Counted from the stretch's first letter, positions 1-59,896 are shown. The stretch is 59,896 bases of DNA from a virus (IMGVR_UViG_3300020391_000476:1-59896); one strand, 5' to 3'. Program-made: numbers and translations. Notes: a model not told the origin generated them from the sequence alone.

Positions 1-1210
1 GAACTTTTAACATTTTCTTCCATAATTCTTTTGCAGGAGTAACTCGGTAATTTTTTATTAAACCTTTTTCTGCTTCACCGCATAATTGATTATATTTTTT
101 GTCAAATTCATTTCCGAAACAATCATGAAGGGCAGTTTCTTTAGGGTCAAAAAAGTACCATGCATCATCATTTTGAACTCTTCTCATAAATTCGTCTGGA
201 ATCCATGAAGCGGTATTCATGTCATGGCATCTTAATCTGTCATCCCCAGTATTTCTCCTAAGGTTTAAAAAGTCTTCAAAATCTAAATGCCAAGGTTCGA
301 GGTATGCGCACCCTGCGCCTGGACGTTTTCCGCCTTGATTAACAGCAACCAATAGATCGTTGTAAATTTTTAACCAAGGTACCAAGCCACTAGATATCCC
401 ATTAGTACCCTGGATATGAGAGCCTGTTGAACGAAATGGTGTTACATCTAAGCCTAGTCCACCAGCGTACTTAGATTTTCTAGCTTCTTGCCAAGCTCCA
501 TCAAAAATTCCATCAATACTGTCATCGAAAGTGTTTAAATAACAAGAACTTAATTGAGACTTGACTGTGCCGCTATTAAATAATGTGGGAGTTGAGGAAG
601 TATAAAGCATTTGACTTAACATGTCATAAAACTCTATAGCTTTTTCAGTTTTATCTTTTTCATTTATCGCTAAACCCATCGCAATTCTCATCCAGAAACA
701 TTGAGGAGCTTCCATTATTTTATCGTCTTGCCTAATAAAATATCTATCAAAAAGTATTTGTATACCTAAATACTTAAATTTTTTATCTCTTCTGATTTTT
801 AAAGCTTCAGAAAGTTTTTGTAAATCAAAGTCGAGCAGTTTCTTGTTGAGGCGGTTTAACTTTACTAGTTTTTTTGTATTTTGTATAAAACTCTTTCTGT
901 ACTGAAGAGAAAAAGTATCTGAGTCTACTCCTTCTTTAAATACTTCTTTATATAAGCAGTTAAGTAATAGTCTTGCAGCTGCAAATGAGTAGTTAGGTTC
1001 TTTTTCTATCTTTTCTCTAGCTGACAAAATAAGAGCCGTGTCTATTTCTTTTGTGGTAATTTTATCAAAAAGTTGAAGTTGAGCATCTAAAACAATTTCA
1101 CTGGCAGAAACATCTTCTATCTCTTCACAAGCTCTTTGAGCGCTGGCGTTAATCTTATCTACTTGAAACTCTTCTAAGCGGCCATTGCGCTTTTTAACTT
1201 TTATATCCAT
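1..1210 (-). CDS. nrdA: Ribonucleoside-diphosphate reductase alpha subunit, class Ia, with N-terminal ATP cone (3' end runs off the window)
   Basis: Not in the ORF track; translated by hand from ATG at 1210. MDIKVKKRNGRLEEFQVDKI (ATP cone), STPTLFNSG, QLSSCYL, SKYAGGLG, NQGGKRPGAGCAYLEPWHLD. The frame stays open to the window edge. Confidence 0.95.
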   Translation of the reverse strand, partial: MDIKVKKRNGRLEEFQVDKINASAQRACEEIEDVSASEIVLDAQLQLFDKITTKEIDTALILSAREKIEKEPNYSFAAARLLLNCLYKEVFKEGVDSDTFSLQYRKSFIQNTKKLVKLNRLNKKLLDFDLQKLSEALKIRRDKKFKYLGIQILFDRYFIRQDDKIMEAPQCFWMRIAMGLAINEKDKTEKAIEFYDMLSQMLYTSSTPTLFNSGTVKSQLSSCYLNTFDDSIDGIFDGAWQEARKSKYAGGLGLDVTPFRSTGSHIQGTNGISSGLVPWLKIYNDLLVAVNQGGKRPGAGCAYLEPWHLDFEDFLNLRRNTGDDRLRCHDMNTASWIPDEFMRRVQNDDAWYFFDPKETALHDCFGNEFDKKYNQLCGEAEKGLIKNYRVTPAKELWKKMLKV

Positions 1211-1219
1211 GGACTAATT

Positions 1220-1224
1220 TACAC
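1220..1224 (-). promoter_or_regulatory. GTGTA element, 9 nt upstream of the nrdA ATG
   Basis: Minus strand reads GTGTA-AATTAGTCC-ATG. The same spacing occurs before the ATGs at 53125 and 56801. Confidence 0.6.
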
Positions 1225-1280
1225 AGGGGTTAAGGTGTATTCCTTAAAATTAAACAATAACTTTGATTTTGTGATAATAA

Positions 1281-1315
1281 CAAAAGAGTTAGTGTATGGC
1301 AACACTAAACTTCTT
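1281..1315 (-). terminator. Probable intrinsic terminator downstream of gmd
   Basis: Minus strand TTAGTGT-TGCCAT-ACACTAA stem-loop followed by CTCTTTTG, about 30 nt after the gmd stop. Confidence 0.45.
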
Positions 1316-1343
1316 AAAAGTTATTAACAATTTATAAACGGAT

Positions 1344-2387
1344 TTACAATTTCGATTTAAATAGCTCATAATCACTGAGATACATTTTTTTTACAAGACT
1401 TTTAAAAGTTATTTTGGGTTTCCAGTTTAAATGTTTTTCAGCTAAAGAATAGTCGGCGCAAAGTTTGTGGACTTCTGCTGGCCTATAAAAATTTGAGTCT
1501 ATTACAATAATTGGATTTTTTTTGTAAAAATATTTTTCGTTCTCAAATTCTCCTTCTCTTGTAAAATCAATGTTAGCGCAAGCTAAACATGTTTCTATAA
1601 AATTTCTAACTGAATTCATTTTTCCAGAACCTATGACGTATTCTAAAGGTTTGTCTTGGTTTAACATTAACCAGACAGATTTTATAACATCTTCTGCGTC
1701 AGACCAATCTCTTTTTGCATCTAGATTTCCAAGTCTAATTGGCTCAAAACTTTTGTTTTTTTCTATACAGTGTTTTATTCTAGCTATCCCGTGACTAATT
1801 TTTCTGGTCACAAAATCTAAACCCCTTCTTGGTCCTTCATGATTGAATAACCAGCCTTGTATGGCGTAAAGATTATAAGATTCTCTGTAAACTCTAACAA
1901 TATGTCTTGCTGCGCATTTTGCAGCTCCATAAGGAGATTGGGGTCTAAGTGGGTGAGATTCACTTTGAGGTGTAGAAATTACGTCTCCAAATTCTTCAGA
2001 AGAACCTGCGTTATAAAAGCGGCATTGGGGGGCAAATCTCCTTATTGATTCAAGGATATGGAGAACTGCATCAGCATCTGTGTTCCAAGTTTGAATTGGA
2101 TAATTCCAACTGCCAGCGACAAAAGATTGTGCTCCAAAATTTATAAAATAATCTGGTTGTATATCAATGATAACATCTCTTATACTATGAGCGTCATTCA
2201 AGTCCATATTAAGCAGCTTGAACCTAGGCTCATTTTCTAAATGCAAAATATTGTCATGATTTTTAACGCTAAGCCTGCGGGCAGTTCCGTATATTGTAAA
2301 ATCACTTTCGCTAAGTATTTGCAGTAAATAATCTACCATGTGACTGCCGTCTTGACCTGTGACGCCTGTTATTATAATTTTTTTCAT
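1344..2387 (-). CDS. gmd: GDP-mannose 4,6-dehydratase
   Basis: IITGVTGQDGS Rossmann motif, AQSFV, AGSSEEFG, catalytic PYGAAK, FNHE, FVTRKI, LGNLDAKRDW, YRPAEV. Confidence 0.95.
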   Translation of the reverse strand: MKKIIITGVTGQDGSHMVDYLLQILSESDFTIYGTARRLSVKNHDNILHLENEPRFKLLNMDLNDAHSIRDVIIDIQPDYFINFGAQSFVAGSWNYPIQTWNTDADAVLHILESIRRFAPQCRFYNAGSSEEFGDVISTPQSESHPLRPQSPYGAAKCAARHIVRVYRESYNLYAIQGWLFNHEGPRRGLDFVTRKISHGIARIKHCIEKNKSFEPIRLGNLDAKRDWSDAEDVIKSVWLMLNQDKPLEYVIGSGKMNSVRNFIETCLACANIDFTREGEFENEKYFYKKNPIIVIDSNFYRPAEVHKLCADYSLAEKHLNWKPKITFKSLVKKMYLSDYELFKSKL

Positions 2388-3019
2388 GAATTGTAAGACA
2401 CAAGTGGCGCATCAAGGTAAATGCCCCTGTATTTATTAAATACTAAATCTTGACAAAATTTACCATCTTCTTTTCTGTAATAAAGTCTAGATTCATTAAA
2501 TTTTAATGTTTTAAATATTTCTGTTTTTATCGTTATATGTGCATGATGAATGGATAGATTCTTATCTATATGTAAATTTGTACAAGCATGATTTATGCTG
2601 AAATTATGATATATGTCAATATTTAAAGATTTAAGCGTTTGAAATTTTGAGTTATTAGTTTGGTAATTATGAAGTAAAAAATCGTAACCTTGGATGTAAT
2701 GTTTGCAAAATTCAATTTTTTGAGGATGAGGAATGTCGTCAACATCAAAAAACATAATATACTCCGCATCACTCATTAATGCTCCTGCGTTTCTGGCAGA
2801 TGACTGCATCCACCTTTCTTCTTGATTTGTGATTTTTATTGGAACAGCATTGCCGCAAATTTTAAAATTTTGATATATTTCTAAAAATTGATTCTTAACG
2901 CCGCTTGAGGATATTATAATTTCGTCTGGTGATATTGTTTGTTTTTGGAATTCATTTAATAATCCATCAAGCAAATGAAAGTCTAAGTCGCAACACGTGA
3001 TGCATAGAGATAAATTCAT
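2384..3019 (-). CDS. Glycosyltransferase family 2 (GT-A fold)
   Basis: QTISPDEIII, SARNAG, FFDVDD (DxD), KED acceptor-site motif. Confidence 0.85.
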   Translation of the reverse strand: MNLSLCITCCDLDFHLLDGLLNEFQKQTISPDEIIISSSGVKNQFLEIYQNFKICGNAVPIKITNQEERWMQSSARNAGALMSDAEYIMFFDVDDIPHPQKIEFCKHYIQGYDFLLHNYQTNNSKFQTLKSLNIDIYHNFSINHACTNLHIDKNLSIHHAHITIKTEIFKTLKFNESRLYYRKEDGKFCQDLVFNKYRGIYLDAPLVSYNS

Positions 3020-3898
3020 TTAACGTAAGAAATGAGAGCGTCTAGAACGGAAATAAATCTCTATAGTTTTATGGAGATTGTTTAGTTTAAAAAACTTGTT
3101 GTATATCTCATGCCCGTTTTTAATCATTACCCGCGCAACATTTTGAGGAGGTATCATATTAATGACACTATCTACAGAGGATTCACTAACAAAGATACAA
3201 GAGTCTTCCCAGTTTACATGGTTAGAGATTGGCATCTCTAACCCATCAGAGAATATCACAGGTATAGAGCCTAGCGCAAAAGAATCCCAAATTCTTATGG
3301 TTGATGGGCCTGTCCCACGAGGACATAACGAAAAAACGCACTCTGATAAAGATTTTGCATAATCGGTCTCCATTTGGGCGCGAGCTTCATCGCTTTTCTC
3401 AAAGTGCCATGCGCCTGTATCTATTAAGTTGAAATCAGGATGATTTTTGTAATGATTGAATATTTTTTTACGAGTTTCATGGGTGCAAGAGGCTCCATGA
3501 AAACAAAAAAGATTAGGACGATTAGAGAGGGGTATGGGTTTCGCTATAGGATCAAAGGGGGTGAAGTGAGGTATAGATATATAATTATCCCCTTTGGTAG
3601 CATGTGGAGTAAAAAGAAGACAATTCTCGGGCATCACCAAACGAATAACATCTATATGCTGACATATGAAAACTAAAGTTTTAGTTATAGGGTATCTCTC
3701 TCTGAGAGACTGTAAAAAACGATTAATTAATAAAATGTTTCTATTATTTTTGTTAATAAGATCGGCAAAGGGAAACTTCATAAAAAGATAGTCTTCTTTA
3801 ATCTTAAGGTTTTCTTTTTCTAAGTTACCCCAAATAGTTTCTTCTGTGGAAACTAAGTCTTCACAATAATCAAAGCTTAATATTTCCTCTATAATCAT
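3020..3898 (-). CDS. Exostosin-family (GT47-like) glycosyltransferase
   Basis: FCFHGA, SECVFSLCPRGTGPSTIRIWDSFALGSIPVIFSD and P...VNW match the exostosin pattern. Confidence 0.85.
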   Translation of the reverse strand: MIIEEILSFDYCEDLVSTEETIWGNLEKENLKIKEDYLFMKFPFADLINKNNRNILLINRFLQSLRERYPITKTLVFICQHIDVIRLVMPENCLLFTPHATKGDNYISIPHFTPFDPIAKPIPLSNRPNLFCFHGASCTHETRKKIFNHYKNHPDFNLIDTGAWHFEKSDEARAQMETDYAKSLSECVFSLCPRGTGPSTIRIWDSFALGSIPVIFSDGLEMPISNHVNWEDSCIFVSESSVDSVINMIPPQNVARVMIKNGHEIYNKFFKLNNLHKTIEIYFRSRRSHFLR

Positions 3899-4512
3899 TG
3901 GGCGTCCTGATCGTAACGAACAAATGTATACTCTTTGCCATTAGGGGTGTACTGCATCGTATATTCCAGTTCGTGAAGTTTTTTAAGGCAGTTAAGCGTG
4001 TCCTGCTCAGTAAAATGAGTGCAAAAATGATGGAACTCTATGCAGAGTTGAGGTACCTTTAGTTCTTTAGTATTTTCTATTATTTCATATTCCGCTCCCT
4101 CTATATCCATTTTTATTACCGCAGTATCTGGGTGTAAGAATAGGAGTTCATTTAGTGTTATAGTGTCACAAATGTGAAATTCATCGGAAGAGTTTTCGTT
4201 AGAGGATAAAATAGACTCAGATACATAGTCGGGGTTTTTTTGTTTAAAAATCTTTATATTTTTGTCCCCAGAGCCAATTAAAGCTTTTTTGATTAAATGA
4301 AAATTAGGAATGTCTTGGGACGCAATGAAATCATGGGATTTAGGAGTGGGGTCCACGCCGATGATAGAGCACGATTTAAGGTTAATCAGGTGTAGATCAA
4401 AGGTTATATCCTCTCCCACTCCCGCAGATATTATTGTAGAACGCTCAGGTATGAGATCGGGAGAAAGAAACCACCCTCCATAATCACTACCCATATAGTT
4501 AAAATTAATCAT
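3895..4512 (-). CDS. FkbM-family SAM-dependent methyltransferase
   Basis: GSDYGGW, ISAGVGEDITFD, VDPTP, IKMDIEGAEY, QLCIEFH. Confidence 0.9.
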   Translation of the reverse strand: MINFNYMGSDYGGWFLSPDLIPERSTIISAGVGEDITFDLHLINLKSCSIIGVDPTPKSHDFIASQDIPNFHLIKKALIGSGDKNIKIFKQKNPDYVSESILSSNENSSDEFHICDTITLNELLFLHPDTAVIKMDIEGAEYEIIENTKELKVPQLCIEFHHFCTHFTEQDTLNCLKKLHELEYTMQYTPNGKEYTFVRYDQDAQ

Positions 4513-5344
4513 TGTATGTGATGTAAGATGAAAGTAAATTTTTGGAAGGTCCTTGAAATTGTAAACTATGGAATTTCACTTTTTTGTTATGGATTAGGTT
4601 ATAACCATAAGGATGATTATTTTTCATTTTTATTTCCTTAACGCCTTCATTCATGCGATATTCGTTGTCTAAATGATTGGTGGAATTATTTATGCTATGG
4701 TCAAACGAAGAGTCTTTATGGGAAATACTCGTTAATATGGTGGCAGGAGAAATAAGCTGAGAAAAATGCCACAGGGCGGTCATGTCGCAGACCCCTCCAG
4801 CTAGGTTATTTTCTTTATGGTGAGTCCATTTGGGTTCAAGGAGAGTGGTGAATTTTGATTTATCTTCGTAGAGAGATAACAAAAATTCGCAGAAAGCCTC
4901 GATTTTATTAAGGTTCCAATAAGAAGCTTCACCCGTAGCCGCCCACCTAAAATCTGGTTGATTGTCAGGTATCGAAAGGCCTAAATCAGGTTTATTGAAA
5001 TCGCTATAAGCTTCTTGAATGCATGAATAGATAAGATTGTCAGAGTCCGAATGAAACACAACATCTAGAGATTGGGCTTGCATGACATTTCGAAGGCATA
5101 TCCATCTTATAAAACTTAGGATTTCGAAGTTAGGATTATTGGTGTTAAGATGTCGATATGAGTTGAGGAATCGCTGCACATCCTTATTGTGATCATTGTA
5201 ATTAAAATGCACAACATTATCTACAGATCCTAGACGCGCATTAGAATCATCTCCAATTAAAATCGTTGGGTTTATGTGAGAAGACTGTTTTATTACATGC
5301 TCAAGGTAGGGCGCAAAGCCTAAATGGAAAAAGATAACTTTCAT
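4505..5344 (-). CDS. Putative glycosyltransferase (GT-A-like, DxD motif)
   Basis: ILIGD, F.RW, FHSDSDNL (DxD), CDMT, LQFQG..K; sits inside the glycan cluster. Confidence 0.6.
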   Translation of the reverse strand: MKVIFFHLGFAPYLEHVIKQSSHINPTILIGDDSNARLGSVDNVVHFNYNDHNKDVQRFLNSYRHLNTNNPNFEILSFIRWICLRNVMQAQSLDVVFHSDSDNLIYSCIQEAYSDFNKPDLGLSIPDNQPDFRWAATGEASYWNLNKIEAFCEFLLSLYEDKSKFTTLLEPKWTHHKENNLAGGVCDMTALWHFSQLISPATILTSISHKDSSFDHSINNSTNHLDNEYRMNEGVKEIKMKNNHPYGYNLIHNKKVKFHSLQFQGPSKNLLSSYITYND

Positions 5345-6003
5345 GTTAGTAAGTTAAATATAAAGTGCTTAACGGATTTCAATAGATTGATTTTATTCTC
5401 TAAGCCCACAGTGTAGTTTGCATGATGGACTAGCATAGTGGCTTTGCGATTTACCTCTATGTTAAAATACTCCTCGCCGTTGTAAATACGCCATTGATTG
5501 TCCATAGCCACAGTATAAAACTTAGACGATAAAGATTTGTAAGATATGCCTGAGGCGGGAAGCAGTTTATTCATTGCGTCTTGGTCTTCTAAAAATTCCT
5601 CTAGACGCTCTTCAATTTCTTCAAACAAAGACACAACCTTATCTGTACATCTCGTTATAAAAAACCCCGCGCATAGTCGTGTGCCGTCACTTTGAAAGGC
5701 CATATCTTTATCTCCTAGTTCTTTAATTAAAGTGGATTGAATGCTGCCATTTTTAGGGAAAAATTGAATATCACAGTCTCCGTGAACTATCATCCCTCCT
5801 TGATTTTCTTTTAAACCATTAATAATCACAGCAAGCTTCCGACGCATAGTATTGTTCCATCCATCTTCGCAGTAAGCTCCACTGGGACACTCTTGGTCGA
5901 ACTCTTCAGCTATCAGAGAAAATTCGTTGTGTGGGAAATTAGGAAGAAAGAAATCTTCATAAAGGCATTTATGACTAGGTGTATAAAAAGTGTAAAATTT
6001 CAT
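5341..6003 (-). CDS. Nucleotide-diphospho-sugar transferase (GT77/GT34-like)
   Basis: RRKL..I, HGDCDIQF (DxD), LCAGFF, EDQDAMN, HHANY. Confidence 0.8.
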   Translation of the reverse strand: MKFYTFYTPSHKCLYEDFFLPNFPHNEFSLIAEEFDQECPSGAYCEDGWNNTMRRKLAVIINGLKENQGGMIVHGDCDIQFFPKNGSIQSTLIKELGDKDMAFQSDGTRLCAGFFITRCTDKVVSLFEEIEERLEEFLEDQDAMNKLLPASGISYKSLSSKFYTVAMDNQWRIYNGEEYFNIEVNRKATMLVHHANYTVGLENKINLLKSVKHFIFNLLT

Positions 6004-6026
6004 TTATCAATAAGTTAACTGTATTT

Positions 6027-6821
6027 TTAGACATTTATCATACTGTTTATATTTCTTATTATTCTTCTTGCATTACCTGTATGAGTAGTCCCGTATTCTT
6101 TATATTTATCTCTAACCTCTTTTTCTTCGATCATTTTCCAAGAATGATTATTTGGATCAGTTGAAACCCCTGTAGGGTTATCATAATAGACACCAAGAAC
6201 GTCGTTTATCTTTTTCATTTTTGCTCCATTAGCGCCGCACCTTAGCCAAAATTCGTTGTCTGCAGCCGACTTGTAAGACTCATTAAAAAAACCGAATTTG
6301 TCATGTAAGGATTTCCTGTAAACAGGGGATTGGTGTGGAGGGTTGCAGTCTATTATATTTGCCATTGAGAAATCAGGAAAGTTGTACCTGAAAGCACTTT
6401 CTTTTAAAGCTACATCGTAACTGCAATTAATAGAGTTTGTTATAAGACTATCTGCGTAAACTAAATCAATATCTTTGTTTTGATCAAGATATGAGTGTTG
6501 AATTTCTAAAGCGTCTTTTCTTTTTGAATCGTCTAGATTTGCATTATTGAGCATTTCTCCAGAAGATTGTTGTATCGCTATATTCCAGCATGCATAGAGG
6601 CCTGGATCGCTGTCTAGTCTCAAATATTTAATATTTGAGTATTTGTCTTGGTAATTTTTTATTATTGTCGATTCTTGGTCTGGTGAGTTTGCGTCGATTA
6701 ATATCAACTCGCATTCATCAAAAATAGTTTGATTCGTTATATCATTCAGATAGTGGTCTATGTATTTGCCACCTTTAAATATTGAGCAAAAAATGCTTAC
6801 TTTAATTTTTTTACTTGACAT
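6027..6821 (-). CDS. Glycosyltransferase family 2
   Basis: VSIFCSIF, ELILIDANSPD, GLYACWN, NANLDD, SAADNEFWLR. Confidence 0.9.
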   Translation of the reverse strand: MSSKKIKVSIFCSIFKGGKYIDHYLNDITNQTIFDECELILIDANSPDQESTIIKNYQDKYSNIKYLRLDSDPGLYACWNIAIQQSSGEMLNNANLDDSKRKDALEIQHSYLDQNKDIDLVYADSLITNSINCSYDVALKESAFRYNFPDFSMANIIDCNPPHQSPVYRKSLHDKFGFFNESYKSAADNEFWLRCGANGAKMKKINDVLGVYYDNPTGVSTDPNNHSWKMIEEKEVRDKYKEYGTTHTGNARRIIRNINSMINV

Positions 6822-6843
6822 ACTGGATTTATTTATGTATAAT
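6815..6843 (+). promoter_or_regulatory. Consensus sigma70 promoter P1 for the plus-strand block
   Basis: TTGACA (6815-6820), 17-nt spacer, TATAAT (6838-6843): a perfect consensus. Confidence 0.85.
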
Positions 6844-6848
6844 TGTAT

Positions 6849-6868
6849 TCCTCAAACTTGTTTGAGGA
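6849..6868. promoter_or_regulatory. Palindrome or operator-like site at the P1 start region
   Basis: TCCTCAAAC-TT-GTTTGAGGA, a perfect 9-bp inverted repeat. Confidence 0.45.
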
Positions 6869-6920
6869 TATCTCTTACGTATTCTTATATTATTATCTAA
6901 CGTTAATCTTAATAATAATG

Positions 6921-6950
6921 TTGACATTACTTATGATATTATGTTAACAT
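6921..6950 (+). promoter_or_regulatory. Second sigma70-like promoter P2 upstream of the sigma factor gene
   Basis: TTGACA (6921-6926), 18-nt spacer ending in TGn, then TAACAT (6945-6950). It overlaps the palindrome TATGTTAACATA (6940-6951). Confidence 0.55.
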
Positions 6951-6973
6951 AGTCTCTTTTCAACAAATAATAC

Positions 6974-7606
6974 ATGAATCAATTTAATCATTTAATAGGA
7001 GAGGATATATCTGAAATGTCAGATATGGATCTGATAAACGGAATAAAGCGGCAAGGAAATTCAGGCGAATGTCTTTCTGAGTTAGTTTCTAGGCATAGTG
7101 GAATCTTTTTAAGCATGGTAAACAATTATACTCCGCCTTTAGTTTCTCCATACAAATCTCACAAAAACGAACTTATAGATGATAAGTGCTATTATATTTA
7201 TCAAGCCGCGCTTAAATATGACGATACAAAAAATACTAAATTTTCAACTTACTTAGGTAACGAAACCAGATGGATGTGTTTAAATTTATTTAACAGAGAT
7301 AAAAAAAGGAAAGTTACTGATATTGATCTAACTGACACTAGCGCAAAGCAAATCCCTGAAGACAAAGACGTAAATCAAGAACACTCAAAAAGAGATTTCC
7401 TTGACATAATTTTTAAAATGATAGAGAAGGACCCCGACTCAAGAATATCAAAAATTTTTAAAATGAGGTATAAAGACTCAGATACAAACAAAGTGACACC
7501 GTGGAAAAAGATAGGTGAAGAATTACAATTAAGTATTCAAGGATGTATAAACATTCACGATAAGACAATAGACAAAATCAAAAAGGAGTTAACAGCAGAT
7601 ATATGA
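6974..7606 (+). CDS. Phage-encoded sigma70-family RNA polymerase sigma factor
   Basis: Region 2-like L.ELV.RH.G...AALKYDDTKNTKFSTYL, and a region 4 HTH-like IFKMRY...TPWKKIGEELQLS. Confidence 0.8.
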   Translation: MNQFNHLIGEDISEMSDMDLINGIKRQGNSGECLSELVSRHSGIFLSMVNNYTPPLVSPYKSHKNELIDDKCYYIYQAALKYDDTKNTKFSTYLGNETRWMCLNLFNRDKKRKVTDIDLTDTSAKQIPEDKDVNQEHSKRDFLDIIFKMIEKDPDSRISKIFKMRYKDSDTNKVTPWKKIGEELQLSIQGCINIHDKTIDKIKKELTADI

Positions 7607-7986
7607 TAAATAAATTTATAGGAATAGGTAATCTTACGAAAGATCCAGAAAGTAAAAAATTAGGAGAATATTTTAAATGTGGATTCTCAATAGCTATAAA
7701 CTCAACCAAGGATGAAGTTATTTTCCTTGATATAGAATCGTGGGGAAAAACAGCTGAAAATTGTCAGAAGTTTATAAAAAAAGGTTCTCAAGTTTATATC
7801 GAAGGCAAAATAAAAATAAGTAAATGGGAAGATAAAAGTGGCAACAAAAAACAAAAATACTACATAAACGCTGACCTTGTAAGATTTCTTCAAAAAGATA
7901 AAAAGGAACATGACTCTTCTCCAAGAGAACCAGAGCCAGCACAAAGCGTAAAAGAAATCGTAAACGAAGAAGAAATGCCATTTTAA
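7603..7986 (+). CDS. ssb: Single-stranded DNA-binding protein
   Basis: INK...IGNLTKDPE, WGKTAE, KKGSQVYIEGKI, WEDKSG, acidic C-terminal tail EEEMPF. Confidence 0.95.
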   Translation: MINKFIGIGNLTKDPESKKLGEYFKCGFSIAINSTKDEVIFLDIESWGKTAENCQKFIKKGSQVYIEGKIKISKWEDKSGNKKQKYYINADLVRFLQKDKKEHDSSPREPEPAQSVKEIVNEEEMPF

Positions 7987-9071
7987 TGAATAAAATTAAC
8001 TACAATGGCCCCATCAATCCTTTAAGTTTTGGGAATGTATCTTACAATTTTTTAAAACATCTTTATAGAAAAGAGATTGAGGTTTGTTATTTTCCAATAG
8101 GAAATAATCTAGACTTCTCAGCTTTTGATAAAGCTGAAGACGATTTTAAAAAATGGGTTTACAGTAGCTATGAAAATCGTTATAAGAACTTATCATCTGA
8201 TTCTCCCTCGCTAAGGATGTGGCACATCAACGGTTCTGATATAAGATATGGTAAGCGTCAATTTTTATATACTTTTTACGAATGCGACCAACCGACATTA
8301 ATTGAAAAAAACCTTTGCAACTATCAGGATAAAACAATCTTTAGCAGTTCTCATGCTAAAAAAATATTCAAAGAAAACGGTTGTGATAATTCAGAATACA
8401 TACCAATAGGTTTCGATGAAGATTTTCACGAAACAGGTAAAACATATCTAGAAGATAAAGTTAGTTTTGGTATAGTTGGAAAATTTGAAAAAAGAAAGCA
8501 TACAGCAAGAATACTAAAATTATGGGCTGATAAGTATGGAGATAATGATAAGTATCAATTAACTTGCTCCATAACAAATCCTTTTTTTAAGAAAGAGCAG
8601 CAAAATTCTTTAATACTAAAAGCGTTAGAAGGTAAAATGTATAAAAATATTAACCTACTCCCATTCGTCAAAACTAATACTGAAATGAATGAAGTCTATA
8701 ATGCTATAGATATAAACCTAAGCGGCCTCAGTGGTGCAGAAGGATGGAATCTTCCAGCCTTTAACTCTACCTGCTTAGGTAAGTGGAGTATTGTTTTAAA
8801 TTCAACTTCTCATAAAGATTGGGCTAATAACGAAAACTCAATACTCATAAATCCCAGCGATCAAGAAGATATATATGATAAAATTTTCTTTACAGAAGGC
8901 GAGGATTACAACCAAGGCACAATGTCAACTTTTACAGACGATCAGTTTTACGAAGCTTGTGAACTAGCGGAAAAAAAGAATAAACAAAAAAATAAAAAAG
9001 GGGTAGAATTAATAAAACAATTTAATTACAATAAAACCATTGATAAAATATTACAATTAATGCAATCATGA
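7986..9071 (+). CDS. GT4-like (GT-B) glycosyltransferase
   Basis: SFGNV, IPIGFD, FGIVGKFEKRK, YNAID...SGAEGWNLPA. Confidence 0.8.
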   Translation: MNKINYNGPINPLSFGNVSYNFLKHLYRKEIEVCYFPIGNNLDFSAFDKAEDDFKKWVYSSYENRYKNLSSDSPSLRMWHINGSDIRYGKRQFLYTFYECDQPTLIEKNLCNYQDKTIFSSSHAKKIFKENGCDNSEYIPIGFDEDFHETGKTYLEDKVSFGIVGKFEKRKHTARILKLWADKYGDNDKYQLTCSITNPFFKKEQQNSLILKALEGKMYKNINLLPFVKTNTEMNEVYNAIDINLSGLSGAEGWNLPAFNSTCLGKWSIVLNSTSHKDWANNENSILINPSDQEDIYDKIFFTEGEDYNQGTMSTFTDDQFYEACELAEKKNKQKNKKGVELIKQFNYNKTIDKILQLMQS

Positions 9072-9256
9072 ATATTATAAAAGAAAATAACACAGTATTA
9101 CTTTGTTGCGGTAAAGGACGTTGTCCTGCAATTAAAAAATCAGAAGATCACGAAGGTATGTATGAATTAACAGATGATCTTGACAACAAAGTTATATTAG
9201 AAAAAAGTAATTTACTAGCAATTAGTGAAGCTATAAAATCTTTAGATGATGATTGA
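9068..9256 (+). CDS. Small hypothetical protein with a CCGxxxCP motif
   Basis: 62-aa ORF coupled to the upstream gene by an ATGA overlap and overlapping the next gene. Confidence 0.65.
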   Translation: MNIIKENNTVLLCCGKGRCPAIKKSEDHEGMYELTDDLDNKVILEKSNLLAISEAIKSLDDD

Positions 9257-9542
9257 GGTCATATCTTGCATTGGCTTAATGTGGATTTTAAAACACGGGT
9301 CAATATTGGATGCACCAAGAAAGTTTTTAACTTTTCATTCTAAAATACTATCCGAGCTTTTTAAATGCAGTCTCTGCTTAGGGTTTTGGAGCGGTTTAAT
9401 TATTGGGCTTTGTTCTTATTTTTTTATTCAAAAATCTAATGAGCTTTTTCTTTTACCGCTTGCTTCTTCAGCTCTTTGTTGGTTTTTTGATTCGCTTCTT
9501 GATTTAATTCAGTTATCTTCCTGTCGCTTAGATAAAAAGTAA
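9246..9542 (+). CDS. Small membrane protein, DUF1360-like
   Basis: Hydrophobic segments and ELFKCSLCLGFWSG (C-x2-C-x-G-F-W). Confidence 0.6.
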   Translation: MMIEVISCIGLMWILKHGSILDAPRKFLTFHSKILSELFKCSLCLGFWSGLIIGLCSYFFIQKSNELFLLPLASSALCWFFDSLLDLIQLSSCRLDKK

Positions 9543-9571
9543 TTGACATTCCATGTGCTGCGTTGTATAAT
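9543..9571 (+). promoter_or_regulatory. Consensus sigma70 promoter, probably leaderless
   Basis: TTGACA (9543-9548), 17 nt, TATAAT (9566-9571). The ATG at 9580 is only 8 nt further on, with no SD. Confidence 0.85.
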
Positions 9572-9579
9572 CTTGCATT

Positions 9580-9966
9580 ATGCCAATATATATATTTAGC
9601 AATCCAGAAACAAAAGAACTAAAAGAGATTTTTTTTCATATGGATGATGAGAAGAAATACATTGATGATCAAGGTTTAGAGTGGGATAGAGAACTATCCT
9701 CCCCGCAGCTCAACACTCAAGGCTCCATAGATCCCTGGAGCAACAATGATTTTGTTAACAAAACTGCCGACATGAAAGGTACTGTCGGAGACTTACTTGA
9801 TAAAAGTTCCGAACTTTCAAATCAAAGGGCTCAAGAAAATGGCGGAGTAGATCCATTAAAGAAAAAATACTATGAAAACTATTCTAAAAAAAGAAAAGGC
9901 GCCAAGCATTTAGATCAAATAAAAAAGACTTACGAAAATAAAAACGTAAAAATAGAATTCGATTAA
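9580..9966 (+). CDS. Hypothetical protein with an FmdB-like N-terminus lacking the Zn-binding cysteines
   Basis: MPIYIF....E.F.M...W.R..S.P pattern; has its own promoter. Confidence 0.6.
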   Translation: MPIYIFSNPETKELKEIFFHMDDEKKYIDDQGLEWDRELSSPQLNTQGSIDPWSNNDFVNKTADMKGTVGDLLDKSSELSNQRAQENGGVDPLKKKYYENYSKKRKGAKHLDQIKKTYENKNVKIEFD

Positions 9967-9967
9967 T

Positions 9968-10504
9968 ATGAGTATACAAATCTATAAACCAAACAAAGAT
10001 AACACAGGTTTCGGTTTTTCTTTTAGCTTAGGTAAAGATAAAAAAAGCAATGAGCCTGTTATGTTCGTCAATGCAATAGCTCAGTATTCCTGGAATGATG
10101 GAGTTGGTTCATTTCAAAAAAATTCTGAAAATCCAGATAAAAATATATCTGTAAAATTCAATGAATTTGAATGTGGCGCAATTATATCATGCATAAAAGA
10201 CAGGTACGAATGGAATACTTTCCATCAAAGCAAAGATAATAAAACCACAATTAGATTGACTCCTTGGGATAAACCTGTCACTATTCAAAAGTTTAATCCA
10301 CAAACAAAAGGTTACGAATCCACTAAACAAAAAGTTCCAGCTTTCGGTATGACAATGACCAAGAACGGAAATCAAACTTTTAAAATTTCTTTGGATCCAG
10401 GTGAGTGCGAATGCATCGTTAGATTTTTAGAGTTATTGCTCGCTAAATTATATTCTCATAGAATAACTAAGAACAGTAAATATATCGAACCTTTTGATGG
10501 GTAA
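9968..10504 (+). CDS. Hypothetical protein, possibly Whirly/PC4-like ssDNA-binding
   Basis: 178-aa ORF with two similar beta-rich halves, each ending in a short helix (ISVKFNEFECGAI and FKISLDPGECECI). The fold guess is inference. Confidence 0.55.
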   Translation: MSIQIYKPNKDNTGFGFSFSLGKDKKSNEPVMFVNAIAQYSWNDGVGSFQKNSENPDKNISVKFNEFECGAIISCIKDRYEWNTFHQSKDNKTTIRLTPWDKPVTIQKFNPQTKGYESTKQKVPAFGMTMTKNGNQTFKISLDPGECECIVRFLELLLAKLYSHRITKNSKYIEPFDG

Positions 10505-12416
10505 AAAGAAGAAAATATTATTTCATAGTAACCATAGTAAAGCTTTCACTGGTTTTGGAAAAAACTGTAAAAACGTATTAACTTATTTATACAAGACAGG
10601 GAAATACGAAATAATAGAAGCTGCAAATGGATTTACTAAAAGCAACCCTGCTTTAAAAAAGATGCCATGGAAGTGTGTTGGTACTTTGCCAGATAATCAA
10701 GCTAGACTTGCTCAATTAAATAAAGACCCAAACTTAGCTAGGGCCGCTTCTTATGGTGGAGAAACTATTGATTCTTTAATTAAAGAATTTCAACCTGATA
10801 TTTACGTAGGCGCAGAAGATATTTGGGGATTTAATAGATACTGGGATAAAAAATGGTGGAATAAAATAAACTGTATGGTTTGGACCACCCTAGATTCAGA
10901 ACCTATACTACCCCTAGCTATCGAGGCAGCTGGCTATGTTAAGAATTACTTCTGCTGGGCTAGTTTTGCTGAAAGAGAAATGCATAGGCTTGGTCACAAA
11001 CATATTAAAACATTAAGGGGTATTGTTGATAGTAAGCACTTTTTTAAATTAAATAAAGAAAAGAAAGAGTCTTTGAGAAAAAAATATAGGATTGATTCTA
11101 ATAGCTTTATAATAGGTTTTGTTTTTAGAAATCAATTAAGAAAAAGTGTTCCCAATCTACTTGATGGCTTTAAACAATTTTGTGAAAATAACCCTGAATC
11201 TAATGCTAAGTTATTACTTCATACTAGTTGGGCTGAGGGCTGGGATATACCAAGACTAATAAAAGAGAAAAAAATAGATAATCTAAGAGTACTAACTACT
11301 TATTTTTGTAAAGAATGTAAAAGTTATGACATTAGGCCTTTCTCTGGACAGGAGCAAGATTGTAGATTTTGTAAAACTAAAAAATCTCAAAATACAATTA
11401 CTGCTGCGCATGGAGTTTCTGAAAAACAATTGAATGAAATTTATAATCTAATGGATGTATATTGCCACCCATTTACATCTGGCGGTCAGGAAATACCAAT
11501 ACAAGAGGCTAAATTAACAGAATTAATTACATTGGTTACAGATTATAGTTGCGGAGAAGATCATTGTACAGAAGAGAGCGGAGGACTTCCTTTGTCTTGG
11601 TCTGAATACAGAGAGCCAGGAACTCAATTTATAAAAGCTAGTACATCACCATCAAGTATAACAAAACAACTTGAAGAGGTTTACAAAATGGATCTTTCTA
11701 AAAAGATAAAAAAGGGTAAAACTTCTAGGCAATTTGTTATAGACAATTACTCAACGAAGGTTATAGGTGGCCAGCTTGAATCTATATTCGACAATATGCC
11801 CAATATTGATTGGGATTTCGATTTTAAAGAAAAACCAAGAAATCCAGATTACGAGCCTAACGAAAATTTAAGTGATTCAGATTGGCTTGTAGAAATATAT
11901 TTAAATATTTTAAACATGGAAGTTGACCCTTCTTCTGACAAAGGGCATAAATATTGGATGAATAAAATAAAAGAGAAATTTCCTAGAGATAAAATATTAA
12001 ATTATTTTAAAGAAGTCGCCTCTAAAGAAAACGAACAAATCTTCAATAAAAAAACTATAGAAGATTATTTAGATGGAGATTCTCCTGATAATAGAATTGC
12101 TGTAGTTATGCCTGGTAGCGCTGGTGATGTGTTAATGGTAAATTCTTTAATAGATAATTTAAAATCTTTATACCCTAACAAAGATATATATTTTATTACT
12201 AAACCTATATTTTACCCTTTAATAGAAGATAATATAAATATTCACAGACTAATACCTTATGACGAAAGTTATGATAGTTTATTAACACTAGAAGGCTCAA
12301 GCTCGCATAAGGGGTATTTTAGTATAGCTTACCTACCTCATATAGGAACGCAAAAGATTTTAAATTATGTACATAACGGGGAAGATAAAATGCAAATTGA
12401 ATTATATGAAAATTGA
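10497..12416 (+). CDS. Multidomain glycosyltransferase: GT4-like domain with a CxxC..CxxC insert, DUF4214-like helical domain, and the N-terminal half of a GT9-like domain
   Basis: TGFG, GFVFRNQLRK, YNLMDVYCHPFTSGGQEIPIQEA; CKEC..CRFC; WLVEIYLNIL...KYW...RDKILNYF; PGSAGDVL...LKSLYP...IYFIT. ATG at 10497 preferred over TTG at 10494. Confidence 0.85.
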   Translation: MGKKKKILFHSNHSKAFTGFGKNCKNVLTYLYKTGKYEIIEAANGFTKSNPALKKMPWKCVGTLPDNQARLAQLNKDPNLARAASYGGETIDSLIKEFQPDIYVGAEDIWGFNRYWDKKWWNKINCMVWTTLDSEPILPLAIEAAGYVKNYFCWASFAEREMHRLGHKHIKTLRGIVDSKHFFKLNKEKKESLRKKYRIDSNSFIIGFVFRNQLRKSVPNLLDGFKQFCENNPESNAKLLLHTSWAEGWDIPRLIKEKKIDNLRVLTTYFCKECKSYDIRPFSGQEQDCRFCKTKKSQNTITAAHGVSEKQLNEIYNLMDVYCHPFTSGGQEIPIQEAKLTELITLVTDYSCGEDHCTEESGGLPLSWSEYREPGTQFIKASTSPSSITKQLEEVYKMDLSKKIKKGKTSRQFVIDNYSTKVIGGQLESIFDNMPNIDWDFDFKEKPRNPDYEPNENLSDSDWLVEIYLNILNMEVDPSSDKGHKYWMNKIKEKFPRDKILNYFKEVASKENEQIFNKKTIEDYLDGDSPDNRIAVVMPGSAGDVLMVNSLIDNLKSLYPNKDIYFITKPIFYPLIEDNINIHRLIPYDESYDSLLTLEGSSSHKGYFSIAYLPHIGTQKILNYVHNGEDKMQIELYEN

Positions 12417-12795
12417 AACACCAATATCAGTAGGCGAACTTTTAGATAAGATATCTATACTCAAGATTAAATCTTTTAAAATAAAAGATGAAAAAAAACT
12501 TAAAAATATAAAACTTGAATTAGAATATTTAAACTATATTGCAAGAGAAAAATTAAGTGAATACAAAAATTTTGAGAAAAGAAGCGAAGAGCTTTATCAA
12601 GTTAACGCCTCCCTCTGGAACATAGAAGATCAAATAAGGGTTGCAGAAAAAAGAAAAGATTTTGATAGCGAATTCATTTTTTTAGCCAGATCTGTATATA
12701 TAACAAACGACAAAAGGTTTGATATAAAAAATAAAATTAACGAAGAGTGTGGCTCTGAATTAAAAGAAGAAAAATCTTACGAAAAATATTCATGA
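12406..12795 (+). CDS. DUF6165-like protein
   Basis: MKIETPISVGELLDKISILKIK...LWNIED..R...ARSVYITNDKR..IK..IN...S.LKEEKSY. ATG at 12406 preferred over 12367. Confidence 0.8.
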   Translation: MKIETPISVGELLDKISILKIKSFKIKDEKKLKNIKLELEYLNYIAREKLSEYKNFEKRSEELYQVNASLWNIEDQIRVAEKRKDFDSEFIFLARSVYITNDKRFDIKNKINEECGSELKEEKSYEKYS

Positions 12796-13982
12796 GTCAC
12801 CTTATTGAAGAGTATGCAAAATCTTTAGGAGTAAAAATTGGCGAACCTACCTTAGACCCTCATTTTTTTCCAATATTAAAAGAAAAATATATAACCTTTC
12901 ATACCAACAATGAGAAAGTTAAAGCCAAACATTATGATCATTGGCCCATTGTTTATGGATTAATATCTGATTATTTAAAACAGAATAATATATCAATCAT
13001 ACAAGTTGGTGGTCCCGACGATCCTCAAACCTCTTTTTGTGACCAAGATACTAGGGGCGCTTCATTTAAGCAAATGTCTTATATTATCAAAAGCGCAATA
13101 CTTCATCTTGGTATAGATAGTTTACCTATGCATATAGCCAGTGCTTACGATAAAAAAATTGTTTCTTTGTTTTCTAATCTTTACATTAATAACGCTTCTC
13201 CTATATGGAATAAAAATAGTGAAGTAAAACTTTTTGCGCCAGATTTTACAGATCAAAAACCGTCTTTTAGATTTGATGAAAGTAAAAAAAGAGTAAATGA
13301 AATAAGCCCAGAAGAAGTAGCAAAAGCTGTTTTAGATTTACTTGATATAAAAAACGATTTATCAGACATAGAAACCTTAAGTATAGGTTATCATTATCAA
13401 AATATAATAACCGAAATAATTCCAGATTTTATTCCAAATGATAGTGATTTTCAAGGAAAACTTATTAACTTAAGATGTGACTACGACGTTATGGAAGAGT
13501 CTCTTGTTAAGTGGTTAACAAGAAAAACTAACTTAATGATTAACAAGCCCATTGATATAAATACAATAAATTTTTTCAAAGATAATATAGCGGGCTTAAC
13601 AATATTTTTAGGAGAACATGAGTTTCACGAAGAATACTTTGAAAACTTAAATAAACTAAATATAAATTTTAACTTAATCTCTAGGCATAAAGATAAACTT
13701 CCTGACTTACGCTTGAAGTTTTTTGATTACACGGTTGAAGAATACGTCGATTATCTAAAAAAAGATCTTGACTTTACTTCAGAATTATGCAATGATACAT
13801 ATTATCACAGTAATAAAACCTTAATTTCAAAAAACAAAAAATACAGTAGTAAAGCAGCGTGGAAGCAAGGAATAGAAAAAACCCAAGAACATCAAAAGAT
13901 CATTGACACTAAAGATTTTTGGGAAGAATTCCAACATTTAAACATATATAATTATGCCAAGAACAAAAAGCTCAGATACTAA
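12792..13982 (+). CDS. GT9 (heptosyltransferase-like) C-terminal half fused to an unknown domain
   Basis: HLIEEY, YITFH, KHYDHW, IIQVGG, LHLGIDSLPMHIASA...IVSLF. Confidence 0.75.
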   Translation: MSHLIEEYAKSLGVKIGEPTLDPHFFPILKEKYITFHTNNEKVKAKHYDHWPIVYGLISDYLKQNNISIIQVGGPDDPQTSFCDQDTRGASFKQMSYIIKSAILHLGIDSLPMHIASAYDKKIVSLFSNLYINNASPIWNKNSEVKLFAPDFTDQKPSFRFDESKKRVNEISPEEVAKAVLDLLDIKNDLSDIETLSIGYHYQNIITEIIPDFIPNDSDFQGKLINLRCDYDVMEESLVKWLTRKTNLMINKPIDINTINFFKDNIAGLTIFLGEHEFHEEYFENLNKLNINFNLISRHKDKLPDLRLKFFDYTVEEYVDYLKKDLDFTSELCNDTYYHSNKTLISKNKKYSSKAAWKQGIEKTQEHQKIIDTKDFWEEFQHLNIYNYAKNKKLRY

Positions 13983-14742
13983 ACGTAAATCAGGACCATC
14001 TATATTTTCAAGAGACAGTGATGGTTTATTAATTAATACTGACTACGAATTTAATGAAGATGGCTCTATAAATTGGAGAGCTATGGTTAAAGAAGATCAC
14101 TTATTTCCCAATAAATTGTGGTTTCAAAACAGAGGAAAAGATACACCAAGGTCTACTGAAGGTTTAGCAGACCATCAACTCCTTATTAAACTTGGAGGAA
14201 TAAAAGAGCTTGCTAAGCTAAGAGGTTTTTCTAAGTTATCTTATGAAGTAGTAAAATGTGAAGAAGAACATGTTGCGGTTATTTGCACAATGACCTTTCT
14301 TCCAAACTACGAAACATTTGGCGAACCTGTAACTTTTCAAGACATGGCTAATGCCACTCTTAATAATACAAGTAGTTTTGCAACTAAATTTTTAGAGACT
14401 ATAGCTTGCAATAGAGCTTTTGTAAGATGCGTCAGAAATTTTCTGCAAGTTCATATTGTAGGAGATGATGAAATAGATAAGTCTGATGGCCCAAGTAAGG
14501 TAACTCCTAAATATAAAAGTACTTCTCCAGCAAATCCTCTAAGCCCAACCTCTTCCCTTCAAAACAAAGCTTTAGAAGTTTTAGGCTGCGAATCTTTTGC
14601 CGACTTTAAATCAAACCATATTAAAGTTTGGTGGCAAGAAAAAATAGAAGGAATATATTCTAATGATTCTATTAAAAAAGCAGAAGATTGGTCTGATGTG
14701 GATGCTAAAGATGCCAGAATAATGCTTGGCTTAATTAATTAA
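13954..14742 (+). CDS. Putative Rad52/Sak-like single-strand annealing protein
   Basis: LGGIKELA..RG, VAVIC, ANAT, LETIACNRAFVRCVRNFL....G.DE, then a low-complexity linker. It shares a block with ssb. Confidence 0.55.
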   Translation: MPRTKSSDTKRKSGPSIFSRDSDGLLINTDYEFNEDGSINWRAMVKEDHLFPNKLWFQNRGKDTPRSTEGLADHQLLIKLGGIKELAKLRGFSKLSYEVVKCEEEHVAVICTMTFLPNYETFGEPVTFQDMANATLNNTSSFATKFLETIACNRAFVRCVRNFLQVHIVGDDEIDKSDGPSKVTPKYKSTSPANPLSPTSSLQNKALEVLGCESFADFKSNHIKVWWQEKIEGIYSNDSIKKAEDWSDVDAKDARIMLGLIN

Positions 14743-17700
14743 GTATTTTCATAAGTACTACCGCTTGTAAAAACCACAGGATGTTCTGGGTTTCTAATTG
14801 ATATATCTTTTTCAATATTATCAAATTTATCTATATCGTACTCTAGCGCTTGTATATTAAATAAACCATTAGATTCTTCAGTTATATTAATAACTTTATA
14901 TTGTTTTGGTTTAGCGAAATTCACAGAATCATTTAAGATAAATGTAGTTCCTTGAGAGTCCGCTATTTTTTCCAAAGAATCATTTGATATTTTTTCTAAT
15001 ATATAACCATATCTTTGGCTTAGTTTTTCATGTTTCCATTTCCCGTGCTCATCTTCATTTTCCGATCCGTTTATAGTTATGAATCTATGACCACTTAATC
15101 CTTCTGTGTGGTCTCCTGCTAAAAATGAATCACTAAAAGGATCGTCAACTATAAAATTTTCTTCTTGGTTGTCTGTTTCTAAAACTGTGGAAAACTTAGG
15201 GTAATCTTTAGCCCAATTAAAATACTGTATCCCATCATTACAATCTGGAGAGTTTTCCCAAACTAATTTTTCAGGAGGTGGTTCTTCTCTATTGTATCCC
15301 CCAAGCCAAGCTATTTGATCTTTTGGAAGAACTATTTCAGACAACAGCTGAGATGATTCATCAGTTATCTGCGCAACTCTTCCACCTTTTTCTCTTGCGT
15401 CTAAAATCGCTTCGTACCAAGTAAAATTTCCTTCTACAAAAGTAAATAAATCATTATATAATTTTAAAGTTTTTCCATCATTGTCTATATCAAAAACTTG
15501 ATACGTGCCAAATTGCTTAAACCTCATATTATCAATATCTTCATCCGTTACGTTTTCAGCTGAATCTAATGATGCTATTGTTTCGTTTCCAGACGGCTGA
15601 TATATTTCAATATTTTTCCATGTTAATTTATTAAAAGGCTCAATAATTGTGTGCATAGGATGGTCAATCGTAACTTCTGCCATCATACCTCTTGAATCAA
15701 CTTGTATATCTACTATATGCCCAGCAAATCTACCCACGGTTCTTTTATTATCGAGCACATCAATAACATCTCCAGGCTTTAAATAAGAACCTATCATGCT
15801 TGTTTGGAAAGATAGAATTTCTGTTTCCATATTTGCAGATTTGACCAAGAATTCTGTTGCTCTTTTTGCTTGCGCCTGAGAAGTTATGCCAAACCCATCT
15901 ATAGTTTGTTCTATCATGTTGTTTTCATGGACGGCTTCTCGATCCTCTGCCCTCTCCATTTTAGGGCGATACATATTATATCTGTCCGTGTATCTTATAT
16001 TACAAGCGTTTGTTCTTGATGATTTTGGAGTGCTTGAATAAGCAAACCCTGCCTCAGAAATATTGTTGTTTGAAAAAAGCATAACAGCCTCTTTCTTTTC
16101 GTCTTGAAAGAAATTAATGGCGCCTCCAGACCAATAGGAATAAGCTCTAAAAATTAATGCAAATTCATTTATTAATTTAAAAGCATTTTGTTTATCCATT
16201 ATGTATGCATTTAAAGTATATCTTGGTTCTACGAGTGGATAATCTATTTCTACTGCACACTTAAACTGATCGTTTTTAGGTTCAACACTTAATGATATTG
16301 TGTTTTGATTTCTATCTATTGATGAAATTGTTATTGATTCATATGTTCCGTCATCGTAAAATATTGCTAATTTTTTTCCAGTATAATTAAATTCTTTTAG
16401 GAACTCTGGGGTAGATAGGTTACTAATTTCAGCAAATGTTCTTTTTTTGTATTTAGGGCTATATCCAGTTGGCACCATTTGGTCGCAATATTTTGCTATT
16501 TTATATAAAGTCCACCTATCAATATTTTCTTCTTTTATACCAAACCTACCCACTCCAAATCTTTTATTAGATATTAGATCATATAAACACCAGGCTGGAT
16601 TATCCGTCCATTCAGGCTCAGGCTTAAACTCTCCATTCCAGTTACCAGTGTACCTTCTGCTTTCACTGTCATAATTGGATGGTACTTGGACAATTTTCAT
16701 TCTTAAATGATATGTTCTTTTTGGTATAGTTGAAACATCTTTGGCATTTACTCTTGTTCCAATTAAAACTGAATTAGGATAATTTAATTTAACTGGAGTA
16801 ATTTCTGTTATGGAAGCTAATGCAAATTTTTCTCTATATCTGGCTGCTTGCTCCCCTTCTTTTACTGCGTTTCTCTCTCTGTTTAATTTATAAACTTTTA
16901 TGACCCTATCTCTTTGGTCTGGATTTGGGGGAAAGTATATTTTAATATCTTTTCTATAAGAAGAATTTGCAATTCCATAAAAATAGACATCTGTACTATA
17001 TAATTCTTCGCCCTCATTTCCGTATTTTATTCTAAATCTAGCTTTGTTGGGCCAAAACTCTCCTGAGTTTTCTATTTTTGTTCCTATTTTAAATCTATGA
17101 TTTCCTAATACAAAAGATAATATTATCCCCATTACCCCAACTAAAACACCGCTGGCTACCCCATCTTTTACTTCTTGAGCGGCATGTCCACCTGCATGAC
17201 CCGAAAGCAAACCTAGCGCGGCTACTCCAGCTGGCCCAATACTCAAAGAGGTGGCGGCTTGAGCTCCCGTCATAATGCCAGAATACGCTGCTGAGTAGCT
17301 TATTGTTGATATAGATTTATATATATGATATGCCGATAATCCTGCTAGCAAAAAAGTCCAAAGCTTACCTATCTTATATTCGACATTTATTTCATCTCCT
17401 TCGTATACATACATTAATTCATCTATTTGTAAGCTTACGTAGGCTTCCTCTACTAATGGATTAATTACACGATGGGACTCATAATTTTCTTCTTGTAATT
17501 TTCTTGCCACTAAATTATTTAAATCAGAACCCTGTAACTCTCTAAAAACACCTTCAAGATCTGAAGGTTTGGTTAATTGCTTTTGTTCCCATAAAGTTGG
17601 TTCCTGACTAGGGCTTATATCGACAGGACTAACAATTTCAGCTGGAACGCTGACTGTCACTGTATTAGCTATATCAGGAGAAAGTGAACCATCAGCTTCG

Positions 17701-19892
17701 TTTACTTTTTGAGGTATAAATTCAATTTCGCTTCCAAATTCGTTAGAAAAATCACTCATCATATACACAGGGTCTCTGGCATAATCAATATATTCTTGAT
17801 CACTTTCATCTACCATAGATATACCTGTGGCAAAACTATTTATAGAGTCGCCAGGTGTCATTTGTGTTCCTGTTATAAGAAATATACCAGCATTTGTGTT
17901 TGGCCCACCCCTCAATGCATTATCCATTATGACCGAACCTTGTTTATTACTATAATCAATAGTTCTACTATATGTCCCGAGAAATTTATCTGCATCAGGC
18001 CCCATTTTGTAGTAACCCATAGTTCCATTATATCTTGAAGACCTAACAGTTTCTCCCTGATTATAAGTATTAAAATTATTTCCATCATGAGTAACATGCT
18101 CGCCTGAAAATATCTTGTATTCGTCTATAAGTTCAGTTGCTTCATAAAAAGTTGAGTTAGGAGGTTCTCCTACATAAACAAAAGATCCAGACTGATAATC
18201 TCCACTTTTAGAGAATTCTTCATCAGTGCTTTGCATAACCTGATAGGTGATTGTTTTGTCATTTTCTTCGTAGGTCACCATTTCTCCTTGTGCATAAGTT
18301 ACTCCTTGCTCAAAAGGGTTTGATGGTAAAGCATAAGAGTATTCAGCGAAGTTAACGGTTCTTGGTCCGTACAATACTGTTCCAATTTCTTTAGTGTTTG
18401 CTGTAAATAAATATTGATCTTCTAATAATTCTTGATCTTCTGACCCAAAAGACATATCTATGTCAAATTCATTTATGTTATATGCGTCAAATCCGCCGTC
18501 TGCAGTTTCAAAGTTTATTTCTTTTACTGGGATATTATCAAGAAAAACACCCTGAAGGTAATCGTTATCAGGCTCTCTTGTTGGGGCAGGAGTAGCTGCA
18601 GAACTTAAAGATTCTGTCGATTGATTTGGGTCATTTAATTTAAATTCTCTGTCAAATTCCAGTTTCTTTCCGTTTTTATCAGAGAATCCATCTATTTCTC
18701 CTTCTGAAATTAAATCTATTGATTTAGATATGGATGTTGATTCTAGTTTATACCATCCGACTCCTTCTGACTTGTTTCCATTTCTATATCTTTGTCCTAC
18801 TTGAACTGGGAAAGCTCCATTTTCTTCATTTTTATTTTCGTTGTTTCCTTTTAAGTATGGCAAACTATCTTGGCTAAATATTATTGGATAAAATATTTTT
18901 TCTTTTAATTGGTCGTTCTCTTTAATTGGATCACTCTGTAAACAAACAAAAGAAGATATTATTGCGTCTCTTTCTGTTATAGCATACCTCTGGTTTTCAA
19001 TTAATTTTGCTTCAGCGTACCAGTTTCCAGTGTCTTCATTAAAAGACCCAAGAAACGCTTTGTTAACCCCTTTTGCAAAATTATAAAAATAATAATAATA
19101 ACCCCCAATAGAGTTACCTTTTTTTTCCATTCTTACGGTTCTACCTGTTTGCGAATCGACACTTTCGAAACCACCGTAAAGGCCGTCTATTGTGCCAAAT
19201 TCTGTGGCATCCGCAAGTCTTGCTATATATTGAAAAGCAGGATCTACCATCTTGTACCTACTCTCTCCATCAAATACGCTTCTAGCAAAACTTGAAACTA
19301 ATGGTCCAAGATCAACAAAATAGTGAGGGCTATAAGAGGGTATTAAACTATATAACCCATTACTAAAACTAAAAATTCTCTGAGTTTCTGAATTGTAGTC
19401 GTAATTTATATTACAAGAAGATATTACATTACTGCCCACAATCATTTTTCCATAGCCAACAGGAATTGTGGCGCCTTGATTAAATTTGTTTTCAGTGCCA
19501 TTATATAAGTAAGATTTAGTTTGAACCTTTAATACAGATTCATCTCTTTCCATGGCTTCCGCCATTTTTTTACTAATATACATTGATGCCGCCGTAGTTG
19601 CAGCCATAACAAGTAAACTTGTAATAAAACCTCCAGACCCTTGAGGCACAGGAAAAACATGCAAATCTTTTTCTGTTAACAAATTACATTCTTCTGCAGT
19701 AGCAAAACTTTTGGAGTTTGATTTTTTTATTCCATAGCATATTCCTTCTTGCTGTTTCTTGAACAAATATCTTTCGATTTCAGGTTCGTTTGCAAACAAA
19801 GCGTTCACAGCTTCTCCTGGAGTAAATACATTAAGCTCCCACTTTTTACCAAAGCGTTTGCCTAACTCTCCATGTAAATATACATTTTTCAT
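14739..19892 (-). CDS. Central tail tip protein: lambda gpI-like N-terminus fused to a gpJ-like host-specificity protein, with a C-type lectin-like C-terminal insert
   Basis: gpI: VYLHGELGKRFG...PVPQGSG, QGATIPVGYG. gpJ: DLISEGEIDG, LNYPNS, VPSNYD..R.Y.G.W.G.FK..WTDNPAWCLYD, EPRYTLN, GITSQAQAKR, LKPGDVI.V.D. Lectin-like: TWYEA...GGRVAQI...AWLGG...YFNW. Confidence 0.9.
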   Translation of the reverse strand: MKNVYLHGELGKRFGKKWELNVFTPGEAVNALFANEPEIERYLFKKQQEGICYGIKKSNSKSFATAEECNLLTEKDLHVFPVPQGSGGFITSLLVMAATTAASMYISKKMAEAMERDESVLKVQTKSYLYNGTENKFNQGATIPVGYGKMIVGSNVISSCNINYDYNSETQRIFSFSNGLYSLIPSYSPHYFVDLGPLVSSFARSVFDGESRYKMVDPAFQYIARLADATEFGTIDGLYGGFESVDSQTGRTVRMEKKGNSIGGYYYYFYNFAKGVNKAFLGSFNEDTGNWYAEAKLIENQRYAITERDAIISSFVCLQSDPIKENDQLKEKIFYPIIFSQDSLPYLKGNNENKNEENGAFPVQVGQRYRNGNKSEGVGWYKLESTSISKSIDLISEGEIDGFSDKNGKKLEFDREFKLNDPNQSTESLSSAATPAPTREPDNDYLQGVFLDNIPVKEINFETADGGFDAYNINEFDIDMSFGSEDQELLEDQYLFTANTKEIGTVLYGPRTVNFAEYSYALPSNPFEQGVTYAQGEMVTYEENDKTITYQVMQSTDEEFSKSGDYQSGSFVYVGEPPNSTFYEATELIDEYKIFSGEHVTHDGNNFNTYNQGETVRSSRYNGTMGYYKMGPDADKFLGTYSRTIDYSNKQGSVIMDNALRGGPNTNAGIFLITGTQMTPGDSINSFATGISMVDESDQEYIDYARDPVYMMSDFSNEFGSEIEFIPQKVNEADGSLSPDIANTVTVSVPAEIVSPVDISPSQEPTLWEQKQLTKPSDLEGVFRELQGSDLNNLVARKLQEENYESHRVINPLVEEAYVSLQIDELMYVYEGDEINVEYKIGKLWTFLLAGLSAYHIYKSISTISYSAAYSGIMTGAQAATSLSIGPAGVAALGLLSGHAGGHAAQEVKDGVASGVLVGVMGIILSFVLGNHRFKIGTKIENSGEFWPNKARFRIKYGNEGEELYSTDVYFYGIANSSYRKDIKIYFPPNPDQRDRVIKVYKLNRERNAVKEGEQAARYREKFALASITEITPVKLNYPNSVLIGTRVNAKDVSTIPKRTYHLRMKIVQVPSNYDSESRRYTGNWNGEFKPEPEWTDNPAWCLYDLISNKRFGVGRFGIKEENIDRWTLYKIAKYCDQMVPTGYSPKYKKRTFAEISNLSTPEFLKEFNYTGKKLAIFYDDGTYESITISSIDRNQNTISLSVEPKNDQFKCAVEIDYPLVEPRYTLNAYIMDKQNAFKLINEFALIFRAYSYWSGGAINFFQDEKKEAVMLFSNNNISEAGFAYSSTPKSSRTNACNIRYTDRYNMYRPKMERAEDREAVHENNMIEQTIDGFGITSQAQAKRATEFLVKSANMETEILSFQTSMIGSYLKPGDVIDVLDNKRTVGRFAGHIVDIQVDSRGMMAEVTIDHPMHTIIEPFNKLTWKNIEIYQPSGNETIASLDSAENVTDEDIDNMRFKQFGTYQVFDIDNDGKTLKLYNDLFTFVEGNFTWYEAILDAREKGGRVAQITDESSQLLSEIVLPKDQIAWLGGYNREEPPPEKLVWENSPDCNDGIQYFNWAKDYPKFSTVLETDNQEENFIVDDPFSDSFLAGDHTEGLSGHRFITINGSENEDEHGKWKHEKLSQRYGYILEKISNDSLEKIADSQGTTFILNDSVNFAKPKQYKVINITEESNGLFNIQALEYDIDKFDNIEKDISIRNPEHPVVFTSGSTYENT

Positions 19893-19917
19893 CCTTGTTC
19901 CTGTGTTATATTTACAC
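19893..19917 (-). promoter_or_regulatory. GTGTA element plus AGGAACAAGG leader
   Basis: Minus strand GTGTA-AATATAACAC-AGGAACAAGG-ATG. The GTGTAA overlaps the stop codon of the upstream gene. Confidence 0.6.
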
Positions 19918-20637
19918 TAATTGAGGGTGCCTGTACACTCCTTTGATTTTTTTTTGCCACCTTTTATCTAAAAGAGTTTTTTGAGATATGCTGTTTCCAC
20001 ATTGATGAATAAAATAATCATCTCCCTGATACACACCCACGTGTTTTCTTCCTTCTTTTTTTATTTTAAAAATAATTATGTCGTGTTTTTTTAATTCGTT
20101 TTTTTCTTTATAAATAAAGTTTGAATGCATCACATTTTCTAAAATTCTATTAGATTCTTTGTCGCATTCAGGCAGCCAATAATTATAATGATATCTTGTT
20201 ATATTAATATTTAATTCTTTAATAAAATAATCCTTAAGCAGGCAAGTACATTCGTAGAAACCTTTAATATATGGTCTTTTTAATAAATTATCGGGTTCAA
20301 AAGAATAAGGAAAATGCAAGAAAAATTTGTCAGTAAAAATACTGTATATAAAAAAAGGAATACCAAGCTCTTGAGATATATTTAAATCGTGTAGAGAAGG
20401 GTTCTCATTTCCTTCAGGGTGAGAATGATATATTCCTAGTATTTTTTTGTTGAGTTTTTTTTCTAAGAAGGTTTTTGGAGATATTGAAAATGAAAGTTTT
20501 TTATTTGGATTCTCATTCTTTACTCTTTCTACTGATATTGTATTGTCTGGGTTTAATATAATAAAACCACAAATTTCTTCTTCGGGCTTTTCTAAAGCAT
20601 GCGCTTTTACTTGCTCATGAAAATTATTTAAACTCAT
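19912..20637 (-). CDS. Lambda gpK-like tail assembly protein (JAB/MPN plus NlpC/P60 domains)
   Basis: EEICG...YHSHP...PSLHD (JAB); RPY..G.YEC...HVGVY...FIH (NlpC/P60). Lies between the gpL and gpI-J homologs. Confidence 0.9.
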   Translation of the reverse strand: MSLNNFHEQVKAHALEKPEEEICGFIILNPDNTISVERVKNENPNKKLSFSISPKTFLEKKLNKKILGIYHSHPEGNENPSLHDLNISQELGIPFFIYSIFTDKFFLHFPYSFEPDNLLKRPYIKGFYECTCLLKDYFIKELNINITRYHYNYWLPECDKESNRILENVMHSNFIYKEKNELKKHDIIIFKIKKEGRKHVGVYQGDDYFIHQCGNSISQKTLLDKRWQKKIKGVYRHPQLV

Positions 20638-21643
20638 ACGGATCTATTCCAGGGAAACCTCCATAAGGAAGCCCGTTACCGCTTTCCGTCCAAATAACAG
20701 GGTCTCCAGGTTTGTTTTTTGCATTCATCCTTAAGCATCCTCCTGCCCCAGTGGCTTCTGGAGAAAATCTTAGCCTGCAACCGCAGAGAGTTTTGTCGCA
20801 ATCATCTAGTCTCCAGTTTTCAGTATCTCTAATTGGGTTAGATCTTATATTGTCATTAAGGCATACGTAAATATTTACTGGGTAAATTTCTCTATCGCTG
20901 TCTAATGGTTCTACTTTTACAACATCTCCTTTGTTGTATACTTGATTTCTTGTCCAGTCCCCTGTTTCCGCTCCTCCAAAATCTCCGTTTGGTTGCTCGA
21001 TATAAACTTCCTCGCCGACCATTTGACCAGTATATCCACTAGGCACGAATCTTTTATTCTTTTGATCAGATATAGGCTTGCCTTTATAGCCGCACCCTAT
21101 TTCACTTCTGTATTGCCAGCCACAATAATTAGAATACATTGTGCGCGCAGGTATATTTGCGTTTTGTAATTCCAATAACGATACTAATTCGAATTCTACA
21201 ACATTATCGTCTTCTTTTGTTTTTTGATTAACATAGAAAACATCTTCAACAAATGAGCTATCTGGATCAGGGTCAGCATGAGGATTAACATTGTTAGGGA
21301 AATTTACATCATCTATATATCTTACAAAGGTTTTAATTCTGGTAACCTTATAATTTATAAAGTCTTTAAAAACTCCAAGCCTCATTGATATGTTGCCGTT
21401 TTGATTTGAGAAAGTTAATTTTGGACGAGGCAATTTTCCATCTCCATGCATTTCAAAGCCTTCAACTTTTATGGGGTAATAATTATATTCTTTTTCGTTG
21501 AAAATTATTGGATTATTATATCCATTTTCTCCCGCATGAAATCTATATTCTCCTTGATCCTTGAGGTCTACAACATAAAGAAGGACAACGGTTGACGGTT
21601 CTGTTGCGAATATTTCTTTATTTATTTTTGATGTGTTTTTCAT
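20624..21643 (-). CDS. Lambda gpL-like minor tail protein
   Basis: YPIKVEGFE..GDGKLPRPKL, KVTRIKTF.RY.D..NF, VEFELVS, CGWQYR...CGY.G, CDK...GC.LRF, YGGFPG (the conserved Fe-S cysteines). Confidence 0.92.
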   Translation of the reverse strand: MKNTSKINKEIFATEPSTVVLLYVVDLKDQGEYRFHAGENGYNNPIIFNEKEYNYYPIKVEGFEMHGDGKLPRPKLTFSNQNGNISMRLGVFKDFINYKVTRIKTFVRYIDDVNFPNNVNPHADPDPDSSFVEDVFYVNQKTKEDDNVVEFELVSLLELQNANIPARTMYSNYCGWQYRSEIGCGYKGKPISDQKNKRFVPSGYTGQMVGEEVYIEQPNGDFGGAETGDWTRNQVYNKGDVVKVEPLDSDREIYPVNIYVCLNDNIRSNPIRDTENWRLDDCDKTLCGCRLRFSPEATGAGGCLRMNAKNKPGDPVIWTESGNGLPYGGFPGIDPYEFK

Positions 21644-21644
21644 T

Positions 21645-22805
21645 TTAAGATTCTAAGATTTTTTCGTTTTGAAAATCACCTTCATCGCATAAAAACATTT
21701 CTATACTCCCAGGTGGATTTATTTCTCTTAAAAATAAAGATTGATTTGTCATCAAATCAATTGATTCAATTGGTTGATTTTTTACTTTTAAAACTATGTA
21801 AATGTTTCCATTATAATTAACTTCTTCGTAATCTTCTGTTGAAAAATCAGTTCGATATGATGTAAAATCATTTATGTTTACTACGTGATCAAATCCTACG
21901 TTGTATAAATTTGTTTTAGTATTATCGACATTATTTTTTTGTAGACCAGATACATGCAGGAAAACCCCACGCAAAGTACCACTTATCCCGTAATCACCAT
22001 AAACATCAAACCAAGAATTTTGATCAAAATATTCAGCGTATTCTTTTAAAGCTCCACTTATGCCGCTAAAATAGTTTTCAGCGCTAGGATCTTGTTTTGG
22101 ATTCGTATATTGTAATGTATGTTTTTTTCTCAAAAAGAATTCATTTTGAAAAGTAGGGGGCTCGTAATTTTCTAATGATGATTGGTTAAACTCTTGGTCG
22201 AAATTACTTTTATTCTCTAGCCATTCCAAGTCATGTTCTACGTTGGGGCATAATAATTCACCTGTAAGTATAAAGCTTGCATCACATGGGGCCTTATTGC
22301 AGTTTATTATAGGAAACCCTGGGAGCATTCTAACTTCTGCGCCAAATTTATCACCAGTTCTATTTTCTGGGGTTCCTGCATTTCCGTGTTTTATTTCTTC
22401 ATAGAGGGGGTGAAAGTATGTATTCACTTTTATTTTTTCCCTTGGATTAATAGTGAAAGGTAATTGGTTTACATTTCCAGACGAGTAAACTTCTATTCCA
22501 GTATAATCTGGGAATTGAAACAAAGAAAACCTGACAGGTTCAGACACCTTCATTCCTGTAACTGTGATAGGCAAAGTGCAAGAGTTAATCATCGTAAAGC
22601 TTCCAGAAGCAGCAACTCCTTGCTCGCAAGCGTTTCGACAATCTATTTCAAAACTGGCGCTAGACTCAACTTCCAACAGCAACCCATTTTCGGTCTTAGT
22701 CTGAAGTAGTATGGGTTCACTTTCTACTTCTAAAAACCTAGGATTTTCTTTTATATTAGTCTCACTAAACGTGATATCATAATCATCTGGATTAATAAAA
22801 CTCAT
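21645..22805 (-). CDS. Tail-associated protein with an Ig-like (ASH/PapD-like) domain
   Basis: FTMINSCTLPITVTG...LPFTINPREKIKVNTYFHP; lies within the tail tip genes. Confidence 0.55.
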   Translation of the reverse strand: MSFINPDDYDITFSETNIKENPRFLEVESEPILLQTKTENGLLLEVESSASFEIDCRNACEQGVAASGSFTMINSCTLPITVTGMKVSEPVRFSLFQFPDYTGIEVYSSGNVNQLPFTINPREKIKVNTYFHPLYEEIKHGNAGTPENRTGDKFGAEVRMLPGFPIINCNKAPCDASFILTGELLCPNVEHDLEWLENKSNFDQEFNQSSLENYEPPTFQNEFFLRKKHTLQYTNPKQDPSAENYFSGISGALKEYAEYFDQNSWFDVYGDYGISGTLRGVFLHVSGLQKNNVDNTKTNLYNVGFDHVVNINDFTSYRTDFSTEDYEEVNYNGNIYIVLKVKNQPIESIDLMTNQSLFLREINPPGSIEMFLCDEGDFQNEKILES

Positions 22806-23644
22806 CTATTTGAAATTCCGTACCTTACTATATTAGTTGTATCAGGCTGTGTTTCGCCTTCTTCTACTGGCCCTATTTGGTTATTTTTATTTGGCGTTTC
22901 GCTTCCTGGAATTAGATTTCCACTTCCATCTTTGCATGAAGTTCGTACCCATCTTCCATTTTCATATTTATAGCAATAATCGTCAGGTATATTTTTCAAC
23001 TCTCCATCATCATCTCTCCCTAATCTTGAATTATTATTGCCAGGTGTACAATCAATTGTTATCTTCCCTTTTGGCCAACCATGCATATCAGTTGTTGAAA
23101 AAAGTGATATTTTATCAAAATGTGTTTTTGAATTTATTCCATATTTTTTCCAAAAATTACTTATTGTATTTCCATCTTCGTCTTCGTATTCTCCTTCGTA
23201 TGTTGCTTCTCCATTTCCCCAGGAAGGTCTGAACCCCCATTTTGCATTATTTAAAATAAAAGGCCCAATGCAATCAAATTCAATTATATTTTCGTCATCT
23301 TGGTTAAAAATCATGACTCTTGTTGTGGTGTCAACTACTATTGAGTCAAAAGTTCTTTCCATTGCATTTGGAGCTAAGTCTGATAAATTTTTCTTTACTA
23401 CTCCGTCGTAGCTGTCAAAATTGTCTCCGCCAATTGTTTCGCCTATAGCCATGCCAAAATCATGAGTTAAAAATGGGTTGGTTATGTGATACGCTTGTCT
23501 TTCTCTGATGGAGCCCTGTAAACCTCCATTAAAATGAATCCTGCAACCAGGCCCTGGAACTGGGGGAGCCTGATAGGAAACCTTTAACTTTTTATTTTCT
23601 TCTAAGTCTTGGTTTTGTGGTTCTATTATAAATTCAGTTTCCAT
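22802..23644 (-). CDS. Hypothetical tail-region protein
   Basis: 280-aa ORF coupled to the next gene. FDSIVVD..TRVMIF...D..GP weakly recalls a beta/gamma-crystallin motif. Confidence 0.6.
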   Translation of the reverse strand: METEFIIEPQNQDLEENKKLKVSYQAPPVPGPGCRIHFNGGLQGSIRERQAYHITNPFLTHDFGMAIGETIGGDNFDSYDGVVKKNLSDLAPNAMERTFDSIVVDTTTRVMIFNQDDENIIEFDCIGPFILNNAKWGFRPSWGNGEATYEGEYEDEDGNTISNFWKKYGINSKTHFDKISLFSTTDMHGWPKGKITIDCTPGNNNSRLGRDDDGELKNIPDDYCYKYENGRWVRTSCKDGSGNLIPGSETPNKNNQIGPVEEGETQPDTTNIVRYGISNR

Positions 23645-23659
23645 ATTTTAATTTAATGT

Positions 23660-26600
23660 TTAAGATATTTCTGATGACACGCCTATTGGGAACCTAGCAT
23701 AACAGTCCATTTTTTCATCTTTTAAATCTTCTGCGTTAAATACTAGTTCGATTTTTTCTGTTTCTGTTGATTGAGAGTTAAATCTAATTCCAAAAAATAA
23801 ATCTATAGATTCTCCATCTTGTAAAACTGGTATATGATTGTAATCACCGTGGTAACTATTAGCTTCATCAACATTGCCAATATTATAATCTATAATATCT
23901 ATGCCTTTATCGCTTGTAAAAACCCTGACAGGAAAATCCTTAAAAGCTACTCCAGTATTATTTACTCCTTCTGTTCTTATTTCTTCTACTCTTATAAGGT
24001 CTGTGAGCAATTTTTCTCCACTGTCTAAAACTATAGTTTCTCCAGCTTCGGTTTGTATTTGAAAATTTTCTTTTAAAGGATCCCAGCCTTTGTCAAATAT
24101 TTCAGGCTTTCCGTTTCTCCAAACTTCATGTTTAGTATTAAAATTTTTCCAAAGAATGTTGGATTTTTTACTCGCTAAAAGTTTTTCATTTATAGGATCA
24201 CCAAAATATTGACCTCCATATCCTAATATGTTATTTTCATGACTGGAAAGAGTTGACGTCATTTCAAAATTTTCAAAATCATTATTTTTTGTTATACCTG
24301 ACCTTATAATTTCTGTAGTCCATTCAGTTAATCCTCCGTCAGAGAAAAAGTTTATTATTGTATTTTTTATTTTTATTGGATTTGGTCCGCAATTTTTAAT
24401 ATTTATTGAAAATAAATTTTGAGCGCCAGTATCATAAGTTAACGATTCAATTACTTCAAAAAAGTTTACGGCTCTAGAAGCTTCTTCGCTCCCAGATCCA
24501 CCATTACTTATTTCATAGCACATTTGTATGTCTTCTAAGTCAATAGCAGAATTGTAATCCTCAGCGTATTCGTAGAACTTTGAGTTTATTTGATTATATA
24601 TGCCCAATGAAACTGGAAATATAGTGGTTTTTAAATTATCTCCATACCAGTTTGGATTGGTCAACGATGGATCGTAATTTTGATAGACATCCTCGCTTCC
24701 AAAATCTCCATCGGGTGAAAAATCAGGATTGTATAAATATGAATAAAACTCACCACCTTCCCCAGGAAATTCTTGTTCTGAAGCAGCATAAGAAAATTCT
24801 TTCATCATTTCTCTTGGACTACCTTCTCCAAAGTCTCCTAAAACTGAATCAAGAGGCCTTCTCTTAGATAATTCATTTCCATCTCTTAAGGCTAATCTAA
24901 TTCTATCCATTTCACTAGATTCATTTTGCCTGAAGTTAAAGTCACTAATTAAAAAAATATATCTTTCTGATATTATAGATGCTCTATTTGAATTATATAA
25001 TTGAGATAGTGCGTCGCATATATTTTTAATATATTCTTTACCCCTTTGATTATTGTGAACCGTGTCACGGAGCCTTTCTTGAATAAACTTTTTGTCAAAA
25101 GATTTTGGGTAATTAGGTAAATCTAAAATTCTATTTTCATCTAAAGGCAAATTCCCCATTGCGCTATGACCTACTATACAAATTCCTATATTTACTCTGT
25201 TTTGTTCTATTCTTACATTAAATCTTTTGAAACCTTCTACATCATAACCTTGTGACTTTAAATGGTTTTCAAAATTTATAGAATTTGTTTCTTCATATAT
25301 CTCAGAATAACTTCCTGAATACCAAGGAGGTTCACCAGATGTATCGTATTTGCCTCCATAGTTTTCGCTGTAAGGGAATTTATTTCTATCATATCCAGTA
25401 ACAGATTTTATCAATGAGTCTATGATTATTTGATATTTTGAAAATTCCCCGACACCATCAATATTTAATAATTGCTGAGACACCGCTGCGCTCCCGTCAA
25501 TAACAAAAATTAAATCCATCTGTTTATTTTTTGGTTTTGCTATGAAAGTGTTATTTTTAAATTCTAATCCGCTTTGATGACTAGCAACAGCTACAGAAGA
25601 AAAAGTGCAAAGCGAATGCCTGTTTATATTATCAAATAAGGTTACTCCAAAACAAGGCTCTTCTATGTTACCCACATCTTCTTGTATGTTTGTGGTAGAT
25701 TCGATAAAAGTTGCGCTTATCAAATGGTTATTTTTATATACAATATCATGCTGCCAATCAGGACAGTAAAATACAGAGTTGTTAGGTCTTCCAGGTGTCG
25801 TTAAAGAACTGTCATCTGCTCCGTATGGTCTAGGCATTGCAAACCTAAATTTTTTATAACCCAAATGACTCTCTAAAAATTGTAAAATTTCTACAGCTTC
25901 ATCATCATCTCTCATATCAAACACAACATTAAATGTGGACATGTTTTGATTGATTGATTTTTTATACCTTTTATTATAATACTCTAAAAATTTTGATTGA
26001 GTATGGGTTGGTTTTTGTGATAAATTAAAAGAAAGGGTTGGACGGTGCTCAAAATTTCTAACCTTATAATATGGAAATTTAGCAATTTTTTCTGGGTCTT
26101 CTAGGTAAATACTACTTCTTCCGCAGATTGCTGGAACAATTGTGTTGTAGTTTTCTCCTGATTTTAAAGTAAAGTTAGATAAAGGTGTCACCTCAAAAGA
26201 ATATGAATCTTTACCTATATCTGATTCCAGCTCTAATTGTACATAATTACTTAAATGTATTATTCTTTTTCTTTTTTTCCCAGTTACTTTGTCAGTAAAA
26301 TCTTTTGTTATCACGTCACATCCCTCTGGAAATAAAGCATTAGCCGCCAAACAATCTTGAGGGCAAAACTTTAGTTTACTTACAGATGCGGGAGCGTCTT
26401 TTGTTTTATCTAAAACTACAAATACGTTATCTTCTTCGTCTTCTAGTATTTCTTCTGGGTTTGCTGTTAACCCCAAATAGTTTCCAACATCAGATGCATC
26501 TCCTGAATCAAGAAGTCTAGATTTTAATACTAATTTAGGAATTTCTTCAGTTATTAAAGTTTCGCAAGAATCTAATTGAACATTGATGTTTAAATCTGTT

Positions 26601-28120
26601 AATATTGATTGTTCGAAATATTCAACAACAAACCCTTCTCCGTTTCCAAATATAAAAGTTTTATTGTTTATAACTTTAAATACTTTTGCAAAACCTATAG
26701 AAAAAATAGAATCTTCGGGCTCTTCTACATCTATGTATATGCAGTCATCTACAACTAATTCTTGAGGATCTCTAAAAAATAAAACCCCTGAAGTAGGCTT
26801 GTTGTTTTCATCAGTTTGATACACATATATTTCTATTAAAGAGCTTAATGTTTCTTTTTGATCTTCATCCATACTGAATGAATCAAGTTTTATTGTTTTG
26901 CCTTTTTTAAGCTCTATATCTTCATTTACTCTTATAGGTAGTACGGCGTCAGTTTTTATGTTATAACCAGCGTGACTCTCTACGCTTCTCAGAGTACTTT
27001 CTGTATTACATATAAATTTAGCGACTACATTATTGTTATTTCTATAGTCAATACTGTGATTAAATTCTACACATGTAAACTTAAGATCTGTTCTGTAGGG
27101 AAAACTATATATAAAATTAAAAGCCTGAACATCTGTAGATAAAAGTCTTTCGCCTTTATAATCTAAAGCATATATAGATTCATAAGGAAAATGTTTTTCT
27201 TGAAGAAAATGTATTATAGCTTTTGCTTCTTTGTCTGTTCTATTGTTGAATCTTAAGTTTAATTCAAGCGGTAAGGAATTAATAGCTAGATTGTTTACAT
27301 AATCATATCCCTCTCCTAATTTCATTGATTCATTATTTGCTTTATAAGAACCACTAGAACCGTAAGAAGGTCTCCATACAAAATTTTGAGTCCAATTGTT
27401 CGACGCACTTGGATAATTTGATGTGTTAGATGTATGGTTATTAACGCAATAAAAAAACTTATTAACTGAAGAAGACCTTATGTCTCTAAACTCAAAACCT
27501 CCTTCTTGATAACCATAAACAAATATATAAGCTTGAGCCTTGACTGCACTGGCAGGTATATGCTTAGGGTGTACATCTAGCTGAACGTTGTAGTATTCTG
27601 ATTCACTAAGTTCAGAAGAAGCCATCGGCCTTACCAAGGGTCTGTAATTTTCTACTTCAATAATCTTTTCTTGGTTATCAAAAAATTTAACTCCAACTCC
27701 AACTCCTACTGAATCGAATTTATTTATTACTCCATTGGACGTTTCTATACGAGTTAAATAGGGGTCTATAGTGTCAGAGAGGGCAGTGTTTTTCCTTACG
27801 TAAGTTTTAAAAGTATAAGGTATAGAAGTGTCTATAGAAAATATAAAACCAAAAGGTATTTCAATGTTTCCAGATAAAACAGTCTTCTTGAAAATCATAC
27901 CTCTATTTGGGTCAATTGATATTAAGTTCCCTTCTTCATTTGATATATTTATGTCGTCTGCGAGACAATCAAAATTTTTATCACTAATAAGATTATCGTC
28001 ATTAGGAGTGGCTACTGAATACTTATCTATATCATTAGGTACAGAAAGATTGTCTACCTTTACGATATCGTGTTTTTGGTAGTTTTTTTCTAACTCCCAA
28101 CTTTTTGCAGATATATCCAT
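23660..28120 (-). CDS. Expanded lambda gpM-like minor tail protein: two gpM-like domains, a VWA-like domain and an Ig-like C-terminus
   Basis: FVWRPSY...LGEGY...LRFNNRTDKEAKAIIHFL; a second copy FEHRP...VVFDMRDDDEAVEILQFLESHLGYKKFRF; MDLIFVIDGS (VWA-like); INIKNCGPNPIKI...LQDGESIDL. Confidence 0.75.
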   Translation of the reverse strand: MDISAKSWELEKNYQKHDIVKVDNLSVPNDIDKYSVATPNDDNLISDKNFDCLADDINISNEEGNLISIDPNRGMIFKKTVLSGNIEIPFGFIFSIDTSIPYTFKTYVRKNTALSDTIDPYLTRIETSNGVINKFDSVGVGVGVKFFDNQEKIIEVENYRPLVRPMASSELSESEYYNVQLDVHPKHIPASAVKAQAYIFVYGYQEGGFEFRDIRSSSVNKFFYCVNNHTSNTSNYPSASNNWTQNFVWRPSYGSSGSYKANNESMKLGEGYDYVNNLAINSLPLELNLRFNNRTDKEAKAIIHFLQEKHFPYESIYALDYKGERLLSTDVQAFNFIYSFPYRTDLKFTCVEFNHSIDYRNNNNVVAKFICNTESTLRSVESHAGYNIKTDAVLPIRVNEDIELKKGKTIKLDSFSMDEDQKETLSSLIEIYVYQTDENNKPTSGVLFFRDPQELVVDDCIYIDVEEPEDSIFSIGFAKVFKVINNKTFIFGNGEGFVVEYFEQSILTDLNINVQLDSCETLITEEIPKLVLKSRLLDSGDASDVGNYLGLTANPEEILEDEEDNVFVVLDKTKDAPASVSKLKFCPQDCLAANALFPEGCDVITKDFTDKVTGKKRKRIIHLSNYVQLELESDIGKDSYSFEVTPLSNFTLKSGENYNTIVPAICGRSSIYLEDPEKIAKFPYYKVRNFEHRPTLSFNLSQKPTHTQSKFLEYYNKRYKKSINQNMSTFNVVFDMRDDDEAVEILQFLESHLGYKKFRFAMPRPYGADDSSLTTPGRPNNSVFYCPDWQHDIVYKNNHLISATFIESTTNIQEDVGNIEEPCFGVTLFDNINRHSLCTFSSVAVASHQSGLEFKNNTFIAKPKNKQMDLIFVIDGSAAVSQQLLNIDGVGEFSKYQIIIDSLIKSVTGYDRNKFPYSENYGGKYDTSGEPPWYSGSYSEIYEETNSINFENHLKSQGYDVEGFKRFNVRIEQNRVNIGICIVGHSAMGNLPLDENRILDLPNYPKSFDKKFIQERLRDTVHNNQRGKEYIKNICDALSQLYNSNRASIISERYIFLISDFNFRQNESSEMDRIRLALRDGNELSKRRPLDSVLGDFGEGSPREMMKEFSYAASEQEFPGEGGEFYSYLYNPDFSPDGDFGSEDVYQNYDPSLTNPNWYGDNLKTTIFPVSLGIYNQINSKFYEYAEDYNSAIDLEDIQMCYEISNGGSGSEEASRAVNFFEVIESLTYDTGAQNLFSINIKNCGPNPIKIKNTIINFFSDGGLTEWTTEIIRSGITKNNDFENFEMTSTLSSHENNILGYGGQYFGDPINEKLLASKKSNILWKNFNTKHEVWRNGKPEIFDKGWDPLKENFQIQTEAGETIVLDSGEKLLTDLIRVEEIRTEGVNNTGVAFKDFPVRVFTSDKGIDIIDYNIGNVDEANSYHGDYNHIPVLQDGESIDLFFGIRFNSQSTETEKIELVFNAEDLKDEKMDCYARFPIGVSSEIS

Positions 28121-29331
28121 TATCTATAAGATTGTCTAACTGTAGCTCTACCTCTTAAAAACCCGCCTTCTGATACAGTTAGGGCGTCTTGATCTACGAC
28201 TCCGTATTGTTTTAATTCCTCAGGAACTTCGTCTGGTAATACTAGGTTGCCAAGTAACCTAAATTCTTTTAATTTTCCTTGGTTGTTATCTGTAAATTCT
28301 TTTGAGAAACCTATATCATGAAGTTTTATTGTTACGTCGGCTCTTTGCCCTGTGATTTTTAAAAAAGGATCTAATTTTTCTCCTTGTAAATTTATCGTAA
28401 TGTCTATTTCATTTTTAGTAACTCTTATGGGCAATTCTCCATCATTATCAAAATTTCCACTTATTGGTATCGGTATTTCTGGAGTTCTGTTTGAGGATAT
28501 ATTGTAATCAAAAGCTAAGGGGTATTGAATGCCTACATCGCTTGTCCCTAATATTTCACTTCTTGCAGCGTGAGGTACACTGATTTGATTTTGCTTTAAG
28601 CATTCGTAGTTGTTTGTAATATTATCCGCAAGCCCTTCTACGTATTCCATTTTTCCATATACATCAAGGCTTGCTTCTGCCATAATAGGTTGAAATGGAG
28701 CCGCGCTAAAACTCATTTCTGTTAAATATATGTCATTAAAAACATAATCACCCAAACATCCTGTCATTTTAGACTCATTAATTTGTGGGTAAATTTTTGG
28801 GTCAAGTAATCCTGTTAAATCTGCAAACGTATGAAGATTTCCAGTATTCATGTAGTAGCTGAAGTTTAGTCTTCCCCTAACGGGTCCTCTGGCAGAATGA
28901 TTTCTTACAACCTCTACCTCTCCATAAGGCACATCTTCTTGGATATCTAAAGTCATTTCTCCAGTAGACCTTACTTTAATGTGGTAATCTCCAGCCTCTA
29001 GGTCTTCTGCAAGTATAAGAGATTGTCCGTTTGGGTAAGCTATCTTTTGTCCACTTCTCACTACCTCAATAGAATTTGACATTTTCATTCCTGGGCCAGA
29101 TGGTGGGCCAAGAATAAAACCTGATTCATGTGCTCCAGTAAAGTGAATATCTTCCTTCTGAAAAGCAAATGAAATATTATAATCATCTACAAATTTTCTT
29201 GCATCTATAGGTTGATTTGCTGATATGCTTGCTGAGTTTGCAAAAACCATCGTTGGCTCTTCTCCTTCGGGTGCTAACAAAAGCGGTACATCTTCATACC
29301 TGTAAAACGGTTTATTTTTTCTGTAACTCAT
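28120..29331 (-). CDS. Tail-tube-fold protein (distal tail or tube initiator-like)
   Basis: FANSASISA, G.LNFSYY, IYLTEMSFS..PFQPI.A.A. Similar to the other tube paralogs and downstream of the TMP. Confidence 0.55.
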   Translation of the reverse strand: MSYRKNKPFYRYEDVPLLLAPEGEEPTMVFANSASISANQPIDARKFVDDYNISFAFQKEDIHFTGAHESGFILGPPSGPGMKMSNSIEVVRSGQKIAYPNGQSLILAEDLEAGDYHIKVRSTGEMTLDIQEDVPYGEVEVVRNHSARGPVRGRLNFSYYMNTGNLHTFADLTGLLDPKIYPQINESKMTGCLGDYVFNDIYLTEMSFSAAPFQPIMAEASLDVYGKMEYVEGLADNITNNYECLKQNQISVPHAARSEILGTSDVGIQYPLAFDYNISSNRTPEIPIPISGNFDNDGELPIRVTKNEIDITINLQGEKLDPFLKITGQRADVTIKLHDIGFSKEFTDNNQGKLKEFRLLGNLVLPDEVPEELKQYGVVDQDALTVSEGGFLRGRATVRQSYR

Positions 29332-30404
29332 CTCTTATTATAATAAGCTGTGTAGCTTAAATTTGCAGTTAATCTTCCATCTGTTGATGCCGACATTGAT
29401 TCGTTTGTTAATCTAGCTAATTTTACCGTATAATTTTGTATTGGCTCACCAAAGCAATCTTTTATTCTTATAGCTAAGTTATGTAGGGTAGGAGATTTTA
29501 AATACTTTCTCAGGCTTTTATATTGTCTTTCGTCAACTTCAACCGTAAAATTTGTTTTTGTTGTAATAGGCCAAATGACATCAACCTGAGCGGGCACTGT
29601 TGATCCTACTGTATAAATAGGATCTATTCCAATATTGATAGTATGATTAAATGATGTAATTCTATCAAATACATAATCGCCTTGATCTGTTTCGTAGTCA
29701 GTGGGATACGATTCACTTTCGTTTTCTTTTAGTAGCCCTCCTATTTCAACTTCTATAGATTTTTGATTTGTTAGTCTTATTTCAGGAAAAGGTAATTCTC
29801 CTGAAGCGTTATAAGTTGTGGGGTTGTCTGTATCTTCCTGTATGAATAGAAAATTGTCTTCGCTTTTTAGGTCTGTATCATCTTCGTTTTCTATGATATC
29901 TGGAGATCCACCTATATCTCCTAAAACTCTAATATTTGTGCTTGTTGTGGGCAATTGACCTATTCCACACGATACAGAATGACTTGTTATGTATCCGCTA
30001 TGAAATCCAAAATAACTATTGCCGTGATGAATACTGCCTGTAAATGGGTTATCACCAGTAAAATTTAACATAAAATCTTCGCTAACTAAAATTGAATTTA
30101 TGCTGAAAGTTCCTTCTAGTGGAGCATCTAGTAAAGCTAAACTTTCTGGCAGTCTTTCATTTCTTTCCCTGGTGCATATTTTTTCTTGTAAAAGTTTAAA
30201 TCCGTCAGCATCCAACAAGAAGCCTTGCTCGGTTACCTGGAAATATTCGGCTTGTTTATAAAATGATCTATTAACGTGACCCCAGCCAAGCACGTTTATA
30301 GGTTTTTCTGATATAGAATACGAACCCTCAACACTTTGTACTCCAGAAATTTGAGTACCGTTGAGATAAAATTGCTGTTCATAACCTAGTACCGCTTGTC
30401 TCAT
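29328..30404 (-). CDS. Tail-tube-fold protein (distal tail-like)
   Basis: ISGVQSVEGSYSI...I.VLG, GYITSHSVSCGIGQLPT, ARL..ESMSAS...ANLSY parallel the 520-aa tube protein. Confidence 0.65.
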   Translation of the reverse strand: MRQAVLGYEQQFYLNGTQISGVQSVEGSYSISEKPINVLGWGHVNRSFYKQAEYFQVTEQGFLLDADGFKLLQEKICTRERNERLPESLALLDAPLEGTFSINSILVSEDFMLNFTGDNPFTGSIHHGNSYFGFHSGYITSHSVSCGIGQLPTTSTNIRVLGDIGGSPDIIENEDDTDLKSEDNFLFIQEDTDNPTTYNASGELPFPEIRLTNQKSIEVEIGGLLKENESESYPTDYETDQGDYVFDRITSFNHTINIGIDPIYTVGSTVPAQVDVIWPITTKTNFTVEVDERQYKSLRKYLKSPTLHNLAIRIKDCFGEPIQNYTVKLARLTNESMSASTDGRLTANLSYTAYYNKR

Positions 30405-33400
30405 TTATCGAGTTCTCCGCCTAGTCTTTTCTCCTCTCTTATAACCTCTAATACTCTTGTTTTTATTTTCATAGCAAGCTCTTGTTCTTGTTGGTAGGAT
30501 CCTTCTGGCGTTTGAGCTTCCACACTTTCTTTGCCAGAGCTGTCAATGGTTACATTAACACTAATATTGTTGGTTATCTCGTTGTTTTGAGCTGCGCTTG
30601 TTTTTTCTGTTTCTGATGATTTTGCAGCTTCTATTAAAGGCTGTATTCTGTTTACTGGTTGATTTCCTTTTGGGCTTTCTGGGTTTGATTGGTTCGAGGG
30701 AAAGCTGGCCTGGCTGCCAGTACCAACAATTCCGCCATCATAATACCCAGTTGCGCTTTTCCTGAATCCATCTGGATTTTGCATTGCGAAACGCATGGTA
30801 TTTGGATTGTCTCGCATCAACTTATCGGTAGAACTTTTTCTTATAATAAAATCTCCTTCGTCAAGTCCAACAGGGCCAACTTTATCAATCCCAGATGGGC
30901 CTTGTATTGTAGGAAGAGAGCCTGTTCTGTTCATTGATTCAAGGTTCTGATAGCCGATTTTTTTAGCTGTACTTGAAGGTATAAACCCTTCTCCTCTTGT
31001 TAACATTGATGGAATTTTTCCTCCAGAATTATTTCGCAAAGTTCTTCTTCCGTAAGAGCTTTCCATGTTGTTTGAGTCTGGGCGGGTGGGATCAACAAAA
31101 GCCCTGTCATCAAATGTTCTTGTCCTTGTTACTTTTAAGAAATTGCCAGGTTGATAAGAGATTGATCCTTCAGGCCCAACCCTTCTTCTATCTTGAGGTG
31201 TTAAGGTGCGCGTGGTTGCATTCTTTTTACCTCGATTAGTTGTATATTCTATCGGCTGTCCAGTTTCAAAAGAGTTTTTTATTTGATTGTAACTAAGATC
31301 ATATCCAGTTTTATTTGCTGCTTTATAAGCATCTGAATATTCTCCAAACCCTAAATCTCCATTAAAGAAATCACTAGCTTTGTTTCCAATGTATTTTCCT
31401 GTTTTTACAAAAGGTGATGATATGAAATCAACCGTTTTTCTTAAAGGTTCTCTAAGAATGTCTGTTACTTCGGCGACGGCAAAGCTGCTTATGAAACCCA
31501 TAGCTTGCTGGAGGTATCCCATTCTTTTTTTGAATTTAGCGTTCTTTTTATCTACTTCGTATGCGGCTTTCTCTAAAAGATAATCTTTATACTCTTGCAT
31601 CTCCTGGCTTTTCGCTAAAGCCCTTCCGCTCATTCTTGGGTCTCCTGTTTTTAAACTAACATCAGAACCTAGGGCAAGAGGGTTCATTCTTTTCATATCA
31701 AAGACGGGTGGCCCCTTTTTCTTGCTTTGATCTTCCATTGCTTTATTTACAGCGTCAGCAGTTATGGTCATGACTGCGGCTTGAGTGGCTCCTTTAAAGA
31801 ATCTAGTAGCCCTTCCTCCTCCCGAGAAATTTTGAACCTCTTCTTTGGGCACAACATATTCTCCAGCAGTTAACATTGCTGGGACATTATCTATACCTCC
31901 TGGGCCTTCAACTAAGCCACCTTTTGCAAAGCGTTGGATTTTTCCGCCCCAGAAATTTTTTCCAGGAGGAGTGGGTTCTACTGCTGGAGGAGAGTCTGTT
32001 GTTGTGGTAGTTGCAGAAGGTTGTTGGAGACTAGCTGCTCGAGCTTCTGTTGCAATAGTTATTGCATTTTGCGCCGCAGACTCCCTCATTTTATTTATAT
32101 ATAATTGTTTTTCTAGTTCATTTATTTGGTATGCGATTGATTTTTCTATTTCTGCTAAACTAACTTTTTCTTCAAGTAATTTGCTTATTGTTGCGGTATT
32201 GGTTTTTCTTTGAGCTTGTTTTGACTTTAGTTCTGCGGTAAGATTAGTAATTTCTTCTTCGTGCTTTATTGATTGTTCTATATGATTTTCATTAGGCAGA
32301 CCCAATCTTTTCTTGTTAATGCTCAAACGATCATGTCTTTTTGCTTGTCTTGTGCTGTTTTTTATTTTTTCTTCGATCCCTTTTATTTCTTCATCTATTT
32401 TTCCATAATTAGTGGCTTCAACTTTTGTAGGAGGTAACGTTTGTGGCATGTATGGCACATACGGCATCATTGGCGCATAATTTTGTATAGTAAATCCAGG
32501 TTTATCCATTAGGGATTTTTCTTGTTCCGCTTCTTTTAAATTGTTTTTATTAACTTCTAATTTTTCTTGATTTAAGGTAGCATCCCGTTCTAATTTTGCT
32601 AATTGTCTTAATGTTCCATATACTGGAGGATCTGGGCTCAACTCTAATTCTAGACCACTTCCTTTTTCATTAAATGGCGTCGTTTTAACAGTATCATTAG
32701 TTACTGGGTCTACTTTTGCATCTACTTCCGATTTAATTTCTTCAAGCTTTTGTCTTATTTTTTCGAAAGCTCCACTTAAGCTTTCTACAAGACCTATTCC
32801 AGCATTTGTAAAATCTGTTATTTTAATATCTAGGCCTTCTAGTAAAGGCTTAAAGGTATTGTTTATTCTATCTTGCTCGATTTGTTCAGCTGTTTCTTTT
32901 GTGGGCTCTTTTGAAAATTCTGGAGGTGGAGGTGGTATTATTCCCTTCATTAATTGACCTCTTAGTTTTTCCAATGCCGAAGTGTTTGCAGATACTGCGT
33001 TGTTGTTTTCCATTAAAAATTTATTCGCTTCTTTTTCTGGGTCTACTCCAGTAAATGCATAAGTTAAATTACTAATGATTTTATCAACATTGTGTTGCAT
33101 CATTCTATCTAGAATTGCTTCAGCTAAACCAAGACCAAGATCCCGATATGCATCGCCTACTGATTTAGCGCCTGACCCAATATCTTTAAACATTTGAACC
33201 ATATTGGTTCTCAAATTTTCAATACCTGTATTTACTAAATCTGATTTTAGATTAGAGGCAGAAACTTGCATCTCAGCCATTTTTACTCTTAAGGCGTCTA
33301 TCGCTTCTGTTCCATTGTTTGTGGTTTTGTTAAATTCCTTTAATTTTTCAGTGAACGCAAGCATGTCTTCCGCTGTTGCATTAGGATTGATTGCCTGTGT

Positions 33401-36400
33401 TGCAGCAGCTCTAGTGTCATATCTTTGGTTAAAACGATTAATTTGCATGTCAGCTCCAACCATGCCCGATAGCGCTCTTTGATCTATTGAGGCTCTGTTT
33501 GCGGCAAGTCTCGCTTCGTCAATCTTGTTTGAAAAATCAAGAAGTTCTTGAGCTTTCTTTTGTCTTTCATTTATGCCTTCCAGTAGCTGCGCTTGCTCTG
33601 ATTTTAATGCGGCTAAGTATGCATCTTTTTCAAGCATTGAAGTTTCAAGCTTTAATTGTTCTTGTACTGTTCCGAGCAATTTGCCATTGTTTGCGGCAAT
33701 TTGGAATTTAGCTTCTTCTGTTAATCTTTGCGATTCTAATTCATTAAATTCTGAATTGACTAGAAAATTTGCAAGCTCAAGCCTTTTTTCAATATTACGT
33801 AATTGTTCTACTTTTCTTTCTGAACTGGTTGCTGCACGTTCTGCATCGGCGGTTTCATTTGCTAAAACAAGCTCTCCCATCTTCTTGCTTTGCTTTAATA
33901 ACTTAATTTCTTCTGCTTTTTCTTGTATTTGAGTTTCAAGAGAAGATTTTTCTTGTTTAAATTTTTGTTCCGCTATTCTTTTTCTTTCTCCAGATAAATC
34001 AATTAAAGATTGTTGTATATCGTTTTCAAGATTAGATAATACCAGGCCATCGCTTTCTAGGCCTACTTTATCTGCGAGTAATAGTATGCTGGTTGTTCGT
34101 AATTTTTTTTGTCTATCATCTAATTCGTTACCAGATACATTTGGGTCAAAAGATTTGATTTCCTCTTTTGATAATCCTCTTTTAGGTAGGTTTTCAATTA
34201 ACTCTGTTGTATTTTTACCAATTTTCGCTTCAACAGCTTGGGCGGTAAGATCGTTTATTATTTCTTTTCTTAAGTTGTATTCTTCTAATTTTGCATCATT
34301 GATTTGCATATCAAACATTGTTGACTCTTGTATTTCTTTAGCCAAAGTTTTACTATCTGTTATCCTGTCTTTAAGTATTTTGTATAAAGTTTTATTACCC
34401 TCTAGTGTTTTAGCTGTTAGATTTTCGCTTTCCATTTGTAGTGAAAGTTCTTTTCGGGCAATTGCTTCTGCTTTCTTAGCCGCATCAATCTCTTGTTGTT
34501 CTGTTAATTTTGATTCACGAATTTTTTTAATTTGTTCTTCTCGTAACTTAAGTATATTAGTACTGGCCAACACAAGAGCGGTAACATTTTCATCTCCTTC
34601 TTTCGCTAATCTTGAGTAAAGATCGGTTAGTATTTTTTGAAGTTCTAATGTCGATTCAGGATTATTGTTTACATTTTTTAGTTGTTCTTCAACTTGCTTT
34701 TTTGTTTGTTCAATTATTCTGGAGGCGGTTTCTTTATCTTCTTTTGATGCGGTTATTTTATTTTCTGGGTTTAAGCCTTTGTTAATTTTTTCAAAAGTTT
34801 TTGCAGATTCTATTACTCTTTTCCCTGCCGAATTTAAATCCTCCTTTAAATTTTCCAAAGCTATCTTCATGCTGCCAACATCCATTTCTGCAAGATTGTT
34901 TGTGACAAGTAATTTGTTTGCTTGCTCAAGAAGAGCTTGGTTTAGTTTTTCTCTAGCGTTTGTTGTTGAAAGTTTTTCTGTATTTTGAATATCTTCAAGA
35001 GCAAGGCTTTGTTTTTCTGCGAGTAATTTTGACTTGGCGATTAAGTTTTGTTCATCTAAGAATTTTGATCTTTGAGATGTTTGTTTGTTTATAATCTTAT
35101 TCAAAGAATTTTCGTGTTTAGCTGCGGCCATTTTCATCTTAGAAACATGTTTTTCTATAACCACTCTTCTTGCTAATTCTTTTATTCCTTCACTGTTACT
35201 TTGAATAAGATTTCTTAAAGATTTGCTAACGTCATTCTTTTTAAACCCATCAATAAAACTTTTCATTGCTTGCCTGAATGCTTCATTTTCATCCATAATG
35301 AAAAAACTCTCTGATTCTTCTAGGCCGTCATGAAGAGTTTTAAATACATTCCTAAAATCTTCTTGAGAGACGCCTTCTTTTAGCCCGAAATTCATTCTTT
35401 CAAGCATAGAATCTGGTTCTCCTCCTGCTTGGCTTAATTTTTTAAAAAGATCTTCGTTTTTACTAGCTTGACTTTCGTCCATCAAACTTCTGGTTAACAT
35501 AGCTAAACTATAACCCCTGCTTTTACCTGCATCGTTTAGCTTATCATTATTGTTTATTGAATCAGTAGTATTAGCAAAGGATTCATTTGTTGAAACAACA
35601 GCTTGAAAGACTTTCATTTGTTGAAGCATTGATTCAAGGTCAGCTTTATCTAAAGTAGATTTTCCCGCTTTTTTTGTTGCTTCAGAAAACATTCTCATTG
35701 CAAAACCGCCTTCGTTTGCTTCTTTTTGCAGTTCTGCCATAGATTTTGCTACAGCAATTTCTACATCATAAGATTTTACTCTGAGATCTAATAACTCTTG
35801 ATCTTCTTTTATTGTTCTACCGCTACCTTTTATTTCAAGCTCGACAATTTTTTGCTTGTTTTCTTCTTGTTTCTTTAAGTTTTCTATAGCTGCAGTTGTT
35901 GCTTCAATACTCTTGCTCATTAATTCGAGCCTGTGCGCAGCCTTCTCTGATGCTGAGCCCATAGCATACATATATAGCCCCATTTTATCATCGCTAATAA
36001 AATTTTTAAACACGCCATCAGCTAATTTAAAACCAGCTACAACAGCCGCAACTGGTTTGATAAATCTCTGCATAGCCTGAGCTCCTCTTGCAGCCATGTT
36101 TCTGATGCCCGCAAACATTGATCCTCTAGCTGCTCCTCCAGCAGCGGCTCCTCCAGCAACTCCTTCAATAACCCCACTGCTTCCTCCTTCTTCATCCTCT
36201 TTTTGTTTTTTACCCATCGATTCAAAGAAATTGGCCAATTCATCTCCAAGCATTTGTATTTGGACAAAAGAGGCTACTGTATCCGAAGCGACAGTCCCTA
36301 GTTTAGCGAAAGTTCTAGTTACCGTATTTGTACTTTCTGCAAATTCTTGTAAAAATCCATTTGTAGTACTAATTATGGATTGAAGTGCAAAAAGCTTGAC

Positions 36401-39400
36401 TAAGTTGTCCCCCTGGCTTTTTGTGTTTTGTTGTACTTCTATATCGGCTTCTTCTATGCTTGAAGTAAGTTCTTTGGTTGCTTTTTCGAGCTGCGCCATC
36501 TTTTTGTCTGCATTATCTTTTGTGGCTCCAATGGAATGCTGGCTTTGCGCATCAAGTATTTGCTTAGGGTTATTAATAAATTTATCAACCCCTTTTTTTC
36601 TGATGGTTTCAACTTCGTCTTTTATATTTAAAACATTTTTAGTGTTGCCTGTTTTCTTTGCTTTTTCTATTGAGTCATCAAATTTCTTTTTAAGATCTTT
36701 AGCTAAATCTCCTAGTTCAATATCATCTAGGGTTTTTTCTATATCCTTAAATGAACTTTCTGCTTTAGATACAATATCTTTCAAAATTTTATCAAATTCT
36801 TCTTTGTTTACTGGGGTTGCAAAATTTGGAACTTCAATTCCGTGTCTCTTGGGGTCTATTCTTTGTTTTTTGGCCCTTCTTATTCCTTGGGCTAATCCAC
36901 CTGGTTCATCACGAGTATTTGTAACAGCAAGGCCCATGGGGTTCATTGGGCTTTTTAATTGAGAACTTTTTTCTATTTTAATTCTTGAACTGGGTACGCC
37001 AGCTGATTTTTCTCTGTGAATTGCTTCTTGCAGTGGGTCCGCAAGGTTAGGTATATAGTAATCTTGCCCACCTCTTAATTTTTGGAGTTCGTCCCAAATC
37101 CTGTTTGCTTCTTCGTTTAATTTACTAATTATTGGATCTATTTCTATGCGAGCTCCACCTTTTTCAATTTGTTTTACATATGGAGCAATTTCGCCCATTT
37201 TGTCTCTCCATTTTTTTCGCAATAATTTGCTGTCAGACATCTTGTCTTTGTCGGATAGGTTTTTTCTATTAAGTTTGACGAAGTTAGGCACTAAACCCTT
37301 ACTAAGATCTCCTTGCATTAAAGGGTCTTTGGCTTCTTTAAATTTTCCTTTTGCTAACAATAAAGTCTCAAAATGCCCGAGCATGTATCCGTCTAATATA
37401 TTTTTAAGTTTTCTTTGGCTTCCTGCTATTTGGATTAAATCTTTTTCGCTCTTGCCTGAAGTTTTAAATGTTTCAATTAAGTTTCTGTCGTCTGGAGTTC
37501 CAGTTAGCGATGCCCTTGCATCATTAAATCCAAATGAACTAGATAGTCCTGATATTTTAGATATAAAATAATCAAACATATTAAACGCTATATCTTTATC
37601 TCCCTCGCTTAACCCTCTTCCAATAAACTCTCCTTTACCCTTTACCCTATCTTCTTGAGCTTTTATTGTTTTTGTTACTTTAGAGAAATTAGGCACCAAA
37701 CCCTTGCTTCGATTTTTACTTTCTTCAAGACCTGTACTTAAATCTGTAATTAAAATTCTGTTTCCAATTTCTTTAGTTCCTAGGGTATTTTGAAAATCTT
37801 TACGATTAATTTTGTTGACGTGGCTCTCAAGGTCTTTTATTCTGTTAAATTTATGTGACGATCCAAGGGCTTCGTTTATAAGTCTGCCAGACGTTAATGC
37901 TCCTTCTTGCATGCGATATCTTAATTGTGGAAAGGCGTATAAAAGATCCTCGAAGTTGCTAGAAGAACCTTGTTTAAATGATTTTTGTTGCTTAATGCTT
38001 CTAGAGGTATATTTACCCCCTCTTTTCATAAATTTTCCTTCTAGTTCACCCCTGATCATCTTGTATGCATCGCCTCTTTTATTAGACTGCAGGAAATCAA
38101 TATCTCTAACATTGGCGCCGTCTTTGACATATGTCATGAAAGAGCCAGTATCTTCGTCTTGTATAATTCTGCCTCTTCTTCCAAAGCCACCATCTAATCT
38201 AACAGGTGAATTTTTAAAGGCAAAGTTTGGGATTAAACCTTTTGACTTTTGACTTGCAACGTGTTGCCTCATTCCTTCTTTCCCAGCTCTCCTGGAGGCA
38301 TTCATTGCTTTTTCTGGATTTTTTGCAACTTCAGATGTTATCTCAAAAAATTCTTTATTATCTAAATGTTTTCCAGATATTTTCCTTTCAATTAAATAAT
38401 TATCTCGATTTAAATTTGGAGAAAATATTGACCTTATTTTTTTATCATCTTCGATTGTAAACCCATCCCTAAATGCATCTCCTGGACCTAAGTCAGGTAT
38501 AATATAGCCAGGCCCAAACATTCCATCATTTTTGTATGTTGCTAATGGGCGTGGGTTATCTTTAGTTCCAGCCATACTAGCTTTCCATAAACGATCATTT
38601 TTTTTGGTATTTCTTAGTCTTGAATATGCCCCAAGCCTGCCTTCCATTTCATCATATGCTTCATCAAATCCTTCTCCTGAATTATTAAGAAGATCATCTT
38701 CCCATTCTTCGTCGTATTGATTAGGTAGTGAATTGTTTGCCTGGAAAGCTCTACTCATAACCCTGAGTTTTCTTAAATTCCCAGAACTATAAATTCCAGA
38801 TGTCATTTCTTTTAGGTTACTATCGCTAATTGAATATTCACGAGCATATAAGTGTTCAATGTCTCTGCTTACCCTACCTTTAGCTACTACATTTCGCCAA
38901 TCATCTAATATTGCGTCTGTTCCTTTTTGACTATCAAAATACCAACCATCACCAGTCCTATTGCTTCTAAAATTTTTATTGTCACCAATATACGCTTGAT
39001 ACAGTTTTTTATAATTTGGCACAAATCCTTTATTTAAACCAAACCTATTTAAAATATCTTTTTCGTCTTGACCTATCCCGCTTGCTAACAAATCATTCCT
39101 AAAATTGTTTCCCCTTATAGATGACTCAAGTTCTTCTTTTGTCATTCCAGGAATAGTATATTCCCCCATTCTTGCTAAAGTGCTTAAATTTTTAACTATA
39201 CTATCCTCCTCGATTTGAGCAATAGATTGAGAAAGAGCGTCAGCTATTTCTCCACTAGTACTAAATCCGCCTATTTTAGTATTAGGATTTTCATATCTAC
39301 TTGGTTCCCTATGGTAAGCAGCGACGCTTTCAAGAGTATCCCTGAATTTTTTATTAGAGTATCTTCTTATGCTTTTCTCAAAAATATTTTGAAGTTTTAT

Positions 39401-42400
39401 ATTTCCAGACTTTACTTCAGTTGGGGCTCCATCTGAACTTATTGCGTCAACGACTGCTTGGTCATCTAATGAAGTAGATAGATATTCCTTTCCAACATCT
39501 GATTCTAAAAATTTCGATTCTGCAAAATTGCCTCTTTGTTTTGTCGTTCCTTCTGTCAAACCTTTTCTAGTATCATTTGTCATTCTTCCTTTTTTATTGA
39601 CAGGTAGGTCAATAAAATCAAAAGGTATTGTTGTTTCTATGTAGTCAACTCCTAGTGCTTCAAGATATGATCCTATATTCTTGAATGTGCTTGTTTTTAA
39701 GTTAGATGATGGTGTCTTGAATTTAATGTTACCTCCACCTAGACTTCCATCAGGCCTTCTTATTTGGTCTTGTATATGTTTAGGGAAATTCTGAAACGGA
39801 GTTCCCTTTAAGTTCATTTTCTCCTGATTTCCTGTTACATTATTTTTTAAAGTTACGCTTGCAAAGTTAGGAACAAAGCCAGAACTCTTTTTTTGGTAAT
39901 ATTTTTTTGCCTGTTCGGGAGAAACGACTTCAAGATCTTTGAAAAATACTTCCTCATCTTTGTATTTTTCCATGCCGTGATGTTTGATCCTTGCGATTTT
40001 CTTATCATTATCTACGCGAGTTACCCTAACGATTTTATTGTGAGGCTTACTGTAGTAGATTGCTCCGTTTTGAACTTTATCAACGAAGTTAGGAACAAGG
40101 CCAGAACTCTTTTTTTGGTAATATTTTTTTGCCTGTTCGGGAGAAACGACTTCAAGATCTTTGAAAAATACTTCCTCATCTTTGTATTTTTCCATGCCGT
40201 GATGTTTGATCCTTGCGATTTTCTTATCATTATCTACGCGAGTTACCCTAACGATTTTATTGTGAGGCTTACTGTAGTAGATTGCTCCGTTTTGAACTTT
40301 ATCAACGAAGTTAGGAACAAGGCCAGAAGAATAGCTTAAATCTTTATTGCCGTAGTATTTACCGCCTTTTATTGACTCCTTGTATTTTTTAAGTACAGAG
40401 TTTACATCTACATTATCTAAATTTTCGAAACCTGGAAGTTCAAGGTTTTTTCTTGTTTGTATTGTTTCTGATATAGCATTTTTGATTTGACTATCAGAAT
40501 ATTTATTGGGGTTTTTCTCTCCCATTGGAACTTTTAAAACCCTGCTTATTTGTGCAGGGGTTATGTTTGCTGGGGCTTTGAATTTTATATTTGCATTGGC
40601 TGGATCGTTTAGAGCAGATTGTATTTTTTCTGAACGAGTTCTGTCGTCTGCGAAATTAGGGATTAGGCCTAAATTTGCTTTTATATTGTGGGCTTGTTTG
40701 TTTCGCTGCTCTATATGTTTCATAGTAGGAGCGCCAAAACTTTCTGTATGAAAATATTCTAGACGCCCTAAGCTTCCATACCCTGCTCGTGGTGGCCATG
40801 ATATTGAGTCAGTGCCAATTAAGTGCCTTAAAAATTTTCCTGTTAAATGCTCGTCAAGGGTGTTTTTATATGCTGTTGGTCCGAATTTAGCTTCTCCAGG
40901 GACATCTATAAAATCAAGAGGAGATCCCGCAAGTCCTCGTTTACGACGTTTAAAATCTGAAATTGCATGCTCAAATCCATTCGCGTTCAAGCTATAAGGC
41001 GCATTTGCTAAAGTATTATAACTTAAAAAAACGGGTTTTGGTGGGTTTCCTTGCATTTTAGCAAATCCATAATGATCAACATTTGCGCTAAAATTTTGTT
41101 TTTTGAAGTCGGCTAGTTCTTTTTTAGTTAGTGGGTTTATATCAAACCTTTTATCTAAACCTAAAAAACTTTGAGGAGCTCCGCTTTTTATACCATTGAA
41201 AACACTATCAATTTCTTTGCCAGTAGCATTTACTTTTGACTTTCCCTTAGATTCTAATGATACATTTGCCCATGGACTAGAATTAGGTGGGCCAACGTAA
41301 GTTGAATCATCTTTTAAATATATTGGTGGCGCTACAAGCTTGTCTCTGTTGACGAATTGATTTCTGTAAGATGTAACTGAGTTTGCAAAAGATATTTTAG
41401 ATCTTCCTCCAGCTTCAACTGCGGCTTGAAAATAATGTCCAGATGCGGATTTTAAATTTTTTTGTTTTAAAAATTTATCCATTAAATCGTCATCAGTTAT
41501 TATCGCAATTCCTTTTTTTTCGGGGTCTTGATGGTGTTGTATAAATTTTGCAATTTTTTCTTTATTCGTTTGTAAGTATTGGTAGTATTCTGTGTGTGGT
41601 CTTGCATTAACAGTGTATCCAGCTTTGTTTAATTGGGCTCCAAAATCTCTATCAAAGTGTGAATGCGCTTTTTTATATGGATTATCAGGGGCTCCTGGAA
41701 GGCCAGTGGCATCTGTAAGTTCTTTGTTTGTCATTCTGTACCCTCCAGACAACCAGGCATTTTTTAATTCTTGGTAAACCTTATTAACATCAGAGCCTTT
41801 TCTGGGCGCAAAATTCGGAATAAACCCTCCACTAGCATAAGGATCAAAACCGTGTTTGTCTGAAAATTTTTCTTTATAGTTTCTTCCAGCCCTACTGCTT
41901 TGTGGCGGCATAATAGCAGGCTGTTTCATTCCCTCAAAATTCTTTACTTTTTCGGCGGTATTATAAATAACCTCACCCATTCCAGGAACCTTCATCTTGG
42001 TTACTTTTCCAGGACTATAACCTGCTTCTATAGCCCCTTTTCTTTCTGTATTTTTTTCTTGAGGTAAAAGGCCTCCAGCACTTCTAATCACTCCATCTCC
42101 ATCGATATCAACAAGCGTACCAGGGGTATTATCGTAACTAAGATCTGGGGTTATCCCTCTTTTTAAAAGAGCGGGGCCTAATTTGCTTGCGAGTTGTTGT
42201 TGTTTTGCAAGCGCATTTGTTTGAGCTTCTATTATCCCCAGTATGTATTGCTCTTGAGCAACCCTGTCTCCTTCAAGTCGGTTTAAAGCTTGAGTTACTT
42301 GAACATTTGAGCCTAATACTTTAACTATAGACTCTTCAATTTGCCTAACTTTTTCTTTTTGAGTTACTATTCCTAAAACATCTTTTAATGAGCCAGAAGC

Positions 42401-43765
42401 AAACTTAAAAACATTAAATAGAAGTTTTGTAAAAATAGCTACAAAAGCGATAGCTGCTGGGCCAGTCAAAACATTCCCAATACCTCTAACTAAACCTTTT
42501 GCAAACGCATTACCTTCCTCTTCTCCTCCTCCTAATGCATTTTTTAAACTTTCTATAGCATTGCCGAACAGTCCAACTGCTTCGCCTAGATCTTGTTTTA
42601 TTGATAATTCACCGATTATTCCTACTAGTTCTTTTAATCCAGAACCAGCTTGCGAAGCCATAGCGGATATGCTTTTATTTAAAAGTTCGTTTTTTCTAGC
42701 TGCTTCTCCAGCTGCGTTAGCTGATATTTCAGTAGCTTGTTGTTGAATGCCTTGAGTTTTTGCTAGGTCAGCAAGAGCGGCTCTAAAAATGTTAGCTTGA
42801 AATATTCCAGCAGCAAACTGAACAATGTTTGATTGTTGACTTTGAGATAGTTCTTCAAAACCTTTCGCTATGTTCTTCAAAACTTTATCAGCTGGAAGAA
42901 CTGCTCCAGTTAGAGTTCTAACTGCAACGCCCATATCTTCTAGCTGCCTGATGGATTCTGGCCTTTGGATTCTCGTAAAAATAGTTTTAAGTCCATTACC
43001 AATAACCGCACCACCACGAGCAGTTGTTTGCTGCAAAGAAGTTATAATTCCAACTAAGTTATCAAGGTCAACGCCAGCATCAATAGCAACAGCCCCAGCT
43101 CGCTCCAGACCGTTAATTAAGTCTTCAGAGCTAACAGCAAATTTTACGTCTACCGCAGCGAGTTTGTCTATAATATCTGTTGTTGTTAGACCTGCTTCTC
43201 CGAAAGCATTTACTGCTGCAGTTAATCCAGAAACAGCCTCAGCCGCATCTAAGCTTGTGATACGAGTCAATGTAAGGGCATCATTGGTTCTTTTTAAAAC
43301 TTCTTCTACGCTTAAACCTTGACGAGAAAATTCAAGAGCGGCTTCAGCAGCAATATTGAAAGATTGAGCTGTGTTTTGAGCTACATCAAATAAACCCTGT
43401 CCAAACTTTTCGATCTGTTCATTTGAGGAATTTAAAACTACATTAATGTCCTGGAGAGTTTTTTCAAATCTAATGGTCTCTGCAACTAAAAATTTAAAAG
43501 AATCTGTTATTGCATTAATTATTCCAACTGAAGCTCCAAACGCTATAACACGAGCATTAGAAGCTTCTAAAGATTTGGTGAATTCATTTGCGGATGCTGT
43601 AATTCTACCAAGCGGCTGGGTAAAGCTTTTTCCGTTTACATTAAAAGATATATCTTTTCCTGAAACATTTTGTACAGTTTTGTTTATCTCTCTAGCAGCG
43701 CGATCCATGCTTCGTTTTACTGAAGCCATGTTTACTTTTAGATCAACATTTGCTCTTACTGCCAT
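30401..43765 (-). CDS. Giant tape measure protein (4454 aa) with an internal motif-delimited cassette array
   Basis: N-terminal TP901-type core (EFSRQG, DKLAAVD...AVSSEDL..GL.RAG, IGNGLKTIFTRI), long coiled coils, and C-terminal FAKGG..GPGGIDNVPAMLTAGEYV motifs. Position between tube and tail tip genes. Confidence 0.93.
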   Translation of the reverse strand: MAVRANVDLKVNMASVKRSMDRAAREINKTVQNVSGKDISFNVNGKSFTQPLGRITASANEFTKSLEASNARVIAFGASVGIINAITDSFKFLVAETIRFEKTLQDINVVLNSSNEQIEKFGQGLFDVAQNTAQSFNIAAEAALEFSRQGLSVEEVLKRTNDALTLTRITSLDAAEAVSGLTAAVNAFGEAGLTTTDIIDKLAAVDVKFAVSSEDLINGLERAGAVAIDAGVDLDNLVGIITSLQQTTARGGAVIGNGLKTIFTRIQRPESIRQLEDMGVAVRTLTGAVLPADKVLKNIAKGFEELSQSQQSNIVQFAAGIFQANIFRAALADLAKTQGIQQQATEISANAAGEAARKNELLNKSISAMASQAGSGLKELVGIIGELSIKQDLGEAVGLFGNAIESLKNALGGGEEEGNAFAKGLVRGIGNVLTGPAAIAFVAIFTKLLFNVFKFASGSLKDVLGIVTQKEKVRQIEESIVKVLGSNVQVTQALNRLEGDRVAQEQYILGIIEAQTNALAKQQQLASKLGPALLKRGITPDLSYDNTPGTLVDIDGDGVIRSAGGLLPQEKNTERKGAIEAGYSPGKVTKMKVPGMGEVIYNTAEKVKNFEGMKQPAIMPPQSSRAGRNYKEKFSDKHGFDPYASGGFIPNFAPRKGSDVNKVYQELKNAWLSGGYRMTNKELTDATGLPGAPDNPYKKAHSHFDRDFGAQLNKAGYTVNARPHTEYYQYLQTNKEKIAKFIQHHQDPEKKGIAIITDDDLMDKFLKQKNLKSASGHYFQAAVEAGGRSKISFANSVTSYRNQFVNRDKLVAPPIYLKDDSTYVGPPNSSPWANVSLESKGKSKVNATGKEIDSVFNGIKSGAPQSFLGLDKRFDINPLTKKELADFKKQNFSANVDHYGFAKMQGNPPKPVFLSYNTLANAPYSLNANGFEHAISDFKRRKRGLAGSPLDFIDVPGEAKFGPTAYKNTLDEHLTGKFLRHLIGTDSISWPPRAGYGSLGRLEYFHTESFGAPTMKHIEQRNKQAHNIKANLGLIPNFADDRTRSEKIQSALNDPANANIKFKAPANITPAQISRVLKVPMGEKNPNKYSDSQIKNAISETIQTRKNLELPGFENLDNVDVNSVLKKYKESIKGGKYYGNKDLSYSSGLVPNFVDKVQNGAIYYSKPHNKIVRVTRVDNDKKIARIKHHGMEKYKDEEVFFKDLEVVSPEQAKKYYQKKSSGLVPNFVDKVQNGAIYYSKPHNKIVRVTRVDNDKKIARIKHHGMEKYKDEEVFFKDLEVVSPEQAKKYYQKKSSGFVPNFASVTLKNNVTGNQEKMNLKGTPFQNFPKHIQDQIRRPDGSLGGGNIKFKTPSSNLKTSTFKNIGSYLEALGVDYIETTIPFDFIDLPVNKKGRMTNDTRKGLTEGTTKQRGNFAESKFLESDVGKEYLSTSLDDQAVVDAISSDGAPTEVKSGNIKLQNIFEKSIRRYSNKKFRDTLESVAAYHREPSRYENPNTKIGGFSTSGEIADALSQSIAQIEEDSIVKNLSTLARMGEYTIPGMTKEELESSIRGNNFRNDLLASGIGQDEKDILNRFGLNKGFVPNYKKLYQAYIGDNKNFRSNRTGDGWYFDSQKGTDAILDDWRNVVAKGRVSRDIEHLYAREYSISDSNLKEMTSGIYSSGNLRKLRVMSRAFQANNSLPNQYDEEWEDDLLNNSGEGFDEAYDEMEGRLGAYSRLRNTKKNDRLWKASMAGTKDNPRPLATYKNDGMFGPGYIIPDLGPGDAFRDGFTIEDDKKIRSIFSPNLNRDNYLIERKISGKHLDNKEFFEITSEVAKNPEKAMNASRRAGKEGMRQHVASQKSKGLIPNFAFKNSPVRLDGGFGRRGRIIQDEDTGSFMTYVKDGANVRDIDFLQSNKRGDAYKMIRGELEGKFMKRGGKYTSRSIKQQKSFKQGSSSNFEDLLYAFPQLRYRMQEGALTSGRLINEALGSSHKFNRIKDLESHVNKINRKDFQNTLGTKEIGNRILITDLSTGLEESKNRSKGLVPNFSKVTKTIKAQEDRVKGKGEFIGRGLSEGDKDIAFNMFDYFISKISGLSSSFGFNDARASLTGTPDDRNLIETFKTSGKSEKDLIQIAGSQRKLKNILDGYMLGHFETLLLAKGKFKEAKDPLMQGDLSKGLVPNFVKLNRKNLSDKDKMSDSKLLRKKWRDKMGEIAPYVKQIEKGGARIEIDPIISKLNEEANRIWDELQKLRGGQDYYIPNLADPLQEAIHREKSAGVPSSRIKIEKSSQLKSPMNPMGLAVTNTRDEPGGLAQGIRRAKKQRIDPKRHGIEVPNFATPVNKEEFDKILKDIVSKAESSFKDIEKTLDDIELGDLAKDLKKKFDDSIEKAKKTGNTKNVLNIKDEVETIRKKGVDKFINNPKQILDAQSQHSIGATKDNADKKMAQLEKATKELTSSIEEADIEVQQNTKSQGDNLVKLFALQSIISTTNGFLQEFAESTNTVTRTFAKLGTVASDTVASFVQIQMLGDELANFFESMGKKQKEDEEGGSSGVIEGVAGGAAAGGAARGSMFAGIRNMAARGAQAMQRFIKPVAAVVAGFKLADGVFKNFISDDKMGLYMYAMGSASEKAAHRLELMSKSIEATTAAIENLKKQEENKQKIVELEIKGSGRTIKEDQELLDLRVKSYDVEIAVAKSMAELQKEANEGGFAMRMFSEATKKAGKSTLDKADLESMLQQMKVFQAVVSTNESFANTTDSINNNDKLNDAGKSRGYSLAMLTRSLMDESQASKNEDLFKKLSQAGGEPDSMLERMNFGLKEGVSQEDFRNVFKTLHDGLEESESFFIMDENEAFRQAMKSFIDGFKKNDVSKSLRNLIQSNSEGIKELARRVVIEKHVSKMKMAAAKHENSLNKIINKQTSQRSKFLDEQNLIAKSKLLAEKQSLALEDIQNTEKLSTTNAREKLNQALLEQANKLLVTNNLAEMDVGSMKIALENLKEDLNSAGKRVIESAKTFEKINKGLNPENKITASKEDKETASRIIEQTKKQVEEQLKNVNNNPESTLELQKILTDLYSRLAKEGDENVTALVLASTNILKLREEQIKKIRESKLTEQQEIDAAKKAEAIARKELSLQMESENLTAKTLEGNKTLYKILKDRITDSKTLAKEIQESTMFDMQINDAKLEEYNLRKEIINDLTAQAVEAKIGKNTTELIENLPKRGLSKEEIKSFDPNVSGNELDDRQKKLRTTSILLLADKVGLESDGLVLSNLENDIQQSLIDLSGERKRIAEQKFKQEKSSLETQIQEKAEEIKLLKQSKKMGELVLANETADAERAATSSERKVEQLRNIEKRLELANFLVNSEFNELESQRLTEEAKFQIAANNGKLLGTVQEQLKLETSMLEKDAYLAALKSEQAQLLEGINERQKKAQELLDFSNKIDEARLAANRASIDQRALSGMVGADMQINRFNQRYDTRAAATQAINPNATAEDMLAFTEKLKEFNKTTNNGTEAIDALRVKMAEMQVSASNLKSDLVNTGIENLRTNMVQMFKDIGSGAKSVGDAYRDLGLGLAEAILDRMMQHNVDKIISNLTYAFTGVDPEKEANKFLMENNNAVSANTSALEKLRGQLMKGIIPPPPPEFSKEPTKETAEQIEQDRINNTFKPLLEGLDIKITDFTNAGIGLVESLSGAFEKIRQKLEEIKSEVDAKVDPVTNDTVKTTPFNEKGSGLELELSPDPPVYGTLRQLAKLERDATLNQEKLEVNKNNLKEAEQEKSLMDKPGFTIQNYAPMMPYVPYMPQTLPPTKVEATNYGKIDEEIKGIEEKIKNSTRQAKRHDRLSINKKRLGLPNENHIEQSIKHEEEITNLTAELKSKQAQRKTNTATISKLLEEKVSLAEIEKSIAYQINELEKQLYINKMRESAAQNAITIATEARAASLQQPSATTTTTDSPPAVEPTPPGKNFWGGKIQRFAKGGLVEGPGGIDNVPAMLTAGEYVVPKEEVQNFSGGGRATRFFKGATQAAVMTITADAVNKAMEDQSKKKGPPVFDMKRMNPLALGSDVSLKTGDPRMSGRALAKSQEMQEYKDYLLEKAAYEVDKKNAKFKKRMGYLQQAMGFISSFAVAEVTDILREPLRKTVDFISSPFVKTGKYIGNKASDFFNGDLGFGEYSDAYKAANKTGYDLSYNQIKNSFETGQPIEYTTNRGKKNATTRTLTPQDRRRVGPEGSISYQPGNFLKVTRTRTFDDRAFVDPTRPDSNNMESSYGRRTLRNNSGGKIPSMLTRGEGFIPSSTAKKIGYQNLESMNRTGSLPTIQGPSGIDKVGPVGLDEGDFIIRKSSTDKLMRDNPNTMRFAMQNPDGFRKSATGYYDGGIVGTGSQASFPSNQSNPESPKGNQPVNRIQPLIEAAKSSETEKTSAAQNNEITNNISVNVTIDSSGKESVEAQTPEGSYQQEQELAMKIKTRVLEVIREEKRLGGELDK
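36821..41827 (-). repeat. Eleven dispersed in-frame copies of a G-[FL]-[IV]-P-N-F-type peptide motif inside the TMP
   Basis: GFIPNF 41810-41827; GLIPNF 40652-40669; GLVPNF 40307-40324 and 40085-40102; GFVPNF 39863-39880; GFVPNY 39011-39028; GLIPNF 38222-38239; GLVPNF 37685-37702 and 37280-37297; YYIPNL 37043-37060; GIEVPNF 36821-36841. Confidence 0.9.
39878..40328. repeat. Exact 222-bp tandem duplication (74 aa) inside the TMP
   Basis: 39878-40099 equals 40100-40321 base for base, with the match continuing to 40328. Confidence 0.95.
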
Positions 43766-43768
43766 TTT

Positions 43769-43793
43769 CCTTGTTCCTTATACTATAATACAC
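43769..43793 (-). promoter_or_regulatory. GTGTA element plus AGGAACAAGG leader upstream of the TMP
   Basis: Minus strand GTGTA-TTATAGTATA-AGGAACAAGG-AAA-ATG. Confidence 0.6.
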
Positions 43794-43821
43794 CTAAAAC
43801 ATGAATTATTTAATCATTATG

Positions 43822-44949
43822 TTAAGTAGGGTCATACTCAGATATAATAGGCTTTATTGTTATGTTTTTATTTATTGTTAAATAAACATAATATTCACCA
43901 TATTCTTCGTCATACTCTTCATCTAAATCTTGTATTTGATTTTTTATATCATTTCCGTTTTCGTCTACGTAAGTAAATTCATCTATTTTGTATTTTGGTA
44001 CACCGTCATAATCTCCGTCGTGTTCTATAGAGTTATATCTAAATACATATTCACCGTCTTCGTCTGTGTATTCACTAATAAAAAACGATGCCTCAAGTTC
44101 TTCTCCATATGAAAAAGAATCAAAATCTCCTTCTACAATAACCACTGTTTCCTCTTCCACGGAATCATCTTCTAGTGCAAAGGGTATTCCATCTGATTCA
44201 CTTAAATTAAAATCTAATTCAACGGCTTGAAAATCTGCTATAGCAATCATGTTGTCTCTGTCTATTTTTATAGTAGTTTCAATAGAATATTTATCTGCTA
44301 TTTTTATGCCTATCCATTCTGTAAACTCGTGTGAGTCCGTATTAATTGCTTTAATTGGAGCGTCAGATAAGTAATCTTTTAACCCAGATAAAGTCTCATC
44401 AACCAAGCCTATTGGATCTCCGTTTTCATCAACCACGCTGCTTAGTGATAAATTAAACTTTGCAGGTTCGAAATTTGCATTTATAGTTATGTTTTTTTCA
44501 AGTAGTATGGATTGAACAGCAAGGCTTGGGTCTACAAAAGTATAATCATCAGAATCCCAACCTGTAAATACGTAACCAAAATCGACATTTAGCTCTATAT
44601 CTAAAAGATCTCCTAAAAAACCTCTTAAAGTTCCTATTACAGATCCATGGTCTGAATTAACAATAATTCCCAAAGTATCATGTATCTCGCACACATTGGT
44701 TGCGCATAATGTCAGCCTGCCTTCAAAATCTCTAGAATAAGCTGCGTAGGCCCAAACGCCAGGTCCCTCCACTTCATCTATGTATTGAGTTACAGTTAGA
44801 TCTCCTGTTTCAAATACTAGCTCCTCGTTATACAAGAAATCGCAGCCTCTAATGTTTTTTCCCTTAAACAACATAATTGCTTGTACATCACTTGTATGCA
44901 AAGGAATATCCCAATCCGCCAAAAGTTGATATTTAAAGTTATTACTCAT
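43822..44949 (-). CDS. Acidic protein with an FN3-like N-terminus and InlB B-repeat-like domains
   Basis: GYVFTGW...NITINANF, HEFTEW...ADF, NITIKPI. The N-terminus resembles that of the upstream 2243-aa protein. Confidence 0.7.
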   Translation of the reverse strand: MSNNFKYQLLADWDIPLHTSDVQAIMLFKGKNIRGCDFLYNEELVFETGDLTVTQYIDEVEGPGVWAYAAYSRDFEGRLTLCATNVCEIHDTLGIIVNSDHGSVIGTLRGFLGDLLDIELNVDFGYVFTGWDSDDYTFVDPSLAVQSILLEKNITINANFEPAKFNLSLSSVVDENGDPIGLVDETLSGLKDYLSDAPIKAINTDSHEFTEWIGIKIADKYSIETTIKIDRDNMIAIADFQAVELDFNLSESDGIPFALEDDSVEEETVVIVEGDFDSFSYGEELEASFFISEYTDEDGEYVFRYNSIEHDGDYDGVPKYKIDEFTYVDENGNDIKNQIQDLDEEYDEEYGEYYVYLTINKNITIKPIISEYDPT

Positions 44950-47900
44950 TATGCTTGAGGAGGTATTTCTAATACAAAAAATGATTCGTCTGCTGATATA
45001 GCTATTTTTGTCGCAGTCCCAGAATCTCTTGTGTCAAAAACAACAGCTTTACCAAAGAAATCAGGTTCTGACATATATATTTTATTCCAATAATCAAAGT
45101 TTTCTGAAGTGGAATTCCATTTATATATAAAAACTGTTTTTTCGCTTGGTGCGGATATAGCCAAATAGTCTCCTTCAAAAGCTATGTCGTAAGCAAAACC
45201 CAATCTTCCATTAGCAGTTGTTTGAAAGTCTGATGGTATTGTTATTGATTGAACATTTTCGTATTCAAACCAATCATATGTTGATGATGAATAATTTATG
45301 GTTATAGGTCTTCTGAGTAATACCTTAACCTCAGCAGGTTTGTCTGTTCTTCCAATACCCAGGGTTGGATTCGAATCTCTAGAGTTACTAATAACTGCTA
45401 TTGATCCGTCTGGGGATAACTTTACTTTTTTTCCATAATCACTGTTTGTGTTGTAGTCTCTTCCAAAATCTATTACTGGTTCCTGATCCACATCTAATGA
45501 TGGTGAATTCCATGCGCCTCGATAATTCATATAATCTTGAAATGTAGCTGGATTTTTTACAGAAGATGTATCGCTTGGATCTCTTAAACCTATACCCATT
45601 TTCATTATTGTTCCGTTTTCTTCATAAACACCTATGATCTTAGTTATAGATGTTTGTCGAAGCCAACCAGTATAAGTTAAATCTGAATTAGAAGGCCTCC
45701 ATACAGATGTAATAGCTACGAATATAGGATTTGTTGCAGAAGACGTATCTAATGTTGGGCTATCTCTGGATACATCAATAGATCTTCCAAATTGAGAGAA
45801 TGATCCATCGGTAGACTGACCGCCTATATCGGTTGAGCCAAGATTAAATGTTATATAATTTAAATCTCCTTTTCCGTGATCTTGGTCGTCCCAATCTTCT
45901 TCTGTATATTGGGCTATAGCTGTATTATTTGCGTAAGCATTAGGGACTACATGTACTATGTTTGAATCTTCTGGGGCAACATTAGGTGCGAATAAGGGGA
46001 TTGTTTGCCCGTACTGAGGGTCCCGATTAGCACCTGTTACATTAGAAGTTGAAGGCAGAAAATTATCCACGCTACTTGGACAAGAATAAGCTACAAAATT
46101 TTTAGCAATACATATTGAATGCCCGAAGAAAGTTTTTTTACTCTGCCTACTAAAAGTATAATTGATATCTGAAGCATTAGGGGTATGGATTACATTTGTT
46201 CCTGACATTATTCCTATATTTCCGTCGCTGTCTATATTTGAAACTGTTCCTAAAGTAAGGCTGCCATATTCGGTAGACCCAAAAGGTGTATATGTTTCTG
46301 TAGAGAGTCCCGATGTACTCGAGGCTGTTGCTATAGTGGTTTTTAAATAATCCCCTGGGTTTCCACACATTATTTTTGTTCCATCTGGAGAAACAACTAG
46401 CCTGCCTTTGTGCCCTTTTATGAATTCTAGTTGCAATCGTCCCGAGAAGGAGCTAAATATATTTTTAGCGTAGTTAAAATAACTTATTCCTTCAGCACCC
46501 CTATTATCTCTATACCCAGATAGACTTTCTTCGCTGGTAAGTAAAGTTTCTATTTGATTTCCCGAATTATCTTTATTAATTATTCTGATCGCAGCTATAG
46601 GACTCGTCCCATCTTCTATACTACTGTCGGAGTAACCCATTGAACTTGTGTGCCCTGTTACATCTTTTACTCTTGAAACAGTAGGGACATATAAGGAAGA
46701 TAAAACTACTGCGCCTGCATCTTTTGTCATTGCGAGCATATTTCTATCGATTTCTTGACCTCTGTTTCCATCAGAGGAAATAATTGGGAATAATATATTA
46801 CCTCCACCATCTCTAGGCAGCGGTATAGCCTCCAGATATAACTCTATGGTAGTATCTCCTAATATATTAATGCTTTGGTTTTGTTCGTTTGAGTTAAAAT
46901 TTGTAGGAGTGGTGCCGCTGGTCACGCTCCATCTTGTAAATTTGTAACCTTGATTGGGGGTAGCTGCTATATTTGCTACTTCATTATACAAGTAAGTTCC
47001 AGCTCCTGCAGCTGAACCCCAACTTGAATCATTTATAATAATAGTAAGCGTATAAGGTGTTCCTATGAATACTGGCCTTATTTTAGTATCCCCAGTTAAC
47101 CTTATAGTGTCCGAAGCTGAACCATTAAAGTCTTGCCAATTATTCGCAGAAACTTCATATTCCCATTTTGAAAATTGAAAATTAGAGTTTGCATTTGCTT
47201 GTAATGTGATATCTTGAAAAGCATTGTAGCTTCCATTGTTTGTGCTTCCAGAAGTGTTTCCATTGGCTCCCTGAATAATAGTAAAAGAATATAACTTGAA
47301 GCTAAAGTTGGCCTCCAGAGCTACATCACTTTCTATTTGTATATTAGAAGATGATGCAGAAGGAATATTTCCTTTTAAATTTCCTGAAATTAAACTCCAA
47401 TTGTCAAAATTAAGATGATTTGGTGGGGTAACGCTTAATGATATTAAATCGTCCAAAAAATATGGCCCAGTATTACTTGGACTATAAGTAAAATCAGGCG
47501 CACTTTGAGGGTATGTTGTAGGATAGCCTGCTGTTATTGATAACTCATATCCCTGATACACTATGTAATCGATAGTAACATCATCTGTTAGATTAATTGT
47601 TGTTCCTTCAGGCCAAACCGTTGAAGGTTCTGAGGATAAAGCACTTGCGGTACCTTGCGTTATTTCCCAGCTTTGAAATTCTTGATTATTGGGTACACTA
47701 ATTGATGGTATAGTTATTGCACTATTTCCTTCTATTACATTTTGAGTATACTCATTTACAGGCGATCCGTTGTCCACTATTTTCCTGATAGTAAAGACAT
47801 AACTCTCTAGAGCTCTTAAGTAAAAACTTAATATAGTATCTTCATTTATAGTTATTTCTTGATCGTCTGTATTGTTCTTGTCAAAAGATTGGCTTCCTGA

Positions 47901-50900
47901 TTCTACTACTGTATCTATAGTGTATCCATTCAGAGATGGCCACTCCACATTTACATCAACCGTTCCTCCTTCGTTTATTGTTTCAAGAAGAGTTGTTTCA
48001 GCTATACTCATTGATTGGTCTAATATTCCTCCAACATAAACGTTTTTAGTGAATTTGATTTCTTTCTTAAATGTAGCTATCAGCGTTAAGTCGCCATATA
48101 AAGATAAATTAAAACTTGAGCCTCCACTAAAAGCCGAACCAGCTACTACTCCTGTTGCTTGAGAAGATACTATTTCCCATTGGTAAAACTGATACCCGCT
48201 GGATGCCAGGTGCTCTATCGTTACATTTTCTGTGGCATTTAATGTTTTAGAAACACTGGCGCTTTTTGATTCGCTTAAAAATCCTACGGTTCCTTGGTTT
48301 GTCTCTGATTGCAATGTTAGTACGTATTGCGATTCTTCGTACACAGCTTCTATTTCTGTGTCTTCAGTTATTCTTATTGTAGAAGAATTTGAGCTTAAGT
48401 TTGAACCGCTGCCTAATGATCCAGCCACTAATCTCCAATTTAAAAAAGAAAAATTATTTATATTTGAAGCATTAAGAGTTGGTGTGGTTTCTATATTGAT
48501 ATCTTCTGTAGATAAATATCCTCCTGCGCCAGAAAGCGAACCTGCTCCAGGGATATTTATAGAAAGAGAAAGAACAAAAACCTTTTCTACTTTGACTATA
48601 ACATCATAATCCCTGTCCATTGCAAATTCTTGATTTGAAGATGTTAACGTTGACTGTGTTGCTCCTCCATTTATAGTCATGCTTAAAAATCTGTAACCAA
48701 TATTAATTGATGATTCTATGTCTATTGTAACGTCAGAATTTTCAGTATAAAGGCTGCTTGTGCTTACATCGTTTGCATCTGGATATTCTATTGTAATGTT
48801 AAGGTTATACCTATTTTCAAAAATCGCCTCTAATTCAAGATCTCCATAATCAGCTAAATTAATAGATGTATCTTGACTCGTTGAGAACAAATCTCCATTC
48901 GATTTTCTCCATTCTTTAAAAACATTTTTTATAGGGTCAATAGGTTCTGCTTTTAGAGATATTGATTCTAATGTATTATATTGACCGTCAAGTGATGTAC
49001 CCACGATAGTTCCTCTCGAAGAATCTACTGTGGTAGAAAAATTATACAATACATAATCTAAGTGAGCTGTTATAGTTACATCTCCAGAGATTTTTATAGT
49101 ATTTGATGTTTGATTGTTTATTAATCCAGTAACCAGACTTGAATTTGTAGTGCTATAATCATTTAAAAATTGATAAGTAGGTATGGCGGCATTAGCATTG
49201 TTTAATGAAAGCTCGATATCTATATTTTCCGTGCTTCTGAAAAAATCATTAGTATCTCCATGTGAAAAACTTGCTGCACCAGGCAAGTCTATCAATAATG
49301 TTAGTTCATTACTTCTTAACGCATGAAATTTTATGATTGAATTTTCAACAAGATCTATTGTTTTATCTCCAAAAACTTCTGGTTGATTTATGGTAACGTT
49401 GCCACTTTCCACTTCCCACCTATCAAATTCATGTCCAACTGAAATATTTAATGGGCTCACGGTTATTGAACTTGGTTCATTTTCTTTTCTTGAGTAAGTA
49501 ACCTGCTTTGAAGTATCTTCTACTCCGCCTTCAATATATTTTACCGTTAATACATATACAGCTAAGAAGTAAGCCTTTAAACTTAGATTTCCATAATTTC
49601 CTAAAGTGAAGTTTGTTAAAGAAAAATTAGCTCCAGCAATTAAACTGTAGTCAGAGGAAACGACTTCCCATCTGTCAAATATACTGCCTCCTTTAGGAGA
49701 AGTAGATATTGTGATGCTTTCAAATACATCATAATCAGGCCCACCAGTTTTAGATACAGTTCCTTTAGAGTTATCTTCGCTTGATACTGTTAATGTATAT
49801 TCAATAGTTTCTACATTTGCTGTTATGGTTGTGTCTTCTACGATACTCACTGTCCCAGATTTAGCGCTTGGAAGACTAAGACTTTGAGAGCTTTGCCAAT
49901 TAAGGAAATTATAAGCTGGAGCAACCGTAGGATTATTTAGTGTGACTGATATACTTATATTTTCATGGCTTCTAAAAACGTAATCACCTTCGCCTGTTAA
50001 ATTAACGGCGGATGGAATATTTGATGTTAATATTAAAGAATAAACTTCAAGCACATATAACTTTACTGTGGCATCATCATCTAGAGTATGTGATAAGTTT
50101 TCACTTGTATATTCTGGCTGATCTGAAGGCAGATCAACAACCCATTTTTCAAATTGATATTTTCCAGCAGGTTTTACAGTTTCATAATTTAAAGAGAGCT
50201 GATTATTTACTTCATCGTATCCATTGTTAAGTGGGGTCAGAGAGCTGACACTTGGAATAATTCTGTTTACCCCAGTATAAAAAATCTGTAAGTAAACAGT
50301 GAAAAATTTTATAAATACAGCATGCAATTCGGCATCGCTTAATATACTAATAGAAGAATTTGCCGAAGATGCTCCAGTTACATTTCCTGCTATCAACTCC
50401 CATCCATCAAACCGATGAGAACTATTTGCGGCTGCTGTTATGTCAAAAGGGTTATTAATGCTTTCTATATTTGCAGTTATAGTATTACCAGAGGTGGATT
50501 GATCAGTTGCATTAATTGAGATTGAACCTCTTGCGCTTGATCCTGCTATACCATTCGGTCCCATTATCTTTAAAGCAATTTGAAAAACTTTTGTAAAAAA
50601 AGCTTTTAAATTTACATTACCTTTTATCTTTAAATCGTTGTAAGTTATAGGGTCTAAAGAGGTGAGGCCTTCTGGAACAGATTCTGGATCACCTTCTCTT
50701 ATTTTGCTAGAACCTCGAGTTATTGTCCAACCTTTAAATTTTGTTTTTTCTGAGATAGGTTTTGCAACCAAAGCAATGTCATCAAAGCACGAATATTCTC
50801 CTTCCCCGCTTACTTCTCCTATTTCTGGAATATTGCTTGAAAGTTTTAATTCTGATATTTTTTCTTTGTAACTAGCGCTTAGCACATAATTTTGATCTAC

Positions 50901-51680
50901 TAATATTTTTGTGCTAGATTTGTTTGGGTCATATTCTTCTTGACCGTAAGGATCTGCATTTCCTTCTGCTGTATATTTATCAAACTCATAACAGTCTTTT
51001 TTGTCTCCTCCTATAGGGGAACTTATATTTTTTAGCTTTCCAGCTTTTAAATTTTTATAAACTTTTTCTCCATTTTTAGTATCTCTAAAATAATTACCAT
51101 CCCTTTTTATGGTTATTGTATATTTTTGTTTGTGACAAACGACTGATATTTCGGTGTCCTCTGTTATTGTTATAGTAGGCGCTCCTTTTTCCCAGAATGC
51201 TCTAAAATTTACCAAATTAAATATGTAAACGTTTTTAATAGCATATCCTTCTGATAAATTGGGTATAACTAAATCTCTTAAATTTAAATCTGATCCTTTT
51301 ACGACTGTTTGGGTATATTTTAAATCGTTCCCATCTTCTTGGGCTACTCCAAAATTTTGAACCGTTGCTTGGTTTTTGTCTGTTATTATGGTGACATCAA
51401 CATTGTCATTATATTGATAAACAAAAGTTGCACATTCTGATATTTCACCGCTATGAGACTCGACAAAAGCTGAGTACCTATAAATTCCTTTATCTTTTAT
51501 TTCGTCTATATAATTATTTTGAAAAGGTGCCGTTGAGTCTTTTAACAATACAGAGCCTGTATTGATTACATCTTGGCAACTTTTATTTTGGTTTGGATCT
51601 TCAGCTCTATACAAAATACTGGCCGCAACGTTAGCTAAGTCTGCAGGTAAGTTCCATTTTATTTGAAGCTTTGTGCTCAT
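44949..51680 (-). CDS. Large virion adhesin-like protein: FN3-like N-terminus, about 18 InlB B-repeat-like domains, C-terminal FG-GAP-like beta-propeller
   Basis: Recurring ~80-aa units L.L...G...G.G.Y...I.A....Y.F..W.....D..I.A.F. C-terminal blades FFGHSI, QFGRSI, DYGKKV.LSPDG, GFAYDIAFEGDYLAISAP, FFGKAV. Confidence 0.8.
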   Translation of the reverse strand: MSTKLQIKWNLPADLANVAASILYRAEDPNQNKSCQDVINTGSVLLKDSTAPFQNNYIDEIKDKGIYRYSAFVESHSGEISECATFVYQYNDNVDVTIITDKNQATVQNFGVAQEDGNDLKYTQTVVKGSDLNLRDLVIPNLSEGYAIKNVYIFNLVNFRAFWEKGAPTITITEDTEISVVCHKQKYTITIKRDGNYFRDTKNGEKVYKNLKAGKLKNISSPIGGDKKDCYEFDKYTAEGNADPYGQEEYDPNKSSTKILVDQNYVLSASYKEKISELKLSSNIPEIGEVSGEGEYSCFDDIALVAKPISEKTKFKGWTITRGSSKIREGDPESVPEGLTSLDPITYNDLKIKGNVNLKAFFTKVFQIALKIMGPNGIAGSSARGSISINATDQSTSGNTITANIESINNPFDITAAANSSHRFDGWELIAGNVTGASSANSSISILSDAELHAVFIKFFTVYLQIFYTGVNRIIPSVSSLTPLNNGYDEVNNQLSLNYETVKPAGKYQFEKWVVDLPSDQPEYTSENLSHTLDDDATVKLYVLEVYSLILTSNIPSAVNLTGEGDYVFRSHENISISVTLNNPTVAPAYNFLNWQSSQSLSLPSAKSGTVSIVEDTTITANVETIEYTLTVSSEDNSKGTVSKTGGPDYDVFESITISTSPKGGSIFDRWEVVSSDYSLIAGANFSLTNFTLGNYGNLSLKAYFLAVYVLTVKYIEGGVEDTSKQVTYSRKENEPSSITVSPLNISVGHEFDRWEVESGNVTINQPEVFGDKTIDLVENSIIKFHALRSNELTLLIDLPGAASFSHGDTNDFFRSTENIDIELSLNNANAAIPTYQFLNDYSTTNSSLVTGLINNQTSNTIKISGDVTITAHLDYVLYNFSTTVDSSRGTIVGTSLDGQYNTLESISLKAEPIDPIKNVFKEWRKSNGDLFSTSQDTSINLADYGDLELEAIFENRYNLNITIEYPDANDVSTSSLYTENSDVTIDIESSINIGYRFLSMTINGGATQSTLTSSNQEFAMDRDYDVIVKVEKVFVLSLSINIPGAGSLSGAGGYLSTEDINIETTPTLNASNINNFSFLNWRLVAGSLGSGSNLSSNSSTIRITEDTEIEAVYEESQYVLTLQSETNQGTVGFLSESKSASVSKTLNATENVTIEHLASSGYQFYQWEIVSSQATGVVAGSAFSGGSSFNLSLYGDLTLIATFKKEIKFTKNVYVGGILDQSMSIAETTLLETINEGGTVDVNVEWPSLNGYTIDTVVESGSQSFDKNNTDDQEITINEDTILSFYLRALESYVFTIRKIVDNGSPVNEYTQNVIEGNSAITIPSISVPNNQEFQSWEITQGTASALSSEPSTVWPEGTTINLTDDVTIDYIVYQGYELSITAGYPTTYPQSAPDFTYSPSNTGPYFLDDLISLSVTPPNHLNFDNWSLISGNLKGNIPSASSSNIQIESDVALEANFSFKLYSFTIIQGANGNTSGSTNNGSYNAFQDITLQANANSNFQFSKWEYEVSANNWQDFNGSASDTIRLTGDTKIRPVFIGTPYTLTIIINDSSWGSAAGAGTYLYNEVANIAATPNQGYKFTRWSVTSGTTPTNFNSNEQNQSINILGDTTIELYLEAIPLPRDGGGNILFPIISSDGNRGQEIDRNMLAMTKDAGAVVLSSLYVPTVSRVKDVTGHTSSMGYSDSSIEDGTSPIAAIRIINKDNSGNQIETLLTSEESLSGYRDNRGAEGISYFNYAKNIFSSFSGRLQLEFIKGHKGRLVVSPDGTKIMCGNPGDYLKTTIATASSTSGLSTETYTPFGSTEYGSLTLGTVSNIDSDGNIGIMSGTNVIHTPNASDINYTFSRQSKKTFFGHSICIAKNFVAYSCPSSVDNFLPSTSNVTGANRDPQYGQTIPLFAPNVAPEDSNIVHVVPNAYANNTAIAQYTEEDWDDQDHGKGDLNYITFNLGSTDIGGQSTDGSFSQFGRSIDVSRDSPTLDTSSATNPIFVAITSVWRPSNSDLTYTGWLRQTSITKIIGVYEENGTIMKMGIGLRDPSDTSSVKNPATFQDYMNYRGAWNSPSLDVDQEPVIDFGRDYNTNSDYGKKVKLSPDGSIAVISNSRDSNPTLGIGRTDKPAEVKVLLRRPITINYSSSTYDWFEYENVQSITIPSDFQTTANGRLGFAYDIAFEGDYLAISAPSEKTVFIYKWNSTSENFDYWNKIYMSEPDFFGKAVVFDTRDSGTATKIAISADESFFVLEIPPQA

Positions 51681-51682
51681 TT

Positions 51683-53125
51683 TTATTCAACTATACCTAT
51701 GTTAGTTGGTGTATCCTTTTCCCCTAAAGGACTAACATTTGAAACTTCCATATTTCTAGGAGAGGACAACATGTCTGGCCCGCATTTTTCAAGCCTGCTA
51801 TTTTCAAATGTTCCATCTATAAAAATTCCCCTATTCTTGCTTATATCAAAAGAAAAACTGCAATCAAATGTTGCATATGAACCTATCGATTCATTTAAAG
51901 TATAGCTGTCTAACTTTGCATTAGATATCGTAAATTTCATATTCGTATCTTTGGCCCAAACAGGCAAGCAGCTTAGCTTACATTGATTATTTAAATCTAT
52001 TTCTATTTGATAAATTTCATCATCGCAGAATATTTCTGAAAATTTACCTTTTTCAAAAGCGCTAGAAATTATAGAAAATGAAATCGTGCCTATTTGTGGG
52101 TATTTTATCTTTCTTCCAAAAACATGCATTGATTGAAATCCTTCCAGGTCTTCCCTTTCAAAAGGTATGCTTATGTCAAAACTTTGTATATGAGCGTAAC
52201 CTTTAGAGCATTCTGCTAAATTATCATCGCTTAAGACTGGCCCTCCTACGTTTATATTTTTAACATTTACAGAAATTCCACCTGGCGGAATAGCTAGGGT
52301 TGCAGCCTTATAAACTTTTGGATCAAATATAAAACCTGAATCTGTTCTTTGGGCCGCATAATTTTTTAAATCCATAGAAGGTGGGTCAACCCCTCCTAGA
52401 TTTCTCACCTCAAACGAATCCGAAGCTTCAAGAAATATTTTCCCTCCATTTTCAAGGATTGCTAAATTTTCTATTTCTTGTTCAGATTCTAATAATACAG
52501 CCTGAATATTGTCTGATATTTGTTGAAATTTTTCTCCCTGCCCTTCTTTGCCTAAGCCAATACAATCATAAGTAACATCAGAAGCCACAATATCAACAGA
52601 TGCTTTTGCAAAATCTCCGACGCTTGCGGAAATTGAATAATTCGTAACAAAACAATTACCTATTCCAATGACATCTAACCCAGAGTATCCATGTTCTCTA
52701 TTAGCATAGCCAGTTAAATCAAAATGTTCTTCTCCTACTACCAAGAAAGCTGTCTTGTCTTCTTGAATATTATTGTGCAAGCTACCGTATTTTCTATCAC
52801 TCACTGGCCTGTCTATTACCCCAAATTCTTCAGTGTATATTATTGGAGATCCGTTTAAGTTAAAGCCTAATACATCTTCTTCGTATCCGTCGGTTAATAA
52901 ATATTCTAAATTTAAATTTACCGAAGCTGCAGAGACTATTTTTCTATCTAGAAAATTATCACTGCCAATGTGTTGTACATTTTGTCTTTGAATGTCTAAA
53001 GATAAAGATGCAGACTGCACTCTATTTAGAAACTTTATAGTCTCATCTTTTGGTTCATACGCAGGAGATTCAGTTAGAAAAACACCCACTGAATTGTACC
53101 TTATAGCATTCCTTGTTCCTGGCAT
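51683..53125 (-). CDS. Tail tube protein paralog (minor)
   Basis: RNAIRYNS..VFL, LNRVQSA....QRQNV, IGNCFVTNYS, AHIQS.DISIP..R..L, AKLDS, collinear with the 520-aa protein. Confidence 0.7.
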   Translation of the reverse strand: MPGTRNAIRYNSVGVFLTESPAYEPKDETIKFLNRVQSASLSLDIQRQNVQHIGSDNFLDRKIVSAASVNLNLEYLLTDGYEEDVLGFNLNGSPIIYTEEFGVIDRPVSDRKYGSLHNNIQEDKTAFLVVGEEHFDLTGYANREHGYSGLDVIGIGNCFVTNYSISASVGDFAKASVDIVASDVTYDCIGLGKEGQGEKFQQISDNIQAVLLESEQEIENLAILENGGKIFLEASDSFEVRNLGGVDPPSMDLKNYAAQRTDSGFIFDPKVYKAATLAIPPGGISVNVKNINVGGPVLSDDNLAECSKGYAHIQSFDISIPFEREDLEGFQSMHVFGRKIKYPQIGTISFSIISSAFEKGKFSEIFCDDEIYQIEIDLNNQCKLSCLPVWAKDTNMKFTISNAKLDSYTLNESIGSYATFDCSFSFDISKNRGIFIDGTFENSRLEKCGPDMLSSPRNMEVSNVSPLGEKDTPTNIGIVE

Positions 53126-53131
53126 ATATAT

Positions 53132-53165
53132 AAATACACCACAGCCCGAAGACTGTGGTGTATTT
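53132..53165 (-). terminator. Strong hairpin with a C(UUCG)G loop after the major tail gene; its 3' arm contains a GTGTA element
   Basis: Minus strand AAATACACCACAGTC-TTCG-GGCTGTGGTGTATTT: 13 perfect pairs plus U-G and C-G. GTGTA (53135-53139) is 9 nt before the ATG at 53125. Confidence 0.8.
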
Positions 53166-53192
53166 TAATTAAATTATTTTAATTTAATAGAA

Positions 53193-54755
53193 TTACTCGC
53201 GATAACCAAACAAGAATCCGTCGGCTGCGCCAGTAGTTTGACCACCTACGCCTGTCCAGGCTGGGGGCAATCCTGAAATTCCTTGATTCGTAGCAGTACT
53301 TCCTGCTTCCGCTCCAGAAATATAAAGACCTCTTACCATATCATCGGAACTTCCAATCTGAGTAGTAAAAGTAAGATCAACAGATTTGTTGTCTCCAATA
53401 GTACTACTAAAGTTTTCTGATTCAAGACGAGCACCTTTCATCGTATATTTCATGGCTAAGTCAGTTTGCTTGGTTACGCAACCATTGCAGTCTGGCTTGA
53501 ACAACAAAATAGAAATATCAAATTCTTCGCAGTCGCAAAGTAGGTCAACCATGTTTCCTCTTTTTATATCTGAAAGAAGTGCATTAACACTAACAGTTAC
53601 AGAAAGAGGGAGATCAATAGCTTTGGAAAATCCAAATACTGAACCTAAACGCTGCAGCGAAGTTCTTGCCAAAGGCAATGAAATATTTGCAGATTGAATA
53701 TGAGCACTTCCTATCATAGGAGTACTTCCATCTCCAGAAGTAGCTTTCGAAATTAAAGATTTTCCTTGAAGATCAACTACTACATCACCTGGGCGAAGAG
53801 CAGCGATATCATCTTCACATCCAGTGTATCCACTTCTGGATGCTGGTAAAGAGTAAAGACCAGTACAGCCTGGAGCGTAACATGTAGTACGGTCATTATC
53901 TGGTCCCCATGCATTACTTACTCTACTTCCATCACGCATATTCATTGCTGGAACATCGTTACCAGTGGTTCCAAAATCACTACGGATATTCATTCCTTCA
54001 ACTGTAACACTTGCAGTTGGAATAGATCCAACGGCAATATCTACTGAATAGTCTGTGATATAACCATTACCTAAAGAAATTACACTTTTGGAGTTTTCTT
54101 CACCAGCTGCATTAACTTTAGCATCTCCTATTACCGCATCGCGAGCTTCTGGAGCTGTAAGGATAAAAAAGTTATTTCCTGCTTGATAAAGTTCAGGAGT
54201 TAACATTCCACTAAGGGTATTCACCGCACCATTAGTTACAAATTCCATTTGTCTTTCATTAAAGCCATCAAGAAGATAGTACGAAAAGTCAAGGTTTACT
54301 GTAGGTGACTCAACTACTACACTATCAAGTCTTGATGCGTGACCGAATTGATTAATGTCCTGACGATTAATTGTAAAACCATAGTTTGCAGACTGAACTC
54401 TTTTAAGTTGCTTAATAATAGAGCCATGGTCTTTTGCTAAAGCTGCGTCAGCTACATTGCCTTGCTCATCGCTTGGATTCCAAGCTGGCCAAGCATCACC
54501 ACATTGCCATCCGACTGCTTGTCCTTTATTGTTGGTTCCAACATCTGCTACTAGCGTTGGAACCCCTGGTACTGCGCCTTGCACGGTTTGACTAGCGTCA
54601 AGAGGTGGGGTCATTAAGCCAAAGTTAGCTGTCACGTCTCCGTGTTGATTTGTTGTGATGGTTCCTTCTGCACCAGTGAAATGATATCCTGTCGCGTCTG
54701 GACTGATAAACAATGCTTCTGATTGATAAATTACTCTATTTCTATGTACTGCCAT
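53193..54755 (-). CDS. Probable major tail tube protein (two tandem tube-fold domains)
   Basis: LKRVQSANYGFTINRQDINQFG is repeated as AHIQSANISLPLARTSLQRLG. It has a clear SD (AGGAGA), a downstream terminator, and follows the connector genes. Confidence 0.75.
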   Translation of the reverse strand: MAVHRNRVIYQSEALFISPDATGYHFTGAEGTITTNQHGDVTANFGLMTPPLDASQTVQGAVPGVPTLVADVGTNNKGQAVGWQCGDAWPAWNPSDEQGNVADAALAKDHGSIIKQLKRVQSANYGFTINRQDINQFGHASRLDSVVVESPTVNLDFSYYLLDGFNERQMEFVTNGAVNTLSGMLTPELYQAGNNFFILTAPEARDAVIGDAKVNAAGEENSKSVISLGNGYITDYSVDIAVGSIPTASVTVEGMNIRSDFGTTGNDVPAMNMRDGSRVSNAWGPDNDRTTCYAPGCTGLYSLPASRSGYTGCEDDIAALRPGDVVVDLQGKSLISKATSGDGSTPMIGSAHIQSANISLPLARTSLQRLGSVFGFSKAIDLPLSVTVSVNALLSDIKRGNMVDLLCDCEEFDISILLFKPDCNGCVTKQTDLAMKYTMKGARLESENFSSTIGDNKSVDLTFTTQIGSSDDMVRGLYISGAEAGSTATNQGISGLPPAWTGVGGQTTGAADGFLFGYRE

Positions 54756-54829
54756 TTTGTTGTCTCCTAATTTGTAGGTAAATGTTTGTATAAAATTACA
54801 TTATGTTTTGTGTATTGGGAAATATTTTT

Positions 54830-55735
54830 TTAACTTCTTGGAAATCTTGCTTGACTGACTTGGAAATCAACGAACCCTAAATATAAATCTGGATTGTTTG
54901 TTCTGTTAGACTTATCGCTAATTTTAGACGCTTGAACATCTTCTATGAACATCAAAGGGCCAGGATGTTGACAGTTTGTGACTGCTTCACTATAACTATA
55001 AGAGCCTTCTTTTAAATCTCCATAATTGTCAAAAGGGTGATTATCATACCCTAGATTTCTTATGGCTAATTCTTTGGCATCAGTACATACAGACATGAAT
55101 CCGTCAAGTTGATAAAGGTCTTCTGCGAATAAAACCACTCTATAATTTAACCTGGTAAGATCTTCTCCCCCAAAAGCATAAGGAGTATTTCTTGAACTTT
55201 CCATAGAAACAAACGCTGCAGGAGCAACATGTTCATACGGTTCAATTCCGACGCCCTGGCCATAGTTAGGAGTAGTTCTACTATTAATATTGTATTTTCC
55301 CTGAACAACAAGATTTTCTTCCGTATCATCTGCTAGATAAATATTTACATCTTTTACCGATACATCAGTTTTGACCTGTAAAGTTTGATAATTATTTGGA
55401 AATTTATCGCCATCAAGCAAAATTCTTCCGTTATCAAAATCAATCATTAATCCACTTTGCCCTCTAGCACAAAACTCATATCCATTTCCAGTATCAATAT
55501 GAACCCCGTTTGGCACTTGAGCGTTTTGAATATCGTGATCATAAACCCATTGTTTATATTCGCTACTGTAAGTTATAAAACCAAGCGGGTCTTCTGGGTA
55601 TTTAAGCAGTCTTTCGTCTGGTGTATAATACATGCCAACTTCTTTATTAGAAAAAGCTTGGGCTTTTGTTGACATATAGTAGTCTAGCCATAGAGCAAAA
55701 CTAGTATTAGCTTCATGCTGGAATTGAGGAATCAT
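54830..55735 (-). CDS. Putative tail terminator or completion protein
   Basis: Synteny (directly upstream of the tube gene); PAAFV......P.AFGG.D....YRVV and GFVDF strands. Confidence 0.55.
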   Translation of the reverse strand: MIPQFQHEANTSFALWLDYYMSTKAQAFSNKEVGMYYTPDERLLKYPEDPLGFITYSSEYKQWVYDHDIQNAQVPNGVHIDTGNGYEFCARGQSGLMIDFDNGRILLDGDKFPNNYQTLQVKTDVSVKDVNIYLADDTEENLVVQGKYNINSRTTPNYGQGVGIEPYEHVAPAAFVSMESSRNTPYAFGGEDLTRLNYRVVLFAEDLYQLDGFMSVCTDAKELAIRNLGYDNHPFDNYGDLKEGSYSYSEAVTNCQHPGPLMFIEDVQASKISDKSNRTNNPDLYLGFVDFQVSQARFPRS

Positions 55736-56352
55736 TATTTAAATATTTTTTGGAATTTTTTTTCCCATAAAGCTATAAAATTAGAAATATATTTTACGTT
55801 TTGGAATCTTCCACTAAATAAAGTTTCTTCGGCTTGTATTCCTCCGCCTGATCTTCCTTTATCTTTTCTAGCTAAATACTTCGGGTATCCAGAAATTCCC
55901 ATTTCAATTCTCTGAGCCCAACTTAATCCAGTCGCCCAAGGCATTGGGGTAGCAGAAAAGATTTCTTTTGTAGAAGGAAGCTCTATAGTTACTCTCAAAA
56001 AACCCCTAGTGTTAAATCTAGATACTATCATATGGCTTTTAGCCAATAAATTGACTATTGGAGATATAGGATCATCGCCCTTATTAAAACCAATAAAAGA
56101 AAAAAGGTTTCCGTAACCTCCTAATGTTCCACTAATATTAGAGGAGTTCGGGCCCGCTGAGATTTCTCTTGTCACAGGATGCATTAAAAAGTCTTTTATC
56201 ATTTCTTTTTTCATTTTTTCAAATACTTGATCAACACTTTGATTTCCTATGAAAATACTTTTTCTAATTTGAGTTGCATTGTTAAGTGAGGCCAAAGAGT
56301 TGACTACTTGTTTTCCTAAAACTCTATGATCTATTTTTAAAGTAACGCTCAT
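55735..56352 (-). CDS. Putative neck or tail completion protein
   Basis: Synteny; WA..IE.G motif and a basic C-terminus, as in HK97 gp10-like neck proteins. Confidence 0.5.
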   Translation of the reverse strand: MSVTLKIDHRVLGKQVVNSLASLNNATQIRKSIFIGNQSVDQVFEKMKKEMIKDFLMHPVTREISAGPNSSNISGTLGGYGNLFSFIGFNKGDDPISPIVNLLAKSHMIVSRFNTRGFLRVTIELPSTKEIFSATPMPWATGLSWAQRIEMGISGYPKYLARKDKGRSGGGIQAEETLFSGRFQNVKYISNFIALWEKKFQKIFK

Positions 56353-56801
56353 TAATCAGTCGGTCTTAAATAGTAGGTGAAAAATTTAGGCCTGAATAAA
56401 CCGTGTTTTTTTACATCTGTTACTTTGAACATTAATCTTCCATCTATTTCTACTCTTTTTGCGTCTTTGAAATAATCGTAACCTTCAGAATCAAGTTTAA
56501 TTCTTACTTCACCTATGTCATGATGAAGTTTTACCGTGCTATCAACTTCAGAATCGAATGATACTTCGTTTTGCTTATCCATATATAAAACTCTAGCATT
56601 TAAAGTTTTAAATTGAGTTCTGTGCAAAGTTGTTTTTACACCTTTTACATTGTTGTAAAGAAAGTTAAAATTTGGATCCATACTCACAATAATCTTTTTG
56701 GCGTCTTTGTAAGCGAATATTGTGCGCGAAAAAGTTTCATGCATCCTTTGCATGACTGATTCAAATTGTTGTTTTTGCGCAGATGATAAAAAAGAGGACA
56801 T
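56352..56801 (-). CDS. Putative head closure (stopper) protein
   Basis: 149 aa, beta-rich, RVEIDG..F.V motif; first gene of the tail operon. Confidence 0.5.
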   Translation of the reverse strand: MSSFLSSAQKQQFESVMQRMHETFSRTIFAYKDAKKIIVSMDPNFNFLYNNVKGVKTTLHRTQFKTLNARVLYMDKQNEVSFDSEVDSTVKLHHDIGEVRIKLDSEGYDYFKDAKRVEIDGRLMFKVTDVKKHGLFRPKFFTYYLRPTD

Positions 56802-56810
56802 ATAGTTATA

Positions 56811-56815
56811 TACAC
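56811..56815 (-). promoter_or_regulatory. GTGTA element at the head of the tail operon
   Basis: Minus strand GTGTA-TATAACTAT-ATG. Confidence 0.65.
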
Positions 56816-56831
56816 CAACGATAATAGTTTA

Positions 56832-56860
56832 TTGAAAAAAACAAAGACTTCTATTAATAT
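56832..56860 (+). promoter_or_regulatory. Sigma70-like promoter, probably leaderless
   Basis: TTGAAA (56832-56837), 17 nt, TAATAT (56855-56860). The ATG at 56868 is 7 nt further on. Confidence 0.5.
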
Positions 56861-56867
56861 ATGAAAT

Positions 56868-57152
56868 ATGGATCCACATAAAGCGATTAACGCAATATAC
56901 AGTAAAAATACTAAATTGCTTTTTAAATCTTTTTTGACTCTTGTTGAAGATTTACAAAACGAACATACAATAAATTTTAAAAAATTAAAAAAAGCTCTTC
57001 CCGAAGATTATCATAGTTTAATTGATCAAGCTAACTATTTTGATTATAATAAAATGCAGTATTTAAGAAAGAAAATTCTTGATATGGGTAATGAAAGCAT
57101 TAGGGAATCTGAAAACAATTTTGAAAATTTTACTATAAGTTTTAAGTTTTAA
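56868..57152 (+). CDS. Hypothetical protein
   Basis: 94-aa ORF behind a promoter-like element; first gene of the divergent block. Confidence 0.7.
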   Translation: MDPHKAINAIYSKNTKLLFKSFLTLVEDLQNEHTINFKKLKKALPEDYHSLIDQANYFDYNKMQYLRKKILDMGNESIRESENNFENFTISFKF

Positions 57153-57181
57153 ATTTATTATAACAAAAGGAATAAGGACAA

Positions 57182-57943
57182 ATGAATAAAAAAATTATAT
57201 ATCAATTCACTGTAAATACAGATCAAGACGTAGAAGAAGAAAAGACTTCTAGGCGCAAGAATAAAGAAACTGGAGAGATGGAGACAATTACTACCACAAA
57301 GGTAGTCAAGAAATCTGTACCCAGTGACATTATTATTTATCAGCCTTCCAGGCGTCAAATAGAAGATGCTGACATGGAGTTTAGCATTGAGATGAGCAAG
57401 TGCATCAAGAAAGGTATTTTAACAAAAGCTATGTTGGCTAAAAAATACAGCGACACTGGGGGCTTATTAACAGAAGGTGATTCGCAAAAGCTTATCCGTC
57501 TCTATAAAGAGCTTGGCGAAACTCAAAACGCTCTTGCAAAATTGTCTCAGAAAAAAAAGAAAACAGAAAATGAAAAAAAGAAAGAGTCTGAACTTACTGA
57601 AACATTTGCTAGCACTCGAAGAGAGATAGTTGATTTAGAAACTAATTATCAAAACCTTTTTAATCATACCGCTGATACCAAAGCTCAAAATAGAGCTATC
57701 TTGTGGTATATGCTTAACCTATGTTTTGTTAAACAAAATGAAGAAGAAAGACCTTTATTCACTGGTGAGTCTACAGAAGAAAAAGAAGACTCTTATTATG
57801 AGCTAGAAGAATCAGAGGATGAAATTTTTGATTTAGCAAAAGAAAAACTGATGACTTTTGTTAGTTTTTGGTATTTTAGTCAAAATCCTGCTAAAGAAGA
57901 TTTTGAAAATTTAGAACAAGAGCTTGACGCTGAATTAGCCTGA
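57182..57943 (+). CDS. Hypothetical coiled-coil protein, possible tail assembly chaperone
   Basis: 253 aa, preceded by AAGGAATAAGGACAA; highly charged and helical. The function is inference. Confidence 0.7.
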   Translation: MNKKIIYQFTVNTDQDVEEEKTSRRKNKETGEMETITTTKVVKKSVPSDIIIYQPSRRQIEDADMEFSIEMSKCIKKGILTKAMLAKKYSDTGGLLTEGDSQKLIRLYKELGETQNALAKLSQKKKKTENEKKKESELTETFASTRREIVDLETNYQNLFNHTADTKAQNRAILWYMLNLCFVKQNEEERPLFTGESTEEKEDSYYELEESEDEIFDLAKEKLMTFVSFWYFSQNPAKEDFENLEQELDAELA

Positions 57944-57946
57944 TGA

Positions 57947-58927
57947 GTGGAACTCAAAGGCTATAGAAAACTTTTAAAAGAAATATCTGACGGTTTTTCT
58001 GTATATTTTATAGGCGAAGAAAGAGTATTCATAAAGCACCAATCTAATTCTGATTTGGTAGACTTTGATGATGTTTATGAAGCTTATTTTTCAATGGCCA
58101 AAAAAAGAGGCCTTCCTTCTGAAAAAGAAATACTTGAAGACTTAAAGTCAGAAGAAATATGGACAGATAAAGATGATTCTGAAATCGAATCTCAATCTTT
58201 TTATGTAGAAAATTTAATAAGAAATAAAAAGAATATTGTTTTAAAAAGTGCGCTTGAACAAATCAATAAACAAATAAAACAAGCTGAAGAGCAATTAAAT
58301 TCTTTAAAAAATAAAAAAAGTAGCTTAACAGCTAATAGTTGTGAATCTTATGCGCTAAATAGAGCAAATGATTTTTATATAGTCAACAGTTTTTACAAAG
58401 ATAACTCTTTTAAAGAATCTCTTTATACTAGCGAAGAATATGAATACGCAGAAGCTTCTGAAGTTTCATCCTTAGTTTCTCATTATAATAATTTTCACGA
58501 AAGATTTAGCGAAAAATCTGTACAGCATTTAGTTTTGCAAGATTTTTATAGAATTTATTTTGCATTTTGCGAAACTTCTAATGATTTTTTTGGTAAGCCA
58601 ATTATGTGTCTTACTAATTTCCAATTAAACCTTATTGTTTATACTAGAATTTTTAAGAATATTTTTGAAATGAATGAAGATATTCCTGAGAAAATAAAAA
58701 AAGATCCAGAAGCTCTTCTTGACTTTGCAAACTCTTCTGAAGCAAGAGAAGATATGAAGAAAAAATTCTCAGGAGACAAAGGTGCTTCAACTATAGTCGG
58801 AGCAACCAAAGAAGATATGGAAGACCTAGGCATGGAACAAAACACTGGGGTTAGTTTATCAGAGGCTGCGAAAAAGAAAGGTGGCTCTTTATCCATGAAA
58901 GATCTAATGGATATCAGCGGCGCTTAA
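57947..58927 (+). CDS. Hypothetical coiled-coil protein, possible tail assembly chaperone partner
   Basis: 326-aa ORF with a GTG start, in frame with the upstream gene after TGA TGA. Confidence 0.7.
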   Translation: MELKGYRKLLKEISDGFSVYFIGEERVFIKHQSNSDLVDFDDVYEAYFSMAKKRGLPSEKEILEDLKSEEIWTDKDDSEIESQSFYVENLIRNKKNIVLKSALEQINKQIKQAEEQLNSLKNKKSSLTANSCESYALNRANDFYIVNSFYKDNSFKESLYTSEEYEYAEASEVSSLVSHYNNFHERFSEKSVQHLVLQDFYRIYFAFCETSNDFFGKPIMCLTNFQLNLIVYTRIFKNIFEMNEDIPEKIKKDPEALLDFANSSEAREDMKKKFSGDKGASTIVGATKEDMEDLGMEQNTGVSLSEAAKKKGGSLSMKDLMDISGA

Positions 58928-58933
58928 TTTTAA

Positions 58934-58938
58934 GTGTA
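58934..58938 (+). promoter_or_regulatory. GTGTA element upstream of the fibre gene
   Basis: GTGTA-TATCTAAAT-AGACAGAAAAGCC-ATG within a 33-nt intergenic gap. Confidence 0.5.
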
Positions 58939-58960
58939 TATCTAAATAGACAGAAAAGCC

Positions 58961-59896
58961 ATGCAAACAATAAAAATTAGAAATCTTGACTCTACTGAAG
59001 ATAACACCGTTACAGATAATAGTTATTTAGCTTTATCGCTTAATGAAAATGACGTCAAAAGAGAATCAGAAGACCCTAACGATTTAAATCCAAGGATAAC
59101 TGTAAAAACCACTATCTCTCAGCTTAGAAAAGCTATTTTACCGACAATAGGAAGCTCTCCGCCTGTTTCTGAAAATGAAGAAGGCGGTATTGACGTAGGG
59201 ATTGGAGACGTAATTTTAGACGAAAATGGACAACCTTTAACAACTCAGCCTCCAGTCGTTATAAAACAAGGAGGCAAAGAACAAATAAATATTACCGATG
59301 ATGGAGTATCGTTAAAAGAAAATGTAATTATAGAGAAAGAACTTTCCGTCACTGGGCCTACTACTTTTAATAATACAACTACTTTTAATAATACAACTGC
59401 TTTTGGTCGTGACGTTTTTATTAATGAAATAACTAACGACCCATCTCCAATAGAAGGAAAAATTTACAGAAAATCTGACGGTCTATACTTTAATGGTTCT
59501 AAGATTTTAACCGAAGGTGAGGGAGGGAAATGGGTAGACGGAGACTCTTCTGGTGATATAGTTTATAATAGTGGCAATGTAGGTATTGGTACTGCTGAAC
59601 CAGATGGTAAACTTGATGTGGAAGGTGATTTTGTTATCTCAAGAAATAGCTTGTACGAGTCTCGATGGAAAATTGGCATTACTCATACTGGAGTTGATAA
59701 TTACGGCTCACTTTATTTTTTGCCAGAGGGCAATAATAGCTCAACGGCTGACTGGGGGGTACCTAATAAATTTATTGTTAAGGCTAACGGCGATGTAGGT
59801 ATTGGTACTGAGAACCCCGCTTCGATATTTCATGTTAAATCATCGCTAGATGGTCCTATTTTCGATAGTGGTGGCACAGACAATGCAAATCACGCA
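58961..59896 (+). CDS. Tail fibre-like protein (3' end runs off the window)
   Basis: Not in the ORF track; translated by hand. MQTIKIRNL...TVKTTISQLRK...YNSGNVGIGTAEPDGKLDVEG...ANGDVGIGTENPASIFHV (GxVGIGT fibre repeats). Confidence 0.85.
   Translation, partial: MQTIKIRNLDSTEDNTVTDNSYLALSLNENDVKRESEDPNDLNPRITVKTTISQLRKAILPTIGSSPPVSENEEGGIDVGIGDVILDENGQPLTTQPPVVIKQGGKEQINITDDGVSLKENVIIEKELSVTGPTTFNNTTTFNNTTAFGRDVFINEITNDPSPIEGKIYRKSDGLYFNGSKILTEGEGGKWVDGDSSGDIVYNSGNVGIGTAEPDGKLDVEGDFVISRNSLYESRWKIGITHTGVDNYGSLYFLPEGNNSSTADWGVPNKFIVKANGDVGIGTENPASIFHVKSSLDGPIFDSGGTDNANHA
59360..59398 (+). repeat. 18-bp tandem duplication within the fibre gene (TTFNNT twice)
   Basis: ACTACTTTTAATAATACA occurs twice in a row, followed by a partial third copy. 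Confidence 0.85.

Follow-up and report, generated by a model that had tools for sequence, protein, structure and literature searches.

The tape measure protein (TMP) of phage T5, Pb2, contains an embedded functional sequence. In polymorphic toxins, short junction peptides (VENN in CdiA and PxxxxDPxGL in Rhs) border recombining variable modules, and the Rhs peptide is also a self-cleavage site. CdiA and Rhs carry one variable C-terminal toxin, which is accompanied by a cognate immunity gene. Viral polyproteins contain repeated protease sites between unrelated functional units.

Functional, cell-wall-active motifs are embedded in the TMP (Tmp) of mycobacteriophage TM4 (PMC1796659). Polyvalent proteins, as described by Iyer et al. 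2017 (PMC5512222), are large proteins of phages and conjugative elements with 2-15 domains in variable architectures. They are presumed to be carried into the host along with the DNA, and a number of them are self-processed by a peptidase domain. Sle1-type TMP-related effectors of actinobacterial contractile injection systems are reported as TMP-derived, reconfigurable carriers in a tail-like tube (PMC13277306).

Tape measure gene of a seawater siphovirus

A gene of 4454 codons plus stop (complement 30401..43765) forms one unbroken reading frame in the window, which is the whole 59,896-nt stretch of DNA analysed. Residue i of the product corresponds to window position 43765-3(i-1), and all features described below are on the same minus strand. 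By its profile matches the product is a TP901-type TMP. Residues 128-316 (42818-43384) match PF10145 (PhageMin_Tail; E 2.7e-24; score 86.6 bits, cut-off 33.2), and every one of the top 10 PHROG matches is a tape measure family. The downstream genes encode minor tail proteins and an I-J fusion (phrog_290, 14, 18, 30, 32 and 31; lambda-like gpM/L/K/I-J). Upstream of the TMP gene, only Ig-like repeat proteins and a weak Phage_tube_2 match (E 0.0026, below the cut-off) were found, and no G/GT chaperone pair was recognised there. The phage is an uncultured lambda-tip-type siphovirus from seawater.

The conserved N-terminal region of the TMP (aa 1-646, 41828..43765; 62-98% identity among closer homologs) contains the PhageMin_Tail domain and a hydrophobic segment (aa 424-460, 42386-42496). 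It is followed by a cassette array (aa 647-2315, 36821..41827) composed of 11 delimiter motifs and 10 cassettes, and then by a helix-type region (aa 2316 to approximately 3900, 32066..36820) that is presumed from its composition to be the ruler proper, with 45-60 A, E, L, K and Q per 100 residues. Within the presumed ruler, a glycine-zipper-like stretch lies at aa 2527, and aa 2568-2590 form a hydrophobic segment. The C-terminal region (approximately aa 3901-4454, 30404..32065) is rich in glycine and proline and shows 40-96% identity in homologs. A repeat of the type V-P-x-M-L-T-x-G-E-x-[VI] is present in three copies in the C-terminal region, and a fourth copy is located at aa 597, just ahead of the array. 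The array contains 6-12 aromatic and 8-20 Gly+Pro residues per 100 aa, compared with 1-7 and 2-8, respectively, in aa 2600-3500; this composition and the globular model of cassette 5 bear out the proposal of the first-pass annotation that the array is not coiled coil.

Cysteine is absent from all 4454 residues of the TMP, whereas the other open reading frames of the window contain 172 in 14,324 residues. It is also rare in TMP homologs (36 of 455,820 and 19 of 211,960 residues). The avoidance of cysteine fits a protein obliged to travel unfolded; it spans the entire TMP and may be a general trait of TMPs.

Delimiter motif and cassettes

The motif [IV]PN[FYL] occurs 11 times in the TMP (aa 649, 1035, 1150, 1224, 1298, 1582, 1845, 2024, 2159, 2238 and 2312), with no further copy in its 4454 residues, giving spacings of 386, 115, 74, 74, 284, 263, 179, 135, 79 and 74 aa. 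The first-pass annotation had given the same array boundaries, copy number and ten spacings, all of which were reproduced exactly, and had noted that the motif is missing from the rest of the protein. Nine of the 11 copies match the strict form G[FL][IV]PN[FY], and the final two are degenerate (DYYIPNL and GIEVPNF). In a six-frame translation of the full 59.9-kb window, the strict form was found nine times, always within the array. Shuffling of the TMP 2000 times gave on average 0.0065 strict and 0.28 loose matches. The motif is thus far above chance and confined to the array. Motif 1 (aa 647-653, GGFIPNFA context) lies at 41807..41827, motifs 2 to 9 at 40649-40669, 40304-40324, 40082-40102, 39860-39880, 39008-39028, 38219-38239, 37682-37702 and 37277-37297, respectively, and the degenerate motifs 10 (YYIPNLA) and 11 (IEVPNFA) at 37040-37060 and 36818-36838.

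The motif is maintained throughout the family. Among 120 proteins, 997 instances give the consensus [AS]-[GKS]-G-[FL]-[VI]-P-N-F-A, and 947 of them fall at aa 500-2750. Glycine at position -2 is present in 887 instances, asparagine in 969 and proline in all 997, the last being demanded by the search pattern itself. In IMG/VR, 77 of 81 loci carry at least two motifs in the long open reading frame.

Cassette 1 (380 aa, family F19, 40670..41809) has a conserved PLDF..GEAK pattern and no family matches, and AF2 gave no usable model of it (pLDDT 49). Cassette 2 (109 aa, family F3, 40325..40651) is found in 66 of the 120 proteins and has no credible family match. Cassettes 3 and 4 (family F16, 39864..40307) form a perfect 222-nt tandem duplication in which the unit is one cassette plus one motif. 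A 229-nt contig of this repeat has approximately twice the depth of its neighbours (77.6 against 36 and 40.7 against 21.5) in two runs that are possibly from the source sample, and F16 is present as a single copy in the close relatives P0003, P0004 and P0005. Cassette 5 (278 aa, family F2, 39029..39862) is found in 85 proteins and has a confident globular alpha/beta model. Cassette 6 (257 aa, family F11, 38240..39010) shows 77% identity to that of a relative (L003), and the DNA block common to the two stops at the motifs. Cassettes 7 (173 aa, family F4, 37703..38221) and 9 (73 aa, family F8, 37061..37279) are replaced in one seawater contig and absent in some seawater contigs, respectively, and cassette 8 (129 aa, family F6, 37298..37684) lies between these two. 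Cassette 10 (68 aa, family F1, 36839..37042) has 193 relatives in IMG/VR; it is probably backbone rather than cargo, because it is the most conserved module and is nearly always the last in the array.

An all-against-all BLASTP of the ten segments related only cassettes 3 and 4 (100% identity, E 8e-48; remaining pairs E >= 0.11), in agreement with the earlier description of unrelated segments with one duplicated pair. The segments had also been called basic, and net charge is indeed positive in all ten (+1 to +16), marginally so in two of them (+1 and +3).

Exchange of cassettes among related phages

The first-pass annotation had proposed to test whether homologs differ in the number and order of their cassettes and have their breakpoints at the motif, and the comparisons were positive for proteins, for DNA of the closest relative and for seawater variants. 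The 119 giant TMP homologs contain 4-23 copies of the motif and differ in module number and order, with 2-19 modules per array compared with 10 in the window TMP. In the 120 proteins, 830 cassettes were grouped into 145 families. The order in the window is F19-3-16-16-2-11-4-6-8-1, whereas that in P0006 is 2-19-3-16-16-9-6-8-1. Of 378 homology breakpoints (HSP ends), 271 are no more than 10 aa away from a motif, against 11.4% expected under a uniform distribution. In the comparison with the closest relative, none of the eight internal ends of common DNA blocks is more than 5 aa from a motif. In seawater contigs from two studies, cassette 9 and motif 10 are deleted in frame (..GLVPNF-SNPLQ..). 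In another seawater contig, cassette 7 is replaced by 747 other bases between flanks of approximately 99% identity. The deletion and the replacement both have their ends at motif boundaries, and the backbone is otherwise almost unchanged. Lateral exchange is indicated by cassette 7, which shares 84% identity with a cassette of P0023, the TMP N-terminus of which shows 49% identity; P0004 and P0005 have N-termini 96-98% identical to that of the window TMP, yet carry other cassettes. From one related phage to another, modules come and go, are duplicated or replaced and change their order, with the junctions at the delimiter peptide. The array is almost certainly a modular exchange platform. Breakpoints at module borders are expected of any modular protein, regardless of the role of the delimiter.

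The motif had further been proposed as a DNA-level homology junction, a proposal that is weak. The 11 copies use differing synonymous codons, and their 21-nt cores average 61% identity; exact runs have a median of 5 nt and reach 13 nt at most. Near-identical motif DNA is found on the flanks of the tandem duplication alone, where three motif copies are 95-100% identical over 21 nt. Because synonymous codons vary among the copies, selection acts on the motif peptide and not on DNA homology.

The length of the array is weakly correlated with that of the rest of the protein (Spearman +0.28, n=107), and total TMP length climbs with array length (Spearman 0.78). Array growth is not compensated in length by the rest of the TMP. 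Cassette lengths range from 26 to >400 aa without periodicity.

Function of the cassettes and comparison with known systems

The first-pass annotation had pointed to the nuclease, GNAT and ART effectors of phage polyvalent proteins; such effectors are not supported for the window, as none of the nine distinct cassettes has a credible match in Pfam, PHROGs or NCBIfam, and lysozyme, peptidase and lipase signatures are likewise missing from every window cassette in these databases. A sequence search of the PDB gave no match for the window cassettes, and Pfam has none for 62 of the 64 representatives of cassette families in IMG/VR relatives. In a search of 1.84 billion representatives, 41 cassette matches were obtained, 28 of them proteins of at least 1000 aa, and only 10 short proteins matched the array. 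The cassettes therefore look private to this TMP family, unlike a pool of widely used effectors. Among the relatives, P0049 contains a staphylococcal-nuclease (SNase) domain (aa 2191-2288) inside a motif-bounded cassette (aa 2164-2358), the family of which is present in 16 of 120 proteins. A VanY peptidase domain is found in one homolog at aa 3280-3362, outside the array.

Structure prediction, which the earlier annotation had suggested for the cassettes, gave a confident fold for cassette 5 (pLDDT 90.4, pTM 0.85), but Foldseek found no relative of it and cassette 1 was poorly modelled. The model is a mixed alpha/beta globule with structured elements over residues 5-273 of 278, so that the delimiter is essentially the entire linker. 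D139, E149, K151, K163 and S164 are invariant and E115 is near-invariant in 13 sequences (E..D..ExK pattern), and in the model these residues lie on a helix-strand-strand-strand-helix stretch (helices 107-120 and 157-165, with short strands between them near 127, 139 and 148). The best Foldseek matches had E 0.39 (PDB) and 0.40 (viral predicted structures). VIA-align against 48,161 chains gave a best Z of 4.9, and the top matches include no restriction-endonuclease-like nuclease. No relative of cassette 5 outside this TMP family was found by structure or sequence search. An Atlas lead to PDDEXK_14 is sub-threshold (score 0.85, on 27% of members). Cassettes 5 and 1 may be PD-(D/E)xK-like nucleases; for cassette 5 a nuclease assignment is doubtful, because its basis is the residue pattern and the sub-threshold Atlas lead.

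Since modules are swapped, dropped and duplicated at the peptide among related phages, the tail probably carries changeable protein cargo. The explanation that we mildly favour as a whole is a TMP exchange platform with delivered cargo. A lineage-wide insertion platform would have evolved between the conserved N-terminal domain and the helical ruler, as a row of independently folding modules with G-[FL]-[VI]-P-N-F-A between neighbours. Because they belong to the TMP, the modules would sit in the tail lumen, probably not natively folded; they would exit the tail before the DNA, arriving in the host envelope or cytoplasm ahead of phage gene expression. The delimiter may be a short signal for one common partner, most likely a protease that separates the modules. 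Alternatively, it may be a contact for packing or for a chaperone, through which every module stays threadable. Rapid module turnover could result from a host-specific arms-race function (e.g., entry, takeover, counter-defence). On balance, the modules are slightly more likely to be functional cargo than filler, whereas cleavage at the motif is a tentative proposal. It is rather unlikely that the TMP is a self-delivering polyprotein, cut at G-Phi-[VI]-P-N-F-A by a protease of phage or host origin or through Asn-dependent self-cleavage, that releases as many as 10 or more ready-made proteins, including nuclease-like enzymes of unseen folds, into the cell before any phage gene expression. In that case, the tail lumen of a widespread marine siphovirus group would be a protein-delivery device, and the phages would re-arm through module swaps at the delimiter.

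Structural filler is an unlikely account, in which the modules add only length or bulk (plug, spacer, tail-length tuner) without action on the host and the motif is a contact holding the three TMP chains in register with one another, with the tube wall or with an assembly chaperone. Most cassettes are seen only in TMPs and have no enzyme signature, the cassettes could alter tail length because TMP length rises with array length, F1, F2 and F3 are kept widely (95, 85 and 66 of 120 proteins), as structural parts would be, and a recurring partner would naturally dock at a short peptide that recurs. However, a mere spacer requires neither the confident globular fold nor the invariant D, E and K of cassette 5, nor an exchange between distant backbones at 84% identity, and filler does not account for the nuclease domain in a cassette of relatives. 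The aperiodic cassette lengths also fit poorly to a register with tube rings.

The modules are still less likely to be an envelope-penetration toolkit, acting on the outer membrane, peptidoglycan, periplasm or inner-membrane channel as host-range determinants, not as intracellular effectors, and varying with host surface type. Such a role has parallels in the cell-wall-active motifs of known TMPs (PMC1796659) and in the VanY domain of one homolog, although this is outside the array; the hydrophobic segment and glycine-zipper-like stretch of the TMP are consistent with it, and cysteine avoidance would suit transit of an oxidising periplasm. Against it, the sole recognisable cassette enzyme in relatives, SNase, would be substrate-less in the envelope unless delivered further, and the window cassettes carry no lysozyme, peptidase or lipase signature. 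That the motif is a recombination scar, kept solely as DNA homology for cassette exchange with no role in the protein, is highly improbable: the breakpoints do sit at the motif, and the near-identical copies around the duplication are as unequal crossing-over there predicts, but the other copies keep their amino acids over divergent DNA, and the conservation of G, N and (as the pattern demands) P across distant phages indicates peptide selection.

No description of a delimiter-fenced module array in a TMP was found in the literature searched. The platform favoured here resembles viral polyproteins in that unrelated units are joined in one chain with one short conserved site between them; unlike in polyproteins, the chain is a structural tail component, cleavage is only putative and no protease to read the motif was recognised among the 20 neighbouring open reading frames scanned. 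With polyvalent proteins it shares many domains in one phage polypeptide in variable order (10 modules; 145 cassette families). Polyvalent proteins, as presented in PMC5512222, carry recognisable conflict domains (MPTase, ParB/DdrB-like, nucleases, methylases, ArdC-N, DarA) and are head- or conjugation-associated, whereas here the carrier is a TMP, the modules are family-private and mostly lack recognisable domains, and one peptide fences each of them. Of these hallmark domains, none matches the nine window cassettes above the Pfam cut-off, and only SNase is seen, in some relatives. No common delimiter is described for polyvalent proteins in the main text of PMC5512222, in which the terms "tape measure" and "linker" occur 0 times.

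As in the account of Sle1-type effectors (PMC13277306), a TMP-derived carrier holds diverse functional domains packed in a tube; those effectors belong to a contractile intracellular nanomachine and are described with a single variable C-terminal domain, without an array, a delimiter or phage infection. Like CdiA and Rhs, the array has a short conserved peptide where exchangeable modules meet, whereas here many modules lie in series inside one virion-protein reading frame. In its carrier the array resembles TM4 Tmp and T5 Pb2, which are also siphovirus TMPs with extra functional sequence entering the host envelope on a PhageMin_Tail/TP901-type backbone. These contain a single C-terminal enzyme or no more than two small motifs, whereas the TMP described here contains a shuffled array of 10 modules with a universal delimiter.

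The tape measure gene and its delimited array

A single ORF encoding a tape measure protein (TMP) of 4454 aa is located at positions 30401-43765 on the minus strand of the window, an IMG/VR record of 59,896 bp with an estimated completeness of about 43%. The sequence was found in runs from marine or seawater metagenomes. The ORF is assigned to a siphovirus TMP because its N-terminus carries PF10145 (PhageMin_Tail; aa 128-316, E 2.7e-24), each of its ten best PHROG hits is to a tape measure family, and downstream of it lie genes with matches to tail-tip families of the lambda type, namely minor tail proteins and an I-J fusion. Neither the array nor the gene has a match among the INPHARED phages, where the TMP N-terminus finds nothing closer than TMPs of Bacillus and Lactococcus phages at 24-27% identity.

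Several neighbouring genes were also noted. A 1717-aa protein (14739-19892, minus strand), whose first ~160 residues match phrog_32 (tail assembly protein I) and whose later part matches phrog_31 (central tail fibre J), looks like an I-J fusion. Two glycosyltransferase-like genes (phrog_2170; 7986-9071 and 10494-12416) lie on the plus strand, opposite to the tail module. Immediately upstream of the TMP are two proteins of 375 aa (43822-44949, minus strand) and 2243 aa (44949-51680, minus strand). Both contain divergent, Ig-like InlB B-repeat domains (Flg_new_2), and neither has a PHROG match. A tube-protein match among the ORFs upstream of the TMP was sub-threshold only, and a G/GT-type tail assembly chaperone pair was not recognized at its usual position by the TMP.

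The first-pass annotation had described aa 647-2315 of this protein as ten basic segments, unrelated except for one pair, without coiled coil and bounded by 11 copies of a short motif; this description was reproduced throughout. The peptide [IV]PN[FYL] occurs 11 times in the TMP, always at array positions, and the intervening segments (cassettes 1 to 10) measure exactly 386, 115, 74, 74, 284, 263, 179, 135, 79 and 74 aa, respectively. The strict form of the delimiter, G[FL][IV]PN[FY], is present in nine of the 11 copies, and six-frame translation of the whole window returned only the same nine places. Shuffled TMPs contain on average 0.0065 strict and 0.28 loose matches each. The net charge is positive in each of the ten segments (+1 to +16), and their composition is non-helical, in contrast to that of aa 2600-3500. 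Cassettes 3 and 4 are 100% identical and form a perfect 222-nt tandem repeat, the unit of which is one cassette plus one motif, whereas every other pair of segments gives E values of at least 0.11. Contig depth is doubled at this repeat in two runs, which supports it, although the runs may represent the source sample.

Other features of the TMP include a hydrophobic segment at aa 424-460. About 210 residues past the array, at aa 2527-2590 (window ~35996-36187), a stretch resembling a glycine zipper (GxxxGxxxG) occurs together with a segment of moderate hydrophobicity; the two could be a membrane-active element. A second repeated peptide, V-P-x-M-(L-T)-x-G-E-x-[VI]-[VIYP], is found at aa 597, 3968, 4258 and 4304, with one copy just before the array (window ~41940-41975, minus strand) and three in the C-terminal region (~30800-31865, minus strand). 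Its core, G-E-Phi-[VI]-[VI]-P, is like a longer version of the array delimiter.

Family distribution and exchange at the delimiter

The array is a recombining series of independent modules, and the peptide at their borders is conserved at the protein level. Searching with the array region gave 151 proteins 2.4-7.8 thousand residues long; the analysis used the 120 that were listed (P0002-P0121). The first of these, P0002, is the protein encoded by the window itself; motifs were counted in this TMP (as P0001) together with its 119 homologs, P0003-P0121. Nearly all homologs among the 120 listed carry PF10145. The loose motif occurs 997 times in the counted set, with 4-26 instances per protein (4-23 for the strict form), and 947 of these fall between aa 500 and 2750. 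The family consensus is [AS]-[GKS]-G-[FL]-[VI]-P-N-F-A, in which G, N and F are present in 887, 969 and 835 of the 997 instances, respectively. When the 120 proteins are cut at the motif, 830 cassettes result; these group into 145 families, of which 71 are singletons. The families F1, F2 and F3 are common and the remaining families are patchy. F1 (~70 aa) is nearly always last in the array, while F2 (~240 aa), to which cassette 5 of the window belongs, is usually first.

Cassette order and number vary even between close relatives. By family number, the order is 19-3-16-16-2-11-4-6-8-1 in the window, 44-3-16-2-11-37-4-24-6-8-1 in P0003 and 2-19-3-16-16-9-6-8-1 in P0006. Scanned with cassette 10, IMG/VR yielded 193 relatives. 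Of the 81 distinct loci retained, 77 contain two or more motifs in the long ORF; among them are smaller TMPs, 1.7-2.4 thousand residues in length. Array length shows no trade-off with the length of the remaining TMP (Spearman +0.28, n=107).

Some arrays depart from this arrangement. In three long homologs, P0034, P0038 and P0046 (7487, 4887 and 6068 aa, respectively), extra delimiters occur near the far C-terminus with an F7 cassette as the terminal one; up to 24 inter-motif intervals are present in this subgroup, four of which span 529-1393 aa. F7 is the first cassette in a separate TMP subgroup, where arrays begin at aa ~545. The delimiter has decayed in some relatives (e.g., GLIPSFA), so that two cassettes read as one (P0005, aa 640-1164; last cassettes of P0004 and P0009). 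A motif can therefore disappear while the modules on either side of it persist.

The proposal that cassettes are gained and lost with breakpoints at the motif agrees with the alignments. Among BLASTP alignment ends inside aa 700-2280 of the window TMP, 271 of 378 are no more than 10 aa away from a motif, compared with 11.4% expected if the ends were uniform. DNA blocks common to the window and its closest IMG/VR relative are 82-93% identical, and all eight block ends (aa 1220, 1226.7, 1302, 1579, 1850, 2021, 2161.7 and 2238) are at most 5 aa from a motif. Seawater populations show module exchange in progress. In seawater contigs from two studies, cassette 9 and the degenerate motif 10 are absent, in frame, and a canonical motif abuts cassette 10. 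In a 2299-nt seawater contig, the 516 nt of cassette 7 are exchanged for 747 other nt, with flanks that differ from the window at 12 of 1552 positions. Joints with sides of fewer than 30 letters (36643|36776 and 37416|41449) were disregarded, and parts of the window uncovered in the compared read sets X3 or X7 were not counted as absence. One cassette of P0023 matches cassette 7 at 84% identity, whereas the N-terminal domains of the two proteins are only 49% identical; P0004 and P0005 have N-termini 96-98% identical to that of the window TMP and different cassettes. These patterns imply that modules cross between diverged backbones and turn over rapidly. Breakpoints at borders are expected in any modular protein and are, taken alone, uninformative on the role of the delimiter.

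The first-pass annotation had also proposed that the motif acts as a DNA homology junction, which fits one local event but is weak elsewhere. The 11 motif copies in the window TMP use varied synonymous codons, and their 21-nt cores have a mean identity of 61%, with a median exact run of 5 nt (maximum 13), next to flanks that are ~30% identical. Selection therefore acts on the amino acids, and DNA homology at the motif amounts at most to microhomology. The exception is the cassette 3/4 duplication: over 21 nt, the three copies of the motif that flank it share 95-100% identity, the pattern predicted for unequal crossing-over. As a general mechanism, a DNA homology junction would be a weak explanation of these sequences, and a protein-level role of the motif is required.

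Content of the modules

The cassettes of the window gave no credible match in Pfam, PHROGs or NCBIfam, only sub-threshold noise. Searches of PDB sequences with the array (phmmer) and with a cassette 5 profile likewise returned nothing credible (E 0.04), and Pfam gave weak single-member matches only on the 13 members of the cassette 5 alignment. No conserved stretch emerged when this alignment was used to look for related loci. Cassette-family representatives from the IMG/VR relatives had no Pfam match in 62 of 64 cases. Only 10 proteins shorter than 917 aa match the array. Among 1.84 billion representatives, the cassette 5 profile matched no more than 41 proteins. Of these, 28 are at least 1000 aa long, with matches mostly just past aa 640, and 13 are shorter.

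In an alignment of cassette 5 with 12 homologs, D139, E149, K151, K163 and S164 are invariant and E115 is near-invariant. The predicted structure of this cassette (mean pLDDT 90.4, pTM 0.85) is a mixed alpha/beta globule whose structured elements span residues 5-273 of 278, so that the delimiter would form nearly the whole linker. The conserved E..D..ExK residues are placed on a helix-strand-strand-strand-helix stretch of the model, presumably the order expected of a PD-(D/E)xK nuclease core. Assignment to this nuclease class is possible but rather unlikely. The model had no match by Foldseek in PDB (best E 0.39) or BFVD (best E 0.40), which does not in itself make the fold new, and VIA-align against 48,161 chains found no relative (best Z 4.9). 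In the ESM Atlas, the best value was 0.88 for cassette 5, with PDDEXK_14 at rank 22, and 0.80 for the C-terminal half of cassette 1, all at or near chance level. The cassette 1 model (pLDDT 49) is unusable for fold search or motif conformation; this cassette has a 'PLDF..GEAK' pattern in common with three other families. For cassettes 1, 6, 7 and 8, homologs in the IMG/VR loci were too scarce for deep alignments.

The clear enzyme is a staphylococcal-nuclease domain within a motif-bounded cassette of P0049, and the family of this cassette is present in 16 of the 120 proteins. PF00565 is a precomputed annotation on 9 of the listed 120. P0067 has a VanY domain at a position outside its array.

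Proposed role and comparison with known systems

TMPs sit in the tail lumen and exit ahead of the DNA. From this established biology, the modules would go into the host along with the TMP, and the reading of the modules as functional cargo is narrowly favoured. The lumen of a typical siphovirus is ~4 nm wide. Folded globules of 30-42 kDa would be about as wide as the lumen, which has three chains in it, so the modules are probably stored non-natively and would fold after exit. Such storage is consistent with the avoidance of cysteine, which accounts for 0 of 4454 residues in the window TMP versus 1.2% in the window's other ORFs, 36 of 455,820 residues in the homologs P0003-P0121 and 19 of 211,960 in the IMG/VR ORFs (L004-L083).

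One invariant peptide at all borders of unrelated modules suggests a single common reader. By polyprotein logic, a protease would be the most economical candidate, and the invariant Asn of the delimiter, with Phe after it, may resemble the sites at which certain virus capsid proteins undergo Asn-dependent self-cleavage. The main alternative is that the delimiter serves as a packing or chaperone contact. Neither a protease nor a chaperone was recognized among the upstream ORFs scanned. Cleavage at the motif, as a protease reader would perform it, is regarded as a tentative and somewhat improbable step.

The family is large and environmentally common, with 193 relatives in IMG/VR alone and more than 100 giant homologs in other metagenomes, and in its members the ruler is a platform on which the series of modules, all bounded by one universal delimiter, can change. 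Its ~145 module families are almost wholly uncharacterized, and at least one has a confident predicted fold without a detectable relative. If the modules are delivered, this would be a new way for phage proteins of takeover or counter-defence to reach the host before expression, different from packaging in the capsid, and the arrangement would be a natural template for putting foreign proteins into phage tails.

TMPs are textbook length rulers that occasionally carry a cell-wall enzyme. No description of the motif or the array was found in the open-access and bioRxiv literature searched, including by the motif strings. The junction peptides of polymorphic toxins are a further parallel to the delimiter. 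Among the systems closest in kind to the array are TMPs with embedded cell-wall motifs (PMC1796659) and polyvalent proteins (PMC5512222), in the main text of which the terms 'tape measure' and 'linker' do not occur. The array differs from polyvalent proteins in that the hallmark domains of this class were not recognized in it. The TMP-derived effectors of contractile injection systems (PMC13277306) provide a further parallel to the array.
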